DNA of 64,000 nt, taken from positions 101,795 through 165,794 of the forward strand of contig JAJYUH010000003.1 of assembly GCA_021792635.1 (NCBI GenBank). Direction: 5' to 3'. The notes beneath the pieces were generated by a model, which did no database searches, was not told the origin of the DNA, and saw only the letters and a list, made by a program, of their open reading frames with translations. Positions within the stretch are counted from its first letter, which is position 1; each line of letters begins with the position of its first letter. The stretch comes from Natronospirales bacterium (GTDB lineage: Bacteria > Pseudomonadota > Gammaproteobacteria > Natronospirales > REEB76). Positions 1 through 64,000 of this stretch are shown here, in pieces. The translations under genes and the position numbers were made by a program.

Positions 1-73
1 ACGGCCGGTCCAATTCGGCGACGTACATGCCCTTGTCAAGTTGTTCGACGCGGTACTGGATCTTCAATTCCAT
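1..73 (-). CDS. 5' end of a gene that runs off the left edge; N-terminus resembles the DUF3391-type region that precedes HD-GYP domains
   Basis: Not in the ORF track. The minus-strand ATG at 71-73 is the first start after an in-frame stop. It reads MELKIQYRVEQLDKGMYVAELDRP and then leaves the window. The family guess rests on only 24 residues (recalled L-x-x-GMYV-x-x-LD pattern). Confidence 0.3.
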   Translation of the reverse strand, partial: MELKIQYRVEQLDKGMYVAELDRP

Positions 74-347
74 GCTCCAGTGAGCAACGCCTGATCAAAA
101 CCCCGCCAGGGAGTGTAATTCCATATCCGGTCGCCAGTCGAGCGTCTGTCAACCTGTCCGTCGTCAGCGTGGGGCAGGGTCGTCTGGCCGGCCGGAAGTC
201 GCCCAATCAGCCGGAAGTCACTTTGCCAAGGCAATCCATGCTGTCGCAAGAATGTACCGTGCCGGTGTGTGCTGCTTTGCGCTGAACCGTGCGCGAATTA
301 GCGTAGGGAAGAAGTACGCGCCGCAGGTGGCTGCATGGCCCGGGGGA

Positions 348-534
348 TTTATGCGGTCGCAGACAGAATACCCCGGGTTTACCCGGGGATGAATGAGCCC
401 GGCGGCGGTTACTACCGCCGCCGGTTCCTGAATCCTGGTGTTTCATCAGGATTCAGGTCAGTTCCGTATGGAACTGTAACGGTAAGGACCCCGGCTTTAG
501 CCGGGGGAATCTATTTTCAGACCCACACTCATCA
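348..534. repeat. Multi-hairpin repeat element, copy A (~185 bp)
   Basis: Five consecutive stem-loops: 371-388 ccccggg/ttta/cccgggg; 399-424 ccggcggcggt/tact-like loop/accgccgccgg; 427-457 cctgaatcctg...caggattcagg; 459-476 cagttcc/gtat/ggaactg; 489-506 ccccggc/ttta/gccgggg. A colinear homolog in the same orientation lies at 20527-20702. Confidence 0.7.
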
Positions 535-707
535 TGCCGAGATTATTGGCTCACCGGCAGGCTGCACTTGGTCCGTACCATTTGCCTGTCCGGGGCAGTC
601 ATCGTTGCGGCCCGTTCGACCGGGCCAGGCCGGACCCCGGCTGACCCGGCCTCATATCCGTTGCCGCCAAGCGCATCAAATATCTGTGTTCTCCGAACGC
701 GGGGTGA

Positions 708-2078
708 TTATCTGAATCTGTGCGGTGGATGCCGTATACGAGTCGGCGCGGGCCGGAATGACTGGGGCGCGGGCCGGAACACAGGCCTGTAGGTCTGCGG
801 TGGAGACCGGAATGACTGGGGCGCCGGCCGGTAGGAGGGCAGTGCGGCTTGTGGGGTAAACCGGTATGGCCGAGAGGAAGGCCGGTAGGCTGGTGAAGCA
901 GACCGGTATGGACGGAAAGCCGCATGCGACAGTTGCGATGAGGGCCGATAGACAGGCCGTGCGGCTTGTGAGGTAAACCGGAATGGCTGGGTCGAGGGCC
1001 GGTAAGCGGACCGGGACGCGGGTTGAAATGCTGTGCGGTGGGGCTGCCCGGGCCGTGCGGATCGTGGCAACCCTGCTCGCCATGGGTTTTGCCCGGCGCG
1101 CAGCTTGCCCGGTTGTGGACCATGCATATTGTTATTGCGGGTGACGAGCGGGTTACCCACCCGCCTGTTTCTGTTCACCAGGAAGCGGGTGCGGACCAGC
1201 CTGGTGAAGGTGACGTTGCGATGCACGCTGGCATAACTGTTTAGATTATTGACGTTCACACTGCGGTCGAGCACCGCACGGTTGACGGGGATATGCGCAT
1301 AACGGTTGCTGACATACACGTGGGTGATTTGAATGTACGGACGCGAACGTGCAATCCAGCCGTCACCGCGCCAGTCGGTGTAATAGATACGGTCATCGCG
1401 CCAGTCGCAGTCATAGTTAAGCCAGGCCCCGATGATGAATCCGGCGCCAAAAGATACGAGGTTCTCCTGAAATCCCTCTCCGTAACCATAGCCGCCTTGA
1501 TAATAGACCGCGTACGGATCGTACACCGGCACGTAGAGGTATTGGGGCTGGTACGGGTCAATTTGAATGTACCCCGGTTCCACGATCACCTGCTGTTGCT
1601 GGTTCGAAACCAGGTTGCCCGCGGAACGGGCCATTGCACGCAAGCGCTGGATGGAGGCCATGACATCCGTGGACTGATTCACATAAGCCTGTCCCAGCGC
1701 AGTGGTCCAGTTGATCTTGTCGTTCATCATGTAGAGCACAGACGGATAATGCGCAACCGCCTTGACACTGACATCCCAGGGCTGATAGCTGATTCCGCTC
1801 ACCCCGTTGGTACGCACCCACCGCGCCGCTTCCTGAATCTGATTCACAAATGTAGCGGCGGGCAAGACCTGCGCCAGCAGTGGGTCCGGATAGAGCGCAA
1901 TGGGGGCCAGCAGGTTATCCAATTGATTCGCGCTATAGGGGACGTACGACGACATGCCCCGGGGCGCCGCTGAAACGGCGGGGTACGCTCCCGGAGATGC
2001 GGCATTCACGAGCAGTGGTGCACTGGCGAGGCTGATCCCGAGTGAGCACAAGGCAAATGTTCGCAAGATAATGTGCAT
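708..2078 (-). CDS. DUF3300 domain-containing secreted protein with repetitive Pro/Arg/Tyr-rich C-terminus
   Basis: 456-aa ORF with signal peptide MHIILRTFALCSLGISLASA. The motif LLAPIALYPDPLLAQVLPAATF is typical of DUF3300. The C-terminal ~120 aa are low-complexity (YRPS/FRPAPQSFR repeats). Confidence 0.8.
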   Translation of the reverse strand: MHIILRTFALCSLGISLASAPLLVNAASPGAYPAVSAAPRGMSSYVPYSANQLDNLLAPIALYPDPLLAQVLPAATFVNQIQEAARWVRTNGVSGISYQPWDVSVKAVAHYPSVLYMMNDKINWTTALGQAYVNQSTDVMASIQRLRAMARSAGNLVSNQQQQVIVEPGYIQIDPYQPQYLYVPVYDPYAVYYQGGYGYGEGFQENLVSFGAGFIIGAWLNYDCDWRDDRIYYTDWRGDGWIARSRPYIQITHVYVSNRYAHIPVNRAVLDRSVNVNNLNSYASVHRNVTFTRLVRTRFLVNRNRRVGNPLVTRNNNMHGPQPGKLRAGQNPWRAGLPRSARPGQPHRTAFQPASRSAYRPSTQPFRFTSQAARPVYRPSSQLSHAAFRPYRSASPAYRPSSRPYRFTPQAALPSYRPAPQSFRSPPQTYRPVFRPAPQSFRPAPTRIRHPPHRFR

Positions 2079-2215
2079 AAATCACCTCCTGTCCGATGGA
2101 AAATCTACTCCATTATCAGAGCGGTGGCAGAAGGTGAACGGAATTTAATGCTGCGCTCATAATCACGGCTGCGGCACAGTTTGCTCTCGGATTAATGGTA
2201 TAGGTCCCCATTTGC

Positions 2216-3780
2216 TCAGGGTGTAACGGCGGCAAATGTGCGGGGGTCGCGGCTGAACAGGCCGTAGCTGAGCAGACTGATGGCTACGCCGCAGACAATG
2301 TAGTAGGCGGGTGACATGGGATTGCCGGTGAGTTTTACCAGCCAGGTGATGATCAGCGGAGCCAGTCCGCCAAACAGCATGACGCTGAAGTTGTAGATCA
2401 GCGAAACACTGGTGGAGCGTACGCCCACGGGGAACACTTCCGTGATCGCCGTGGGATAGGGACCCCAGATAAATCCGATGCACAGCGCCGAGATGAATTG
2501 CAGCAGTATGAAACGCGCGAGACTCGGCGCATGCAGCAGATATGCGGTCAGGCCGAAGGCAACGAGCGCGTACAGCAGCATTGCAAGCACCAGCATGCGC
2601 TTGCGGTTCCAGCGGTCCGAAAGGTAGCCGGTGAAAGGACAGAGCCCCACCAGCAGGATACCGCTCATAATGGTGGACAGGCCCGCATCGGCGAGCGGCA
2701 GATGCAGCTCCCGGTCGGCGAAGATCGGCATGTAGATGAAGGTAACGTAGAATGAAATGGTTGCCGCCACGGTGAGGCCAAAGCCGCTCACAAGGGACCG
2801 GCCGTTCCTGACAAACATGTTCCTGAAGCCGGCCAAGGTCCGGTCCGGATGTGATGCCCTGTAGGCTTCGAATTCAGGCGATTCCCGCAGACGCTTGCGG
2901 ATGTAGTAGCCGACAGGTCCGACCAGGATCCCGAACAGGAATGGCAGTCGCCAGCCCCAAGCGGCGAGCGAGCCGGCTGACAACCAGATGCTCAGGGCGT
3001 ACGCCGCGAAGCCGGCGAAGGTGATTGCCAGCGCCTGGGAGCACATCTGGAAGCTGCCGTAGAATCCGCGCTGTTGCGGCGGGGCGTATTCGATCAGCAG
3101 CGAAGTGGCCCCGCCGAACTCACCGCCGGCGGAAAATCCCTGGATGATACGCGCCACCACCACCAGAATCGGCGCGCTGATGCCGATCATGTGATAGCCC
3201 GGAACGAAGGCAATCATGCGATGAGCCAGGGAAGGCGCGAAGCGCCGAGGCGAAGAGCCTGCGGTAGCCCCAGCGGCCGTAGCACAGCGTCCGCGTGGTG
3301 CGAAGGCCGCGCCGGGGCGTAAAGCCAGGGTGGAGGAAACCGTGCGAAGTAACGGTTTCCGAACGCCGGGCGTGCCGCAGCAAAGGAATGGGCCGTCGCT
3401 GGAGCGAGTGGCCGGGACGCCGGGACCGTACCGGCCATCACGAGCGACGCGACGCTATCGGCGCTGCCCAAGGCCATCAACAGCACCATGTTGGCGACCG
3501 CCGACTTGCGGCCCATGCGGTCGGCATAGAGTCCGAAGACGATACCTCCGATGGGGCGGAAAAAGAACGCGATACCCAGCGTCGCCGTGCCCAGCAGCAG
3601 GGAATTGGTACTGGATTCGGCCGGAAAGAATTGCCTCGAGATGATGATGGTAAACAGCCCGAATACCGTAAAATCAAACCATTCGAAGGCGTTACCGATT
3701 GTGGATGCCGCGATCACCCGGTAGCGCAGCCTGGGTGGGATGGCCTGCAAGCCGGGCAGTGTGGTAGCGGGGTGTCCCAT
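2216..3780 (-). pseudogene. MFS transporter (metabolite:H+ symporter family, ProP/KgtP-like) interrupted by a ~245-bp insertion
   Basis: The N-terminal piece (3460-3780) reads MGHPATT...IGNAFEWFDF...ADRMGRKSAVANMVLLMALGSA. The C-terminal piece (2216-3214) reads IAFVPGYHMIGISAPILVVVARIIQGFSAGGEFGGA... Both are colinear with E. coli ProP as recalled (GR to IG spacing of 27 aa is restored if 3215-3459 is removed). They are separated by non-homologous sequence that shifts frame and ends in TGA overlapping an ATG. Confidence 0.75.
3215..3459. other. Structured GC-rich insertion inside the MFS gene (candidate miniature mobile element or structured RNA)
   Basis: Boundaries are inferred from loss of MFS homology and are accurate to a few nt. 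Perfect hairpin ggaaaccgt/gcgaagta/acggtttcc at 3345-3370. GCGAAG occurs four times (3237, 3250, 3300, 3354). A long imperfect hairpin is centred on ggccgg...ccggcc near 3400-3435. No ORF of its own. Confidence 0.5.
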
Positions 3781-4009
3781 TCCGTCTTGAGGAGCTGCGG
3801 GCACGTCTGCCTCCGGGTGTTGCCGCGAGGGCGGGTTTAAGGAACGTCCATGCACTGCGGGCAAGCGTAGCATGCCGAAAACTCCGCTGCGACGACAATT
3901 GCTTGCTGCGTGCGCCGCGACCCAGAAGGGGTGCCCCGGATCACACGGAGCGGGCGCAGGCGGGTGCGGATACTGCAACCGGATCTGAATCTTGAGAGGG
4001 CGACCGGCA

Positions 4010-5203
4010 ATGAAAACCATCCCTGAAATCGCCGCATGGCAGGATGAGTTCACCGCCATACGGCGTGACTTGCATGCGCACCCGGAGTTGCGTTACGACG
4101 AACATCGCACCGCCGGGCTCGTGGCGGAGCGCCTGGAGGGCTGGGGCCTGGAGGTGACCCGCGGCCTGGGCGGCACGGGAGTCGTCGCCACCCTGCGCGC
4201 GGGAAAATCTTTCAGGAGTGTCGGGCTGCGCGCGGACATGGATGCGTTGCCGGTGCCGGAGCACAACCAGTTCCCGCATCGTTCCCGCCATCCGGGACGG
4301 ATGCATGCCTGTGGCCACGACGGCCACACCACCATGTTGCTGGCAGCGGCGCGCTATCTGGCCGGTCGGCGGAATTTTGACGGGACGGCACACTTCATTT
4401 TTCAGCCGGCGGAGGAGGGCGGGGCCGGAGCCCGCGCGATGATCGAGGGCGGCCTGTTCAAACGGTTTCCCTGCGAGGCGGTATTCGGCATTCACAACTG
4501 GCCCGGCCTGCCGGTGGGGCATTTCGCCGTGAATCCGGGCGCCATCATGGCATCCAGCAACGAGTTCAGGATCACGGTTCGGGGAAAAGGCGGTCATGCC
4601 GCCATGCCGCACAATACACGTGATCCCGTATTTGCGGCGATCCAGATCGCCAATGGTCTGCAAGGTATCATCACCCGCAACAAGAAGCCGGTGGATACTG
4701 CGGTGCTGTCCATCACCCAGTTGCAGGCGGGTGAGGCAAGCAATGTGATACCGGATGAGGCGTCATTGGGCGGTACCGTGCGTACCTTTAACATCGAAGC
4801 GCTGGACCTCATCGACTCGCGGATGCGGCAACTGGCCGCCGCAACGGCGGCCGCCCATGACTGCACCGCGGAGACGGGATTTGAACGCAACTATCCGCCA
4901 ACGATCAACAGTCCCGCGGAGACGGAATTTGCCGTGTCAGTGATGCGCGAGGTGTGCGGCGCGGACAGCGTCATCACCAACGTCGAGCCTACCATGGGTG
5001 CGGAGGATTTCGCCTTCATGCTGCTGGAAAAACCCGGTTGCTACGCGTTTATCGGCAATGGAGACGGGGCGCACCGCACGTCCGGCCACGGTGAGGGTCC
5101 GTGCATGCTGCATAACGCCAGTTATGACTTCAACGATGAACTTATTCCCATGGGCGCAACCTATTGGGTGCGGCTGGTGGAACGCTACCTGCCGCGGGTG
5201 TAA
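4010..5203 (+). CDS. M20 family amidohydrolase (hippurate hydrolase / N-acyl-amino acid amidohydrolase-like)
   Basis: Contains LHAHPELRYDEHRTA, MHACGHDGHT, FIFQPAEEGGAGA, GKGGHAAMPH and GAEDFAF motifs. Start trimmed from TTG 3992 to ATG 4010 (MKTIPEI). Confidence 0.9.
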   Translation: MKTIPEIAAWQDEFTAIRRDLHAHPELRYDEHRTAGLVAERLEGWGLEVTRGLGGTGVVATLRAGKSFRSVGLRADMDALPVPEHNQFPHRSRHPGRMHACGHDGHTTMLLAAARYLAGRRNFDGTAHFIFQPAEEGGAGARAMIEGGLFKRFPCEAVFGIHNWPGLPVGHFAVNPGAIMASSNEFRITVRGKGGHAAMPHNTRDPVFAAIQIANGLQGIITRNKKPVDTAVLSITQLQAGEASNVIPDEASLGGTVRTFNIEALDLIDSRMRQLAAATAAAHDCTAETGFERNYPPTINSPAETEFAVSVMREVCGADSVITNVEPTMGAEDFAFMLLEKPGCYAFIGNGDGAHRTSGHGEGPCMLHNASYDFNDELIPMGATYWVRLVERYLPRV

Positions 5204-5396
5204 GCCGGGCGCGGCAATTGCCGGTTATTTCCAGCGTGGAATGACGATTTTATTTTGGTGTCCAGATTGTACAAGCGCCGCGCATGCTTCAGTGAAACAT
5301 GCCGTCAGCACATGATGTGCGTGTCGGGTAAGCGGGTACCGAGGTTCACAGCAGTCCATCGTCCTGGTTTGTATCAATGCGGTCGGCAGTGATGCT

Positions 5397-6686
5397 TCAT
5401 GGTCTCACCATCAGCAGTTTTTCATTGGCGCGTGACAGTCGCTCCATCAGCGCATTCGCAAACATGCGATAGAAGCGCAATTGGCAATCGCGGGAGGCGC
5501 GCTCCATGAGCGTGGGGCTGACACAAAGCAGGTTTACATCGCCTTGTGCACGTACGCTAGCCGTGCGTTTCATCCTGCTGAGATAGCTCATTTCACCGAA
5601 GCAATCCCCGGCGCCGAGCATGCCAAGAAGGGTATTGCCCTTGTGTACCGCGACGACTCCAGAGGCGATGATGAAGAAGCGGGTATCCGGTTCCCCCTCG
5701 GCCACCACCGTCTGGCTATCCGCGTACTTTTCCCAGTTGCTGGCTCGGATAATCTCCCAGATGTCCGCGTGAGTGAAATCCTTGAAACAGTCCAGCCGGC
5801 TCACCAGGTTGTAATGCTCCTGCTCGTTGATCTCAGTGGCACGGGCTTTCAGACTGCCAGAAACATTGATGAGGTCGCCGGCAATATCCATGCAGGATTC
5901 GTAGCGGCGCTTGAGCGGCTTTCTGAGACAACGCATCACAATGTGATTGAGAACATCGGGAATGCCGCTGCGCCGCTCGATCAGCGGTTGGGGATCGGCA
6001 TGCAGTATCTGATGCGTCAGGCCGGGCAGGGTATCCCCTGAAAATGCCGGAGTCCCGGCAACCAGCTCATAAATCAGGGCGCCCATGGAAAAGATGTCGC
6101 TCTGGTTGGTGACTGCCTCACCGCGCACCTGTTCCGGTGACATGTAACGCGGCGTGCCCACCACCCCGACGGTGGGGTTGGTCTGGCCGACGGCGGTTTT
6201 TGCGTTGCCGAAGTCCACGATCATGATGTGACCCTCCGGGTTGATCATGAGATTTGCGGGTTTGATATCGCGGTGAATGACGCCGTTGCGGTGGGCGTAG
6301 TCCAGGGCTTTGGCCATGGTGAAAAAAATTTCTATCACCTTTGGCAATGGCAGCAGGGTGTCCGGGCGGCAATGGCCGGTGAGGGGCTGGTAATGCTCAA
6401 GCAGGGCCATTACCACATAGCACAGGCCGCCCTCTTCCCCGGCGTCATGGATGGGAAGGATGTTGGGGTGCAGCAGTTTGCCTGCGATGTGCGCTTCGTT
6501 GAAGAACAGCTTGTACTGCAGCCGGGCCTGTTCAGGGCTGACATCGGTTTCGGCGTAATACACCTTGATGGCCACATCGCGGTGGGCGAACGGATCATGG
6601 GCCAGATAAACGGTTCCCGACGAGCCGTGTCCGAGTTCCCGATCCAGAATGTACTTGCCGAGTTTTTCTGCTGTGCTTGCGGCCAT
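5397..6686 (-). CDS. Hanks-type Ser/Thr protein kinase fused to a C-terminal cyclic-nucleotide-binding domain
   Basis: Kinase motifs GHGSSGTVY, AIKV, HRDIKPANLMI, DFG and GTPRYMSPE. The C-terminal ~120 aa read FFIIASGVVAVHKGNTLLGMLGAGDCFGEMSYL...RTASVRA, a cNMP-binding fold pattern. Confidence 0.9.
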   Translation of the reverse strand: MAASTAEKLGKYILDRELGHGSSGTVYLAHDPFAHRDVAIKVYYAETDVSPEQARLQYKLFFNEAHIAGKLLHPNILPIHDAGEEGGLCYVVMALLEHYQPLTGHCRPDTLLPLPKVIEIFFTMAKALDYAHRNGVIHRDIKPANLMINPEGHIMIVDFGNAKTAVGQTNPTVGVVGTPRYMSPEQVRGEAVTNQSDIFSMGALIYELVAGTPAFSGDTLPGLTHQILHADPQPLIERRSGIPDVLNHIVMRCLRKPLKRRYESCMDIAGDLINVSGSLKARATEINEQEHYNLVSRLDCFKDFTHADIWEIIRASNWEKYADSQTVVAEGEPDTRFFIIASGVVAVHKGNTLLGMLGAGDCFGEMSYLSRMKRTASVRAQGDVNLLCVSPTLMERASRDCQLRFYRMFANALMERLSRANEKLLMVRP

Positions 6687-6703
6687 GGGTGCCAGCCCTG
6701 GTG

Positions 6704-6901
6704 CTATAGCGTGGGGGATGCGTAGCGCGCCTGGCGCGCGGCACGTCGTTCAGCCGCCTGCCGCAGTACTTCACGTTTATCCCACTCAGGCATTTCTGAC
6801 CAGCGGCGGATCTCATCAAGCGTGCGTCCGCAGCCGATGCATACATTGTCGTCGTCAAGACAGCAGATGCGTACACAGGGAGAAGCGAGTGGATCGTTCA
6901 T
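6704..6901 (-). CDS. DUF1289 domain-containing protein
   Basis: SPCVRICCLDDDNVCIGCGRTLDEIRRWSEM matches the DUF1289 Cys pattern. Start trimmed to MNDPLASPC (ATG 6899-6901). Confidence 0.7.
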   Translation of the reverse strand: MNDPLASPCVRICCLDDDNVCIGCGRTLDEIRRWSEMPEWDKREVLRQAAERRAARQARYASPTL

Positions 6902-7078
6902 ACCGGCGTCCCGCGGGAGACCACGATAAAAACCGCTGTACTGGACATAATTTTGTTGCACGCCGCTGCGGAATATTCAGGTATCGCCGCGCACACTTCG
7001 CTCTCCCGGTATATTGCGCCGTGTCCCATCCGCAATGTTCTTGAAGGACTTCCACTCCACGACTGAGAAATTGTACGC

Positions 7079-8080
7079 TTACACCACCAGAACAAAGAAC
7101 AGCAGGTACACCAGTCCGTTGAGCATCAGCCAGGCAGGAGTCAGGCGGCGCTTGGCGGCGAGCAGCAGCAGCCAGAGAACCGCTGCAAAGGTCAGTGCCA
7201 TGGCCCAGAGGATATCGGCCCGGGGCTGCCAGGCTGTGAGCTGCATCCCGAATGCCGTCAGCAAGGCCCCCTGAAACACCAGCGCGCCGGTGATGTTGCC
7301 GAAGGCGAGGGTGTCCTTGTTGCGGCGTATCCACAGAATACTGTTCAGTTTTTCCGGCATTTCCGTGGCCACGGGAATAATCAGCAGCGACAGCGCCAGT
7401 ACGCCGAAACCGGTCAGGCGTGCCACCTGTTCCACGCCGTAAACAAATATTTTGGCTCCGGTGATGATAAACGCCAGTCCCAGGGCCAGTTGTGTGATCT
7501 CGGCCCAAAGGGTATGCGGGATGTTGATATGTCTTAACCACAGTGCGGCGTCGGTACGGGTACCGTGACCCCGCTGCACCAGCAGGGCGGAGGCGCGGAT
7601 GGTGTTCACCACGTACATTGCATACATGAATACCAGCAGGGCGCTCGCCAGAATGCGGGTGCCCGCCGGATGCGTGGGAATGAACAAGCCCAGGAAACCG
7701 ATGAGAAATGCCGCCAGAAAATACAGCAGGTCACGCAGCAGTCCACTGATCTCGGGTTTCAGCGGCGTATGCCAGCCGCGTTTCATGCCAGCGAACAGAG
7801 CGATCAAGGCGATGGCGACGGAGGAAAGCATCAGGGGCGCACCCAGGACGGCACCGATACCGATATGCTGGCGTGTCTCCGCGCTGGGTCCGCCGAAGAA
7901 CACAGCGATAATGGGCACTATGGTTTCCGGCAGGGCAGTGGCCACGGCGGCCAGTACCGATCCCACCATTCCTTCCGAAAACGAGAAGCGCTCACCCACG
8001 TGCTCGAGCGCATTGGTGAACAGTTCCGCGCCGACCAGGATGATGGCGAGCGCCGCCAGCAGTGCGCCAAAATCGAGCAT
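7079..8080 (-). CDS. Sodium/calcium exchanger (CaCA family) membrane protein
   Basis: Polytopic membrane protein with two alpha-repeat-like regions (GAELFTNALEHVGERF...ATALPETIV and ...GNITGALVFQGALL). Start trimmed to MLDFGALL (8080) so it no longer overlaps the upstream GST gene. Confidence 0.8.
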   Translation of the reverse strand: MLDFGALLAALAIILVGAELFTNALEHVGERFSFSEGMVGSVLAAVATALPETIVPIIAVFFGGPSAETRQHIGIGAVLGAPLMLSSVAIALIALFAGMKRGWHTPLKPEISGLLRDLLYFLAAFLIGFLGLFIPTHPAGTRILASALLVFMYAMYVVNTIRASALLVQRGHGTRTDAALWLRHINIPHTLWAEITQLALGLAFIITGAKIFVYGVEQVARLTGFGVLALSLLIIPVATEMPEKLNSILWIRRNKDTLAFGNITGALVFQGALLTAFGMQLTAWQPRADILWAMALTFAAVLWLLLLAAKRRLTPAWLMLNGLVYLLFFVLVV

Positions 8081-8171
8081 CAGCACGCGGCACCTCCCTG
8101 TGCGCAGGCCATCAATGGGGCGGTGAAAAATCCAGGGGTATCCTGCAGACAGGCGACAGACATGTACGGGC

Positions 8172-8834
8172 TCACTGGCGCCAGTGGGGAGGGTAGGTGC
8201 GCGCATAACCCGGCAGCGCTTCAACCGCCGTCATCCAGCGGGTGAGATGGGGGTAGTGCCGGCTCAACGGCATGTAGGCCATGTTGAGTTTTTCGGCGGC
8301 GGGTTTCGCGGCGGCCCGCAGCAGCGTGGGCAGAAAGGGATAGAGTACGATGTCGCTGGCGCTGATGTGCTCGCCGCGCAGCCACGGGGAATGCGCGAGG
8401 CGCACGTCATAGCGGCCGAATTCCTGATGTACGACCTCGGCCGCCTCCCGCACCCGCTGCTCTTTGCCGGCCAGCTCACCGTTGAACAGCGGCCGGGTAA
8501 TGCGGCTCACAGGTTCCTCCATATAGGAAAGCACTTCGCATACATCCTGGTTGATTGCACCGCTTTCTTCCGCCGTGGTACCGAACAGCGGTATCTGCGG
8601 GTATTTGCGATCCAGGTACTGCAGGATGGCGATGGATTCATATACCACGAAATCCCCGTCCTTGAGGGTCGGTACCTTGCCGCGGGGATTCATCTGCAGA
8701 AACGCGGGTGTTTTATGCTCTTTTTTGGAGAATTCCAGGAGCCTGGACGCATACGGCAGCTGCTTGACTTCCAGGGCCAGCAGTACACGCCAGGCGAAGG
8801 TGCTGCCGCTGCCCCAGTAGATTTCGATGGACAT
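8172..8834 (-). CDS. Glutathione S-transferase
   Basis: 220 aa with an N-terminal thioredoxin-like GST pattern (IYWGSGSTFAWRVLLALEVK...NPRGKVPTLKDGDFVVYESIAILQYL). Confidence 0.85.
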   Translation of the reverse strand: MSIEIYWGSGSTFAWRVLLALEVKQLPYASRLLEFSKKEHKTPAFLQMNPRGKVPTLKDGDFVVYESIAILQYLDRKYPQIPLFGTTAEESGAINQDVCEVLSYMEEPVSRITRPLFNGELAGKEQRVREAAEVVHQEFGRYDVRLAHSPWLRGEHISASDIVLYPFLPTLLRAAAKPAAEKLNMAYMPLSRHYPHLTRWMTAVEALPGYARTYPPHWRQ

Positions 8835-8920
8835 GGACGACTCCTGTTATTCTTGAGATTGCGCAGCGGAAAGCGGCAATGATCGCGTATTGCGTATCGT
8901 AACCCAAAAGGAGAAGAGAC

Positions 8921-9907
8921 ATGCGTGCATGGTGCATTACCCGGCCGGGTGGTCCGGGCGTGCTCGAGCTGGAGGAGTTGCCCGATCCACAACCGGGGCC
9001 GGAGGAAGTTGTGGTGCGCGTGCAGGCGGTGGGCGTGAACCGCGCCGACCTGCTGCAGCGGCGCGGGTACTATCCGGCACCGCCGGGATTCGATGCGCGT
9101 GTGCCGGGCATGGAATACGCCGGCGTGGTGGAGCGCGCGGGACATCGCTGCCGGTTGCGCAAGGCGGGCGATAAGGTGATGGGCATCATCGGCGGCGGCG
9201 CCTATGCGGAGAAACTGGTGGCCCACGAACGCGAGACTCTGCGCGTACCGGAAGGACTGGCACTCACGCATGCCGCCGCCGTACCGGAGGCGTTCCTTAC
9301 CGCCTACCGCGCCCTGTATCTGGAGGCCGGTCTCGCCCATGGCGAGTGGTGTCTCATCCGTGCCGCCACCTCCGGCGTCGGCATGGCCGCAGTGCAGTTG
9401 GCGCGCGCCTTTGGTAACCGCAGCATCGGCACCAGCCGCTCCGCCGTACGCTTGCAAAAACTGGCTGTCCTAGGACTCGATGCCGGCCTCACGGAAAGTG
9501 ACGGCGATCTGCCGAAGCAGGTAGCCGGTATCACGGGCGGCGCAGGTGCGAGTGTGGTGCTGGATCTGCTGGGAGGCGGCTATCTCGCCGAGAACCTGGC
9601 CTGCCTGCGCGACGAGGGCACAATGGTGCTGGTGGGCGCCATGGCGGGGCGCGAAGACCATATTGACCTGGGCGTATTCCTGAACCGCCGGCTGAAACTC
9701 AAGGCCATGACCATGCGCAGTCAGCCGCTGGAGCGCAAGATTGAATTGGCGCGCATATTTGAACAGCGGCTCGCGCCGTGGCTTGAAATGGGGAAGCTGA
9801 AAACGTTTGTGGACAAACTGGTGCCTTTCGAGGACGCGCCGCAAGCGCATCGCGTCATGGAAGCCGGCGGGCATCTGGGCAAGATCGTGATCGTCATGCA
9901 CCCGTGA
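8921..9907 (+). CDS. NAD(P)H quinone oxidoreductase (zinc-independent MDR, PIG3/zeta-crystallin type)
   Basis: GGPGVLELEELPDPQPGPEEVVVRVQAVGVNRADLLQRRGYYPAPPG...PGMEYAGVV, with a Rossmann AATSGVGMAAVQLA. Confidence 0.9.
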   Translation: MRAWCITRPGGPGVLELEELPDPQPGPEEVVVRVQAVGVNRADLLQRRGYYPAPPGFDARVPGMEYAGVVERAGHRCRLRKAGDKVMGIIGGGAYAEKLVAHERETLRVPEGLALTHAAAVPEAFLTAYRALYLEAGLAHGEWCLIRAATSGVGMAAVQLARAFGNRSIGTSRSAVRLQKLAVLGLDAGLTESDGDLPKQVAGITGGAGASVVLDLLGGGYLAENLACLRDEGTMVLVGAMAGREDHIDLGVFLNRRLKLKAMTMRSQPLERKIELARIFEQRLAPWLEMGKLKTFVDKLVPFEDAPQAHRVMEAGGHLGKIVIVMHP

Positions 9908-9909
9908 TT

Positions 9910-10548
9910 TCAGTTTGACGGGTTCGGCGGCCGGCGCGCGGCATCCATTGCCTGCCGGAAGACTTCCGCCGGTTGCGCACCGGAGACGGAGTAGCGACTG
10001 GCGAAGATGAAGAAAGGCACGCCGCTGATGCCGAATTCCCGGCCGGCCTGCAGCTCGTTGAGTACCTCGGAACGTTCGCCCTCACCGCTTAGCCAGGTGT
10101 CGATGTCCCCCTCCAAACCCACGGAGTGGGCCAGCCCGGCGAGTGTGGCATCATCGCCGATGTCACGGCCTTCCAGGAAATAACCGCGGAACAACGCCTC
10201 CACCATCGCGTCCATTTTGTGTTGTGTGGCTGCCAGTTGTATCAGGCGGTGGGAGTTGAAGGTATTCGGACTGCGGGTGATTTTCTCGAACTGAAAATCA
10301 ATGCCCACACCGCGGCCCGCTTCCCGTACATGCGCATAAATCCGTTCCAGCGCCTGCGCACCGCCGAACTTGGCGTTCAGGTATTCCCTGCGGTCGCAAC
10401 CCCGCGCCGGCAGCTCGGGATTGAGCTGGAAGGCATGCCAGTGAATCTCGGTTTCGGCCGGGGGCGTTGCGGCCAGCGCTGCTTCCAGGCGGCGCTTGCC
10501 GATGAAGCACCAGGGGCAGACTGTATCGGAAAAGATGTCAATGCGCAC
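9910..10548 (-). CDS. DsbA family oxidoreductase (FrnE / 2-hydroxychromene-2-carboxylate isomerase-like)
   Basis: MRIDIFSDTVCPWCFIGKRRLE contains a CPWC active site; 212 aa. Confidence 0.85.
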   Translation of the reverse strand: MRIDIFSDTVCPWCFIGKRRLEAALAATPPAETEIHWHAFQLNPELPARGCDRREYLNAKFGGAQALERIYAHVREAGRGVGIDFQFEKITRSPNTFNSHRLIQLAATQHKMDAMVEALFRGYFLEGRDIGDDATLAGLAHSVGLEGDIDTWLSGEGERSEVLNELQAGREFGISGVPFFIFASRYSVSGAQPAEVFRQAMDAARRPPNPSN

Positions 10549-10551
10549 GGC

Positions 10552-10770
10552 TCAGCGGCTGATTCTGGTGTAGATCACGCTGGGCTTGTCGCCCCGGCGT
10601 GAATAGAGATGTTCACGGCTGAACTCTTCATAGGCCTCGTCGCGTTCGTGCTCGGTGTCATACCAGCGGCAGGCTTCCCAATCCGGGCCCAGCAGGTGCG
10701 CTGCCGCCATGGGATCATCCGGCGGCAGGGTGCAGCGGATGCCGTAACGTTTCCCGAGTTCCTCGTTCAT
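10552..10770 (-). CDS. Small hypothetical protein between gshA and the dsbA-like gene
   Basis: 72 aa counted from ATG 10768-10770 (MNEELGKRYG...), with GGAG ~11 nt upstream. It sits tightly between two same-strand genes. No family recognised. Confidence 0.45.
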   Translation of the reverse strand: MNEELGKRYGIRCTLPPDDPMAAAHLLGPDWEACRWYDTEHERDEAYEEFSREHLYSRRGDKPSVIYTRISR

Positions 10771-10842
10771 GCAACAGCTCGCTCCGGTATGCGATACGGA
10801 TATATTATCGTTTTCCCCGGCGCGGCGCTTCCGCGGCAGCAC

Positions 10843-12435
10843 TCAGCTCTGGGAAAAATACTGCCTGAGATATGCATCGAAGGAAAGCTTGTCTGTCGCC
10901 TCAATTTCTGCCTGCTGATCCAGGGATTCACGCGCCAAGCGCTCAAAATACTGCTGCGTGGCAGCCGGCAGGCGGCGCTTCAGGAAATAATCACGGTGGG
11001 TTTCCGAGAGGCGCTTGGCAAACTGGAAGAAGCTTTCATGGCGGGCACGCATGTCCGCCAGAATCCGTGCCGACGGCAGGCGTTCCGGTTCAGCAATGAC
11101 TTCGCGCTGGGCTTGCAGGGCGGTATGGTGGGGTTTACCCAGGTCCTCGCCGTCCAGAATTTCGCAGAGACCATCCATCTGCCCGGTGATTTCCCGCGCC
11201 CAGTCACGCAGCAGCAGGGTGCGGCCGTCGCGTTGCAATTGCAGTGCCGGGTCACGGCCGTGACGGGCGGTTTGCGTCTGGTTGTGATTGATGCATTGTT
11301 GCTCTTGGGGTGAAAGGGGTGGGCTGTCCTGCAGCAGGCAGAAGGCCAGCAATGTTTCAATGAAGTGCAATGCCGGCTGGTCCGCACCTACCGGGTCATA
11401 GGCATTTACATCCAGCGCGCGCACCTCGGCATACATGACGCCGCGTTTCTTGAGCGCAAGCGCGGCACGCTCGCTCTGATTGATGGGCTGCTTGGGACGG
11501 ATGTATGCGTAAAATTCATTTTCGATCTGCAGGATGTTGGCATTCAATTGCCGGTATTCTCCGTTTACCTTTACGCCGATGGCTTCGTATTCCGGCTCCG
11601 GCGTGCTGATGGCACGGGTGAGGGTGGTGACGTAATCATCAAGACTGTTGTAACTGACACCGATGCGCGCCTGGTTCTTGTTCTTGTAACCGATATCGCT
11701 CATGCGCAACGAGGTGGCATAGGGTTCGTACCAGGTGTGGGAATCGAATTCCCTGAAGCCCAGGTCGCGGCCGTGCAGAAAACTCTTGCACACCGCCGGT
11801 GAGGCGCCGAACAGGTAGGGCACAAGCCAGCTTATGCGCTGAAAATTGCGCAGCATGCCGAAATAGCACTCATCCACGAATTCCCGCAGCGGGCGGCGGT
11901 CCCGTTCCAGTTCCCGCAGCGCCGGCCAGAGCACTTCCGGAAATGAATAGTTGAAATGCACGCCGGAGATGGTCTGCATGGTACGACCGTAACGGTAACC
12001 CAGACCACGGCGGTACACGTGTTTCATCATGCCCACATTGGATTTGCCGTAGCGGGCGATGGGAATGTTCTCGTCACTCTCCAGCACACAGGGCATGCTG
12101 GTGGCCCACAGCATTTCGTCGTGCAGATGCGGATATACAAAGCTGTGGATATCGCACAGAAAACCGAGCGTGGCGTGTATATCTTCCAAAGGCGGTGTCA
12201 CCAGCTCGATCAAGGCCTCGGAATAATCCGTGGTGATGTGCGGGTGAGTCAGCGCGGCGCCGAGGGCATCAGGGTGGGGCGTCCGGGCGACGCAGGCTTG
12301 CGCATTCACCCGCAGGCTTTCCTTTTCCAGGCCCTTGCTGCCGCCGCGCAGCAGAGGCGCGGCGCGACTCGCCAGCAGGCGGCTCAGACGTTGGTCCAGC
12401 TGTTCGGCTGAAGGCATCAGGAATGTGTCCGGCAC
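10843..12435 (-). CDS. gshA: Glutamate--cysteine ligase
   Basis: 530 aa, colinear with E. coli GshA as recalled (GLEKESLRV, ALTHPHITTDYSEALIELVTP, MQTISGVHFNYSFP). Confidence 0.95.
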   Translation of the reverse strand: MPDTFLMPSAEQLDQRLSRLLASRAAPLLRGGSKGLEKESLRVNAQACVARTPHPDALGAALTHPHITTDYSEALIELVTPPLEDIHATLGFLCDIHSFVYPHLHDEMLWATSMPCVLESDENIPIARYGKSNVGMMKHVYRRGLGYRYGRTMQTISGVHFNYSFPEVLWPALRELERDRRPLREFVDECYFGMLRNFQRISWLVPYLFGASPAVCKSFLHGRDLGFREFDSHTWYEPYATSLRMSDIGYKNKNQARIGVSYNSLDDYVTTLTRAISTPEPEYEAIGVKVNGEYRQLNANILQIENEFYAYIRPKQPINQSERAALALKKRGVMYAEVRALDVNAYDPVGADQPALHFIETLLAFCLLQDSPPLSPQEQQCINHNQTQTARHGRDPALQLQRDGRTLLLRDWAREITGQMDGLCEILDGEDLGKPHHTALQAQREVIAEPERLPSARILADMRARHESFFQFAKRLSETHRDYFLKRRLPAATQQYFERLARESLDQQAEIEATDKLSFDAYLRQYFSQS

Positions 12436-12546
12436 GCGGGGCGGACATGGTGGCGTAAACCGGGGCGATGGCGCAAGCCTGCGGCGTGGGCGTTCAGATG
12501 CCGATTACTTTGAGTTATGGTCGCAGGCGGAATCCGTGTGCCGTGT

Positions 12547-12991
12547 ACGCAAACCGTCTGGTGAGTGCCGGCCGGATCAAACAGGGGTGGGGCGGGGTAT
12601 CAGTGTTCCCAGCAGGTGCTGGTGTTGAGGGCGCCGGCGGAATTGGTGGCGGTTCGATTGCCGGTGTTGTCGAGGCTGAAAGTGCGGCAGTCGGTATCAT
12701 TGAGCTGGGTCCCCACCGCCGTGACGGTCAGGGTGTAGATGTCGGTGGTGACAGCCGGGGGCTCGGTCAGGGTGTAGTACCCGAACTGGGTGCTGGCGGG
12801 CAGGGAGGCGGCGGAGGGCGAGCACTGGGCGCTGTTATAGCGGAAGTACTGGGTGTAGCAGCGTTCCAGGATCTGGGAATCCTGACTGAGGAGGGTTTCC
12901 GCGTCGGAGCGGTGGGATTTCAGCACCGAACGTTCATAGGAGGGGTAGGCGATGGCGGCGATGATGCCGATGATGGCCACCACGATCATGA
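12547..12991. repeat. 445-bp perfect direct repeat, copy 1 (pilE-1 body plus 53 nt of 3' flank)
   Basis: Base-for-base identical, by my reading, to 20042-20486 (offset 7,495 bp). Confidence 0.85.
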
Positions 12992-13046
12992 GCTCGATCA
13001 AAGAGAACCCCGAAACAGGCCGTCCGTTGGCCCCCGAACCCGTCAT
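12600..13046 (-). CDS. pilE: Type IV pilin, PilE-like, cassette 1
   Basis: Class III signal MTGSGANGRPVSG|FSLIELMIVVAIIGIIAAIAYPSY and a C-terminal Cys pair (DTDC...STCW). ATGA overlap with the upstream small ORF. Confidence 0.85.
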   Translation of the reverse strand: MTGSGANGRPVSGFSLIELMIVVAIIGIIAAIAYPSYERSVLKSHRSDAETLLSQDSQILERCYTQYFRYNSAQCSPSAASLPASTQFGYYTLTEPPAVTTDIYTLTVTAVGTQLNDTDCRTFSLDNTGNRTATNSAGALNTSTCWEH

Positions 13047-13384
13047 GGGTGCCCCCGCGGTTGAGGGGGAAGAGCCGGCAGCACGATAATTTTGGTAATT
13101 ACCGAGGAGGCTCTGTTCAGCGGGCCGTTCATGATGTATCTCACCCGCATGCCCGTTTGCAGGTTTTCAAAGCTCTTGGCACCCGTGACGAATACCTTGG
13201 GCGACAGGGGGTAGGTATGGCCGTTCACGGCGAGGGTGCGCGCGGCATAATTGATCATACCGATGGTGCCGGTACCCATGCGGTTTTCCGGGATGGCATA
13301 AGCCGCCAGCGTCGCCTGTTCCGGCAGCAGAACCATGAGCAGACCCGCCGCCGCAAACGTAACGAATGTGCGCAACTTCAACAT
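13043..13384 (-). CDS. Small secreted protein at the pilY2 position, paralog 1
   Basis: 113 aa with signal peptide MLKLRTFVTFAAAGLLMVLLPEQATLAA. Paralogs lie at 20714-21046 and 27754-28170, sharing G-T-[IV]..[ND]Y...[TI].[AT]V.G[HQ].Y...[SA]PK...GM.[VI]R[YF]. No family recognised. Confidence 0.7.
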   Translation of the reverse strand: MLKLRTFVTFAAAGLLMVLLPEQATLAAYAIPENRMGTGTIGMINYAARTLAVNGHTYPLSPKVFVTGAKSFENLQTGMRVRYIMNGPLNRASSVITKIIVLPALPPQPRGHP

Positions 13385-13402
13385 GTCCTGATCCTCCTGT
13401 TC

Positions 13403-16400
13403 TCATGGCCCCGGGGTGGCCAGGCTCGGCGAAATGTCCCGCCAGGATTGACGCTGATTCGAACCGGGCGCCTGACCCACGCTCTTGATTTGACCGTTGG
13501 ATTCCGAAATCAGCTTGACTGCCCCAACGTTGCCCAGGGAAGCGGAGATAATCGTGGGGGCGGCAGAATACACCTGACCCAGGTACATTCCCACGGGGTT
13601 CTGGCCGTTGACCTGGTCCGCGCTGTCCAGTTTGCCGTCACCATTCAAATCGAGTTCCGGAGCCGGGAATGAATTGCCGCTTGCAAAGTTTACCGCCATC
13701 AGCCAGGACTGACCGCCCGCCGCGCAATTGCTGGCACTGGGTACATAAGTGGTGAAGACCACCGCGCCGTTTTCGAGCCGCGGATTGGTGACTACCCGCT
13801 CGCCGGCGATGGACAGGTCCATGTACCACCCCAGTTTGCTGGTCCAGTCTATCGTCGTCGGGCCGCTTACGGTGCGTACCAAAGTACCGGCCGGGCCGGG
13901 CGTGGGCGCGGACAGCACCTGTTGCACCAGATTGCTGCGGGTGGCGACATAGGAAAGCCCCGGCTTGTCCCACACCCCATAGAAAGTCTGGGTACTGGTG
14001 GTGCTGAGGTCCGGCGCGCCCAGCAACTGGCCGGTGCCGAAATAAACGATGGTGCCCGTTTGCCCCGGAAAATTGGGATGCAGGGATACCGTGGGCGCCA
14101 CCGTAATGGGCTGCGGATTGCCGAGACTGTCCCGCGCCTGGAACAGCAACTGTACGCTCCAGTTGGCCGGGTTGGGATCGGAAATATTCACTTTCCACAG
14201 GTTGCCCTGCAGGTCGCCGGCATACACCGTATCGTCCGGCAATGACAGGGCACCGCCGCTGTTTACGGCCACCGGACTGGATAAACCATTGGGTAGGCTC
14301 GCGTTGCAGGGGTTGGGGGTGACAGACTGGCAAAGATTGATGCGTGCCAGCAGCGCACCGGTCTGGGCGTTTACCGCATACAGGTAGGGATTGCCGTCGC
14401 TGTTGTCGTAACCGGAACCGAAGAACACCACGAAATTGGAACCGGTGACATCGGTACGCGCAATAAACGGCTGGCTGTAGGTAAGTCCCAGGTAGGGGTC
14501 GGTGAATTCCCACAACACGCTGGATGCCAGCGCCGTTTCGCTGTTAATCACCGACGGATCGGTCACATCCAGGGCGTAGATGCTATTGCCGCCGGAATTG
14601 AGGCCGCCCACCAGGAGCGTGTGCCAACTGCCGTCACTGAATTCTACGTCGCCCGATGTCGGCGAACCGTCCACAAAGAACTGGTGGTGCTGGTTGTAAA
14701 GCGGATTGCTGAGATTGGCGAGATCGGCGAATACCCCGTCCGGAACATAGGCGAATTCCTCGTTACCGGTACTGGGGTTGAACGCATGCAGCATACCGTC
14801 ATTGGCGCCCACGTAAAGCACCGCCGGGCGGTTTTGCTGCGCCAGTTCAAAGCTGACGTAGGACGGGTCTTGGTAAGGTCCGTTGGGCGGGCCGACGAAC
14901 AGCGGGTTGCTGTCCACGATATCCCCCAAGATGTGGGAGCGGTTACGGAACGTACCCCCGTTGCGTTGTTCCAGTGAGGTATCGCCGCGCAGATAATTGA
15001 GGCGCTGCGATCCCAGGCCGTCGTTGGCGAGGCTCTGGGGGTTGGTGTTGAGATCCGTCTGCTGGACGCTGCTGAGGCTGCTCCACTCGAAGGGTACGCC
15101 GCTGGCACTGGATGGATTCCAGGTGGCGATGATGCGACTGGCGGGAGCTCGCAGGTCCAGTTGAGTCTGGGCCTTCCAGATCGGCGTGGTGGTATTGACC
15201 GTGCCGTTGGAGAGGATGGGGAAGGCCACCAGGTTGCCGGTCCAGTCGTTGTAGGGCATATCGGAGGAGGTGAACTGGGCTTGGTAGGCCACGGCTCCGG
15301 CCTTGAGTCCGGTGGAGTTCACCGCCGCGGAACTGGTGGACATGTTGGCCGCCTGGATGGCGCTCAGGATCACCTGCATATCCACGGTGACCTGAGCGGG
15401 GCTGGTGGCGGCGAAGTAGTTGCCGGTACCGCCCGCCATTGCCATGGCGGTCATGGTGGAGGCCGCCTGCGGATTGAGGCTCGGATTCACGCCGGCACCC
15501 ACGCCGATGATGTAGGTTTTGATGCCGGCGGTATTGAGTGCCGTCAATTCACTGATGGTGTCCGTGAGCGCCTGATCGTTGGTGGTATTGAGGGAGCCAT
15601 CACTGTTGAAACTGACCGTGACGCCGTAACCGCTGGCGGACTGGCTGCCCAGGGGTGGCCAGCTCTTGCCGCTCAGATCCTCGGTGGGCAGGCCGTCGGT
15701 GATCAGCACCACGTAACGCTGCGGTGCACAGCCGTTGCTGGAAGGCGGATTAGTCTTGAAATAGGCGAGCGCATTTTTCAGCAGACCGGCCATGGGTGAC
15801 TGTACCGCCAGCGCCTTGATTTCACCGCTGCCGGTATCGTTGGTCTCGGGTTCCAGATAGGGGGTGAATTTGCCGATGACTGTCTGGATTTGAGCGGGTG
15901 TCGGATTGGTGCCGGCCGATTGCATGGGCAACAACAAGTCGCCGCCGGTGGCGCTTTGCGATGTGTAATAGCCGAAGCCCCGCTCGATGTACATGGTCTG
16001 GTCCTGGTACGGCACGAACCCGGCATTGGTGGGCCCGGTAGTGGTTGCGCAGGAGTTGATTTGGCTGGCGTAGGTGACGGTGATATTGCCGTTGTTGTAA
16101 TTCGTCAGTGAATAATTTGGAGGGAATGGCGTAGACGGGCTGCGGTTGCCATACACCAGACATACCGGCGCAAGACCGCCGGCATACAACACGTCGTTGA
16201 CGGAGGGATCGTCGCTGGAATTCTGCACCAGCATATAGGGCATGGTGAGCAGTTGCGAACCCAGCAGTGCTTGCATGTTGTTGCAGTCGTTATAGACGCT
16301 ATTGCCGCTGGAAATGTTGTAACAGGGGTTGTTGATGTATTCCCCCGCCGGTGGGGCAGGAGTGTTGCTGGCCGAGAAGGTGAAACCGCCGGGATTGCTC

Positions 16401-16939
16401 ATCACATACAGCCAGGTGGTGTAAAGACTCGGAGCGCCGGTTGCATAGGTCAGCAGGCCGAAATCCGTATTGCCGACATAGGTCTGGAGGATGGCCTGGA
16501 TTGCGCTCTTGGCCACGTTCAGGCGGCTGGCGGAGTTGTCACAGAGGTCGCTGGTATTCTGCGGGGCCACGCATGGCACGGTGTAGGGCTGGGAACTGCC
16601 CGCCGTTCCCCCGCTCACGGGCGGCGTGAACCCGCTGGGCACGGTGAAATCCACCGGTGAACCGGAAGCGTTGAGTTGGGAGGGAATGCTGCTGCTACCG
16701 CTTCCGGTCATGATGGCACCGGACAAATCACCATCCATGGATTGGGAGTTGGGGAGCGCCAGCAGCACCTGTGGATGGGCCGGCAACACCAGCGTCAATG
16801 GAATATTGGAGATGGATACCATCGGCACAGGTGCGGGCGCAGCGGTGGCGAGGTTGCCGACGCTGGCGGTGAAGGCAGCCGCCAACAGCACGATGCCAGA
16901 TTTCTGCAGGATGTATTTGAGAGTATGTGGTCTGCTCAT
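13403..16939 (-). CDS. pilY1: PilY1 (PilC-like) type IV pilus tip adhesin / biogenesis factor, cassette 1
   Basis: 1178 aa with a signal peptide. vWA-like middle region (YVVLITDGLPT...TYIIGVGAG). C-terminal PilY1 motifs: HILGDIVDSNPLFVGPP, LYVGANDGMLHAF, FFVDGSPTSGDV and LLVGGLNSGGNSIYALDVTDP. EF-hand-like DLNGDGKLD. Confidence 0.9.
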   Translation of the reverse strand: MSRPHTLKYILQKSGIVLLAAAFTASVGNLATAAPAPVPMVSISNIPLTLVLPAHPQVLLALPNSQSMDGDLSGAIMTGSGSSSIPSQLNASGSPVDFTVPSGFTPPVSGGTAGSSQPYTVPCVAPQNTSDLCDNSASRLNVAKSAIQAILQTYVGNTDFGLLTYATGAPSLYTTWLYVMSNPGGFTFSASNTPAPPAGEYINNPCYNISSGNSVYNDCNNMQALLGSQLLTMPYMLVQNSSDDPSVNDVLYAGGLAPVCLVYGNRSPSTPFPPNYSLTNYNNGNITVTYASQINSCATTTGPTNAGFVPYQDQTMYIERGFGYYTSQSATGGDLLLPMQSAGTNPTPAQIQTVIGKFTPYLEPETNDTGSGEIKALAVQSPMAGLLKNALAYFKTNPPSSNGCAPQRYVVLITDGLPTEDLSGKSWPPLGSQSASGYGVTVSFNSDGSLNTTNDQALTDTISELTALNTAGIKTYIIGVGAGVNPSLNPQAASTMTAMAMAGGTGNYFAATSPAQVTVDMQVILSAIQAANMSTSSAAVNSTGLKAGAVAYQAQFTSSDMPYNDWTGNLVAFPILSNGTVNTTTPIWKAQTQLDLRAPASRIIATWNPSSASGVPFEWSSLSSVQQTDLNTNPQSLANDGLGSQRLNYLRGDTSLEQRNGGTFRNRSHILGDIVDSNPLFVGPPNGPYQDPSYVSFELAQQNRPAVLYVGANDGMLHAFNPSTGNEEFAYVPDGVFADLANLSNPLYNQHHQFFVDGSPTSGDVEFSDGSWHTLLVGGLNSGGNSIYALDVTDPSVINSETALASSVLWEFTDPYLGLTYSQPFIARTDVTGSNFVVFFGSGYDNSDGNPYLYAVNAQTGALLARINLCQSVTPNPCNASLPNGLSSPVAVNSGGALSLPDDTVYAGDLQGNLWKVNISDPNPANWSVQLLFQARDSLGNPQPITVAPTVSLHPNFPGQTGTIVYFGTGQLLGAPDLSTTSTQTFYGVWDKPGLSYVATRSNLVQQVLSAPTPGPAGTLVRTVSGPTTIDWTSKLGWYMDLSIAGERVVTNPRLENGAVVFTTYVPSASNCAAGGQSWLMAVNFASGNSFPAPELDLNGDGKLDSADQVNGQNPVGMYLGQVYSAAPTIISASLGNVGAVKLISESNGQIKSVGQAPGSNQRQSWRDISPSLATPGP

Positions 16940-16997
16940 GTGCTTACTTCGCCCCGTGTGTCCGCGAAAGCATGCGTAGCGTTACTGCTGAGGAGAT

Positions 16998-17567
16998 TCA
17001 TTGGGTTACCACCGTCTGCAGGACCACGTGACTGGTCCGGTCGCCGCCGGTGGCATACACCGTGATACGGTAGGGCTGGACCGGCGGTGCGCCGGCGCCG
17101 CTTTGCTGTTGTGCCAGATTGCTTCCCGGCGGCGCCACCGGCGGCAGTTCCTCAACAATGAATATCGGTTGCTGAGCGAGTTGGCCCGGAATGGTGAGGC
17201 CGGGAACCGGTGTGGTGATAGGCAGCGCGCTGCTCCACACGTTCGGCAGGGTCCAGGCGGAAGTCCAGGGAGTTCCTGCGCAGCAGTTGGAGAGCAGATA
17301 AAGACCACTGGCATTCCCGGCGAAATCCGCATTGCTCCAGAGCCCCTGACGAATACCGCTCCGGGCCGCGGCCAGGCCGGCCTCGGCCGCCTGGAACGCC
17401 AGCTCGTGGTTGCGTCCATTACCGGCCATGCGTTCTTCCAGCAAGCTGCTTTGGGCCGCTGCCAGACCGAGAATGGTAAGCAGCAACAACAGTATCAGCG
17501 CCATGATCAGCACGAAACCGCATTGTGGGCGACCGGGTAAACCTGACAATACTTGCTGCCGGATCAT
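16998..17567 (-). CDS. pilX: PilX minor pilin, cassette 1
   Basis: 189 aa; GFVLIMALILLLLLTILGLAAAQSSLLEERMAGN matches the PilX N-terminal pattern. Confidence 0.8.
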   Translation of the reverse strand: MIRQQVLSGLPGRPQCGFVLIMALILLLLLTILGLAAAQSSLLEERMAGNGRNHELAFQAAEAGLAAARSGIRQGLWSNADFAGNASGLYLLSNCCAGTPWTSAWTLPNVWSSALPITTPVPGLTIPGQLAQQPIFIVEELPPVAPPGSNLAQQQSGAGAPPVQPYRITVYATGGDRTSHVVLQTVVTQ

Positions 17568-17581
17568 GACTGTGTCCTCAT

Positions 17582-18733
17582 TTATTGCAGGCGGTTGCGG
17601 ATAGCGATGGTCGCGGTAAATATCCGCCGCAGCCGCGTGTCCCTCGGCACGGTGATGCTGGTGCCGAGCAGGTTGTAAACGGGTGCCGTAGCCGGCAGCA
17701 GCATGGCGCCCTCATCACTGCGCACCAGGAGCGCGATGCGTACGCTTACCACATTGCTCCAGTCACCGGCCGCCGCCACGGCTGCTGCGGTCTCGTATTC
17801 GCTGGGTATCCGGGTGCCGGTGAGGTCCACTCCATACAGTACCTGCATGTTTTCCACCCCGGGTACCAGTTCCTCGTAGGAGAAGCCGTTGGCCTGGGTG
17901 GTGTCGGTGACCGCCTCGAACAAGGCGGGGGAACCGTCGGTTCCCTGACCAATGAAGAAGACAATCGTTGTGGGCGCCAGCATCACCTGGGCACCCGTGA
18001 AATCGGCAGGCAGGCCCTGTATCGCATTGCCGGGCGAACCGCTGCCCGTGTTATGCACCACATTCGTGCCACCGCCGTTAACCTGGGTGGCCTGCATCAC
18101 TACCGTACTCAGGCAGTTGGTAATCGCCATCAGGTCTCCGGTCTGAATACCTCCGTTCATATTGATCTGGAAATCCGCAGAAGGACTGCCCGGTGAAACG
18201 CTGCCAGGGATGGAGGTGATATAGACCGGGTCACCGCCCCGGCTGAAGCGCACTACCAGTACGTCGGTGCCGGGTATCGCCCGGTTCTGCAGGCTGCTGT
18301 CCAGCGCGGGCGACCAGTCGCCGGTGTTGGTGTCGGGGCCGGGGTTTTCCGCAGGGGAGGCCGGCGCCGCCGGGTAGATGTCACCGGGTGCGGTGCCGGT
18401 AAACTCGTAACCTGTGAGCGCGACGGTGAAATCGTAGGGCAGATTGGAGCCGGATAGCGGATTGAGGTAATTGACCACCTGGGTGCTGGTGGCGCAGCCC
18501 ATATAACCCGCCATGCGTGTGTCATTGTGGATGAAATCCAGGGCGAAACGACCGTTTTCCTGTACGCGTGCGACGGCCGTGTTGACGCTGTAACCCTGAC
18601 GGCTGGAAATGAAAATGGACAACACACCGGCGATCAGGATCAGGCCCACCACCAGTGCGATCATGAGTTCGATCAGTGACAGACCGGTTTGCCGCAGCCT
18701 GAGATGAATTTGGTTACCGCACATGGGGGCCAT
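17582..18733 (-). CDS. pilW: PilW minor pilin, cassette 1
   Basis: 383 aa; leader ...RLRQTG|LSLIELMIALVVGLILIAG, then QENGRFALDFI. Confidence 0.85.
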   Translation of the reverse strand: MAPMCGNQIHLRLRQTGLSLIELMIALVVGLILIAGVLSIFISSRQGYSVNTAVARVQENGRFALDFIHNDTRMAGYMGCATSTQVVNYLNPLSGSNLPYDFTVALTGYEFTGTAPGDIYPAAPASPAENPGPDTNTGDWSPALDSSLQNRAIPGTDVLVVRFSRGGDPVYITSIPGSVSPGSPSADFQINMNGGIQTGDLMAITNCLSTVVMQATQVNGGGTNVVHNTGSGSPGNAIQGLPADFTGAQVMLAPTTIVFFIGQGTDGSPALFEAVTDTTQANGFSYEELVPGVENMQVLYGVDLTGTRIPSEYETAAAVAAAGDWSNVVSVRIALLVRSDEGAMLLPATAPVYNLLGTSITVPRDTRLRRIFTATIAIRNRLQ

Positions 18734-18735
18734 TA

Positions 18736-19314
18736 CTACAGCGCGGAACTGACGCTCATGCTGAAAGTGGCGGCTGGGGGTGCGCCGCTTTTCTGCAGGC
18801 TGTCTTGAGCACGGCTGTCATTCCACAGCACCGTGATGGTGACTAGGGTGACGCCGCTGTTGTCGGTGGAGGTTACGGCGCCCCGGCCCTGGGGCAGCAA
18901 TGTCGCCAAGTCATATTCCCACTGGCCCAGGTCATAAGCTGCCAATGTCGCCGAACCGCAGGTAGCGCCGGTGCAGTTGGTGGGGTTGCCGCCGGTGGCG
19001 GCGGAGGCGGGCATGGCGACGTCATACATACCATTCTCCGCCGCAGTGCGATTGGCGCGCATGCGGTCAATAATGTTGTATGCCAGGGCCGTGGCCTGGG
19101 TGCGCATGTAGGCGCTGTCGTTGCTCTTGAGGGTGGTGCTGATCATGGCGGCGATGCCCAGCAGTCCCACCGACAGGATCACCAGCGCGATCAATACCTC
19201 CAGCAGGCTGAAACCGGCCAGCCGGAAGCAGGACGGCAATCCATTTCTCCCGGCGGAAGCGTGATGCGGGGCGCGGGGGTATTCAGCAAATGTTTTGGGC
19301 ATGGTGGCCAGCAT
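18736..19314 (-). CDS. pilV: PilV minor pilin, cassette 1
   Basis: 192 aa; ...FRLAG|FSLLEVLIALVILSVGLLGIAAM...MRTQATALAYNIIDRMRAN. Confidence 0.85.
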   Translation of the reverse strand: MLATMPKTFAEYPRAPHHASAGRNGLPSCFRLAGFSLLEVLIALVILSVGLLGIAAMISTTLKSNDSAYMRTQATALAYNIIDRMRANRTAAENGMYDVAMPASAATGGNPTNCTGATCGSATLAAYDLGQWEYDLATLLPQGRGAVTSTDNSGVTLVTITVLWNDSRAQDSLQKSGAPPAATFSMSVSSAL

Positions 19315-19316
19315 TT

Positions 19317-19853
19317 CTAGGGGCAGGTAAGCGGCGTGCTGCCGTCAAGCCCGTAACCCACCGTAGTTGCGGCTTCTGCCAGACCGGTGGCGGACAAGCT
19401 GATGGCACGTGCATAGGTGGCGCCCCTGGAGTCGCAGAGTGTGAAGGTGACGGGTCCCAGGGGTGTGGGCGTCAGCATGCCGTTGGCCTGAAATGTGAAG
19501 CGGTAACTGTTATTGCTGGTGAAGGTGGTGTTGCCGCTGATGGCCGGGAATACCTGGATGATCGAGGTGGCGGCACCGGGAGGCAGGGTGTTGTAGTAGA
19601 CAATCCAGCCACTGGCCCAGGTGCTGCCGCCGCACGTGGTGTTGCTGCCGGCGCAAATGCTCACATCGGTACCGGTCTTGATGGCCTCGCTGCGGGCCAG
19701 TGTCAAGCCCGTGAGCAGACTGTTGACCCGGGAAAGGTCCCGGTCATTCCTGATGGTGGCGCTGAAATCCGGGATGGCGACCGTTGTCAGAATGGCAACC
19801 ACCGCCACCAGGATCAGCAGCTCAATAAGGGTGAAGCCGTCTTGGCGCTTCAT
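19317..19853 (-). CDS. fimU: FimU/FimT-like (GspH-domain) minor pilin, cassette 1
   Basis: ORF-track start 19904 trimmed to MKRQDG|FTLIELLILVAVVAILTTVAIP. Contains ARSEAIKTGTDVSIC...WASGWIVYY. Confidence 0.8.
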   Translation of the reverse strand: MKRQDGFTLIELLILVAVVAILTTVAIPDFSATIRNDRDLSRVNSLLTGLTLARSEAIKTGTDVSICAGSNTTCGGSTWASGWIVYYNTLPPGAATSIIQVFPAISGNTTFTSNNSYRFTFQANGMLTPTPLGPVTFTLCDSRGATYARAISLSATGLAEAATTVGYGLDGSTPLTCP

Positions 19854-20094
19854 TGCACTTCGCTCAAAAATAATTTGCATACGAAGAATATATGCGGTGG
19901 GCAATAAAAATGAGGGGTAATGGCGATAAGTGCGCAGAAATTCCCGATGAATGGTGGTCAGGAAGGCAAACCATATTTATTATTTTACATATTATTTATG
20001 ACAATCAGCCTTGCTGACAGGAGCTGCACGCAGCCGGCGGCACGCAAACCGTCTGGTGAGTGCCGGCCGGATCAAACAGGGGTGGGGCGGGGTA
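19854..20094 (-). promoter_or_regulatory. AT-rich intergenic region upstream of cassette 1 (likely promoter region)
   Basis: This is the only clearly AT-rich stretch in the block (ccatatttattattttacatattatttatgacaat at ~19970-20005). It lies between the pilE-2 stop and the fimU-1 start. No convincing -35/-10 or sigma-54 box could be fixed by eye. Confidence 0.3.
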
Positions 20095-20486
20095 TCAGTG
20101 TTCCCAGCAGGTGCTGGTGTTGAGGGCGCCGGCGGAATTGGTGGCGGTTCGATTGCCGGTGTTGTCGAGGCTGAAAGTGCGGCAGTCGGTATCATTGAGC
20201 TGGGTCCCCACCGCCGTGACGGTCAGGGTGTAGATGTCGGTGGTGACAGCCGGGGGCTCGGTCAGGGTGTAGTACCCGAACTGGGTGCTGGCGGGCAGGG
20301 AGGCGGCGGAGGGCGAGCACTGGGCGCTGTTATAGCGGAAGTACTGGGTGTAGCAGCGTTCCAGGATCTGGGAATCCTGACTGAGGAGGGTTTCCGCGTC
20401 GGAGCGGTGGGATTTCAGCACCGAACGTTCATAGGAGGGGTAGGCGATGGCGGCGATGATGCCGATGATGGCCACCACGATCATGA
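20042..20486. repeat. 445-bp perfect direct repeat, copy 2 (pilE-2 body plus 3' flank)
   Basis: Identical to 12547-12991. Confidence 0.85.
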
Positions 20487-20625
20487 ACTCGATCAGCGAG
20501 AAACCACATGCGTCCGGCCAGACAATTTTATGCGGTAGCAGACAGAACACCACGGGGTTGTCCGTGGATAAATGAGCCTGGCGGTAGTATTTACCATCAC
20601 CGGATCCTGAATCCTGGCGTTTCAC
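20095..20625 (-). CDS. pilE: PilE-like pilin, cassette 2, with a non-canonical 5' end (possibly a silent copy)
   Basis: The mature part FSLIEFMIVV...STCWEH is identical to pilE-1 except L6F. Upstream of Gly(-1) there is no short basic leader. The only in-frame start is GTG 20623-20625, 42 codons upstream and inside the hairpin repeat element. Confidence 0.55.
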   Translation of the reverse strand: MKRQDSGSGDGKYYRQAHLSTDNPVVFCLLPHKIVWPDACGFSLIEFMIVVAIIGIIAAIAYPSYERSVLKSHRSDAETLLSQDSQILERCYTQYFRYNSAQCSPSAASLPASTQFGYYTLTEPPAVTTDIYTLTVTAVGTQLNDTDCRTFSLDNTGNRTATNSAGALNTSTCWEH

Positions 20626-20702
20626 CGGGATTCAATTCGGTTCCAGTTGGAGCGGTAGCGGAAGGACCCCGGCTTTAGCCGGGGAATCTCTCCACTCATG
20701 AT
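20527..20702. repeat. Multi-hairpin repeat element, copy B (~175 bp)
   Basis: Colinear with 348-534 (ttatgcggt.gcagacagaa ... aatgagcc ... tcctgaatcctgg ... ggaccccggctttagccgggg ... cactcat). It fills exactly the gap between the small ORF-2 stop (20714) and the mature-pilin codons of pilE-2. Confidence 0.7.
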
Positions 20703-20713
20703 TGCGCTACATC

Positions 20714-21046
20714 TCAGTTTGGTTTGGGGGGAAGCACCACGATATTGAGGATGCGCGAAGCGGGAGCGGTCACCGGACCGTTTGCTATAAACCTGATTTT
20801 CATTCCTGGCTGCAGGGCGCCTATGTCTTTCACGCCCCCGGCGCCGATATAGGAGGCCTTGGGTGCAATCTTATACACATGACCGGCGACGGTGACGGTA
20901 CGGGTAGCGTAATTGACGAATTGGATGGTGCCGTTGCCCATGTTCTCAGAAGGAACAGGATAGCTCGCCAGTGCTGTTTGGCATACGCACAAGCCCATGC
21001 ACAGGGCGAGCCTCGGCCATAAGCCGGATTTCGGTAGCTTCGACAT
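20714..21046 (-). CDS. Small secreted protein at the pilY2 position, paralog 2
   Basis: 110 aa; signal peptide ...LALCMGLCVCQTALAS; same conserved core as 13043-13384. Confidence 0.7.
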   Translation of the reverse strand: MSKLPKSGLWPRLALCMGLCVCQTALASYPVPSENMGNGTIQFVNYATRTVTVAGHVYKIAPKASYIGAGGVKDIGALQPGMKIRFIANGPVTAPASRILNIVVLPPKPN

Positions 21047-21089
21047 ATCTCAAACCTCCTCGCTGACGTTCCTACTGGTTTTCCAGAGC

Positions 21090-24000
21090 CTAGTTTGGTA
21101 TTTCCCGCCAGGACTGGCGCTGTTTCGGACCACCGGCTTCGCCCACGCGCTGGATTTGGCCGCTGGACTGGGAGATCAGCTTGACGGCATGGACGCTGCC
21201 GAGGCTCGCAGAAATGATGGTGGGTGAAGCGGAGTACACCTGGCCGAGGTACAGGCCCACGGGGTTTTGCCCGCTCACCTGGTCTCCGGAGTTCAGCATG
21301 CCGTCGCCGTTCAGATCCAGCTGCGGATTTGGGAACGAGCCGCCGTTCTTGTAGTTTACCACCAGCAGCCAGGACTGGCCGCCTACCGCGCAACTGCTGG
21401 CTGACGGCACATAGGTAGTGAACACCACCACGCCGTTCTCAAGACGCGGGTCGGTGACCACTCGCTCGCCCGAGATGGACAGATCCTCATACCAGCCCAG
21501 TTTGCTGGTCCAGTCTATGGGTGCATTGGTCACCAATCGCACCGTGGTTCCCGCCGGACCGGCGGTGGGTGCGGACAGCACCTGTTGCACCAAGTTGCTG
21601 CGGGTCGCGACATAAGACAGCCCCGGCTTGTCCCACACCGCATAGAAAGTCTGGGTATTGGTGTTGGTGAGGTCCGGCGTGCCCAGCAGTTGGCCGGTAC
21701 CGAAGTACACGATGGTGCCGGTATCCCGCGGAAAATTGGGGTGCAGGGAAACCGTGGGCGCCACCGTGATGGGCTGCGGTGTTCCCCCCGATGCCTGACA
21801 AGTCTGACCTGCCGGCGGAGCCGGGATGCACGCCTGGAACAGCAGTTGCACTGTCCAGAGGGCGGGATTGGGATCGGAGATGTTCACTTTCCACAGGTTA
21901 CCCTGCAGATCGCCGGCATACACGGTATCGTCAGGCAATGTCAGTGCACCGGTGCTGTTCACCGCCACCGGACTCGACAGTCCGTTGGGCAGGCTGGTAT
22001 TGCAGGCACCCGCCGGAACGCCGGGGGCCGCGCACAGGTTGATGCGTGCCAGCAGCGCGCCCGTCTGGGCATTGACGGCGTACAGATAGGGATTACCGTC
22101 GCTGTTGTTGTAGCCGGAACCGAAGAACACCACGAAGTCGGAGCCGGTCACATTGGTGCGCGCAATAACGGGCTGGCTGTAAGTCAGCCCCAGGTAGGGA
22201 TCGGTGAATTCCCACAACACGTCGGAAGCCAGGGCGGATTCACTGGTGATGTTCAGTGGATTGGTGACATCCAGGGCGTAAATGCTGTTGCCACCGGCAT
22301 TCAGACCGCCCACCACGAGCGTATGCCAACTGCTGTCGGAGAACTGCACATCGCCCGCCGTGGGCGAGCCGTCCACGAAGAACTGATGGCGCTGGTTGTA
22401 GAGCGGATTGGTGAGATTCACCAGGTTCGCGAACACCCCATTGGGAATGAAGGCGAATTTCTCATTGCCGGTCGTGGGATCGATGGCGTGCAGCATGCCG
22501 TCATCGGCACCGACGTAAAGCATGGCCGGACGGTTCTGCTGTGCCAGCTCGAAACTCACGTAGGATGTATCCTGGAAGGGTTCATTGGGCGGCCCCACGT
22601 ACAGCGGGTTGCTGTCCACGATGTCCCCGAGAATGTGCGAGCGGTTGCGGAACGGCCCACCGTTTTGCTGGTCATTGGACGGATCACCGCGCAGGTAATT
22701 CACCACATTTTGTATCTGGGTATCCGTGGAGCCGAGTTCCTGACCGAGGGTGGTGCTGGCGGTGATACCTGAGCCGGCACCCCAGCGGAATGGTACGCCC
22801 TTGTCCAGTACCGGATTCCAAGTGGCGATAATCCGACCGGTATCCCAGCCCGATCCCGCCGCCTGGACATCGAGCTGTGCCTGCGTCTTCCATAATGGGG
22901 TGGTGGTGTTCACCGTCCCACTGGACAGGATGGGATAAGCCACCAGGTTGCCGGTCCAATCCTGCCAAGGCTGGTCGGCGGAGGTGAACTGAGCCTGATA
23001 GGCCACTGCACCCGCCTTGAGGCCGGTGGAATTCACCGCCGCCGAGCTGACGGACATGTTCGCCGCCTGGATGGCGGAGAGAATCGCCTGCATGTCCACC
23101 ACCACATCGTTCGGGCTGGTGGCGGCGAAATAATTGCCTGTGCCACCTGCATAGGCCATGGCCTTCATGGTAGCCGCCGCCTGCGGGTTCAAAGCGGGGT
23201 TCACGCCGGCACCCACGCCGATGATGTAGGTTTTGATGCCGGCGGTATTGAGTGCCGTCAATTCATTGATGGTGTCCGTGAGCGCCTGATCGTTGGTGGA
23301 TGTAAGCTTCCCGGTAGTGGGATCAAAGCTGGCGGTCACGCCGTAACCGGCGGCCGACGCACTGCCCAGCGGCGGCCAGTTGTTACCTGCCAGATCCATG
23401 GTGGGCAGGCCGTCGGTGATGAGCACGGCGTAGCGCTGCGGCGGGCAGCCGTTATTCGAGGGTGGATTCGTGCCGTAGTAACTCACGGCTTTTTTGATCA
23501 GGCCCGCGATGGGCGACTGGTAGGCCAAGGCCTTGATTTCGCCCGTGCCGGGGTTGTTGGTTTCGGGTTGCAGATAAGGCGTGAAGGTGGCGATGTAGGC
23601 ATTGATCTGTGCCGGTGTGGCATTGGTGCCCGCTGTGCTGATGGGTACCAGCATGTTGCCGCTGTTGCTGCTGAGACCGGTGACGTAGTAGCCGAAGCCG
23701 CGCTCGGCGTAATACACTTGATCGGAATACGGCACGAAACCGGCGTTGGTGGGGCCGACGGCCGCAATACAGCCGCCGGGCGTGCAACTCGAGTAACCGA
23801 CCGTAACACTACCCGATTCATAGTTCGCAAGAGAGTAGTAGGGTGGGTATGGCGTGGGGGGATTGTGGCTGCCATAGTCGAGGAAGACCGACGGCTGACC
23901 GCCCGCATACAATACGTCGTTGACGGTGGGGTCATCACTGCTGTTCTGCACCAGCATGTAAGGCTGTGTGAATACCTGGGAGCCTAACTGCCCCTTGATA

Positions 24001-24626
24001 GAGGTGCATTCGCTATACAGCGTTCCGGACGTAATGCCATAACAGGGGTTATTCACATACTCCGCCGGCGCTGCGGGCGGTACGCTGGCGAAAGTGAACC
24101 CTCCGGGATTGCTCATCCAATACACCCAGGTGGTGTAGAGGCTCGCACCGCCGGTGGAGTAGTCCATGAGGCCGAAGTCGGTATTGCCGGCATAAATCTG
24201 CAGAATGGCCTGGAGTGCCTGCTTGGCTACGTTGAGGCGGCTGGCGGAATTATCACAAAGATTGCTGCCGCAGCTCGCGGTGTAAGGCTGTGACGACCCC
24301 GCGGCGCCGCCGGTGATGGGCGGCGTGAAGCCGGTGGGCACGGTAAAGTCCAGCGGTGAGCTGGAATTCGCCAGTTGCGCGCCCAGCGTGCCGGAGCCGG
24401 TCATGATGGCGCCGGAGAGATCACCGTCCACCGACTGGGAGTTGGCAACCATTAGAAGCACTTGCGGATGGGCGGGCGATACCAGGGTTAGCGGAATGTT
24501 GGAAATGGATACCATGGGTGGCGCAGCCGCCGCGGCGATACTGCAGATTCCCACGGTCAGCAACGCCGCCAACGCCGCAAAAATGACTTTACCCAGGATG
24601 TTTCTCATTGCATATTGCCTGTTCAT
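21090..24626 (-). CDS. pilY1: PilY1 tip adhesin, cassette 2
   Basis: Start trimmed to MNRQYAMRNILGK (ATG 24624-24626), giving 1178 aa. Same vWA-like and PilY1 C-terminal motifs as cassette 1; the EF-hand-like loop reads DLNGDGMLN. Confidence 0.9.
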   Translation of the reverse strand: MNRQYAMRNILGKVIFAALAALLTVGICSIAAAAAPPMVSISNIPLTLVSPAHPQVLLMVANSQSVDGDLSGAIMTGSGTLGAQLANSSSPLDFTVPTGFTPPITGGAAGSSQPYTASCGSNLCDNSASRLNVAKQALQAILQIYAGNTDFGLMDYSTGGASLYTTWVYWMSNPGGFTFASVPPAAPAEYVNNPCYGITSGTLYSECTSIKGQLGSQVFTQPYMLVQNSSDDPTVNDVLYAGGQPSVFLDYGSHNPPTPYPPYYSLANYESGSVTVGYSSCTPGGCIAAVGPTNAGFVPYSDQVYYAERGFGYYVTGLSSNSGNMLVPISTAGTNATPAQINAYIATFTPYLQPETNNPGTGEIKALAYQSPIAGLIKKAVSYYGTNPPSNNGCPPQRYAVLITDGLPTMDLAGNNWPPLGSASAAGYGVTASFDPTTGKLTSTNDQALTDTINELTALNTAGIKTYIIGVGAGVNPALNPQAAATMKAMAYAGGTGNYFAATSPNDVVVDMQAILSAIQAANMSVSSAAVNSTGLKAGAVAYQAQFTSADQPWQDWTGNLVAYPILSSGTVNTTTPLWKTQAQLDVQAAGSGWDTGRIIATWNPVLDKGVPFRWGAGSGITASTTLGQELGSTDTQIQNVVNYLRGDPSNDQQNGGPFRNRSHILGDIVDSNPLYVGPPNEPFQDTSYVSFELAQQNRPAMLYVGADDGMLHAIDPTTGNEKFAFIPNGVFANLVNLTNPLYNQRHQFFVDGSPTAGDVQFSDSSWHTLVVGGLNAGGNSIYALDVTNPLNITSESALASDVLWEFTDPYLGLTYSQPVIARTNVTGSDFVVFFGSGYNNSDGNPYLYAVNAQTGALLARINLCAAPGVPAGACNTSLPNGLSSPVAVNSTGALTLPDDTVYAGDLQGNLWKVNISDPNPALWTVQLLFQACIPAPPAGQTCQASGGTPQPITVAPTVSLHPNFPRDTGTIVYFGTGQLLGTPDLTNTNTQTFYAVWDKPGLSYVATRSNLVQQVLSAPTAGPAGTTVRLVTNAPIDWTSKLGWYEDLSISGERVVTDPRLENGVVVFTTYVPSASSCAVGGQSWLLVVNYKNGGSFPNPQLDLNGDGMLNSGDQVSGQNPVGLYLGQVYSASPTIISASLGSVHAVKLISQSSGQIQRVGEAGGPKQRQSWREIPN

Positions 24627-24710
24627 TGGATTACCTCGTGCGGTGCATCCGCGGGGCAACCCCCGGAAGTCCCGGCAGTGGGATGATCTCGGGCATTGCT
24701 TCTAAACAGC

Positions 24711-25289
24711 TCATTGTGTCACCACGGCTTGCAGCGTCACGTGGGTGGTGCCGTCGCCGCCCACGGCATACGCCGTGATGCGATAGGGTTGCGATGGCGG
24801 CGCACCGTTGTTGTAGCCGGTTTGCCCACCCAGGTTTGAGCCCGGCGGCGCCACCGGCGGCAGTTCCTCGATGATGAATACCGGCTGTTGTGAAACACCG
24901 GCGATATTCAAACCCGGTACCGCGGTATCGGCGGGAAGTGCGCTGCTCCACACCCCGTGCAGAGTCCAGGCGGAAGTCCAGGAGGGAGCCGGACCCGATG
25001 CGCAGCAGGTAGCAAGCATATACAGACCGTTGCCATTGCCGGCGTAGTTTGCGTTGCTCCACAGTCCCTGCAAGATGGCGCTCTGGGCCGCATACAGGCC
25101 GGCCTCGGCGGATTGGAAGGCCAGATCATGATTGCGCGCGTTGCCGGCCATTCTTTCCTCCAGCACGGTAGTCTGGGTCGCGGCCAGACCGAGCAGGGTG
25201 AGTACCAGCAACAGGATCAGGGCGACAATCAGCACGAAGCCGCCATCCCGGCGTGCGGCATCATGGATGCGGTGAAATTTGTGGTGCAT
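24711..25289 (-). CDS. pilX: PilX minor pilin, cassette 2
   Basis: 192 aa; GFVLIVALILLLVLTLLGLAATQTTVLEERMAGN. Confidence 0.8.
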   Translation of the reverse strand: MHHKFHRIHDAARRDGGFVLIVALILLLVLTLLGLAATQTTVLEERMAGNARNHDLAFQSAEAGLYAAQSAILQGLWSNANYAGNGNGLYMLATCCASGPAPSWTSAWTLHGVWSSALPADTAVPGLNIAGVSQQPVFIIEELPPVAPPGSNLGGQTGYNNGAPPSQPYRITAYAVGGDGTTHVTLQAVVTQ

Positions 25290-25301
25290 ATCTATATACC
25301 T

Positions 25302-26459
25302 TCAGCTTGTAGGCAACGGTGCATTGCGCAGATAGATGGTAGCCGTAAATACGCGGCGCAGCCGTGTGTCAATCGGCACCTGGACATAGGTACCGAGAAG
25401 ATTGAACACAGGTGCGGCAGCCGGCCGCGGTACCGCGCCGGTATTGCTGCGCAGCAACAGACCCACCTGCACGCTCAACACATTGGCCCAGTCATTGCCC
25501 GCATCCACCTGCGCCGCAGTCAGATACTGGTTCGGTGACAGCAGGGAGCCGCCGGTACTGTCCACTCCATACAGCACCTGCAGATTTTCCACCCCCGGCA
25601 CCAGTTCCTGCGGTGCTCCCAAGCCGACACCCGGCTGATAGGCAACCTTATAAAGGGCCGGTGAATGGTCCACGCCCAGACCGATGTAATAGGCCATGAC
25701 ATTGGCAGTGAGTACCTGTGCGCCGGATTGGAACCCTATATTGAAACTGGTCAGGGCATTGCCGGGGGGCGGCACACCGGCGCCGACGGTGATAGTGCCG
25801 GGGGCTCCTGCAGTGACGGCGCTTATCTGGAATACCGTGCTTTCGAGACAATCGGTGATCACCGCCAACTGCCCGGTCTGGAAACCCGTGGTAGCGTTCA
25901 CCTGAATCACACCACCGGTTACCGGTGCGATGGCATAGGCGGGATCGCCGCTCGCGGTGTAAAGCATCAATACATCACTGCCGGGAATGGGGCTGCCGGG
26001 ACCACCACCGGGGAGGTTGATGGTGGCATCCGGTGTGGGGGACCAGTTCCCGCCGCCGATAGCGACGGGGGTGGGGTTTTCCTGGGTGATCACATAGGGC
26101 GCTAATGAGGTGGCGGTTGCCGAATTGGTGCCGTTGTATTCAAATCCATATACCGGCATTAGGAAGTTATACGCCTGTCCGGCGGGGTTGAGGACGGTGT
26201 CGGTGCGCGCGGCGGTGGTGCAGCCCATGTAACTGGTCATGCGCGAGTCGTTGCGGATGAAATCCAGGGCGAAACGGCCGTTTTCCTGTAACTGGGCGAT
26301 GGCATTATTAGTGCTGTAACCCATGCGGCTGGAGATAAAGATGGAGATCACACCGGCCAGCAGGATCAGGCCTACCACCAGCGCCACCATGACCTCTATC
26401 AGCGATAAACCTGCCTGACGGGAGGTGGCGTATGCTCCATTTGCACACATTGCATTCAT
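25302..26459 (-). CDS. pilW: PilW minor pilin, cassette 2
   Basis: 385 aa; ...TSRQAG|LSLIEVMVALVVGLILLAG...QENGRFALDFI. Confidence 0.85.
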   Translation of the reverse strand: MNAMCANGAYATSRQAGLSLIEVMVALVVGLILLAGVISIFISSRMGYSTNNAIAQLQENGRFALDFIRNDSRMTSYMGCTTAARTDTVLNPAGQAYNFLMPVYGFEYNGTNSATATSLAPYVITQENPTPVAIGGGNWSPTPDATINLPGGGPGSPIPGSDVLMLYTASGDPAYAIAPVTGGVIQVNATTGFQTGQLAVITDCLESTVFQISAVTAGAPGTITVGAGVPPPGNALTSFNIGFQSGAQVLTANVMAYYIGLGVDHSPALYKVAYQPGVGLGAPQELVPGVENLQVLYGVDSTGGSLLSPNQYLTAAQVDAGNDWANVLSVQVGLLLRSNTGAVPRPAAAPVFNLLGTYVQVPIDTRLRRVFTATIYLRNAPLPTS

Positions 26460-26461
26460 TC

Positions 26462-26992
26462 CTATAACGCTGAGCTGACGGCCAGACTGAAGGTAGTCGG
26501 CGCCGGCGGTGCAACCGTGCTTTTCAGGCTGTTCTGGGCGCGGCTGTCATTCCATTGGATGGTGACGGTCACCATGGTGAGGCCGCCCACCGTGTTGGTG
26601 ACGATCCCGCCGTCGCCATCCGGCAAACCGTTTGCCGACGACGCCAGCGTTTGTTTCCATTGGGCCAAGTCATAGCCCGCCAGTTGCGCGGAACTGCAGT
26701 TCGCACTCGGGCCAGTGCAAACGTTGGTGGAACCGGACGCCGGAGTACCGATGGCAATGTCGTAATTGCCGTTCTGGGCGGCGTTCGGGTTGGCACGCAT
26801 GCGGTCAATGATGTTATAGGCAAGCGCCGTGGCCTGGGTGCGCATGTAGGCGCTGTCGTTGCTCTTGACGGTGGTGCCGATCATGGCGGCGATACCCAAA
26901 AGGCCCACCGACAGGATTACCAGCGCAATCAATACTTCCAGCAGACTGAAACCACCGAACCGGCTGCGATATGGCATATTGATTGTGTACAT
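26462..26992 (-). CDS. pilV: PilV minor pilin, cassette 2
   Basis: Start trimmed to MYTINMPYRSRFGG|FSLLEVLIALVILSVG (the ORF track starts at 27082). Confidence 0.8.
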   Translation of the reverse strand: MYTINMPYRSRFGGFSLLEVLIALVILSVGLLGIAAMIGTTVKSNDSAYMRTQATALAYNIIDRMRANPNAAQNGNYDIAIGTPASGSTNVCTGPSANCSSAQLAGYDLAQWKQTLASSANGLPDGDGGIVTNTVGGLTMVTVTIQWNDSRAQNSLKSTVAPPAPTTFSLAVSSAL

Positions 26993-27305
26993 GGGTGCGG
27001 TTACCTGGAAAAAACGGGCGCCGGGTGGGCATCTGTCGGCATCGTTGGAATCGGGCGCCGCCGCGCGCACAAGAGCCGCCACCTGCAGTACGGCGGTTCA
27101 GTCGGAGTTGAGAAACTGTCAGCTTGTTTCATGTATTAACAATACAATAAGCACGGGATTCCACAGTGGCCGGTGCGATAAGCGTTCAGGAATTGGTGAT
27201 GGGCGGCAAGTGACCACGGCCTAGCCCGATACGAATTTTGCGTGCCACGTATGCAAAGACCGTTCGGTGAGTGCCGGCCGGCTAGATAAAGGTACAGGGC
27301 GGGTA

Positions 27306-35402: not shown

Positions 35403-37025
35403 ATGAACATGGATCCTGGCCAGGAATTTTTTCAAGCGCCGCCGGCACTCGGCAACCCCTACCGGGATGACGCGGTGCTGCGGGCCTGGCTCAAAGCCCG
35501 CCTGCCGGCGGAGGTGCTCCGGGACATCGAACCCGGCCTGGAACGCCTTGGAGAGCGGGCGGCCGGGGATATGCTAGCCATGGCGGCGGATGCGGAGGCC
35601 CATCCCCCGAGGCATGTGCCCTACGACCCCTGGGGCCGGCGGGTGGACCGCATCGAGACCGCCTGGGGCTGGCAGGCTCTGCACCGGGTGGCGGTGGAAG
35701 AGGGTATCGTGGCCACCGCCTATGAGCGCCGCCACGGACCCTGGTCCCGGCTGCACCAGTTGGTGCGACTCTACTTATATAACCCCTCTTCCGCCCTCTG
35801 TTCCTGCCCCCTCGCCATGACCGACGGCGCCGCACGGGTCATCGAGCTGCATGCCGAGCGGGATTTGAAGGAACGGCTCCTGCCCCACCTCTTGAGCCGC
35901 GATCCCGGGACCTTCTGGACCTCGGGCCAGTGGATGACGGAGCGCAGCGGCGGGTCCGACGTGAGCGGCACTGCCACGCTGGCACTCCTAGAGCACGGCC
36001 GCTACCGGCTTTATGGCACCAAGTGGTTCACTTCCGCCACCACCTGCGAGGTCGCGGTGACGCTGGCACGCGATGAGGCGGCGGATGCGGATGGCAAGCT
36101 GAGTGTGTTTTGCCTGGAGCTGCGCGATGCCCAGGGCAATCTCAACAACATCTTTGTGCACCGCCTGAAGGACAAGCTGGGGACCAAGGCCTTGCCCACC
36201 GCCGAGCTGACGCTCAAGGGTACCCCGGCGGTGCGCATCGGCGAGCCGGGCCGCGGCGTCAAGACCATCGCCACGGTGCTCAACATCACGCGCTTCTACA
36301 ATTCCGTGGCTGCCGTGAGTTTCATGCGCCGCGGCATCGCCCTCGCCGACGATTACGCGCATCGCCGTCAGGCCTTCGGCAAATTGCTTATCGAGCACCC
36401 TCTGCATCGCGAAACCCTGGCGGACATGCAGGCGGAATTCACCGGCGCCCTCCATCTGGTGCTCCATCTCGGTGTACTGCTGGGCCGCGAGGAAACCGGC
36501 GCGGCCGGCGAGAATGACAAGGCACTGCTGCGGTTGCTTACGCCGCTAGCCAAGCTGTATACGGGCAAGCAAGCCATCGCGGTGGCGAGCGAAGCACTGG
36601 AATGTTTCGGCGGCCAGGGGTATATCGAAGACACCGGTCTGCCGTCACTGCTGCGCGACTGTCAGGTGCTGTCCATCTGGGAAGGTACCACCAATGTGCT
36701 CAGCCTGGATGTGTTGCGCGTCATCGAGCAAGCCGGGGGGCTGGAGCCGGTTACCGGCGACATCACGCGTCGTCTGGAAATCCTGCTGCGTCCTGAGCTT
36801 GCCGTACTGCGCGTCAGCATCCAGCGCGCCATGAAGGACATCACCGCCTGGTTGCAGACGGCGCAGAAATCCCATCGCGAGATTCTGGAAAGCGGCGCAC
36901 GGCGTTTCGCTTTCAGTCTCGCGCGCACCTATACCGCTGCATTGCTGGCGGAAGCCGCTCACAGCGGTTATGTCGGCAGCGATATCCTGCAGCGTTGGTG
37001 CCGTCAGCCGCTGACGCTGCTGTAG
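35403..37025 (+). CDS. Acyl-CoA dehydrogenase family protein (AidB-like)
   Basis: ~540 aa counted from ATG 35403. Contains GQWMTERSGGSDV, YGTKWFTSA and ECFGGQGYIEDTGLPSLLRDCQVLSIWEGTTNV. Confidence 0.85.
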   Translation: MNMDPGQEFFQAPPALGNPYRDDAVLRAWLKARLPAEVLRDIEPGLERLGERAAGDMLAMAADAEAHPPRHVPYDPWGRRVDRIETAWGWQALHRVAVEEGIVATAYERRHGPWSRLHQLVRLYLYNPSSALCSCPLAMTDGAARVIELHAERDLKERLLPHLLSRDPGTFWTSGQWMTERSGGSDVSGTATLALLEHGRYRLYGTKWFTSATTCEVAVTLARDEAADADGKLSVFCLELRDAQGNLNNIFVHRLKDKLGTKALPTAELTLKGTPAVRIGEPGRGVKTIATVLNITRFYNSVAAVSFMRRGIALADDYAHRRQAFGKLLIEHPLHRETLADMQAEFTGALHLVLHLGVLLGREETGAAGENDKALLRLLTPLAKLYTGKQAIAVASEALECFGGQGYIEDTGLPSLLRDCQVLSIWEGTTNVLSLDVLRVIEQAGGLEPVTGDITRRLEILLRPELAVLRVSIQRAMKDITAWLQTAQKSHREILESGARRFAFSLARTYTAALLAEAAHSGYVGSDILQRWCRQPLTLL

Positions 37026-37100
37026 CCATGCACGCAGTCCGCCGGGCGCTACAGCAGCGGGCGTTCTGCTGTGCGCGCGAAAGTGTGACAGCATTGTGCG

Positions 37101-37463
37101 GTGTTGCTCCGGCGGGCAATGCCGCTGGCGGCGCGCATGCAGCGGTGCAAACACGCCTTCCAGCCGGCCATGCAGGCAGACGTCACCATCGGCTGCGGCA
37201 GTGACGCGGGTGTATTCACGCATGGCAGCAATTACCGTGAACTGGCATGGATGGTACATAACGGCATGACACCGCTGCAGGCGCTTACCGCCGCCACGGC
37301 CGTCAATGCCAAAGTGTTGCGCATGGAAAACGCGTTGGGGCAGGTGAAGGCGGGCATGCTTGCCGATCTCATTGCAGTGGCCGGAGACCCCACCCGGCAT
37401 ATCGAGGCGCTGGCGCAGGTGACTTTTGTGATGAAGCATGGCGTAATCTGCAAGCAACCCTGA
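37101..37463 (+). pseudogene. C-terminal remnant of a metal-dependent amidohydrolase
   Basis: Only the last ~100 aa of a normally ~400+ aa family are present ([70 protein letters not shown]...VMKHGVI). The preceding gene ends at 37025, leaving no room for the N-terminal barrel. Confidence 0.7.
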
Positions 37464-37585
37464 CAACTTATTCACCAGGGGTCCGGCACATTAGCGACAC
37501 AGCCAAGAACAAGACCGTCTCAGATGACGGTTGTTACCGGCGGCATCATCCTCCTTATGCACTGAGCCGGGATTATCTTCTGTGG

Positions 37586-38635
37586 GTGTTTGTCGCCGCG
37601 CTGCTGGTATTGAGCGCGCTGGCACCGCAGAAGATCCCCGCTTATCCGGGGCTGGTGCATTGGCCCACCATCGCCACCCTGCTGGGGCTGATGATTCTCA
37701 CCAAAGGTGTGGAACTCAGCGGCTGGTTGCACCGGATTGGCTACCGCATGATGGTGCGTATAGGCAATCAGCGTCTGCTGGCGTTGTTTCTGATGGGGGC
37801 GGCGGCATTGCTGGCGATGGTGCTGACCAACGATATCGCCCTGTTCATCGTGGTGCCATTGACGCTCGGCCTGGGTGAACTCGCGGAACTGCCACTGCGG
37901 CGCCTGGTGATTTTCGAGGCACTGGCCGTGAACGCCGGCTCCATGCTTACCCCCATCGGCAACCCGCAGAATATTTTTCTGTGGCAATTGTCTGGCAGCA
38001 GTTTCGGCGGTTTTATCCTGCACATGCTGCCGCCGTTCGTTATTGCGGTGCTGGCGCTGCTGCTCTTCACGCTGCGTGCCTTTCCTGCCCGCGGCATTCA
38101 TGTGAGTGAAGTCCGGCAGGCACCGGCCATCCACAAGCCGGTGCTGTTGGTATCTTTACTCCTATATATACCCTTCCTGGTACTGGCGGATCTGCGCTAT
38201 ACCGCCGTGGGGCTGATGCTGGTGGCAGTGGTATTTTTCATTGCATTCCCGCGCCTGCTGCGCCGGATTGACTGGTCGCTCCTGGTGGTATTCGTGCTGA
38301 TGTTCATTGACCTGGGCCTGCTGGCCCAGTACCGCGTGCTGACGTCGTTTGATCTGGCCCGTAGCAGCACGCTTTACCTGAGCGGAGCCCTGACTTCCCA
38401 GATCATCAGCAATGTGCCCACGGCCATTCTGCTGGCCAGGTATTCCAGTAACTGGACCGTCATCGCCTGGTCGGTGGATGTCGGCGGATTCGGGCTTGTC
38501 ATCGGTTCGCTGGCCAGCATCATTGCCCTGCGCATCGGCCGGCAACCCGGCAGCTTTGCCGCCTTTCATGTCTGGTCTGTGCCGTTTTTCATCGTGGTCG
38601 GGACGCTCACCTATATTTGGCTGTCTATCCGCTGA
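37586..38635 (+). CDS. YbiR-like anion permease (ArsB/NhaD superfamily)
   Basis: Colinear with E. coli YbiR as recalled (LTKGVELSG, TNDIALFIVVPLT, FEALAVNAGSMLTPIGNPQNI, ISNVP). The GTG start is doubtful. Homology continues upstream in frame (LSRDYLLWV) but no ATG/GTG/TTG is available there. Confidence 0.75.
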   Translation: MFVAALLVLSALAPQKIPAYPGLVHWPTIATLLGLMILTKGVELSGWLHRIGYRMMVRIGNQRLLALFLMGAAALLAMVLTNDIALFIVVPLTLGLGELAELPLRRLVIFEALAVNAGSMLTPIGNPQNIFLWQLSGSSFGGFILHMLPPFVIAVLALLLFTLRAFPARGIHVSEVRQAPAIHKPVLLVSLLLYIPFLVLADLRYTAVGLMLVAVVFFIAFPRLLRRIDWSLLVVFVLMFIDLGLLAQYRVLTSFDLARSSTLYLSGALTSQIISNVPTAILLARYSSNWTVIAWSVDVGGFGLVIGSLASIIALRIGRQPGSFAAFHVWSVPFFIVVGTLTYIWLSIR

Positions 38636-38676
38636 TTCCGCCTTTGGGTTGGCATCCCGCGGCCGGCTCGGGCAAA

Positions 38677-39828
38677 ATGCTGACCCCTGAATACGGTGCG
38701 CATATTGTGACTACCGCCATCCGTTCCTCCGCTCTTGTGGCCGGTGCGCGCCGTTTGGTGCCGCTGCCGGGTCCGTTCGCCATGCGTCACGGCGGCGTGC
38801 TGCGCGGCGCGCAGATCGCCTGTGAAACCTGGGGGCGGCTGGCGACCGATGGCGGCAACGTGTTGCTGCTGTTCACCGGTCTTTCGCCTTCCGCCCATGC
38901 CGCCGCCTCGCCCGCCGATCCCACGCCCGGCTGGTGGGAGGAGATGGTGGGTCCGGGCAAACCCCTGGACACACACCATTTTTATGTGGTGTGCGTGAAT
39001 TCGCTCGGCAGTTGTTTCGGCTCCACCGGGCCTGCGTCCATCAATCCCGACACGGGCAAGCCTTACGCACTCACGTTTCCGACGCTCACGGTGGAGGACA
39101 TCGCCGCCGCCGCGCGCGACGCGCTCAGCGTGCTTGGCGTGCATCACGTACGGGTCGCGATGGGAGCGTCGCTGGGCGGCATGAGTGCGCTCGCGTATGC
39201 GCTCATGTTTCCCGGTGAAGTGGAGGTGCTGGTGAGCATCTCCTCCGCCACTCATTCGGAGCCCTTCGCCATCGCCATGCGTTCGCTGCAGCGGGAACTT
39301 ATCCGTGCCGACCGCGCCTGGAAAGGCGGTAATTACAAACCCACTGATGGGCCGCGCGAGGGTATGCGTCTGGCGCGCAAGCTCGGCATGATGTCATACC
39401 GCTCGGCGCGCGAATGGACGGAGCGCTTCGGCCGTGAACGTGCCGGCGATTCCGCCGTACAGCCGTTCGCCGCTGAGTTCGAAGTGGAATCCTATCTGGA
39501 ATCCCGCGCCCGCGCCTTTGTCGGCGGTTTCGACGCGAACTCCTATCTATATCTCTCCCGTGCCATGGATCTGTTTGATGTGGCGGAGCATGGCGGCACC
39601 GTGGAAAAGGCTTTCAGTCGCCTGCAATTGAACAAGGCGCAGGTGGTGGGCGTGGAGACCGATATTCTCTTCCCCCTGCATCAGCAGCAGGCGCTGACGG
39701 ATGCACTGCGACATGCCGGGGTCGAGACCCGCCATGTGCCGCTGCCCTCGAAACAGGGTCATGACTCGTTCCTGGTGGACATGGACCGCTTCCGCCCCAC
39801 CATCGGCGATTTTCTCGCAGCGCTGTAA
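38677..39828 (+). CDS. metX: Homoserine O-acyltransferase, MetX family
   Basis: GGVLRGAQIACETWG, FYVVCVNSLGSCFGSTGP, nucleophile elbow GASLGGM, and GHDSFL near the C-terminus. Start trimmed to ATG 38677. Confidence 0.85.
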   Translation: MLTPEYGAHIVTTAIRSSALVAGARRLVPLPGPFAMRHGGVLRGAQIACETWGRLATDGGNVLLLFTGLSPSAHAAASPADPTPGWWEEMVGPGKPLDTHHFYVVCVNSLGSCFGSTGPASINPDTGKPYALTFPTLTVEDIAAAARDALSVLGVHHVRVAMGASLGGMSALAYALMFPGEVEVLVSISSATHSEPFAIAMRSLQRELIRADRAWKGGNYKPTDGPREGMRLARKLGMMSYRSAREWTERFGRERAGDSAVQPFAAEFEVESYLESRARAFVGGFDANSYLYLSRAMDLFDVAEHGGTVEKAFSRLQLNKAQVVGVETDILFPLHQQQALTDALRHAGVETRHVPLPSKQGHDSFLVDMDRFRPTIGDFLAAL

Positions 39829-39831
39829 CAA

Positions 39832-39868
39832 GGTGCTGAAAAAGCCCCGCAAGGACTTTTTCAGCACC
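39832..39868. terminator. Bidirectional hairpin between convergent metX and xseA
   Basis: Perfect 13-bp stem, ggtgctgaaaaag (39832-39844) / ctttttcagcacc (39856-39868), with A/T runs inside both arms. Confidence 0.7.
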
Positions 39869-39940
39869 CTGGTAAAAGACCGGCTGCCATGCCTGCGCAG
39901 GTTACCCTGGAAACGGAAATGCGCAGCCACCCCACAGCCT

Positions 39941-41323
39941 TCATTTTTTTCCCTCTCGGTTGATGGTTTCAATATTTGCTGAAAACCGCCCGTCTGCGAG
40001 ACGCGCCTGAACCTGTTGTCCGCGATGTGCGGCATGCACGGAGGCGATCACCCTGCCGCTGGCGGCATCCGTGATAATTGCATAGCCCCGCTGCAGCGTT
40101 GCCAGCGGACTTACCGTATTCAGGGCGCGTATTGCAAGGCCCAGGTCATGCTCCAGCCTTTTCAGGTATTGCCGCGCGGCAAATACCAGTCGCTGCCGCA
40201 GCGTCAGACAGTTATTCCCGAGCAGTGCAAGTTTCTGCGCGGGACTGTGCTGATGCAGGCGCGCGCGTAACCCCTCAAGGCGCGTGGTGCGTGTACGCAA
40301 ATCCGTGTGCAGCGATTGCCGTAGCCGTAGTTCCAGTTCATCCACGCGTTGGGCATGATCCCGCAGCAGCCGTGCCGGATGCAGATGTTCCAGGCGTTCA
40401 CCGCACCAGGCAAGGCGCTCGTGCAGCCCGGACAGCGTGCGTGCAATCACCCGTGTCAGGCGCCGGTGCGTGTCCTCCAGATTCCGCAGCCATGCCTCGC
40501 TGTCGGGGGTCACCAATTCAGCCGCACCGGTAGGTGTGGGAGCGCGGACATCGGCGACGAAATCCGCGATGGTGAAATCAATCTCATGACCCACGCCGCT
40601 GACCACGGGGATGTCACAGGCGTAGATGGCGTGGGCTACGATTTCCTCATTGAACGCCCACAAATCTTCCAGCGAACCGCCGCCGCGGGCCAGGATGAGT
40701 ACATCACAATCGGCGCGCGCCGCCGCGAGACGGATCATGGCGGCAATCTTTTCTGCCGAGCCTTCGCCCTGTACCGGCACCGGGTAAACGATGACCTCCA
40801 CCGCCGCGTGCCGGCGGCGGATCACGCTCAGGATATCGCGGATGGCGGCGCCGCTCGGCGAGGTGATCACACCGATACGGCGCGGCACCGCGGGCAATGG
40901 ATTCTTGCGGGCCGCGTCAAACAGCCCTTGTTTCGCCAGTTTCTGCTTGAGTTCCTCGAAGGCGCGTTGCAGTGCGCCGTAGCCCGCTTCCTCCATGTGC
41001 TCGACGATGAGCTGAAAATCGCCGCGCGCTTCGTAAAGACTTACACGGGCACGCAGCAGCACGTGCAGGCCATCCTGCGGTTTGAAGCGCAGCAGGGTGG
41101 CGCGGTTGCGGAACAGGGCGCAGCGCACCTGCGCGGCGGCGTCTTTCAGGGAAAAGTACAGGTGGCCGGACACCGGGCGCGACAGGTTGGAAATTTCGCC
41201 TTCCACCCAGATGAGCGGAAAGCCGCCCTCCAGCAGGGTGCGGGCCTTGCGGTTGAGCTGCGAAACCGAAAGCACCTGCCGCGCGGGCGATTCCAGGGCA
41301 AGGCTGTCCTGTGCTGAGGTCAT
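39941..41323 (-). CDS. xseA: Exodeoxyribonuclease VII large subunit
   Basis: 460 aa; LSVSQLNRKARTLLEGGFPLIWVEGEISNLSRPVSGHLYFSLKD...GRGGGSLEDLWAFNEE. Divergent from guaB, as in E. coli. Confidence 0.95.
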   Translation of the reverse strand: MTSAQDSLALESPARQVLSVSQLNRKARTLLEGGFPLIWVEGEISNLSRPVSGHLYFSLKDAAAQVRCALFRNRATLLRFKPQDGLHVLLRARVSLYEARGDFQLIVEHMEEAGYGALQRAFEELKQKLAKQGLFDAARKNPLPAVPRRIGVITSPSGAAIRDILSVIRRRHAAVEVIVYPVPVQGEGSAEKIAAMIRLAAARADCDVLILARGGGSLEDLWAFNEEIVAHAIYACDIPVVSGVGHEIDFTIADFVADVRAPTPTGAAELVTPDSEAWLRNLEDTHRRLTRVIARTLSGLHERLAWCGERLEHLHPARLLRDHAQRVDELELRLRQSLHTDLRTRTTRLEGLRARLHQHSPAQKLALLGNNCLTLRQRLVFAARQYLKRLEHDLGLAIRALNTVSPLATLQRGYAIITDAASGRVIASVHAAHRGQQVQARLADGRFSANIETINREGKK

Positions 41324-41419
41324 GCCACATGATAGCGGCGGGGGGCAGGCAGCGGTAGCCGCGGAATCGCACGACAGCCGCCGGCTCAGGTTTACCCGGG
41401 AGGAGTCAAAAGATTATAA

Positions 41420-42925
<1,506 letters not shown>

Positions 42926-42947
42926 CGGCACGTTTTCAGTCATGGCG

Positions 42948-43086
42948 GTGAGGAGTAGGGAGTGAGGAATAAGAAACCACCGGTATGCTGCGAATTGCCG
43001 GCCCGGGTGCATACGCGTGGTGCCCGGGGGACGGGTGGCAGGCCTGCATGAAGTCAGTGTCCACCCCTCACTCCTCACCCCTCACC
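42948..43086. repeat. Inverted heptamer-repeat arms in the guaB-guaA spacer
   Basis: gtgaggagtagggagtgagga (42948-42968) can pair with (cctcact)(cctcacc)(cctcacc) at 43066-43086. By hand this gives 21 positions with 2 mismatches and 1 G-T. The 3' arm ends 3 nt before the guaA ATG. Confidence 0.6.
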
Positions 43087-43089
43087 GGG

Positions 43090-44670
43090 ATGCAGCCGCG
43101 CAGCGACATCCACGCCCAGCGCATCCTGATTCTGGACTTCGGTTCCCAGTGGACACAACTCATTGCGCGGCGTGTGCGCGAAATCGGTGTGTTCTGCGAA
43201 ATCCGCTCGCCGGACACCGATGAGCAAACGCTGCGGGCGTGCGCAGCGCGCGGCGTGATTCTTTCCGGCGGCCCGGAATCGGTGGTGGGCAACGCCACAC
43301 CCAAGACACCGCGCGCAGTGTTCGAGCTGGGCGTGCCGGTGCTGGGCATCTGCTACGGCATGCATGACATGGCGGCGCAGCTCGGCGGCAGGGTGGAATC
43401 CGGCAAGCACCGCGAATTCGGCGTGGAACGCATGACGGTTACAGCGCCATCGCGTCTGCTGGATGGCATCGAGGATGACGTGGGCGATGACGGCCGGCCG
43501 CTGCTGGAAGTCATGATGAATCACGGGGATTCGGTGACGCAATTACCGGCAGGTTTTGTCCGCATCGGCGTATCAAAGGATGCCTCCTGCGCCGCCATGG
43601 CAGATGACGCGCGGCGCTTCTACGGCGTACAGTTCCATCCGGAAGTCACTCAGACGTGTCAGGGCGGGCGCATCCTTTCGCGTTTCGTGCTGGAGCTGTG
43701 CGGCTGCACGCCGCTGTGGAATCCATCCGGTATCATCGGGGATGCGATATGCGCCGTGCGCGAGAAAGTGGGTGCAGACAAGGTGTTACTGGGTCTTTCA
43801 GGCGGCGTGGATTCCTCCGTGGTGGCTGCGCTGCTGCACCGCGCCATTGGCGACCAGCTCAGTTGTGTATTCGTGGATACCGGCCTGCTGCGCCTGCACG
43901 AAGGCGATCAGGTCATGGCAACCTTCGCGGGCAATATGGGCGTGCGCGTCATCCGCGTGGATGCGGAGCAGCGTTTCCTCAAGGCGCTGGCGGGTGTCAG
44001 CGACCCTGAACAGAAACGCAGGACCATCGGCGGGCTTTTTATTGAGGTATTCGAGGAAGAAGCCGCCAAGCTCAAAGACGTACGCTGGCTCGCTCAGGGC
44101 ACTATTTATCCGGATGTGATTGAATCCGCCGCCGCCAGCGGCAAGGCTCACGTCATCAAGTCGCACCACAACGTGGGCGGCTTGCCGGGAAACATGCGGC
44201 TCAAGCTCATCGAGCCGCTGCGGGAGCTGTTCAAGGATGAAGTGCGCCGCATCGGCGTGGAACTCGGGCTGCCCCACAACATGGTGTATCGCCACCCGTT
44301 CCCGGGGCCGGGCCTGGGCGTACGCATCCTGGGGGAAGTGAAGAAGGAATACGCCGATCTGCTGCGCCACGTCGATGCCATATACATGGAGGAGCTGCAC
44401 CAGGCCGGCCTGTACGACCAGGTGAGTCAGGCATTCGCCGTGTTCCTGCCGGTACGCTCCGTGGGCGTGATGGGCGACGGCCGCCGTTATGATTATGTGG
44501 TGGCGCTGCGCGCCGTGGAAACGGTTGACTTCATGTCGGCCCGTTGGGTGCGACTGCCCTACGATTTCCTGGACCGGGTGTCGCGCCGCATCGTCAACGA
44601 GGTGGCCGGCATCTCGCGCGTGGTGTACGACGTTACCGGTAAACCCCCGGCGACGATAGAGTGGGAATAA
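43090..44670 (+). CDS. guaA: GMP synthase (glutamine-hydrolysing)
   Basis: Start trimmed to [24 protein letters not shown], which aligns with the E. coli GuaA N-terminus. The C-terminus ends ...[10 protein letters not shown]. Confidence 0.97.
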
Positions 44671-44732
44671 GAAAAAGTGCTGCGTGCCGGGTGCTGCGTG
44701 CTGCGTAAAAATCAAGATTATACTTTTTGATA

Positions 44733-45275
<543 letters not shown>

Positions 45276-45276
<1 letters not shown>

Positions 45277-45306
45277 AAATTGGAAAGGCCCCCGATGAGC
45301 CTTTCC
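45276..45306 (-). terminator. Intrinsic terminator downstream of tRNA-Ser
   Basis: Minus strand: ggaaaggc-tcatcgggg-gcctttcc (45282-45306), followed by AATTTT. Confidence 0.6.
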
Positions 45307-45314
45307 GGTTCAAA

Positions 45315-45405
45315 TGGCGGAGGGGGTGGGATTCGAACCCACGTGGGGCGTAAGCCCCCAACCGATTTCGAGTCGGTGCCGTTGTGACCGCTTCGGTACC
45401 CCTCC
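45315..45405 (-). tRNA. tRNA-Ser (anticodon CGA)
   Basis: 91 nt: GGAGGGG-TA-CCGA...ACCGA-CTCGAAA-TCGGT-long variable arm TGGGGGCTTACGCCCCAC-GTGGG-TTCGAAT-CCCAC-CCCCTCC-G-CCA. The cloverleaf was folded by hand; CCA is encoded. Confidence 0.9.
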
Positions 45406-45660
45406 AGCTAAATTTTACCTGCTCACGGAGCCATCCCTGGCGGGCTGACCAGCCTCGCCATCCCTGGCTCGGCGTTCAGCCGGATCGAGATGCCGCTGGC
45501 ATCTTGATGAAAGGCACCCGCTTCGGTACCCGTTCCGGGGGTGGGGATTTTACCCCAGAAACAGCTGCTTTCCCCAACGCGTCACCGCACCGGTTTCACA
45601 TGGAAGGCCCTGGTCTGCTCCGGTAGAATGATGCGGCCTACTTTGACGGATATTGGCATC

Positions 45661-46002
45661 ATGGCCGTACGCCACATCTATAAAGTGATTTTCCTGAACC
45701 AGGGCAAGATCTATGAGGTCTATGCCCGCAAGGTGAGTCAGGAGGGCTTCTGGGGTTTCATTGAAATCGAACAACTGGTGTTCGGCGAGCGTTCCCGCGT
45801 GGTGGTGGATCCGAGCGAGGAAAAGCTCAAGGATGAATTCTCCGGCGTGAAGCGCACCTATATTCCCATGCATGCGGTGGTGCGCATAGATGAGGTGGCT
45901 CACGAAGGTACCGCCAAGATCATCGCGCTGGAAGGTGGTTCCAATGTGACGCCTTTCCCCTTGCCGGTATATCCGCCGGGCAGCGGTGCGCACAAGAAAT
46001 GA
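45661..46002 (+). CDS. Conserved small protein (DUF1820-like as recalled)
   Basis: 113 aa counted from ATG 45661: MAVRHIYKVIFLNQGKIYEVYARKVSQEGFWGFIEIEQLVFGERSRVVVDPSEEKLKDEF... The family name is from memory only. Confidence 0.6.
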   Translation: MAVRHIYKVIFLNQGKIYEVYARKVSQEGFWGFIEIEQLVFGERSRVVVDPSEEKLKDEFSGVKRTYIPMHAVVRIDEVAHEGTAKIIALEGGSNVTPFPLPVYPPGSGAHKK

Positions 46003-46003
46003 G

Positions 46004-46804
46004 ATGTCCGCTCCGCAGCCCCGCATCGGAGCTTCGCTGACAGTGCGGTTTGCCTCACTCGGAAGCGGCAGCCGCGGCAACGCCACGCTGGTTCAGTCGG
46101 GTCGCACTTGTGTCATGGTGGATTGCGGCTTTTCTATCGCAGAAACGACGGTGCGTCTTGCCCGTCTCGGTATCACGCCGGAATACCTTGCCGCCGTGCT
46201 GGTCACCCATGAGCACGCGGACCATGTAAGCGGCGTGGCGCGATTCGCCGCACGCCACCGGCTTCCCGTGTGGTGCACGGCAGGCACCTTGGCGGCCGGT
46301 GACGGAACAGGTCTGGTCAGCGCCGGAACTCTTGATGCGCACGCGGATTTTATCCTGGGTGACCTGTGCATCACGCCGGTGACGGTACCTCATGACGCGC
46401 GTGAACCGGTCCAGTTTGTTTTTGCCGATGGCAGACACCGCTTCGGGATGCTCACGGATACCGGGAGCATTACCCCGCATATCCGGCGCTTGCTGGATGG
46501 CTGCGATGCACTCATGCTCGAATGCAATCATGACCGCGACATGCTGGAGAGCGGTCCGTATCCCGCCCCGCTCAAGGCGCGTGTGGGCGGAGCCTTGGGC
46601 CATCTCAGCAATGCTCAGGCAGCGACATTGCTGACGGATCTGGATTATGGGCGGTTGCAGCATCTGGTGGCGGCGCATTTGAGTGACACAAACAACACTC
46701 CGGTGCTGGCCTGTCAGGCATTGGCGCAGGCAACGGGCTGTGTACCCGCGTGGATACAGGTAGCTACACAGGGTGAGGGCTGCGGCTGGCGCGAACTTCA
46801 TTAA
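46004..46804 (+). CDS. MBL-fold metallo-hydrolase
   Basis: LGSGSRGNATLV...VMVDCG...VLVTHEHADHVSG contains the HxHxDH motif. Start trimmed to ATG 46004. Confidence 0.85.
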   Translation: MSAPQPRIGASLTVRFASLGSGSRGNATLVQSGRTCVMVDCGFSIAETTVRLARLGITPEYLAAVLVTHEHADHVSGVARFAARHRLPVWCTAGTLAAGDGTGLVSAGTLDAHADFILGDLCITPVTVPHDAREPVQFVFADGRHRFGMLTDTGSITPHIRRLLDGCDALMLECNHDRDMLESGPYPAPLKARVGGALGHLSNAQAATLLTDLDYGRLQHLVAAHLSDTNNTPVLACQALAQATGCVPAWIQVATQGEGCGWRELH

Positions 46805-46871
46805 ACCGCCGCTGGAGGATGGGGAGTCATTCCGGTAAAATATCCATTCGCCCCGCCCGCAAGGACCGATC

Positions 46872-49800
46872 ATGCAGCAGTTCCGTGGTGGCCCGGCCCT
46901 TTCCGAGTTCCGTGTCCAGAAACTGCTCACTGATCTGAGCAAACTCGTTCCCGCAGTCTTGGGCCTGGCAGCCGAGTTCCGTTATTTTGTGGATGTGACC
47001 GGTACGCTCGAGGCGGGTGAAGAACGCATCCTGGGAGAACTGCTCGCCGAGGGCCATCCACCCGCCGTACACCCGCCCGCCGGAACATTGCTGTTGTGCG
47101 TGCCGCGTCTCGGTACGGTTTCGCCCTGGGCCAGCAAGGCCACCGATATTGCCCGCAACTGCGGGCTCGCCAAAATCCGCCGTATCGAACGCGGTATTGC
47201 CTTTCATCTGGCACATACCGGTGCACCCCTGTCTCATGAACGGCTGCAGCATATAGCACATCTGCTGCATGACCGCATGACACAGACACTGTTGTTCGAT
47301 GCGGAACAGGCAGGTCGGCTTTTTGAACAGGCGGCCCCGGCGCCGCTCGGGACTGTCAATCTCCTCAGGGGCGGCCGCCGGGCGCTGGTGAAGGCGGACA
47401 GGGAATTCGGCTTCGCCCTTTCCGGCGACGAAATGGATTATCTCGTCAAGAACTTCAAGCAACTCGGACGCAATCCCACGGACGCGGAGCTCATGATGTT
47501 TGCCCAGGCAAACTCCGAGCACTGCCGCCACAAGATTTTCCGCGGCGACTGGATAATTGATGGCGAATCGCAGCCGCTGTCGCTGTTCGATATGATCCGC
47601 CGCACCCACGAGCACAATCCGCGGGGCGTGCTCTCCGCCTACCGCGATAATGCCTGCGTCATCGAAGGGCGGCGTGGCGGGCGCTTTTTCCCGCGCCCCG
47701 CGGACAGGGTCTATGCACGTCATGAAGAACCCGTGCATATCCTCATGAAGGTGGAAACACACAATCATCCAACCGCCATCTCGCCGTTTCCCGGCGCTGC
47801 CACCGGCGCCGGCGGAGAAATCCGCGACGAGGGTGCCACCGGCCGTGGTGCCAAACCCAAGGCGGGACTCACGGGCTTTTCCGTGTCCAACCTGCGCATT
47901 CCCGGTTTCGAGCAATCCTGGGAGAGGAATTACGGCAAGCCGGCGCACATCGCCTCCGCCCTCGACATCATGCTCGAAGGGCCCATCGGTGCGGCTGCAT
48001 TCAACAATGAATTCGGTCGGCCCGTGCTCAACGGCTATTTCCGCAGCTACGAAATGGATGTGTGCGGAACCCTGCGCGGCTATCACAAGCCCATCATGGT
48101 TGCCGGTGGCATCGGCAATATCCGCGCGGTGCATGTTGACAAGCAGTCATTACCGGCGGGCGCCAGGGTAATCGTGCTGGGTGGGGCTGCCATGAAGATC
48201 GGTCTGGGCGGCGGTGCCGCTGCCAGCGTGGCCAGTGGCACGAGTATTGAGGCTCTGGATTTTGCCTCGGTGCAACGCGGCAACCCTGAAATCCAGCGGC
48301 GTGCCCAGGAAGTGATTGATGCATGCTGGGCATTGGGCGAGAGCAATCCGGTCTTATCCATCCATGACGTGGGCGCCGGCGGCCTGTCCAACGCCGTACC
48401 GGAAATCCTGGATGCGAGTCAGCGCGGCGGCTTGTTCGATTTGCGCCGCGTGCCCAACGATGAAACGGGCATGTCTCCCATGGAGATCTGGTGTAATGAA
48501 GCCCAGGAACGCTATGTGCTGGCCGTAGCACCGGAGCGGCTCATGGATTTTACGCGCATCTGTGAACGCGAGCGCTGCCCATTCGCCGTCATCGGCGAGG
48601 CTACCGGTGAACGCCTTCTGGTCGTAGTGGATCCGCATTTCGATAACAGACCCGTGGCGATGTCCATGGAAATGCTCCTGGGGAAAACGCCGAAAATGTC
48701 GTGCGACGTGCAGCGCCTCAAGCCGGTGCCCGTCCATTTCGATACCACGAAAATCGATCTGCGTGAGGCGGCCTTGCGTGTATTGCATCTGCCTGCGGTG
48801 GCGGACAAAGGTTTTCTCATTACCATCGGCGACCGCAGCGTGGGCGGGCTCGTGTGCCGCGACCAGTTGGTGGGACCGTGGCAGGTGCCGGTGAGCGACC
48901 TGGCTGTCACCGCCGCGAGTTACGACGGCTGCCACGGCGAAGCCATGGCCATGGGTGAGCGGGCACCTCTGGCGGTAGTTGATGCTCCGGCTTCGGGTCG
49001 CATGGCGGTGGCGGAAGCACTCAGTAACATCGTTGCCGCCGACATCGGTGCTCTGGATAACGTACGCTTGTCGGCCAACTGGATGGCAGCCTGCGGACAT
49101 CCGGGTGAGGATGCGGCGCTGTATGACACCGTAAAAGCGGTGAGCGAGTTGTGCGTGGCGCTCAACATCACGATCCCGGTCGGCAAGGATTCCCTCTCCA
49201 TGAAAACCGTATGGGAGGAAGGGGGCAGGACACGCAGCGTGGTGGCGCCGCTGTCGCTCATCGTGTCGGCATTTGCGCCAGTACAGGATGTGCGCCGTAC
49301 GCTCACGCCGCAGTTGCGGACCGATGTGGGCGACACCCGGCTGTTGCTGATCGATCTGGGGGGCGGCCGTAATCGCTTGGGAGGTTCGTGTCTGGCGCAG
49401 GTATATGGAGAGACGGGCGGAGCGACCCCGGATCTGGACAATCCGGCCAGGCTGCGGGGTTTTTTCGCAGCCATTCAGCAACTGCACGCTGCCGATAAAC
49501 TGCTCGCGTATCACGATCGTTCCGACGGCGGCCTGTTTGCGACCGTTTGCGAAATGGCTTTTGCTTCACACTGCGGCATTGATGCGCGGCTGGAGAGTCC
49601 GGGGGATGACACGGTGGCGGCGCTGTTTGCCGAGGAGGCAGGCGCGGTTATCCAGGTGCGCGAGGAGGACGTGTCGCTGGTGCAGCGGGTATGTACGGAC
49701 CATGGGTTGCCGGAGGTGCAAGTATTGGGCGCACCGCGCGACGACGACCGTTTGGTATTCAGCAGCCGTGCACAGGTGATATTGGCGGGTGGGCGGGCGG

Positions 49801-50750
49801 AATTCCAGGGTGCCTGGAGTGAAACCAGCCTGCATATGCAGCGACTGCGGGACAATCCGCAAGGAGCACAGCAGGAATTCGAGTCGAAGCTGGACCCCGG
49901 TGATCCCGGCTTGCATGCGCGGCTTACCTTTGATCCGACGGAAGACATGGCCGCACCTTTCGTTGCCAAGGGGCTGCGTCCGCGCGTAGCCATTCTGCGC
50001 GAGCAGGGCGTGAACGGCCAGGCGGAGATGGCGGCGGCGTTTGACTGCACCGGTTTTGCCGCGGTGGACGTGCACATGACCGATATCATCGAGGGCCGCG
50101 TGACCCTGGCGGATTACACGGGCATCGTCGCTTGCGGCGGCTTTTCGTACGGTGACGTATTGGGCGCGGGGCTGGGCTGGGCCAAATCCATCCTCTTCAA
50201 TCCGCGTGCGCGCGATGAGTTCGGCAGGTTTTTCGACCGCGACGACAGTTTTGGTCTGGGTGTTTGCAACGGCTGCCAGATGATGGCGGCACTGGGTGAT
50301 CTTATTCCCGGCACTGTGGGCTGGCCGCGTTTCGCGCGCAATGCCTCGGAGCAGTTTGAAGGGCGGCTGAGCCTGGTGGAAATCCAGCCCTCCGCATCCC
50401 TGTTTTTCACCGGCATGGAAGGTTCGGTGCTACCCATCGTGGTGGCCCATGGTGAGGGGCGGGCGGAATTCGCCAGAGCCGACGCCGCACAACAGTTGCT
50501 GGTGAGCGGGCGCGTGACGCTGCGCTTCGTGGATAACCGCGAACGTCCCACGGAGCTTTATCCCGCCAACCCCAATGGTTCACTCCTGGGTATTGCCGGT
50601 ATCACCAATACCGACGGACGCTACACGCTGTTGATGCCCCATCCGGAGCGCGTGTTTCGCACGCAGCAGATGTCCTGGCACCCGCGCGGCTGGGATGAGG
50701 ATTCACCGTGGTTGCGCATGTTCCGTAATGCCCGCTGCTGGGTAAGCTGA
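46872..50750 (+). CDS. purL: Phosphoribosylformylglycinamidine synthase (single-chain, large)
   Basis: 1292 aa; [32 protein letters not shown], and a C-terminal glutaminase GVCNGCQMM...PHPER. Confidence 0.97.
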
Positions 50751-50911
50751 TATATTTCCGGGGGAAGCAAAGATCAATCAGACTGTCAGGGTGTTGCGTA
50801 CGCTGGCAGTCCATCTCCAGGTGTTGCCTGCTGCTGCTTTTCTGCCGGCTGATTCAACCATAGTGCAAGCCGTTATGGATTCAGGGTTGCCATGGGCGGT
50901 CTGTCCGGTCA

Positions 50912-52552
50912 CTAGTAGGCAGGACATAGATGGTAGCCAACAGGAATTGTGCACGGCCCGCTGCTTTTACCGGGTGAATGGAACAACCGGAAGACGAACT
51001 CCTGAGACATGCGTTGTGTAACCGGTACACCCGCCATGGTAACAGGCATGAATTTCCATTTGCGGATGGCGCGTATGGCGGCCTTCGCGAACAGCCGCGA
51101 GCCGGTCACATGGCTCGCCTTTATGTTGGTCACGGTGCCTTGCGTTGTGAGTGTGAATTCCACCGTGGCCGATCCTTCAATCTGCTGTTCCATAGCCATG
51201 GGCGGATAAGCAGGTACATATTGGACAATCACCTCGCCACCAGCGGGTTTCACTCCCGGTTTGACAGGTTCGCCCGCTGCAGTAGTGATGCCTGGCGATA
51301 GCGCATTTGATGGTAATGACGTTGCCAAAACGGGCAGGGTTGAGAGCGCAACTTGCGACAATTCGCTGAGCCTGGGCGGTTGGAGGGACACGGGCCGTGT
51401 CCATGCTGCCGTAGTCACACGGGTGGGCGGCATCATGGCGGCAGCGGATATTTTTACCGGCATGGGTCCGGTGTGCTTCTCCGTGCCCAGCAAAGTGTAT
51501 TTGGCGGTCAAGGGTAAATGCAATGGCGCTTTTGGATGGATAAATTGCAGCAGACCACCGGCAAGCAGCAGGCCGGCAGTCAATAACAGCGGCGGCCAGC
51601 AGGCGGCTGCATTGTATGCCGGCAGTCCCACCAGACGGTGAATCCGCTCCATGATCTGGCCCCCGTCTGCACCCAGCAGCAACGCAGTGTGAGGATGACG
51701 CAGATTTTCCAGTTCCGCCAGTGCACGTGCGTAATCAATGGTAGTGCCGTTGAGTTCCACCACGATATCATCACAGCATTGCTCGCGTTCCAGGCGGGCC
51801 TGGTGTGACACCCAGCGGATCGCCGGATGATAAAACAGCAGTGTATCCACCGCCACTTGCAGCAAATTCCACAGGTAGTCCTGACGGCGGATATGGGCAA
51901 GCTCATGGGCCAGTACCAGTTCCACTTGCAATGGCGTCAGTCCGGACATGACACTGGGCGGAATCAATATCACGGGTTTCAGCCAGCCGATTACGCAGGG
52001 AACCGTCGCGTTCACGGATACGGCCAGCCGTACCGCCTTGCGGATTCCGAGCAATGTGCACAGGGATTCCACCAGCGCGTGCCACTGCGGCACAGGACTG
52101 TAATCCGCTGTTTCCCGCAGATCACGCGCATGCCGCCAGCCGCGCCAGACGCGTAATGTCATGACCATGACGCCCAGCAGCCACAGGGGGACGGCCCAGG
52201 ATACCAGTGGTTGCAGCCGGATTTTCAGCTGCTCGAATGGCGAGAGTGGAGAGGCGACAGCGTGACTGGTGCCGCTCACGGTTGTACTGGCGAGCATTTG
52301 CGGTGTTCCATTCACCGCAGCACCCGCAGGCATATGGGAAAGATGTATGAAGGTGATGACGGGCAAGGCGGCCATCACGGCCAGTGTACCCATGGCCAAG
52401 TGGTAACGGACGGCGGGGGATTTCCCGCGCAACATGTGCCGCAGCGCGGCATAGACCGCGCCCACCACTGCGCCTTGCCAGAGGAAGTGGATCAGCGTCC
52501 AGCCAAGATGATGAACAATGGGCGAACTGAGCAGCGGCACAGCGGTGTTCAT
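50912..52552 (-). CDS. BlaR1/MecR1-like M56 peptidase sensor with C-terminal TonB-like domain
   Basis: 546 aa with N-terminal TM helices and the zinc motif HELAHIRRQD. The C-terminal ~80 aa (VQYVPAYPPMAMEQQIEGSATVEFTLTTQGTVTNIKA...AIRKWKFMP) look like a TonB C-terminal domain. 4-nt overlap with the upstream blaI-like gene. Confidence 0.8.
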   Translation of the reverse strand: MNTAVPLLSSPIVHHLGWTLIHFLWQGAVVGAVYAALRHMLRGKSPAVRYHLAMGTLAVMAALPVITFIHLSHMPAGAAVNGTPQMLASTTVSGTSHAVASPLSPFEQLKIRLQPLVSWAVPLWLLGVMVMTLRVWRGWRHARDLRETADYSPVPQWHALVESLCTLLGIRKAVRLAVSVNATVPCVIGWLKPVILIPPSVMSGLTPLQVELVLAHELAHIRRQDYLWNLLQVAVDTLLFYHPAIRWVSHQARLEREQCCDDIVVELNGTTIDYARALAELENLRHPHTALLLGADGGQIMERIHRLVGLPAYNAAACWPPLLLTAGLLLAGGLLQFIHPKAPLHLPLTAKYTLLGTEKHTGPMPVKISAAAMMPPTRVTTAAWTRPVSLQPPRLSELSQVALSTLPVLATSLPSNALSPGITTAAGEPVKPGVKPAGGEVIVQYVPAYPPMAMEQQIEGSATVEFTLTTQGTVTNIKASHVTGSRLFAKAAIRAIRKWKFMPVTMAGVPVTQRMSQEFVFRLFHSPGKSSGPCTIPVGYHLCPAY

Positions 52553-52947
52553 TTCCTGCGCCCTTCCAGTTCATCAAGGCGGGCGCGGATTTTCCCGATC
52601 TCTTCCGCGCTGGCGGGTCTGGCGGAACCCAGGGCCTGCATCACTAATTCCGTCGCCGAGCCTTCGAACACGCGAAACAGTAATTTGCCCAGGATCTGGC
52701 GCTGGGTCTGGCGCTTGCTGAGCGCGGGAGCGTAGATATGGGCGCGCTCGGAATCATTGCGGCTGACCAGTCCCTTTTGATACATGATCTGCAGCATGCT
52801 CAGTACCGTCGTGTAGGCCAGTGCTCCGTGACCCGACAAGGATGCATGCACCTGGCGTACCGTGCTGGGGCCCAACTGCCAAAGTACGTGCAGGATTTCC
52901 AGTTCCGTTGCGGTGGGCTCAGGAAGGGGTTTTTGCGGAGGTGCCAT
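52549..52947 (-). CDS. BlaI/MecI/CopY family transcriptional repressor
   Basis: Start trimmed to MAPPQKPLPEPTATELEILHVLWQLGPSTVRQV (ATG 52945-52947), giving 132 aa. Winged-helix pattern ...AYTTVLSMLQIMYQKGLVSR. Confidence 0.85.
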   Translation of the reverse strand: MAPPQKPLPEPTATELEILHVLWQLGPSTVRQVHASLSGHGALAYTTVLSMLQIMYQKGLVSRNDSERAHIYAPALSKRQTQRQILGKLLFRVFEGSATELVMQALGSARPASAEEIGKIRARLDELEGRRK

Positions 52948-53013
52948 CTTTGCTGTTCCGAACTGTGGACCGGGGAGTGGCCGTACCAGCATAGCCCAAA
53001 GTACAGTATATTC

Positions 53014-53106
53014 TACTAGAGCCCTAGTATTTTTCGCAAAAATGATCTTGCCTGGATGCTTTTTACTGATTATGCTACTATGTGTATAGTACTTCTTCAG
53101 TAGTAT
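53014..53106. promoter_or_regulatory. Cluster of TACTA-N-TAGTA palindromes in the divergent promoter region (candidate BlaI-type operators)
   Basis: TACTAGagccCTAGTA at 53014-53029, TACTATgtgtATAGTA at 53076-53091, and an overlapping ATAGTACTtcttcAGTAGTAT at 53086-53106. They lie between the blaI-like start (52947) and the lipoprotein start (53142). Confidence 0.55.
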
Positions 53107-53141
53107 TGCCGACCCCCCAGTGCCCATTAGGAGCAAGGTTT

Positions 53142-53462
53142 ATGAGCAAATGGTTTTTTATCCCGGGACTGATTCTGCTGATCACGGCCTGCGCGACCCC
53201 CCGGTCCCCGGCATCCCCCCCGGCGGTTGCGGCACCGGGAAACAAATCTCAGATGGTGATGGTCCGGGGCACGCAGGAATCCGGCCGGAAACTGATCTGC
53301 AGCCTCAGCTATCCCATTGGTTCCCATATCCCCGCGCGCATATGTCTGACCCCGGCCCAGGAGGCCGCCCGTCGCAAAGCCGCCCAGGAAGCCATGCAAA
53401 ACCAAGGGCAGGTTACGCCGTGCGGCGCCAACAGTTGCGGTAGCCCTCCGCAGCTGTTTTAG
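53142..53462 (+). CDS. Small lipoprotein, unknown function
   Basis: 106 aa with an AGGAG-type SD 8 nt upstream and lipobox LLITAC. Contains four further Cys residues. Confidence 0.65.
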   Translation: MSKWFFIPGLILLITACATPRSPASPPAVAAPGNKSQMVMVRGTQESGRKLICSLSYPIGSHIPARICLTPAQEAARRKAAQEAMQNQGQVTPCGANSCGSPPQLF

Positions 53463-53579
53463 CCGCCGCCTTTGCAACTGCCTGCAACGCGCGCAATATC
53501 GGCGTTGGGTGGTGGAGTTTTGGGTCTTGGGATGGCCGGTTACAATAACCGGCCATCTTCATGTTCAGAGGCCACAACC

Positions 53580-55244
53580 GTGTCCAGCAGGTTTCGCAAC
53601 GTCGAACTGCATGCCCCCACTGGTCCCGCGCTTTCCTGCAAGGGCTGGCAGCAGGAAGCCGCCTTAAGGATGCTGCACAACAACCTCGACCCGCGGGTGG
53701 GCGAGAATCCAAGGGAACTGGTGGTCTATGGCGGCATCGGTCGGGCGGCGCGCAACTGGGAGTGCTTCGACGCCATTGTGGCGACGCTCAAGCGCCTGGA
53801 AAACGATGAAACCCTGTTGATCCAGTCCGGCAAGCCGGTGGGCGTGTTCAAGACCCACGCCGCGGCACCACGCGTGCTCATTGCCAATTCCAACCTGGTG
53901 GGCAAGTGGGCCACCTGGGAGCATTTCTTCGAGCTGGACAGGAAGGGCCTGATGATGTTCGGCCAGATGACGGCGGGCTCATGGATATACATCGGTTCCC
54001 AGGGCATCGTGCAGGGTACCTACGAGACTTTTGCCGAAGCGGTGCGCCAGCACTACCAAGGGGACGCGCAAGGCAAATGGCTTCTCACCGGCGGCCTCGG
54101 CGGCATGGGCGGCGCACAGCCTCTGGCGGCGGTGTTCGCGGGCCTGAGCTGCCTGGCGGTGGAAGTGGATCCGGCACGCATAGACAAGCGTCTTGCAAGC
54201 GGTTACCTGGACCGCAAGGCCCAATCCCTGAAGCAGGCCTGTGACATGATCCGCGCCGCCGCCGTCGAGGGCAAAGCAGTATCCGTGGGGTTGCCGGGAA
54301 ATGCGGCACAAGTGTTTGAGGAAATCCTGCAAGGTGATTTCCATCCCCACTTGGTCACGGACCAGACGTCCGCTCATGATCCGCTGAATGGGTACATTCC
54401 TGTCGGTTACTCACCGGCTACCGCCACCACGCTGCGGGACAGCGATCCGAAGAAATATGTGGAGCTTTCAAAGCAATCCATCGCGCGGCAGGTACGTGCC
54501 ATGCTGGGATTTCACGGCATAGGCATTCCCACCTTCGATTACGGCAATAACATCCGCGCCATGGCACAGGATGCGGGCGTTGCGAATGCGTTCGACTTCA
54601 GGGGCTTCGTGCCGCTCTATATCCGGCCGCTGTTTTGCGAAGGCATGGGACCCTTCCGCTGGGTGGCGCTTTCCGGCGAGCCGGAGGATATCTACAAGAC
54701 CGATGCCAAGGCGAAGGAACTTTTTCCGGAGAAAAAACATCTCCACCGCTGGCTCGATATGGCACGGCAGCGCATCCATTTTCAGGGCCTGCCGGCGCGT
54801 ATATGCTGGCTGGGATACGGGGAACGCCATCGGCTGGGTCTTGCCTTCAACGACATGGTGAGGAAGGGCGAGCTGAAGGCCCCCATCGTCATCGGCCGCG
54901 ATCATCTGGATGCGGGTTCCGTGGCTTCACCCAACCGCGAGACGGAAGCCATGCGCGATGGCAGCGATGCCGTGGCCGACTGGCCGATCCTGAACGCATT
55001 GTTGAATACCGCCAGCGGCGCTTCCTGGGTGAGTTTCCATCACGGCGGCGGCGTGGGCATGGGCTACGCACTGCATGCCGGCGTGGTTATCGTCGCCGAC
55101 GGCAGTGAACGGGCCGCGCACGCACTGGAACGCGTGCTCACCAACGATCCCGGCAGCGGCGTGATGCGCCACGCCGATGCCGGCTACGAGAAAGCCGTCC
55201 AGGTGGCGAAAGAGCGGAATCTCGACCTGCCGATGCTGCGCTGA
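53580..55244 (+). CDS. hutU: Urocanate hydratase
   Basis: Colinear with Pseudomonas HutU as recalled ([73 protein letters not shown]). Start placed at GTG 53580 ([13 protein letters not shown]) with AGAGG 8 nt upstream; the ORF track starts at 53472. Confidence 0.9.
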
Positions 55245-55246
55245 GC

Positions 55247-56005
55247 ATGCCCATGACTGCCGCAGCGGTAATGGATCTCAATTGCGATCTCGGTGAGGGC
55301 TGCGGTAATGATGCGGCACTGCTTGCAATCGTGAGCAGCGCTAATATTGCCTGCGGTGCGCATGCGGGCGACGCCATTACCATGCGACGTACCGTGCAAG
55401 CTGCCGTGCGCAATAATGTGAGCATCGGCGCGCACGTATCCTATCCAGACCGTGAAGGCTTCGGCCGGCGCGATATGAGCTTGCCGGCGGAAACGCTGAC
55501 GGCAGAAGTGCGGCGTCAGCTTGCCGTGCTCAATGCCGTCACGCGCGCTGCCGGAGCCCGGCTGCGCTATATCAAGGCCCATGGTGCGCTGTATCACCGC
55601 ATGGCGGACGATGCCACCGTCGCTGACGCGGTGATTGCGGCCATCAGGGCTTTCGATGCTTCCCTTGCCTTGCTCACGCTGCCCGGCAGCATCGCCATGG
55701 AACGCGCCCAGGCGCAGGGGCTGCGGGTATTTGGCGAAGCTTTCGCCGACCGCGCCTATACGGACATGGGCCGTCTGGCGCCCCGTTCCCGCTGCGGTGC
55801 GGTGATTACCGATGCGGCAGTGGTTGCGCAACGCGCCGTGGATATTGCCGTGACCGGCAAAATATCCAGCATTGAGGGCCGTATCATTTCCGTTCATGCC
55901 CGCTCGCTGTGCGTGCATGGTGACACACCCGGCGCCGTGACTTTGGCGCGCGCGGTGCGTGCGGCGCTTGAGCACACCGGCGTCGCAGTGGGCGCCTTCA
56001 CGTGA
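55247..56005 (+). CDS. pxpA: 5-oxoprolinase subunit A (LamB/YcsF family)
   Basis: LNCDLGEGCGNDAALLAIVSSANIACGAHAGD... Confidence 0.9.
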   Translation: MPMTAAAVMDLNCDLGEGCGNDAALLAIVSSANIACGAHAGDAITMRRTVQAAVRNNVSIGAHVSYPDREGFGRRDMSLPAETLTAEVRRQLAVLNAVTRAAGARLRYIKAHGALYHRMADDATVADAVIAAIRAFDASLALLTLPGSIAMERAQAQGLRVFGEAFADRAYTDMGRLAPRSRCGAVITDAAVVAQRAVDIAVTGKISSIEGRIISVHARSLCVHGDTPGAVTLARAVRAALEHTGVAVGAFT

Positions 56006-56613
56006 ATATCCGTTATGTGGGCGACAGCGCTCTGCTGGTGGAAGTGCAGGACTTCCGTGCCGCCCAGCGGCTGCGGGAATCCATCGGTCGGCAACCGCCG
56101 AATGGCATCCGCGAATTGCTGCCGGGTTATGACACGCTGCTGGTGGAATTCGATCCGCTGCAATTGGACGCGGCAGAACTGCTGCAGCGCCTGCCGGAAT
56201 TCATGCAAGACCTCCGGTCTGCCGCCGCGGTACACACGCATGAAATCGAGGTGCGCTATCAGGGCGAGGATCTTGAAGATGTGGCGCGCCTGACCGGTCT
56301 TGACCGCGCGGAGGTTATCCGGCGCCACAGCGCCGCCAACTATACCGTGGCATTTCTGGGCTTTGCGCCCGGGTTCCCTTATCTGGCGGGCCTGGACGCA
56401 AGACTGCGCGTGCCGCGCCTCCAATCACCGCGGGCCCGTGTACCCGCCGGCGCGGTGGCCATTGCCGACGAGTTCAGCGGCATTTACCCGCAGGCGACGC
56501 CGGGCGGCTGGCGTATTCTGGGGCATACCAAGGTCGTGCTGTTTGACGCGGCACGTGCATCCCCGGCACTGTGTATGCCGGGCGATCATGTGTGTTTCCG
56601 GCCGGTATCATGA
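56002..56613 (+). CDS. pxpB: 5-oxoprolinase subunit B (KipI / allophanate hydrolase subunit 1 family)
   Basis: 203 aa; GDSALLVEV...LLPGYDTLLVEFDP...YTVAFLGFAPGFPYLAGLD. Overlaps pxpA by 4 nt. Confidence 0.85.
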   Translation: MNIRYVGDSALLVEVQDFRAAQRLRESIGRQPPNGIRELLPGYDTLLVEFDPLQLDAAELLQRLPEFMQDLRSAAAVHTHEIEVRYQGEDLEDVARLTGLDRAEVIRRHSAANYTVAFLGFAPGFPYLAGLDARLRVPRLQSPRARVPAGAVAIADEFSGIYPQATPGGWRILGHTKVVLFDAARASPALCMPGDHVCFRPVS

Positions 56614-57632
56614 TTACAGTCATTGAACCCGGACGCTTCACCAGCATCCAGGATGAAGGGCGCGGCGGGTTTGCCCATTTGGGCGTGCCGCGTGCGGGTG
56701 CGGCCGACAGCCTCAGTCTGCGGCACGCCAATCTGCTGGTGGGCAATCCACAGGGGGCGGCGGCGCTGGAAATGACCCTGCATGGGCCGACGCTGCGTTT
56801 CGCCGTGGACGCGCTGATCGCCCTCACCGGCGGCCGCATGCAGGTGTACCTGGATGACGTGCCGCTGCCCATGTATCAGAGCGTGTCCGTGTGCGCCGGA
56901 CAGGTGCTTGCCTGCGGCCCGTTGCTGACCGGCATGCGCGGCTACCTTGCTGTCGGTGGCGGGATTTCCACCGCACAACTGCTGGCCAGCGCTGCGACCG
57001 ACACGCTTGCCGGGCTGGGACCCCCGGTCCTGCGTGCGGGGGATTGTCTTACCCTCCGGCCCCATAGTCTGCTGCAGGGCCGGTATCTGCGCTCACCGCC
57101 GGAATTTTCTGAGCAGGTGACGCTGCGTGTGATCACCGGGCCGCACCAGGAATGGTTCCCGGCGACGGCGCTGGGCAGTTTCCTTGACGGCTGCTACCGG
57201 GTACGTGCCGACAGCGACCGTAGCGGTATACGCCTGGCGGGTGCAACTGTGGTGGAGCGAAATCCGGGTGAATTGCCTTCCCAGGGCATGTTGACCGGCG
57301 CAGTGCAGGTGCCCGGTGACGGCCAACCCATCGTGCTGCTGCCCAACCACGGGACCACCGGCGGTTACCCGGTCATCGCCGTGGTCATCAGCGCGGACTT
57401 GCCCCAGCTCGGCCAGTTGCGCCCGGGCGTGTTACTGCGTTTCCAGGCGGTGAACCGCGAACAGGCACTGCAGGCGCTCCGATACGCCGCGGAGAATCTG
57501 CGCACCGCCAGCGTGTGCGCCGATCCCGGCCTGCTGGAAGCGCGCGGCCTGATGTTGCTGGCCAAAGCCCATCCCGCCCTGCGCGAGGCGTGTCTGCAAC
57601 TGGGGCGCCGTCGTGTGCGCCTGCGCCGCTGA
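56610..57632 (+). CDS. pxpC: 5-oxoprolinase subunit C (KipA / allophanate hydrolase subunit 2 family)
   Basis: Start trimmed to MITVIEPGRFTSIQDEGRGGFAHLGVPRAGAAD (ATG 56610, ATGA overlap with pxpB). Contains ...NHGTTGGYPVIAVV. Confidence 0.85.
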   Translation: MITVIEPGRFTSIQDEGRGGFAHLGVPRAGAADSLSLRHANLLVGNPQGAAALEMTLHGPTLRFAVDALIALTGGRMQVYLDDVPLPMYQSVSVCAGQVLACGPLLTGMRGYLAVGGGISTAQLLASAATDTLAGLGPPVLRAGDCLTLRPHSLLQGRYLRSPPEFSEQVTLRVITGPHQEWFPATALGSFLDGCYRVRADSDRSGIRLAGATVVERNPGELPSQGMLTGAVQVPGDGQPIVLLPNHGTTGGYPVIAVVISADLPQLGQLRPGVLLRFQAVNREQALQALRYAAENLRTASVCADPGLLEARGLMLLAKAHPALREACLQLGRRRVRLRR

Positions 57633-57673
57633 TTGGTTGAACTTTATGGCCGGTTGCGTTTTCATAATAAAGA

Positions 57674-58153
57674 ATGCGCACACCTGTCACCGCGTTTCTG
57701 CTCGTGAGCCTGATGTGCGTGGGTCTCATGGCCTGCGCACCCTGGCCGGAACGCCCGGGAGCGTTGCCTTATACTCCGGCGCAGGCAGGCCGGGCGGCCG
57801 AGATTGTAAGGCTCGCCGGCCGGGAGCTCGGTGTCCCTTATGTCTACGGTGGCGATTCGCCCCAAGGTTTCGATTGCAGCGGTCTCGTGTACTACGTATT
57901 CCGGCGTGCCGGGATTGCGGTACCGCGTACCGCCAATGAGCAACTGTATGCCTCCCATCCGGTGGATATCCGGAATCTGCGACCCGGCGATCTGGTGTTT
58001 TTCCAGATGGCGGGTGACGTGCAGATGCACGTGGGTATCTATGTGGGCAACGGCGAGTTTATCCACGCACCGCAAACCGGCGGGGTGGTGTCCTACGCGC
58101 GTCTGGAGGACGCTTATTGGAAAGCCCGCTTCGTGGGCGGCGGGCGTTTCTGA
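57674..58153 (+). CDS. NlpC/P60 (C40) family peptidoglycan endopeptidase lipoprotein
   Basis: Lipobox LMAC; GVPYVYGGDSPQGFDCSGLVYYVF...HVGIYVGNGEFIHAP. Confidence 0.9.
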   Translation: MRTPVTAFLLVSLMCVGLMACAPWPERPGALPYTPAQAGRAAEIVRLAGRELGVPYVYGGDSPQGFDCSGLVYYVFRRAGIAVPRTANEQLYASHPVDIRNLRPGDLVFFQMAGDVQMHVGIYVGNGEFIHAPQTGGVVSYARLEDAYWKARFVGGGRF

Positions 58154-58163
58154 ACCTTGCCGG

Positions 58164-60206
58164 TCAGTCGGCGGTGAGCACCCGGTTGCGGCCGCTGCGC
58201 TTGGCCTTGTAGAGCGCGATGTCGGCCGCCTTGATGAGACGTTCGGCGGTGTCACCGTGGTCCGGATAACTGGCCACGCCGGCTGAAATGGTGAGTGCGC
58301 CGAGTGACTGGTCCGCGTGGACCAGTGTGGATGCCGCCACTGCGGCGCGCACCCGCTCAGCGCGTTCGCGGGCGATATCCGATCCGGTGCCCGGCATCAG
58401 CAACACGAATTCTTCGCCGCCGTAACGACAGGCGATGTCTTCAGTGCGCACCGCTTTGCGCAGCACCTCGGCCACCGCGCGCAGCACGATATCTCCGGCA
58501 TCGTGGCCGTAGTCATCGTTGAAGCGCTTGAAGTGGTCAATATCGAGCACGATGACGCTGGTCGGCTGCGCGTGACGCTCGGCGCGGGCGAGTTCCCGTT
58601 GCAAGGTTTCCTCCAGGTAGCGGCGGTTGAACAGGCCGGTGAGCGGATCGCGGATGGACTGCTGGCGCAGCACCTCGTGCAACCGCAGGTTGCCGATGGA
58701 CAGGGCGAGCTGCTCTGCCACGGCAAAGGCGAGATCACGCTGATCCAGCACCGCCTCGGGCCGCGCGGGATGCGCCGCGCGCAGCTGCAGCAAGCCGAGG
58801 ATTTTGTTCTGGCCGGTGAGCGGTATGCACAGACTGACAATCGGCGTGGACTGCGGCAGGTGCGCGCAGGGCAGGTCACCCGGATTTTCCACCACGTAGG
58901 GATGGCCGGCGCGCAGTGCGCGGCAGTCCTGCGGCGCGAATACGCTTTCCCCTTGGCGTTCTCCCCAGGCGGTCACTTCCTCCATGAGATTGCAGGAAGC
59001 GTTGATCAGGTAGAGTGCACCGTGGGTACCGGGAAACAGCTCGCTGCAAAAACGCTCGGTGGCATGATAAGCCTCATCGAGAGCGAGGCAGGTCTGCAGC
59101 ATCTCGGAAAAACCCGCGATGAGTTTGTCCTGGTGCTGGCGTTTTTGCAGCCGCTCCGCCATGCGGTTGAATGCCCGGGCGAGCTTGCCCAGTTCGTCGT
59201 CGCGCTCGCCCGGAACGCGTCGGGTGTATTCGCCGCCGGCGATGGCGCCGGCGGCTTCGGTCATGTCGCGCAGCGTGCGCAGGACAATGCGCAGGAACAG
59301 CACGAGTACGCCGAGCGCCAGCGGCACCGCCAGCAGCGGGCCGCCGAAGCCGACGATTTCCGCGCCGGTGATGTTGCCGTGGTCAGCGGCCAGCAGGCTC
59401 GCAAGTTTGGTCTGCTCCCGGGTCAGGGCACGGTTGTTGAGCGCGCGTATCCGGTCCACGAGATGGTTGCCATTGCCGGGCGGTGCCAGGGCGGTGACTG
59501 CATCGTCGGCACGGCGCGCTTCATTTGCAAGCCGACCGGTCTGCCGGATGAGCACCGCTTCGATATTCGCGTCGGGATGTGCCCGGTAACGGTTGAATTC
59601 GGTGTTCAGCCCCTGCCATGCGGCACGGGCGTCGTTTGGCAGTGGCAGCCGCAGCAAGCGGGCGAGGAGTTGGTGAGCAGTGCGGCTATGGGTGCTCCAC
59701 GCGCTGCGCGCCCCCTGCCGCCGGGCGCGGGTTGCGAGCAAGATTTCTTCGTAAACCTGCTGGGCATTCTCCGCCAGGCCCACGGGTGTCAACTGCCGCA
59801 ACCGGATACGCGGCTCCGCCGCCTGTGTAAGCCATTGGTGGAACAACATGTCAATCTGATTGACTTCCCGGAGAGCGTCGGGAGTGCCGGCTTCCATCCG
59901 CCGCAGGCTGACGATGACGGCCGGGAAGCGATACAGCGCCGTGTGATAGGGCTGCAGAAACTGCGGCTCGCCGCTGAGGAGGAATCCGCGCAGGCCGGTT
60001 TCCGCATCCAGCACCGTTTTCGTGAGCAGCTCGCGCTGCTCTACCAAGGTGGTTGCTTGCAGGACTGCGCGGTTGGTGGCCAGATCGGCGTACAGTGTGT
60101 GTTCCACCAGTAGCGCCACCAGCACGGCGATGGCGAGCGGCAGCGCAAGGAACAGCGCGAGCTTCTGGCCGAGGGATAAACCGGAGGTGCGTAGCAGTCT
60201 GAACAT
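58164..60206 (-). CDS. Sensor diguanylate cyclase (CHASE3-TM-HAMP-GAF-GGDEF)
   Basis: Start trimmed to MFRLLRTSGLSL (ATG 60204-60206). CHASE3 signature DAETGLRGFLLSGEPQFLQPY, HAMP ...DELGKLARAFNRMAERL, GGDEF RDPLTGLFNRRYL...RYGGEEF. Confidence 0.85.
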   Translation of the reverse strand: MFRLLRTSGLSLGQKLALFLALPLAIAVLVALLVEHTLYADLATNRAVLQATTLVEQRELLTKTVLDAETGLRGFLLSGEPQFLQPYHTALYRFPAVIVSLRRMEAGTPDALREVNQIDMLFHQWLTQAAEPRIRLRQLTPVGLAENAQQVYEEILLATRARRQGARSAWSTHSRTAHQLLARLLRLPLPNDARAAWQGLNTEFNRYRAHPDANIEAVLIRQTGRLANEARRADDAVTALAPPGNGNHLVDRIRALNNRALTREQTKLASLLAADHGNITGAEIVGFGGPLLAVPLALGVLVLFLRIVLRTLRDMTEAAGAIAGGEYTRRVPGERDDELGKLARAFNRMAERLQKRQHQDKLIAGFSEMLQTCLALDEAYHATERFCSELFPGTHGALYLINASCNLMEEVTAWGERQGESVFAPQDCRALRAGHPYVVENPGDLPCAHLPQSTPIVSLCIPLTGQNKILGLLQLRAAHPARPEAVLDQRDLAFAVAEQLALSIGNLRLHEVLRQQSIRDPLTGLFNRRYLEETLQRELARAERHAQPTSVIVLDIDHFKRFNDDYGHDAGDIVLRAVAEVLRKAVRTEDIACRYGGEEFVLLMPGTGSDIARERAERVRAAVAASTLVHADQSLGALTISAGVASYPDHGDTAERLIKAADIALYKAKRSGRNRVLTAD

Positions 60207-60341
60207 TGTTGATTTTGTATATAATGAGGCGACCGTCGAAGGGTTACTTGCATGCGAGTATAAGTATAGCCCGGGGCGTGAGAAATCCCGGGCCCGCGGC
60301 GCATTCACCGCCCTGTCCCGGCAATCACCCGCGACAACACA

Positions 60342-61574
60342 ATGAAATTCTGGCGCGAGCTACACCCCACCACACTCCGGCTGTTGGCATCGCGCGCGGT
60401 GCGCAGCGTGGCTCAGGGCGCGCTGGTGGCGGATTTGGCGCTGTATCTGCATGCTTTGCACTGGAGCGGTTTGCAGATCGGTTTGACGCTGACCGCCGGC
60501 GGCCTGTTGGCGGCCGTATTTTCCATACTCATCGGCATTGTCAGCGACCGCCTGCGACGCAGGCCCTTCCTGCTGTACAACGAGGGGCTCACTGCCCTGT
60601 GCGGGCTCGCGCCGCTGGTGAGCGCCAATGTCGCGGTACTCACGGTAGCCATCATCGTCGGCGGCTTCGGCCGCGGCAGCAACGGTTCCGCCGGTCCGTT
60701 CGCACCGGCCGAGCAAGCCTGGCTGGCGGAGGCGGTGCCCGCGCCGAAGCGTGGCTGGATATACAGCCTCAACACCGCCATGGGTTTCTTCGGCATGGCG
60801 TTGGGCGCGCTGCTGGCGGGTCTGCCGGCCCTGTGGGTGAGTTCGCTCGGGCCGCGGCTGGCCTACAGCCCGCTGTTCGTCATCGTCGTGCTCGGCAGCA
60901 CGGCCAATCTGTGGCTGCTGGCCGGTGCGCATGAACAAAAAGATGTGGTTGCAAAGCGCCATCAGGCAGTGGCCAAGAAGGATCACGTGCGGCGTTTCGA
61001 AAACCATATTCTGTGGCGGTTGTTCCAGCTCAACACGCTCAATGGTCTTTCCATCGGTCTCACTGGACCGCTTATCGCCTACTGGTTCGCACTCAAATTC
61101 CATATCGGTCCCGGCAGCATCGCGCCCATGATGGCGGTCACCTTCGTGGTAACAGGCGTCAGCGCAATTTTCGCCGGCAGACTCACAGAGCGCCACGGTC
61201 TGGTGAGTTCGGTGATCTGGACGCGCGGTATCGGCGTACTATTGCTGGCGCTCCTGCCGCTGATGCCCTGGTTCTGGCTCGCGGCGGTGATTTACATGCT
61301 GCGGCTCGCATCCAGCGGCGCTTCACTGGGAGCCCGTCAGGCACAGGTGGTGTCGCTGATGCGCGATCGGCGCCGCGGCCTCGCTGCCAGCGTCAACGCT
61401 GCTTCCTTCCAGGTTCCCCAATCCATCGGACCGGGCATCGCAGGTCCGCTGATCGATGCCGGCCTGTTCGCCGTGCCGTTTTACGCGGCGGCCGGCCTGC
61501 AAGTGCTGTATGTGGCCGGGTATGAACGTGTCTTCCGTCGCTATGAGCATATCGCCGGCACGAAAAGAAAATGA
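60342..61574 (+). CDS. MFS transporter
   Basis: 410 aa with ~12 predicted hydrophobic helices. Contains GIVSDRLRRRP, an MFS loop 2-3 motif. Confidence 0.8.
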   Translation: MKFWRELHPTTLRLLASRAVRSVAQGALVADLALYLHALHWSGLQIGLTLTAGGLLAAVFSILIGIVSDRLRRRPFLLYNEGLTALCGLAPLVSANVAVLTVAIIVGGFGRGSNGSAGPFAPAEQAWLAEAVPAPKRGWIYSLNTAMGFFGMALGALLAGLPALWVSSLGPRLAYSPLFVIVVLGSTANLWLLAGAHEQKDVVAKRHQAVAKKDHVRRFENHILWRLFQLNTLNGLSIGLTGPLIAYWFALKFHIGPGSIAPMMAVTFVVTGVSAIFAGRLTERHGLVSSVIWTRGIGVLLLALLPLMPWFWLAAVIYMLRLASSGASLGARQAQVVSLMRDRRRGLAASVNAASFQVPQSIGPGIAGPLIDAGLFAVPFYAAAGLQVLYVAGYERVFRRYEHIAGTKRK

Positions 61575-61597
61575 TTTACGCGGACGCAGGTGCCGGC

Positions 61598-62509
61598 CTA
61601 ATGCAGGTTGACAAGTATGGTCTGGCCGGCAACCGCGGGTGCAGCACCGACTGAGGTGAAGCTGATGGTGTTGGCAACCGCCGGGTTGTCCTGCGCTGCC
61701 TCGCAGGTGAAGGCCAGGGTATAGGTGCCGGCCGGCAGGAACGCAGCGGTGAAATCATAGTTGCCGGTGGTGTTATTCAGTGTTACCGCCGATTCCGTCA
61801 CCGGCTGGGTGCCCGGTGGGGCGGAGTTGTTGAGATCAACGGGATTGGCATTGGCACCCGCGAACACATACACCGCCGGGGTGCAACCGCTGGTGATCAG
61901 CATGGGCGAAACCGTGCCGATGATATTGCCGGCAGACATGGCGCCGACCATGCGCCCCTCGGGCTGCAGCTCATAGGCGGTGGAGCCGGGGGCGGGCGGC
62001 AGCACGGATTTGCGCGCATCAAATTCGACCACTGCGCTGCTGTTGCTGCCGGCGTTGATGATGAAAGGTGTATTGATATGCAGGAAAACGGACATGGAAC
62101 ATGGCAAACCGCAGGTGAGAGTATTAGGCGGTATGTAAGGGATCAGGGCATGTTGGCTGCCATCATTCAGGACGATGTAGGAATCCGTACCGCTGCCGTC
62201 AGCGCTGATAGTGAGCCTCAAGCCCTGGTACGGGCCGGCCGGCAGGCCCCAATTCGTGAGCAGTGGCGTGCTGAGGCCCTGCTGCACCTGCAGCAAATCA
62301 ATCTGCTGGGGCTGCGGGAAGTTGTAGACGATGGGGTTACCGGTCACGGGCAGGGCTTCAACGGCGGTGATTTCCACCATCACACTGATGGCCCCATCCA
62401 CGGGCGCGTCGGTAATGGAAAGCCCCAGCGAGCCGTTGCCGTTGCCGCCACAGCCGACGAGCGCGGCGATGACCGGCAGGATCAGAAATTTGAGTGCATG
62501 CCTCGTCAT
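61598..62509 (-). CDS. DUF4382 domain-containing lipoprotein, paralog 1
   Basis: Lipobox ALVGC, then LGLSITDAPVDGAISVMVEITAVE. The C-terminal region has a conserved Cys pair and ends ...VNLH. Confidence 0.75.
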   Translation of the reverse strand: MTRHALKFLILPVIAALVGCGGNGNGSLGLSITDAPVDGAISVMVEITAVEALPVTGNPIVYNFPQPQQIDLLQVQQGLSTPLLTNWGLPAGPYQGLRLTISADGSGTDSYIVLNDGSQHALIPYIPPNTLTCGLPCSMSVFLHINTPFIINAGSNSSAVVEFDARKSVLPPAPGSTAYELQPEGRMVGAMSAGNIIGTVSPMLITSGCTPAVYVFAGANANPVDLNNSAPPGTQPVTESAVTLNNTTGNYDFTAAFLPAGTYTLAFTCEAAQDNPAVANTISFTSVGAAPAVAGQTILVNLH

Positions 62510-62608
62510 AAATACACGCTTGTGCGATGGAGCCTGTCCCGCAGGCCATCCGGTGTTTTTATTTTAACCCGCTTCCGCAAGACCGGTTACTGCGGGATGC
62601 AACACATC

Positions 62609-63490
62609 TCAATGCAGATTGACAAAGGAGGTCTGGCCCGGCACCACCGTGGTTGTCTGCACAGAGATAAAACTGATGTTGTCGGTCCGGGTCGGATTAT
62701 CCTGAGCCGCCTGGCAGGTGAAGGCCACGGTGTACAAGCCGGGCGGCAGGAAGCCGACGGTGAAATTGTATTGTGCCGTGGTGCCATTGATGCCAATCAA
62801 TGCGCTGCTGATGGGTTGTACCGTGCCCGGTGGTGCATTGATATTCACATCCGTCGGCGTCACCTTGCCGCTATAGACATACACGGCACCCGAACAGCCG
62901 GAGGTGACCAGTGTGTTTGCCACCGAGCCCGTGATGCTGCCCGCTTCGGCGTTGTTCACGATACGCAGTGACGGTTGCAGAATATACTGCCCCGGATTGT
63001 TGGTATCCGGAAAGATGGATTTGCGCAGATCCAGGTCAATGGTGTAATTGGCCGTGCCGTTCTGGGTAAGGTAGAAATTCACAGGCAGTGTGAAGGTAGT
63101 GGGTGCGCCATTGGGTATCACCAACGGATAGGTGCCGCCGCCTATGAATGTGATGTTTGAAACTGTCGTCCCCGGCGTTGCAGCGAAGTACAAGGTAATG
63201 GAGCTGTAGTGGCCGGGTGGCAGATTGGCATCTATCAGGAATTGCGACAACCCGCCCTGGAGCTGGTAAAAATTCAGCGTCACAGGGGATGGAAACGGGA
63301 AATAATGGATACCGCCCTGACCCGTCACGTCCATTTCAGTGAGGGTGATGTTGACGCTATTTGCCGTATCAATAGGCGCATCCGCCACGGAGATAGCCAA
63401 GCCGGATGAACTGCTGCTGCCGTAGCCACAACTGGTGAGCAGCAACAACGCGCACGGCACTACGGTGCACTTGGCGATCAGTCTGAACAT
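62609..63490 (-). CDS. DUF4382 domain-containing lipoprotein, paralog 2
   Basis: Start trimmed to MFRLIAKCTVVPCALLLLTSCG (ATG 63488-63490). LAISVADAPIDTANSVNITLTEMD; same C-terminal ...FTCQAAQDNP...VNLH as its neighbour. Confidence 0.75.
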   Translation of the reverse strand: MFRLIAKCTVVPCALLLLTSCGYGSSSSSGLAISVADAPIDTANSVNITLTEMDVTGQGGIHYFPFPSPVTLNFYQLQGGLSQFLIDANLPPGHYSSITLYFAATPGTTVSNITFIGGGTYPLVIPNGAPTTFTLPVNFYLTQNGTANYTIDLDLRKSIFPDTNNPGQYILQPSLRIVNNAEAGSITGSVANTLVTSGCSGAVYVYSGKVTPTDVNINAPPGTVQPISSALIGINGTTAQYNFTVGFLPPGLYTVAFTCQAAQDNPTRTDNISFISVQTTTVVPGQTSFVNLH

Positions 63491-63613
63491 GGGTACTCCG
63501 AGTCGGGGGTGAGGCATCGCGGCCGGGGGCATGACTCTGTTTGGCCAGCGACAAGTTTACCGCGTCAGGCCCGCGACTCCTAGTGGAATGGTGCGCGAGT
63601 GTGGCGGATGGCG

Positions 63614-63659
63614 CAAAAAAAGAGGGGCCTCTCGTCAAAGGGGGAAAACGAAAGGCCCC
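63614..63659 (-). terminator. Intrinsic terminator (minus strand)
   Basis: Minus strand: ggggcct-(22-nt loop)-aggcccc followed by TCTTTTTTT (plus-strand A-run 63615-63621). It lies ~200 nt downstream of the partial gene at the right edge. Confidence 0.5.
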
Positions 63660-63858
63660 GGACTCCCCCACGTTGCGTGAGGGCGTCATAACCGCGGATT
63701 TTCATCGAAGGCTCAAAGCCACCGTTCCAGAGTCCGATTAAGACACCACGCAATTATAGTCAAAAATCGCCGAGCATATCGGCTGCATGGCGCATTTTGG
63801 GAGACGGCCGTTTACACGGCCCCCCCGGAGTACGCCTGCCGCCGGCCTGCTTTTCGAT

Positions 63859-64000
63859 TTATAACAGAGCCGCGATATCCGCGGGCAGGCAATCGGCCAG
63901 CGCGCCGGCGGCAAGTTCCCGGGCCGTCCGCCTGATGTCAGTGTCCAGACGCCGGTCGCCGGTGTAGGGTGCAGCGTGCTTGCGCAGCAGGGCGTGGATG
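63859..64000 (-). CDS. 3' end of a gene entering from the right edge, function unknown
   Basis: Not in the ORF track. The minus-strand frame is open from the window edge to TAA at 63859-63861, reads ...IHALLRKHAAPYTGDRRLDTDIRRTARELAAGALADCLPADIAALL*, and has GC-rich third positions. Confidence 0.35.
   Translation of the reverse strand, partial: IHALLRKHAAPYTGDRRLDTDIRRTARELAAGALADCLPADIAALL

Follow-up and report, generated by a model that had tools for sequence, protein, structure and literature searches.

A repeat in a Natronospirales contig is very probably a miniature derivative of a compact, tnpA-only IS200-group insertion sequence

IS608 of Helicobacter pylori and ISDra2 of Deinococcus radiodurans are the mechanistic paradigms for transposition of the IS200/IS605 type (PMC5934647, PMC5027513), and precise presence or absence of an element at a site is what such peel-and-paste transposition yields (PMC5027513, PMC5934647). 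Gene-less elements derived from IS200/IS605 have been described as PATEs, or IS200/IS605-derived MITEs, in Haloquadratum (PMC3119063), and PATE-like elements are documented in Geobacillus stearothermophilus (PMC10055086). Here we examined a repeat that occurs twice in the window, by which we mean the whole 64-kb stretch of DNA analysed. The original prediction had left this repeat unclassified, as a MITE-like mobile DNA, a REP/BIME-like composite or a structured RNA module. Our analysis makes it very probable that each copy is a non-autonomous miniature (MITE or PATE type) whose parent is a compact insertion sequence with tnpA as its only gene, from the IS200 group of the IS200/IS605 family. 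The first of the three options therefore stands, in the form of an IS200/IS605 miniature, and the other two are disfavoured by the transposase scores, the Rfam scan and the insertion polymorphism described below. The formerly unclassified repeat is now a defined mobile element, which joins the gene-less elements already known and does not constitute a new class, whether of elements or of RNAs.

Like PATEs, the copies carry no gene and have retained just the two ends, with their hairpins, of an IS200/IS605 element. In both cases inverted terminal repeats and target duplications are absent, and TnpA acting in trans is presumed to move the elements. Unlike PATEs, the copies have a tnpA-only parent with no tnpB, and hence no omega or guide RNA; they also have end sequences of their own, with TTTAT/TCTAT motifs, and their tnpA fragments rebuild long-range stems of the parent. 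With IS608 and ISDra2 they share subterminal hairpins in the same orientation at both ends of the top strand, a left site about 18-19 nt 5´ of the left hairpin and a right site that follows the right hairpin, on its 3´ side, within a few nt. Insertion likewise takes place next to, and 3´ of, a fixed motif of 4-5 nt, and the transposase is a Y1/HUH enzyme that matches the solved structures at E 1e-15 to 1e-16. The motifs differ (TTTAT/TCTAT here versus TTAC/TCAA and TTGAT), there is no tnpB, and the autonomous element is much smaller. The tnpA-only elements IS200 and IS1541 (about 700 bp) likewise have a single tnpA, a structured left end and a transposase of the same family, whereas the parent here is about 170 bp shorter and has other ends and a nested fold over the whole element. 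Classical MITEs such as Correia, ERIC and RUP are also short, non-coding, repeated and structured, and may adjoin genes and alter their 5´ ends, but, unlike the elements here, they have terminal inverted repeats, target-site duplications and DDE transposases.

The two copies are colinear and in the same orientation, both on the + strand (copy A, 353-514; copy B, 20532-20691), as first described. Their likeness was also recognised correctly, while the by-eye estimate of about 70% identity was too low: blastn gave 80.6% over 165 nt (348-512 versus 20527-20689). These are the only two family copies within the window, where each of three conserved motifs occurs exactly twice (expected 0 from 100 shuffles). 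The sequences originally called conserved linkers are left-end and right-end element sequence. The right boundaries, which had been placed at 534 and 20702, lie at 514 and 20691 according to family alignments and the empty site. Outside the element, 3-14 nt to the right of both copies, the 7-mer CACTCAT is found at 528-534 and 20694-20700; its occurrence in both right flanks is probably due to chance (rough p about 0.03).

Folded as single-stranded DNA, copy A forms exactly five hairpins, the number originally proposed, at -55.3 kcal/mol compared with -24.9 +/- 2.9 kcal/mol for shuffled sequences (z = -10.6). All lie on the + strand: the left-end subterminal hairpin H1 (371-388, CCCCGGG-TTTA-CCCGGGG), H2 (399-424), H3 (427-457), H4 (459-476), which covers the last tnpA codons and has a remnant of the TAA stop next to it at 477-479, and the right-end subterminal hairpin H5 (489-506, CCCCGGC-TTTA-GCCGGGG). 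In copy B, hairpins 1, 3 and the last are retained, with the left hairpin at 20550-20567 and the right hairpin at 20667-20684, whereas H2 and H4 are degraded (z = -3.6), which agrees with the loss of stems noted at the outset. The last hairpin does have the same sequence in both copies, and the C-G pair of copy A that is A-T in the first stem of copy B is a real double change. The pair is A-T in 43 of 46 family members, and the C-G of copy A is the exception.

Relatives were sought with a gapped pattern from both ends, scanned against one genome per species. The scan returned 8 loci, three of which (L002, L005, L007) were discarded as chance matches; homologues were found in MAGs of Gammaproteobacteria, Neptuniibacter, Nitrospinota (two copies) and Zixibacteria, with the gammaproteobacterial homologue 87% identical over its full length. 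The alignment of homologues has abrupt boundaries, starting with GCGGTCGCAGACAGAACACCACGGnTTTAnCCGTGGATGAATGAG directly after TTTAT and ending with AAGAACCCCGGCTTTAGCCGGGGGAATCTAT, and a variable middle. A blastn search of plasmids located the ends of copy A 524 bp apart on the Alteromonas macleodii plasmid pTE101a, around an annotated IS200/IS605 tnpA, and the same ends likewise flank a tnpA on a Francisella plasmid. Scanning of metagenomes with the left-end pattern matched at least 120 loci, while IMG/VR contigs and phage records gave no match to the element. A local duplication remnant, the reading first proposed for the case of only these two copies with no covariation support and no transcript, is contradicted by homologues in at least 120 contigs from several phyla. 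Among the matches listed, 50 elements were complete, 24 of them long (460-611 bp, mostly 532-541 bp) and 26 short, with 24 of the 26 at 134-167 bp; the contigs with short forms come from Gammaproteobacteria, Nitrospinota and Zixibacteria. Because the right-end pattern used to retrieve the elements demands ATCT[AC][TC], TCTAT is near-invariant partly by construction.

Most long elements encode a 142-aa protein that matches Pfam Y1_Tnp (7.7e-32), the NCBIfam transpos_IS200 equivalog (120 bits, cut-off 55) and solved IS200/IS605 transposases (E 5e-21 to 4e-15). Relatives of this transposase at about 70% identity are present on Vibrio plasmids, and it is 48% identical to copies annotated IS1541A. 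The family has an unusually small autonomous member (about 535 bp), and distant phyla share ends that are about 90% conserved.

Three blocks of copy A can be aligned with L089, a full-length element of 532 nt. Positions 1-57 of the copy correspond to 1-57 of the full-length element, which is the left end; 61-91 correspond to 135-165 (93.5% identity), which span tnpA codons K-Y-R-R-R-I-L-N-P-G-V; and 95-162 correspond to 465-532, with codons Q-D-S-G-Q...L-stop plus the right end. The miniature retains the parental left end (18 nt, the hairpin CCACGGG-TTTA-CCCGTGG and then ATGAATGAG) and the parental right end (the hairpin CCCCGGC-TTTA-GCCGGGG and then GAATCTAT), and its internal hairpins are built from short tnpA fragments, of which codon remnants can be read in copy A as ...YRRRFLNPGV at about 413-445 and DSGQFRMEL-stop at 450-479. 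Only about 11 plus about 9 codons of tnpA are left in the copies. The original statement that the element has no ORF of its own is right in that no intact TnpA-homologous ORF is present, and missed these remnants; no tnpA was found elsewhere in the 64-kb window.

The full-length alignment also accounts for the two internal hairpins next to H1. In stem S2 of the full-length element, nt ~46-57 are paired with the K-Y-R-R-R codons, the 3´ arm being codons Y-R-R-R, and the loop, which is deleted in the miniature, holds a promoter-like box, the ATG and about 22 codons. Stem S3 pairs the I-L-N-P-G codons with the Q-D-S-G-Q codons 300 nt downstream and so brackets about 300 nt of tnpA; its arms are codons (F/I)LNPG and QDSGQ. 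Since the arms of H2 and H3 are the arms of S2 and S3 in the full element, as judged by mapping onto the full-length IS, alignment and fold, H2 and H3 are these long-range stems minus their loops.

H1 and H5 are the predicted transposase-binding hairpins. Both read CCxCGGN-TTTA-NCCGxGG on the + strand, in the same orientation. Similar end hairpins pointing in the same direction are, on the sequence, a signature of the IS200/IS605 family and not of inverted-repeat transposons. Terminal inverted repeats are absent from the family alignment, in which GCGGTCG... at one extremity is not complementary to ...GAATCTAT at the other, and flank comparison and the empty site revealed no target duplication. 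The original prediction had reported both absences correctly and counted them against mobility, for which they are no argument, being normal for the IS200/IS605 type. We considered a classical DDE-type MITE and rejected it, given that both features are missing. A covariation test on a multi-copy alignment, suggested with the original prediction, gave compensatory changes in H1 (G-C/C-G and A-T/C-G), in H4 (double changes at 3 of 6 pairs) and in H5, a hairpin that is also documented by motif counts and fold. The apical pair of the left hairpin is G-C in 37 and C-G in 7 family members, and that of the right hairpin is C-G in 22 and G-C in 22; the end hairpins are maintained by compensatory changes.

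Copy A is preceded by TTTAT (348-352, +), the target or transposon-adjacent motif. When left flanks were anchored on the left-end core, with no boundary assumed, 93 of 117 distinct flanks had TTTAT in a single common register, and the remainder were mostly 1-2-nt register shifts of one subfamily. Conservation drops sharply just upstream of TTTAT, and the right flank is variable beyond the end of TCTAT, the putative right-end cleavage motif (a transposon-encoded motif; 510-514, + in copy A). Copy B is likewise preceded by TTTAT, at 20527-20531 (+).

By looking up the DUF3300 protein adjoining copy A, we found a related metagenome contig (L149) with an empty-site allele. L149:2795-2905 corresponds to window 300-570 and has flanks identical to those of the window, TTTAT included; a 163-nt block is missing, with no duplication, and the junction reads GGGGGATTTAT followed directly by TTCAGACCC (also GGCCCGGGGGATTTAT followed by TTCAGACCCACAC). 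The inserted block is 352-514 or 353-515, given a 1-nt T ambiguity. The missing block between identical flanks identifies copy A as a recent, precise insertion or excision; either event could have produced the empty allele, and from it we infer transposition. Two further contigs (L150, L151) stop exactly at window position 348, where assemblies break at the polymorphic insertion. The polymorphism implies an active TnpA in the population: on the strength of copy A, this uncultured gammaproteobacterium is predicted to have an active transposase of the IS200 group, and the copy is itself a live presence/absence marker for population genetics. With all of its signals intact, copy A is probably still mobilisable. 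Downstream, at 740-1000, several imperfect repeats are visible by eye (ggccggaatgactggggcgc...); on the minus strand they encode the proline-rich repetitive C-terminus of a DUF3300 protein, and Tandem Repeats Finder scored nothing on 1-3000, so that no tandem array is scored in this stretch.

As an alternative, the repeat could be a structured RNA, either a non-coding gene or a cis-regulatory module, such as a pair of sRNA paralogues that end in a terminator-like hairpin. In favour of this, copy A forms five stable hairpins, the last followed by ATCTATTTTC, with compensatory changes in the stems and a weak, non-significant likeness to PrrF and the rnk leader. We regard this reading as very improbable. 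No Rfam family matched at threshold, as had been anticipated: at the gathering threshold the sole hit in the whole window is an 88-nt tRNA (45318-45405, -), and at permissive E-values the region 250-650 gave chance-level hits, at best 18.6 bits for the rnk leader (threshold 55) and 17.7 bits for PrrF (threshold 90), both with E about 1. The repeat occurs in unrelated contexts in several phyla that have only TTTAT in common outside the unit, and its two ends recur in elements that carry a transposase. Nearly identical contigs differ precisely in whether they have it, and copy B lies antisense to the surrounding operon. The stems of the repeat are accounted for by transposase hairpins and tnpA remnants.

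Equally improbable in our estimation is that two full-length insertion sequences each decayed in place by deletion and the short unit never moved. The short form does consist solely of parental IS sequence, and copy B is visibly decaying. Yet copies A and B and a homologue in another MAG (L003) have the same three-segment architecture with nearly the same junctions, which points to one deleted ancestor that then spread, and the block absent from the empty-site contig is the short 163-nt unit itself. A REP/BIME-like element moved by a REP-associated tyrosine transposase is hardly credible: the hairpins are palindromic, intergenic and GC-rich and RAYTs are distantly related to IS200 TnpA, but the cognate 142-aa transposase passes the IS200 equivalog (120 versus 55 bits) and falls below the cut-off of the REP_Tyr_transpos model (23.9 versus 80 bits), the repeat forms a discrete unit of 160 nt whose left and right ends differ from each other, rather than a string of 20-40-nt palindromes, and the 64 kb contain it just twice.

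For the miniature IS200-group element, the IS608/ISDra2 paradigm (PMC5934647, PMC5027513) offers a plausible route of movement. A Y1/HUH TnpA encoded elsewhere in the genome would act in trans, binding both subterminal hairpins on the top strand while it is single-stranded at a replication fork. Cleavage would occur on the left after the TTTAT-type site, which precedes the left hairpin by 18 nt, and on the right after TCTAT, whose end is 8 nt 3´ of the right hairpin, with an uncertainty of 1 nt in the exact cleavage positions. The top strand, freed as a circle of single-stranded DNA, would then be inserted 3´ of a further TTTAT. For both copies the top strand is on the G-rich + strand and GC skew is positive across the window; for these two copies and an inferred direction of replication, this is consistent with the expected placement of the active strand on the lagging-strand template. 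An A/G-rich AGAAC, AGGAC or AGTAC precedes both hairpins; our search for an IS608-type pairing between guide and cleavage site found no convincing scheme, and the cleavage motifs are invariant and therefore without covariation. In copy B the right-end motif is TCTCT and one G is missing between hairpin and motif. This mutated motif, the 1-nt shorter spacer and the decayed inner stems together indicate that copy B is probably immobile.

The long-range stems S2 and S3 belong to a larger fold of the parent. RNAalifold, applied to an alignment of full-length elements (A4: L037:1145-1677 plus 18 others), predicted 94 pairs, 14 of them with double changes. Fifty-eight long-range pairs run through the tnpA coding sequence, and these are 97.0% paired, compared with 29-43% when partners were slid. 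Double compensatory changes affect 10 of the 58 pairs versus 3.5 +/- 1.4 in shuffles, none of 500 of which reached 10. A stem of 22 bp joins codons K-L-L-R-S-M-P-G-V to S-P-G-Y-F-V-S-S-V. Among the one-sided changes many are G-U/G-T, indicating constraint on the top, or sense, strand. Miniatures of the window type are the parental nested rod minus the loops of two stems, and other miniature subfamilies keep a long central hairpin and H4 with sequences that differ and are mutually compensated.

These patterns leave it possible, if rather doubtful, that the whole-element fold is under selection as a cis requirement of single-strand transposition, and is not an mRNA device or a by-product of deletion. 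The fold could join the left and right ends for a TnpA dimer or stabilise a single-strand circle; its role may lie either in transposition, as single-strand DNA, or in tnpA expression, as mRNA. If a transposition requirement is the explanation, the miniatures define a minimal folded substrate. The insertion sequence and its miniatures, which all keep a nested fold, are a natural series of minimal substrates for the cis needs of single-strand transposition. The tnpA ATG of the parent has an extended -10 box, TGGTATAAT, 6 nt upstream of it, a hint of a leaderless mRNA.

Copy B is on the strand opposite a minor-pilin operon, between the stop, at 20714, of a PilY2-like gene (20714-21046, -), 22 nt past the right end of the element, and an abutting PilE/ComP-like minor pilin gene (20095-20553, -; a 152-aa gene call). 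It had been said to have replaced the pilE leader, which overstates the case: 21 nt separate the TTTAT of copy B from the Gly(-1) codon (20503-20505). Upstream, the pilin has canonical in-frame starts only within the element, namely the GTGs at 20553 and 20625, and gene callers choose the one at 20553, which falls in the left-end hairpin. For annotation, the element is neither gene nor RNA, and the called pilE-like gene begins inside it. Copy B is almost unchanged in 10 of 10 related contigs, in which the region is 93-100% identical; it is probably a fixed fossil that now forms the 5´ region of the pilE-like gene. The pilin may be made with a chimeric 16-residue leader or may be silenced. We conjecture that before the insertion pilE started at GTG-GAT-AAA across the insertion point, with no good ribosome-binding site.

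A true empty site for copy B was sought via PilE homologues and not found. Two contigs (L143, L144) carry a 97% identical pilE with a normal leader, MTSPGANGRPVSG, and no element, and were rejected as empty-site alleles because their homology to the window does not reach upstream of the Gly(-1) codon (window 20505; L143:3037, L144:336) and the upstream operon differs, as in a recombinant operon. Their neighbours are a PilY2-like protein of 127 aa and a PilY1 of 1391 aa, and the leader differs. The position of the breakpoint suggests cassette-like recombination at the conserved pilin N-terminus. The longest ORF through copy B starts MKRQDSG... (20623-20625), from the loop of H3; the reading MK(H/R)QDSG is also present in copy A, so it belongs to the element and does not represent a pilin leader. 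A FimT/GspH-like gene beside pilE (19317-19904, -) starts MKRQDGFTLIE. In another contig, an IS21-family element (rve integrase plus IstB; L134:4444-7036, at window ~20412-20418) is located within the same pilE-like gene, and the alignment pieces on its two sides overlap by 7 nt, matching the expected target duplication.

Follow-up and report, generated by a model that had tools for sequence, protein, structure and literature searches.

Duplicated genes such as tufA/tufB and the rRNA operons are homogenised by RecA-dependent gene conversion, in tracts with discrete ends. The pilE/pilS system of Neisseria draws on silent, truncated copies and requires a G4 element; its target is the major pilin and its outcome diversification. 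Pseudomonas aeruginosa has one minor pilin operon of the fimU-pilVWXY1Y2E type per genome. Within its products, PilVWXY1 has been proposed to form a priming and tip subcomplex, with FimU and PilE linking it to the major pilin, and the core minor pilins diverge strongly, with 61-75% similarity between PA14 and PAO1 (PMC5979040). The assembly of type IV pili is primed by minor pilins and PilY1, which are located at the tip and mediate adhesion (PMC7541494, PMC5979040). Myxococcus xanthus has several sets of minor pilins plus PilY1, cluster_1 to cluster_3, thought to be suited to different conditions (PMC7541494, PMC8833165, PMC9109919). Gene conversion among paralogues and the presence of multiple minor-pilin sets are, each on its own, already known (PMC7541494, PMC8833165). 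In the literature we searched, no report was found, for the M. xanthus sets, of a homogenised gene common to them or of a copy number that changes through repeats, and no joint description of tandem complete minor-pilin operons, homogenisation of pilE only and a cassette number mediated by pilE.

The window, by which we mean the whole stretch of 64,000 nucleotides analysed here, carries on its minus strand three tandem type IV pilus cassettes of the form (fimU)-pilV-pilW-pilX-pilY1-pilY2-pilE, as established from the ORF listing, translation and Pfam (Table 1; the cassette order is that of the assembly). The original prediction had described cassettes 1 and 2, both of which are present, and the array extends to a third. 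The Pfam match of PilY2 lies below the cut-off (20.1 against 25 bits). The PilY1 and PilX proteins of cassette 1 are nearest those of cassette 2, and its PilW and PilV nearest those of cassette 3; since the genes of a single cassette follow differing histories, the cassettes are old and themselves recombinant.

Table 1. Coordinates of the features of the pilin array in the window, with the basis of each assignment.
Feature	Position	Strand	Description	Basis
gshA	10843..12435	-	glutamate-cysteine ligase; right-hand border of the array	conserved in all relatives
Repeat copy 1	12547..12991	-	pilE1 from codon +6 onwards, its stop codon and the next 53 nt	direct string comparison
Decayed intrinsic terminator	12547..12599	-	CCGGCCGGC-ACTC-ACCAGACGG-TTTG, downstream of pilE1	comparison with M2, M3 and L083
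pilE1	12600..13046	-	minor pilin, 148 aa, leader MTGSGANGRPVSG	Pfam N_methyl and ComP_DUS above cut-off
Cassette 1 body	13043..19904	-	pilY2-1 to fimU1, the segment between the repeats	Pfam, ORFs; missing from L093
pilY2-1	13043-13384	-	cassette 1	
pilY1-1	13403-16939	-	cassette 1	
pilX1	16998-17567	-	cassette 1	
pilW1	17582-18733	-	cassette 1	
pilV1	18736-19314	-	cassette 1	
fimU1	19317-19904	-	cassette 1; GspH family	
AT-rich spacer	19905..20041	-	pilE2 to fimU1	one promoter-like match, 20020-19991
Repeat copy 2	20042..20486	-	the same 445 bp, within pilE2 and its 3′ flank	direct string comparison
pilE2	20095..20553	-	152 aa from a GTG start, leader VFCLLPHKIVWPDACG	translation; P0130 in the protein collection
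Cassette 2 body	20714..27082	-	pilY2-2, pilY1-2, pilX2, pilW2, pilV2; without fimU	ORFs, translation
pilE3	27306..27725	-	139 aa, leader MQLNKTRG	mosaic copy
Cassette 3 body	27754..35289	-	type a, long PilY1; pilY2-3, pilY1-3, pilX3, pilW3, pilV3, fimU3	Pfam, translation, tree
aidB-like	35361..37025	+	acyl-CoA dehydrogenase; left-hand border of the array	conserved

Gene order and Pfam place pilE last in a fimU-pilV-pilW-pilX-pilY1-pilY2-pilE operon. All three copies encode a class III prepilin signal, G↓FSLIE(L/F)MIVVAIIGIIAAIAYP, with a leader that ends in Gly, Phe at +1, Glu at +5 and a hydrophobic N-terminal helix. PilE matches Pfam N_methyl with 35.8 bits (cut-off 21.2) and PF16732, ComP_DUS, with 67.5 bits (cut-off 27.3) over the full length of the profile (1-87), and its homologues are annotated by their sources as 'type IV pilus assembly protein PilE'. 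By these features, PilE is a PilE-family type IV minor pilin, not a major pilin.

It had been proposed that positions 12547-12991 and 20042-20486 are the same base for base, and that this stretch takes in 53 nt past the pilE stop codon and the coding sequence up to about residue +6. Direct string comparison bears this out: the two segments, 7,495 bp apart, agree over 445 bp with no scattered mismatches, although this perfect identity may be slightly overstated, as merging or polishing by the assembler could hide a few real differences between the copies. The exact run cannot be extended by one base, given the mismatches at 12546/20041 and 12992/20487. Read on the minus strand, the pilE1 stop codon occupies 12600-12602, which leaves 12547-12599 as the 53 nt of 3′ flank, and the first difference between pilE1 and pilE2 falls in codon +6, CTC (Leu) in pilE1 and TTC (Phe) in pilE2; mature PilE2 equals mature PilE1 apart from this Leu6Phe change. 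To the left of the repeat there is no homology at the same offset, and to the right 19 bases of partial identity lead to the Gly(-1) codon, upstream of which the pilE1 and pilE2 sequences are unrelated.

The identity is confined to pilE. The second-longest exact match between cassettes 1 and 2 measures only 66 nt, and a chance origin of the 445-bp identity is excluded (0.74^445, or about 1e-58, by our own arithmetic from the identity of the pilY1 pair). As the original prediction had stated, the other paralogue pairs of the two cassettes differ at many positions: their nucleotide identity is 53-74% and their dS 1.0-1.8, the closest pair being pilY1-1/pilY1-2 with 73.7% nucleotide identity. Codon alignments across all three cassettes gave dS values of 0.8-2.3 for every pair of pilV, pilW, pilX, pilY1, pilY2 and fimU paralogues, against a dS of 0 for the mature part of pilE1/pilE2, where the identity includes the synonymous sites as well as the 53 nt of non-coding 3′ flank. 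This contrast, together with the same pattern in four other genomes (see below), upholds the view that recombination acted on pilE specifically and that there was no recent duplication of a whole cassette.

The third copy, pilE3, shares two exact blocks with pilE1, one of 157 nt (12844-13000 = 27538-27694), which spans the N-terminal helix and beyond, and one of 56 nt near the 3′ end (12643-12698 = 27352-27407); between them, the centre of the gene is diverged. The leaders vary among cassettes and genomes, from 8 to 19 residues, and homology always begins at Gly(-1)/Phe(+1). In cassette 1 the start of pilE1 overlaps the stop codon of pilY2-1 (ATGA). The 5′ end of pilE2 had been called odd, and it does differ from that of pilE1, but it reads as a cassette-specific leader: the 17-residue leader recurs with one change in a relative (P0132/L093). 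Since this leader is conserved in a relative and the 152-aa product is present in the protein collection as P0130, the 5′ end of pilE2 is probably no defect. We also considered that pilE2 might be a pseudogene or a silent cassette; this is disfavoured by the in-frame GTG, by a leader length inside the 8-19 residue range, by its retention in L093 and by the product P0130. About 160 nt separate the stop codon of pilY2-2 (20714) from the GTG at which pilE2 starts (20553), and about 208 nt separate it from Gly(-1); the corresponding genes of cassette 1 overlap. Within the spacer between pilY2-2 and pilE2, window 20626-20713 contains a GC-rich hairpin, CCCCGGCT-AAA-GCCGGGG.

At the other end of the repeat, the 53-nt flank can be compared with the sequence that follows pilE in relatives. 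In M2, M3 (both described below) and L083 a clean GC hairpin with a T run lies directly after pilE at the homologous position; in the window copies the left arm, CCGGCCGGC, is kept and the right arm is mutated. The same element is found at 20042-20094, and a diverged version of it after pilE3. On this comparison, the flank within the repeat is a decayed terminator, which forms the end of the operon unit and marks the 3′ limit of the repeat. The AT-rich spacer between pilE2 and fimU1 is conserved 3′ of pilE in relatives wherever a fimU-led cassette comes next. Promoter and terminator scans of the window gave counts at or below those expected by chance, and the promoter-like match at 20020-19991 is no better than chance. 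Rfam, searched over the whole window, returned only a tRNA, at 45318-45405 on the minus strand.

Two features recall the programmed variation of Neisseria pilE/pilS, a dedicated, high-frequency and directional conversion from silent donors into an expressed locus: the pilin genes are mosaics in which the 5′ and 3′ blocks are conserved and the centre varies, and a conserved element lies just 3′ of each copy. Here, however, every copy is complete, with a start codon and a leader, and stands at the end of an operon, and none is a promoterless, 5′-truncated gene; the 3′ element is the terminator remnant; the gene encodes a PilE-family minor pilin rather than the major pilin; and the copies have been made alike, not diversified. 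Moreover, none of the pilE copies contains or adjoins a four-tract G4 motif (G3+ x4); the closest such motif is at 12264-12287, inside gshA. We therefore give a programmed system of this kind a negligible probability.

To place the repeat in a wider context, a PilE profile search was run on the contigs of species-representative genomes, and returned only distant relatives, at no more than 44% identity; close relatives of PilE were taken from a large protein collection and their contigs compared. In all relatives the array sits between aidB and gshA, or adjoins whichever of the two borders the contig reaches. M1 (GCA_049698775.1; L087/L088) has three cassettes in the layout of the window, the first with fimU, the second without and the third with it; M2 (ERZ25039501 contig_43207; L089/L090), M3 (GCA_054637755.1; L091) and GCA_021816765.1 (JAKAXB010000002.1, hereafter JAKAXB; L095/L096), which has about 91.5% nucleotide identity to the window, have two each; and GCA_027440995.1 (L094) has one. 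The expectation, raised with the original description of the repeat, that cassettes could be lost or amplified agrees with this variation in array size among relatives, from one to three cassettes, each junction having a pilE gene.

In the PilY1 tree a long type a and a short type c separate across all genomes with 100% bootstrap support, and thus the duplication predates these lineages. Cassette 1 of the window is itself a mosaic with respect to these types, fimU, pilX, pilY1 and pilY2 being nearest type-c and pilV and pilW nearest type-a cassettes; the same mosaic is found in JAKAXB at about 92% identity, and is therefore an established cassette type. The PilE tree groups by genome, with bootstrap values of 96% for the window clade, 100% for M1 and 81% for M2. 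In M1, M2 and M3 the dS between pilE paralogues is 0.26-0.48, against 0.8-2 for the neighbouring genes, and long exact runs (62-188 nt) are found in pilE only. Within genomes, the first 159 nt of mature pilE differ at 0-3 positions in the window, 0 in JAKAXB, 0 in M2, 1 in M3 and 8-15 in M1; between the window/JAKAXB group, M1, M2, M3 and L092, the same 159 nt differ at 19-38 positions, mostly synonymous. Constraint at the protein level thus cannot explain the identity within genomes, and purifying selection or codon bias was ruled out as its cause on the same count.

JAKAXB provides an independent case. In this genome a perfect direct repeat of its own, with 549-bp copies 7,466 bp apart (L096 9965-10513 and 17431-17979), spans the whole of pilE, with the leader, and a further 81 nt on the 3′ side. 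The repeat flanks the orthologue of cassette 1, and its pilE allele is a different, pilE3-like one. Between the window and JAKAXB, the genes of cassette 1 and gshA are 89-96% identical, but pilE only 83%. Taken together, the trees, the dS contrast, the counts in the N-terminal block and the JAKAXB repeat indicate that pilE follows its genome, not its cassette.

Several further observations were made on these contigs. At the first position of the array (window 27754-35289 versus L096 2525-10004), fimU is 94% and pilE 92% identical, and pilV, pilW, pilX, pilY1 and pilY2 are only 64-79% identical, far under the genome background of about 91.5%; the variable core appears to have been replaced between conserved fimU and pilE ends. 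L083, L084 and L085, from different assemblies, have an identical PilE protein (P0003) behind two cassette types, and all three end at the same point, 147 nt into the next fimU, which suggests a longer repeat, made up of pilE, the spacer and the 5′ end of fimU, in that strain. In L092, a relative from a JGI metagenome, a 65-aa pilE remnant is followed by a gene for a GGDEF-domain protein, which is inserted between two cassettes (1221-3067).

As direct repeats, the two pilE copies had been predicted to make cassette 1 deletable, the deletion fusing the 5′ end of pilE2 to the 3′ flank of pilE1. A 25.5-kb metagenome contig, L093 (ERZ27233573), is collinear with the window except that exactly 7,495 bp, with cassette 1, are missing: L093 1-7532 corresponds to window 27555-20042 (97.6% identity) and L093 7072-16620 to window 13007-3460 (98.3% identity), and the two matches overlap inside pilE, where a pilE2-type leader is joined to the 3′ flank of pilE1 and gshA. 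The predicted junction is thus present in a relative, although the L093 form could equally be the ancestral state rather than the product of a deletion. The pilE of L093 has a pilE3-type patch at its 3′ end, the trace of a further conversion. The flanking DNA of the window and of L093 differs by about 2%, so that some nine differing sites would be expected over two independent 445-bp copies; none is seen (Poisson probability near 1e-4), which suggests that the event that made pilE1 and pilE2 alike is younger than the split between the window and L093, a conspecific strain.

Comparison of the same contigs drew attention to a 241-bp segment of the window (3219-3459) that is missing from L093, L094 and L097. 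It lies between the ORFs 2216-3217 and 3214-4059 (minus strand), which jointly match one MFS/sugar transporter that is intact (448 aa) in relatives, and looks like an insertion that splits the transporter gene. The segment occurs only once in the window and matches nothing in Rfam.

Other junctions have been recovered as well. L082 (971 bp, 97.7% identical) reads pilY2-1 - pilE - fimU1-upstream, a junction that a tandem duplication or an excised circle would have. It may instead stem from a different order of cassettes, as in L084/L085, where a cassette of the cassette-1 type is likewise followed by one that starts with fimU. In cassette content and order, the forms [a][C1]-gshA (JAKAXB), [..][C2]-gshA (L093) and [a]-gshA (L094) are those that an array like that of the window would be expected to yield if its three pilE copies recombined in pairs; among these forms the junction was examined in L093, and the direction of each change is one that we infer.

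Could the repeat be a product of assembly, with one consensus pilE threaded twice, or cassette 1 misplaced, so that the order in the window is absent from any single genome? An exact repeat of 445 bp exceeds the k-mers of short-read assembly, and the order in the window on the one hand, and the pair L093 plus L082 on the other, can be read as two resolutions of one repeat graph; L093 and L082 do correspond to alternative paths of that graph, but the samples they were taken from differ, and L093 shows SNPs and a mosaic pattern of its own. Against an artefact, the cassette-specific leaders and flanks of the two copies are each found in relatives, M1 has a three-cassette array of the same layout, and JAKAXB has the analogous 549-bp perfect repeat with another allele. 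L081, an independent assembly, stops on the very last base of the repeat, at its 3′ end, which is where an assembly graph is expected to branch at a real repeat. Because assemblies made independently show the pattern with other alleles and other repeat ends, we hold a pure artefact to be very unlikely. Breaks at pilE repeats are seen in several short-read assemblies (L081, L099 and L083-L085), so that counts of such cassettes from metagenome-assembled genomes are likely to be too low.

The identity might also be the by-product of one recent structural event, in which a crossover in pilE brought cassette 1 into a two-cassette array like that of L093, or shifted it inside such an array, whether through Campbell-type integration of a circle, unequal sister exchange or a double crossover of transformed DNA flanked by pilE. 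L093 shows an array without cassette 1, cassette-1-type cassettes with pilE on both sides are found in relatives (L084/L085, L096 and L098), and the L082 junction fits a circle or a tandem copy. However, such an event leaves the two copies as reciprocal hybrids, identical only if the donor and recipient pilE already matched over the 445 bp, and this account would thus itself need prior homogenisation. Moreover, homogenisation of pilE only is seen in M2 and M3, which are stable two-cassette genomes, and pilE3 shares exact blocks with the other copies though it does not flank cassette 1. We consider it an improbable origin of the identity, even though conversion and the by-product of a crossover that inserts or rearranges a cassette cannot be told apart from sequence alone.

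The reading we favour, and regard as likely, is that homologous recombination, in the form of gene conversion or concerted evolution, has acted repeatedly on the pilE copies and keeps them uniform as their neighbours diverge, and that the same repeats serve as points of crossover between cassettes. The genes between the pilE copies (pilV, pilW, pilX, pilY1, pilY2 and fimU) would evolve as old, divergent alleles. Homology runs from Gly-1/Phe+1 to the terminator, leaving the leaders and flanks cassette-specific, and the 445-bp perfect repeat would be the trace of the latest recombination event between pilE1 and pilE2. Non-reciprocal outcomes, or gene conversion, would homogenise pilE, and reciprocal outcomes between direct repeats would delete or add cassettes; the pilE repeats would in this way act as crossover points for the loss, gain and exchange of whole cassettes, giving arrays of one to three. 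The identity, the dS contrast, their recurrence in other genomes and the indel polymorphism with its breakpoints in pilE are observed; that the recombination is of the RecA type, in which direction each event went and why selection might favour it are what we infer. A selective reason for a uniform pilE is plausible, but the rationale is weak, since FimU, the other proposed connector to PilA, has not been homogenised (fimU1/fimU3 dS 0.94).

If pilE is indeed kept uniform by recombination, diverging tip cassettes that end in the same last gene suggest that one pilus machine, with one major pilin, could serve several tips, and the uniform pilE would double as a breakpoint for the loss and gain of cassettes. 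Two predictions follow, that PilE acts as an interchangeable adaptor and that cassette number varies within populations. A bolder proposal, to which we attach some but rather little credence, is that pilE and the 5′ end of fimU are maintained as conserved sites for recombination on either side of a hypervariable PilVWXY1Y2 adhesin core, such that populations swap, lose and stack tip cassettes at a useful frequency; the result would be a RecA-driven, modular repertoire of tips, all attached to one major pilin by way of a shared PilE.

The array can be compared with several described systems. With the fimU-pilVWXY1Y2E operon of P. aeruginosa it shares the gene families, their order and the position of pilE as the last gene; it differs in having two or three complete operons in tandem, of which only pilE is homogenised, and in a cassette 2 without fimU. 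The sets of M. xanthus have been described as three separate clusters, whereas here the cassettes form one head-to-tail array. As in Neisseria pilE/pilS, recombination among pilin copies yields mosaics and a conserved element lies 3′ of the copies; unlike in that system, the copies are complete, no G4 motif was found within or beside them, the gene is that of a minor pilin and the outcome is homogenisation. With tufA/tufB and the rRNA operons it has in common that paralogues are near-identical at synonymous sites, orthologues differ and the tracts have discrete ends. Unlike in tufA/tufB, however, it is the terminal gene of a repeated operon that is homogenised, the other genes of the operon being left to differ, and the repeats are direct and close, and would therefore also drive the loss and gain of cassettes.

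Follow-up and report, generated by a model that had tools for sequence, protein, structure and literature searches.

An IS200-type MITE in the leader of the minor-pilin gene pilE-2, within an array of paralogs that exchange sequence by gene conversion

Three minor-pilin operons lie in tandem, and pilE-2, the final gene of the middle one, is interrupted at codon 4 of its 13-codon leader by a 158-nt MITE (a small mobile element lacking a transposase gene) derived from an IS200-group insertion sequence, and its mature coding region has undergone gene conversion with a paralog. We analysed it within a 64,000-nucleotide stretch of DNA from a Natronospirales bacterium (the window) and compared it with contigs of the same species and of relatives. 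Judged from sequence, pilE-2 is probably dispensable, being silent or only weakly expressed, and recombines with its paralogs by accident of homology: an ordinary kind of gene damage, visible here in unusually clear detail.

The pilE genes of the three-operon array

The three operons lie head-to-tail within 23 kb, each in the order pilV-W-X-Y1-Y2-E. pilE-2 is on the minus strand with its stop at 20095, and the genes before it are pilV, pilW, pilX, pilY1 and a small ORF. This ORF, pilY2-2 (20714–21046, minus strand, in the ORF list; stop TGA 20716–20714), matches Pfam Fimbrial_PilY2 weakly and under the curated cut-off (E 6.8e-4); an identical protein is encoded on 23 contigs of relatives. The mature PilE-2 coding region with its stop codon occupies 20095–20504 (minus strand, ORF list) and carries N_methyl and ComP_DUS domains. 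In profile searches PF07963 and TIGR02532 matched the N-terminus, and PF16732, the PilE/ComP-type globular domain, matched with E about 2e-18. The class III signal is present (ACG/FSLIEF, with Gly(−1), Phe(+1), Glu(+5) and a hydrophobic N-terminal helix), and homologues are named PilE by JGI. On these sequence features pilE-2 is classified as a PilE-type minor pilin that ends a fimT-pilVWXY1Y2E-like operon, not as a Neisseria-type major pilin. The one minor-pilin feature it lacks is an in-frame start of its own with a short leader.

The two paralogs have intact starts. The ATG of pilE-1 (12600–13046, minus strand) overlaps the pilY2-1 stop, and pilE-3 (27306–27725, minus strand; P0137) carries a type-B variable region. 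An earlier, sequence-only reading of this DNA had given them short leaders, and both are present as described: MTGSGANGRPVSG for pilE-1 and MQLNKTRG for pilE-3, each directly before Phe(+1). It had also placed the end of the similarity between pilE-2 and pilE-3 near 20510, and the BLAST alignment indeed stops at 20510. The variable region of the three genes, ~150 nt long, is bounded by blocks identical in all of them.

An IS200-type element in the pilE-2 leader

When positions 20532–20689 were excised, the joined flanks aligned without a gap, ATG and leader included, to the uninterrupted pilY2-pilE junctions of L041 and L044; these belong to related species that have one operon each and are not same-species alleles lacking the element. 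A comparison with relatives had been suggested for exactly this purpose, and these junctions do lack the element and have an ATG-led leader of 13 codons. The leader restored by excision also has 13 codons, MSGDKIVWPDA(R/C)G before Phe(+1); the reconstructed junction reads ATG AGT GGA GAT AAA, and a corresponding empty-site allele would contain ATGAGTGGAGATAAAATTGTC. On one side of the insertion, the displaced original 5′ end of pilE-2, ATG AGT GGA G (20690–20699, minus strand), comprises the start codon within the first 3 1/3 codons and aligns with ATG AAC GGA A of the uninterrupted pilE genes of L041, L044 and L040. On the other side, the remaining leader, (D)KIVWPDACG up to Gly(−1) (20505–20531, minus strand), is homologous to the intact leader MNGNKIVWADARG found in P0039, P0138 and P0147. 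Because MAFFT misplaced the flanks across the 158-nt indel, we used pairwise alignment of the joined flanks. Excision limits of 20532–20691, which would give a GTG-led leader, were dropped because the intact leaders of relatives are ATG-led and 13 codons long. To find a same-species allele without the element, we also scanned metagenomes for the pattern DATAAAATTGTCTGGCCGGACGC and for the general pattern ATAAAATTGTCTGGCCGGACGC, with 0 matches each; the zero for ATAAAATTGTCTGGCCGGACGC indicates that the organism is not in that collection, so the zero for DATAAAATTGTCTGGCCGGACGC is uninformative.

A hairpin-rich repeat had previously been assigned to 20527–20702, ending 12 nt from the pilY2-2 stop. 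A structured repeat does lie there, but the empty-site alignment narrows it to 20532–20689 (plus strand), which leaves the pentanucleotide TTTAT and the old 5′ end of pilE-2 outside and sets the distance to the pilY2-2 stop at 24 nt. The top strand of the element is the plus strand of the window, antisense to pilE-2. Adjoining its LE is the TTTAT target (20527–20531, plus strand), which is also present in uninterrupted homologues as GGAAATAAAATC and in the pilE sense reads ATAAA, within the Asp-Lys leader codons. Next come, all on the plus strand, (i) the LE subterminal hairpin CCACGGGGTTGTCCGTGG (20550–20567), predicted by folding and matched by a compensatory A-T to C-G change in a second copy; (ii) tnpA remnants (20592–20658), recognised by comparison with the tnpA genes of L024 and L032; and (iii) the RE hairpin CCCCGGCTTTAGCCGGGG (20667–20684) with the tip AATCT (together 20667–20689). 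The remnants are two pieces of about 28 nt and 34 nt, with a weak tblastn match at 20592–20642. The 5′ piece resembles the codons for KYRRRILNPG and the 3′ piece those for QDSGQLRMEL plus stop, and jointly they form a long central hairpin. The whole element folds better than shuffled sequence, both as RNA in the pilE sense (z −3.2) and as DNA of the top strand (z −3.98). No terminal inverted repeats were found at its ends, and no target duplication, the right flank CTCC being different.

The second copy is intergenic, 162 nt long (353–514, plus strand), with TTTAT at 348–352; the two share 81% identity over 165 nt (E 3.6e-36). Its RE tip is the complete AATCTAT, the consensus of at least 20 copies. 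The pilE-2 tip is 2 nt short of this consensus, and this copy is therefore probably immobile.

Full-length insertion sequences in L022, L024 and L037 have the same LE and RE, here flanking a 142-aa TnpA that is a Y1 transposase (PF01797, E 1.6e-31; NF033573, 120.9 bits against a cut-off of 55). This homology places the pilE-2 element in the IS200 group of the IS200/IS605 family as a non-autonomous (MITE) member. Like the MITE- or PATE-like derivatives of that family, it has subterminal hairpins at both ends and lacks inverted terminal repeats, and its ends are homologous to full-length copies encoding a Y1 HUH protein while its interior consists of tnpA remnants. Its LE lies at a fixed pentanucleotide, here TTTAT, with no target duplication, as described for the derivatives of that family (PMC5027513). 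Insertion in this family places the LE on the 3′ side of a target of four or five nucleotides (PMC5027513). One of our scans had TTTAT built into its pattern and so gives no independent support for this target rule. The pilE-2 copy differs from its kin in lacking the last 2 nt of the right tip and in sitting in a coding leader, not in an intergenic stretch. No named ISfinder entry could be matched to the MITE. With its target, its two junctions and uninterrupted homologous sites all recovered, this is a clean case of an IS200-type MITE in a coding leader.

Translation starts left to pilE-2

The MITE entered the leader 3′ of TTTAT on the strand opposite to pilE-2, in the manner of single-strand elements of the "peel and paste" kind. 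The 158-nt insert shifts the frame and detaches the ancestral ATG, along with 3 1/3 codons, from the remainder of pilE-2. The start codon had been described as lost to the repeat; the MITE has indeed cut pilE-2 off from it, but the ATG itself survives, 158 nt upstream and out of frame. This old ATG (20699–20697), 14 nt after the pilY2-2 stop, now opens a remnant ORF (20622–20699, minus strand) that translates into the 25-residue peptide MSGEIPRLKPGSFRYRSNWNRIESR. The stop of the remnant ORF, TGA 20624–20622, overlaps an in-frame GTG, 20625–20623, as GTGA.

With the old ATG cut off and the frame shifted, any synthesis of PilE-2 must begin at a GTG inside the MITE. No stop interrupts the pilin frame within the element as far upstream as 20625, and GTG 20625 had been taken for the first available start, with a non-basic leader of 42 residues. 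That leader would have 41 residues and is not clearly non-basic, and two further GTG codons lie in frame nearer the pilin (20553–20551 and 20550–20548; together 20548–20553, minus strand). Of these, GTG 20625 shares bases with the stop of the remnant ORF, and GTG 20553 and 20550 are situated in or beside a hairpin arm. The MITE places stable hairpins straight before the remaining leader codons, and one of them is terminator-like: in the pilE sense the LE hairpin, 6 bp and G+C-rich, is followed by TGTTCTGTCT, a T-rich tail, and its 3′ arm contains GTG 20553. From this arrangement we infer a loss of pilE-2 expression.

The most serious alternative, which we nonetheless consider unlikely, is that pilE-2 still works. 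Translation would start at GTG 20553 or 20550, and the resulting leader of 16–17 residues, MVFCLLPHKIVWPDA(R/C)G, would be cut by the peptidase at Gly(−1). Prepilin peptidases tolerate varied leaders provided that Gly(−1) is kept, and pilE-2 retains Gly(−1), Phe(+1) and Glu(+5). Both GTG codons are in frame, and gene callers start the gene at GTG 20553 in several assemblies, giving a 152-aa product with the leader MVFCLLPHKIVWPDACG (P0121, P0122). The GGA at −12 resembles the weak start context of pilE-3, and the mature region is intact in nearly all strains. Shine-Dalgarno strength was dropped as a test of alternative starts: the sequence before GTG 20553 is weak, but the intact starts of pilE-1 and pilE-3 also lack strong ones, so this weakness does not discriminate. 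Against a working gene stand the hairpin that contains GTG 20553 and the T-rich tail after it, and the hydrophobic N-terminus of the new leader, unlike that of the intact leaders. The radical substitutions R(−2)C and L6F both fall in the short stretch of the gene outside the conversion tract (see below), and strain L006 has an additional IS21-family insertion within pilE-2, which shows that this gene can be lost. Conversion itself accounts for the intact mature region. The interrupted, silent or weakly expressed copy that we favour also corrects an annotation trap, since the "pilin" called here at 152 aa or, in other gene calls, truncated at 125–129 aa is an interrupted paralog.

Gene conversion and the question of a donor

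A tract of 445 nt in pilE-2 (20042–20486, minus strand) is identical to 12547–12991 of pilE-1 and extends 53 nt beyond the stop codon, while the rest of operons 1 and 2 is 48–81% identical in 250-column windows. Mature PilE-2 had been called identical to PilE-1, which holds overall but for residue 6 (L6F). The window lineage carries both L6F and R(−2)C; most relatives have Arg at −2. The tract running 53 nt past the stop explains why the mature part looked perfectly kept, so that its preservation does not argue for selection for a donor role; PilE-2 is intact because of recent gene conversion and not necessarily because of selection. Among the strains compared, no frameshift or stop was found in mature pilE-2 except in the IS21 case, and frequent conversion could also explain this scarcity. 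Conversion can thus keep a disabled gene looking perfect, which is a caution against inferring selection from intactness.

Comparison between strains shows that the content of pilE-2 differs while its flanks remain unchanged. The window and L001 have a pilE-2 variable region of type A, L005 one of type B, the pilE-3 type; this change from A to B indicates that pilE-2 has been overwritten, that is, has acted as an acceptor and not as a stable donor. The pilE-1 leader is joined to type B in P0003 and P0143, and from strain to strain the paralogs combine leaders with variable domains in different ways. Such mosaic alleles demonstrate exchange among the pilE genes; its direction cannot be read from them. 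In the mechanism that we propose, pilE-1 or pilE-3 would repeatedly overwrite pilE-2 by way of the two blocks common to all three paralogs.

The combination of an intact mature region and a lost start had led to the suggestion that pilE-2 is a silent recombination donor. The part of this proposal that stands is that pilE-2 recombines with its paralogs; it behaves like an acceptor, though, and in this strain stores nothing beyond pilE-1. The suggestion has a counterpart in Neisseria pilE/pilS, where several pilin copies also lie close by, one lacks a usable start, and segmental conversion runs between conserved blocks bounding variable segments (PMC3547852). In its strict form, a dedicated silent cassette of the pilS kind that serves to vary the pilus tip complex, we regard the idea as improbable and not supported. 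The displaced start, the ~150-nt variable region between identical blocks, which suits segmental conversion, and the shuffling of leaders and variable domains between strains are all in its favour. Nevertheless, pilE-2 fails to hold the stored variant sequence of a pilS copy, its 445-nt tract being the same as pilE-1 in this strain; its content varies between constant flanks, as expected of at least an acceptor; and F6, its private marker, was never seen behind another leader among the strains compared. Neisseria pilS copies are without a promoter, a start and the conserved N-terminal coding region, and sequence passes from them to the expressed gene by non-reciprocal, RecA-dependent transfer. 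pilE-2 keeps the N-terminal region and Gly(−1), only the first 3 1/3 codons being displaced. It also differs from pilS in belonging to a minor pilin of a fimT-pilVWXY1Y2E-type operon, in being a single copy, and in having been silenced by a transposon remnant, an ordinary MITE with a second copy elsewhere in the window. In Neisseria a G4-forming sequence and an associated small RNA lie next to the recipient pilE (PMC3547852); a regex scan of the window turned up no G4 motif beside any of the pilE genes.

A looser version, still doubtful in our estimation but a shade less so, is that in this uncultured lineage of Gammaproteobacteria the array varies the pilus-tip or priming complex and that the MITE-silenced pilE-2 is a stored cassette exchanging its variable block with the expressed pilE-1 and pilE-3 by way of the two conserved blocks on either side. 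If true, it would be a pilS-like array with a minor pilin, not the major one, as its object, and silencing by a transposon would be its origin.

Fixation and decay of the interrupted allele

The MITE is present at the same site in all 10 same-species contigs (L001–L010), and the excised allele in none of them. Of the nine contigs aligned, five (L001, L002, L004, L008 and L010) have ACG in place of the old ATG, which is still there in the window strain. These observations bear on a reversible switch, in which TnpA from a full-length copy elsewhere would excise the MITE precisely and restore the ATG-led frame in a subpopulation. IS200/IS605 elements do excise precisely as single-strand circles (PMC5027513), and removal of exactly 158 nt would restore the frame. 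The RE tip, however, is 2 nt short, so that a cut at the normal distance would produce ATG AGT GGA TAA, which ends in a stop; and tblastn gave no tnpA gene within the window. Together with the decay of the ATG and the lack of an excised allele, this makes the switch highly improbable.

A role of the MITE as a cis-regulatory RNA, a riboswitch or leader for pilE-2 and for the gene downstream of the second copy, is scarcely credible and strongly disfavoured: the fold is strong, compensatory changes occur between the copies and both lie in the same orientation upstream of minus-strand genes, but the hairpins come from an insertion sequence, namely its palindromes at LE and RE and what is left of its tnpA, the pilE genes of relatives do without the MITE, and it interrupts a coding leader. 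The structured-RNA reading was dropped once tnpA-bearing copies with the same ends were seen. At gathering thresholds Rfam matched only a tRNA across the whole window, and relaxing the limit to E 10 for 20400–20800 gave no more than a chance match to a hairpin of 18 nt.

The arrangement of the array as a whole has a parallel in Myxococcus xanthus, which has three sets of minor pilins with PilY1 per genome (PMC7541494, PMC8833165). It differs from those sets in forming one 23-kb head-to-tail array in which pilE is homogenised by conversion and one pilE is interrupted. The mosaic alleles suggest that minor-pilin diversity arises here by recombination within the array.

pilE-2 is a minor-pilin paralog with an IS200-family MITE (a short mobile element without a transposase gene) in its leader, and the rest of the gene is kept intact by gene conversion.

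Three tandem minor-pilin operons

On its minus strand, the window has three minor-pilin operons in head-to-tail order over ~23 kb (12600-35289). Cassette 3 runs from a GspH/FimT-like gene (35289->34765) through pilV, pilW, pilX, a 1471-aa PilY1 and a small ORF to pilE-3 (27725->27306). Cassette 2 comprises pilV (27082->26462), pilW, pilX, PilY1 (24659->21090), the small ORF pilY2-2 (21046->20714) and pilE-2; cassette 1 comprises a FimT-like gene (19853->19317), pilV, pilW, pilX, PilY1 (16939->13403), pilY2-1 and pilE-1 (13046->12600), after which comes gshA. All three PilE proteins have an N-methylation motif and a ComP_DUS/PilE-type domain, and in the source annotation the homologues are called "type IV pilus assembly protein PilE." Therefore, they are minor pilins of a fimU-pilVWXY1Y2E-type operon and not Neisseria-type major pilins. 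More than one minor-pilin/PilY1 set in a single genome is also the situation in Myxococcus xanthus, where several such sets are already known (PMC7541494, PMC8833165).

Cassette 2 lacks the FimT/GspH-like gene at its head, and the 1471-aa cassette 3 PilY1 includes a long Pro/Gly/Ser-rich insert, compared to 1178 aa in cassettes 1 and 2. In relatives (contigs L041 and L044), only one operon occupies this place, adjoining gshA. A tRNA gene at 45318-45405 (minus strand) is the sole Rfam match at gathering threshold across the window.

Insertion site in the pilE-2 leader

The sequence-only reading had described short basic leaders for pilE-1 and pilE-3, and we found them as described. Mature PilE-2 is identical to PilE-1 except for L6F, and a structured repeat does lie upstream of the pilE-2 pilin codons, with limits of 20532-20689 rather than 20527-20702. 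A second copy is present at 353-514 on the plus strand (81% identity over 165 nt, E 3.6e-36).

A protein search with reconstructed PilE-2 as query identified relatives with an intact PilE leader, MNGNKIVWADARG (proteins P0039, P0138 and P0147). In contigs of relatives with the intact leader (L040-L046) there is a single operon, where pilE follows the pilY2 stop by 15 nt and gshA comes next. Excising 20532-20689 joins ...GCGCAATC ATG AGT GGA G to AT AAA ATT GTC TGG CCG GAC GCA TGT GGT/TTC, which aligns gap-free with ...CAATC ATG AAC GGA AAT AAA ATC GTC TGG GCG GAC GCG CGC GGT/TTC of L041/L044, and this match places the MITE inside codon 4 of a 13-codon leader, MSGDKIVWPDA(R/C)G. The MITE lies directly 3′ of TTTAT (20527-20531, plus strand), which also precedes the second copy, and there is no target duplication. 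Insertion 3′ of the target without duplication is likewise how IS200/IS605 elements behave (PMC5027513).

The right tip of the pilE-2 copy reads AATCT versus AATCTAT in other copies; two bases were probably lost, and with the shortened tip the copy should no longer be mobile. Because the net insert is 158 nt long, the frame is shifted, and the old ATG (20699) now translates as MSGEIPRLKPGSFRYRSNWNRIESR followed by a stop, the TGA of which overlaps the in-frame GTG 20625 as GTGA.

Identity of the element

Folding of the element beats every shuffle on both strands (z -3.2 for pilE-sense RNA, z -3.98 for DNA of the top strand), and an Rfam search of the window and the element region returned no family matching it. 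A search of one genome per species with a 21-mer from the conserved element end gave 29 matches, spread over many phyla. Contigs L022, L024 and L037 have this left end, then a 142-aa ORF, and beyond the ORF the right-end hairpin and tip of the window copies. This ORF starts MEV..YHVVWVCKYRR..IL, matches PF01797 (E 1.6e-31) and NF033573 (120.9 bits; cut-off 55), and is an IS200-type Y1 transposase. L032 also has this left end, with a truncated, 99-aa copy of the transposase ORF behind it; a search for the right end there found none.

The window copies retain the left and right ends of the full-length insertion sequence, along with ~28 nt matching the KYRRRILNPG codons of tnpA and ~34 nt matching its last codons (QDSGQLRMEL and stop). 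The ends common to tnpA-bearing copies and the tnpA remnants thus identify the repeat as a tnpA-less derivative of an IS200-group insertion sequence. The subterminal palindromes of both ends, together with pairings between the tnpA remnants, account for its hairpins. No tnpA was found anywhere within the 64-kb window. The IS200/IS605 family has a lagging-strand-template bias; the top strand of both MITE copies is the G-rich plus strand (GC skew +0.07), a placement compatible with this bias without proving it.

Translation of pilE-2

The claim that the pilin frame has no start codon before GTG 20625 did not survive, since in-frame GTG codons exist at 20553-20551 and 20550-20548, and the leader from GTG 20625 has 41 residues, not 42. 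The initial observation therefore stands for the leaders, mature identity and repeat and falls for the start codons, leader length and element limits. GTG 20553 is the start chosen by gene callers (152-aa protein), including on contigs of relatives; it lies within an arm of the hairpin 20567->20550 (pilE sense), which is followed by TGTTCTGTCT.

The MITE has severed pilE-2 from its start and, in the pilE sense, puts stable hairpins ahead of the leader codons that remain. Judged from the sequence, pilE-2 is most likely silent or expressed at a low level, and it would stay in the recombination pool by homology alone. Alternatively, pilE-2 could be expressed from GTG 20553, 20550 or 20625: the Shine-Dalgarno is weak at the intact paralogs too, and pilE-2 keeps Gly(-1), Phe(+1) and Glu(+5). 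We consider a start at 20553 or 20550 unlikely.

Gene conversion among pilE paralogs

A 445-nt run (20042-20486 = 12547-12991) is the same base for base in pilE-2 and pilE-1 and reaches 53 nt past the stop codon; outside it, identity between cassettes 1 and 2 is only 0.48-0.81 per 250-column window. The run marks a recent tract of gene conversion. Two stretches do not differ among the three paralogs, one of ~150 nt in the N-terminal coding part and one of ~75 nt close to the 3′ end, with a variable block between them.

Almost every pairing of leader with variable domain is seen among strains. Type A is the domain of window pilE-2 and type B that of pilE-3. The pilE-1 leader is found with A in P0129 and with B in P0003 and P0143; the interrupted pilE-2 leader has A in P0121 and P0122 and B in P0135. 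An intact KIVW leader goes with B in P0138 and with a third type in P0039, and another leader goes with A in P0133. PilE proteins P0001-P0003 and P0121-P0147, from strains and metagenomes, comprise at least four leader types and at least three variable-domain types in many combinations, and their constant N-terminal block is identical throughout. These combinations and the identical block indicate frequent segmental recombination among pilE paralogs. The intact mature part, combined with the lost start, had been taken as what a donor would look like; conversion explains the intactness, which is therefore no evidence of selection on pilE-2.

The outcome has some likeness to Neisseria pilS, in that pilE-2 is without a usable start and recombines with expressed copies. 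Unlike pilS, it has the N-terminal coding region and stores no variant information in the window strain. No G4 motif, a feature of Neisseria pilin variation (PMC3547852), was found near pilE. A further difference is that pilE-2 content varies between strains, so the gene is at least an acceptor, and its private F6 marker is never behind another leader among the PilE proteins compared. Of the silent-donor interpretation, the separation from the start by a repeat element holds, and membership in the pilS class fails on the features tested.

Variation at the interrupted locus

The MITE is at the same position in all 10 contigs bearing identical PilY2-2 (several MAGs and metagenome assemblies). 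The old ATG is ACG in five of nine aligned contigs (L001, L002, L004, L008, L010), and R(-2)C and L6F occur in the window, L003 and L005, the other contigs having Arg and Leu. In L006, an IS21-family element (4445-7035; istA and istB called) sits inside mature-coding pilE-2, after ...ERSVLK. Together, the shared MITE, these substitutions and the IS21 insertion suggest that pilE-2 is dispensable.

Two linked allele sets surround the insertion, ATG AGT ... TGT ... TTC (window, L003, L005) and ACG GGT ... CGT ... CTC, and L006 is recombinant between them. The IS21-family element in L006 is flanked on each side by CTGAAA(T). In L001 (6528-9236), gshA directly follows the interrupted pilE-2 and cassette 1 is absent, reflecting either a real deletion via pilE-2 x pilE-1 recombination or the route that the assembly took across the identical repeat, inside which L002 and L003 stop.

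Further copies of the element

The second MITE copy (162 nt) has TTTAT at 348-352 and a complete AATCTAT tip, and lies within a ~630-nt intergenic region. The minus-strand gene downstream, cut by the window start, begins MELKIQYRVEQLDKGMYVAELDRP, which may resemble the N-terminus of HD-GYP/DUF3391 proteins.

Mini-elements of ~45 nt, consisting only of the 5′ part of the left end, one hairpin and the right tip (e.g., GCGGTCGCAGACAGAACACCACGGCTTTAGCCGGGGGTATCTAT), were seen in several phyla (L011, L012, L015, L020, L021, L025, L030, L031, L036), frequently just behind a terminator-like hairpin and T-run. The 20-nt left-end sequence varies little or not at all across a range from Zixibacteria to Gammaproteobacteria, a likeness for which the exact-match search selects. 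In full-length elements (L022, L024, L032, L037), the 5′-UTR segment GGCGGTAT is complementary to the KYRR codons ATACCGCC, and the ILNPG codons CCTGAATCCTG to the QDSG codons CAGGATTCAGG at the far tnpA end. The same segment pairs make up the central hairpins of the MITE (20580-20640) and may serve regulation of tnpA or mark deletion end-points.
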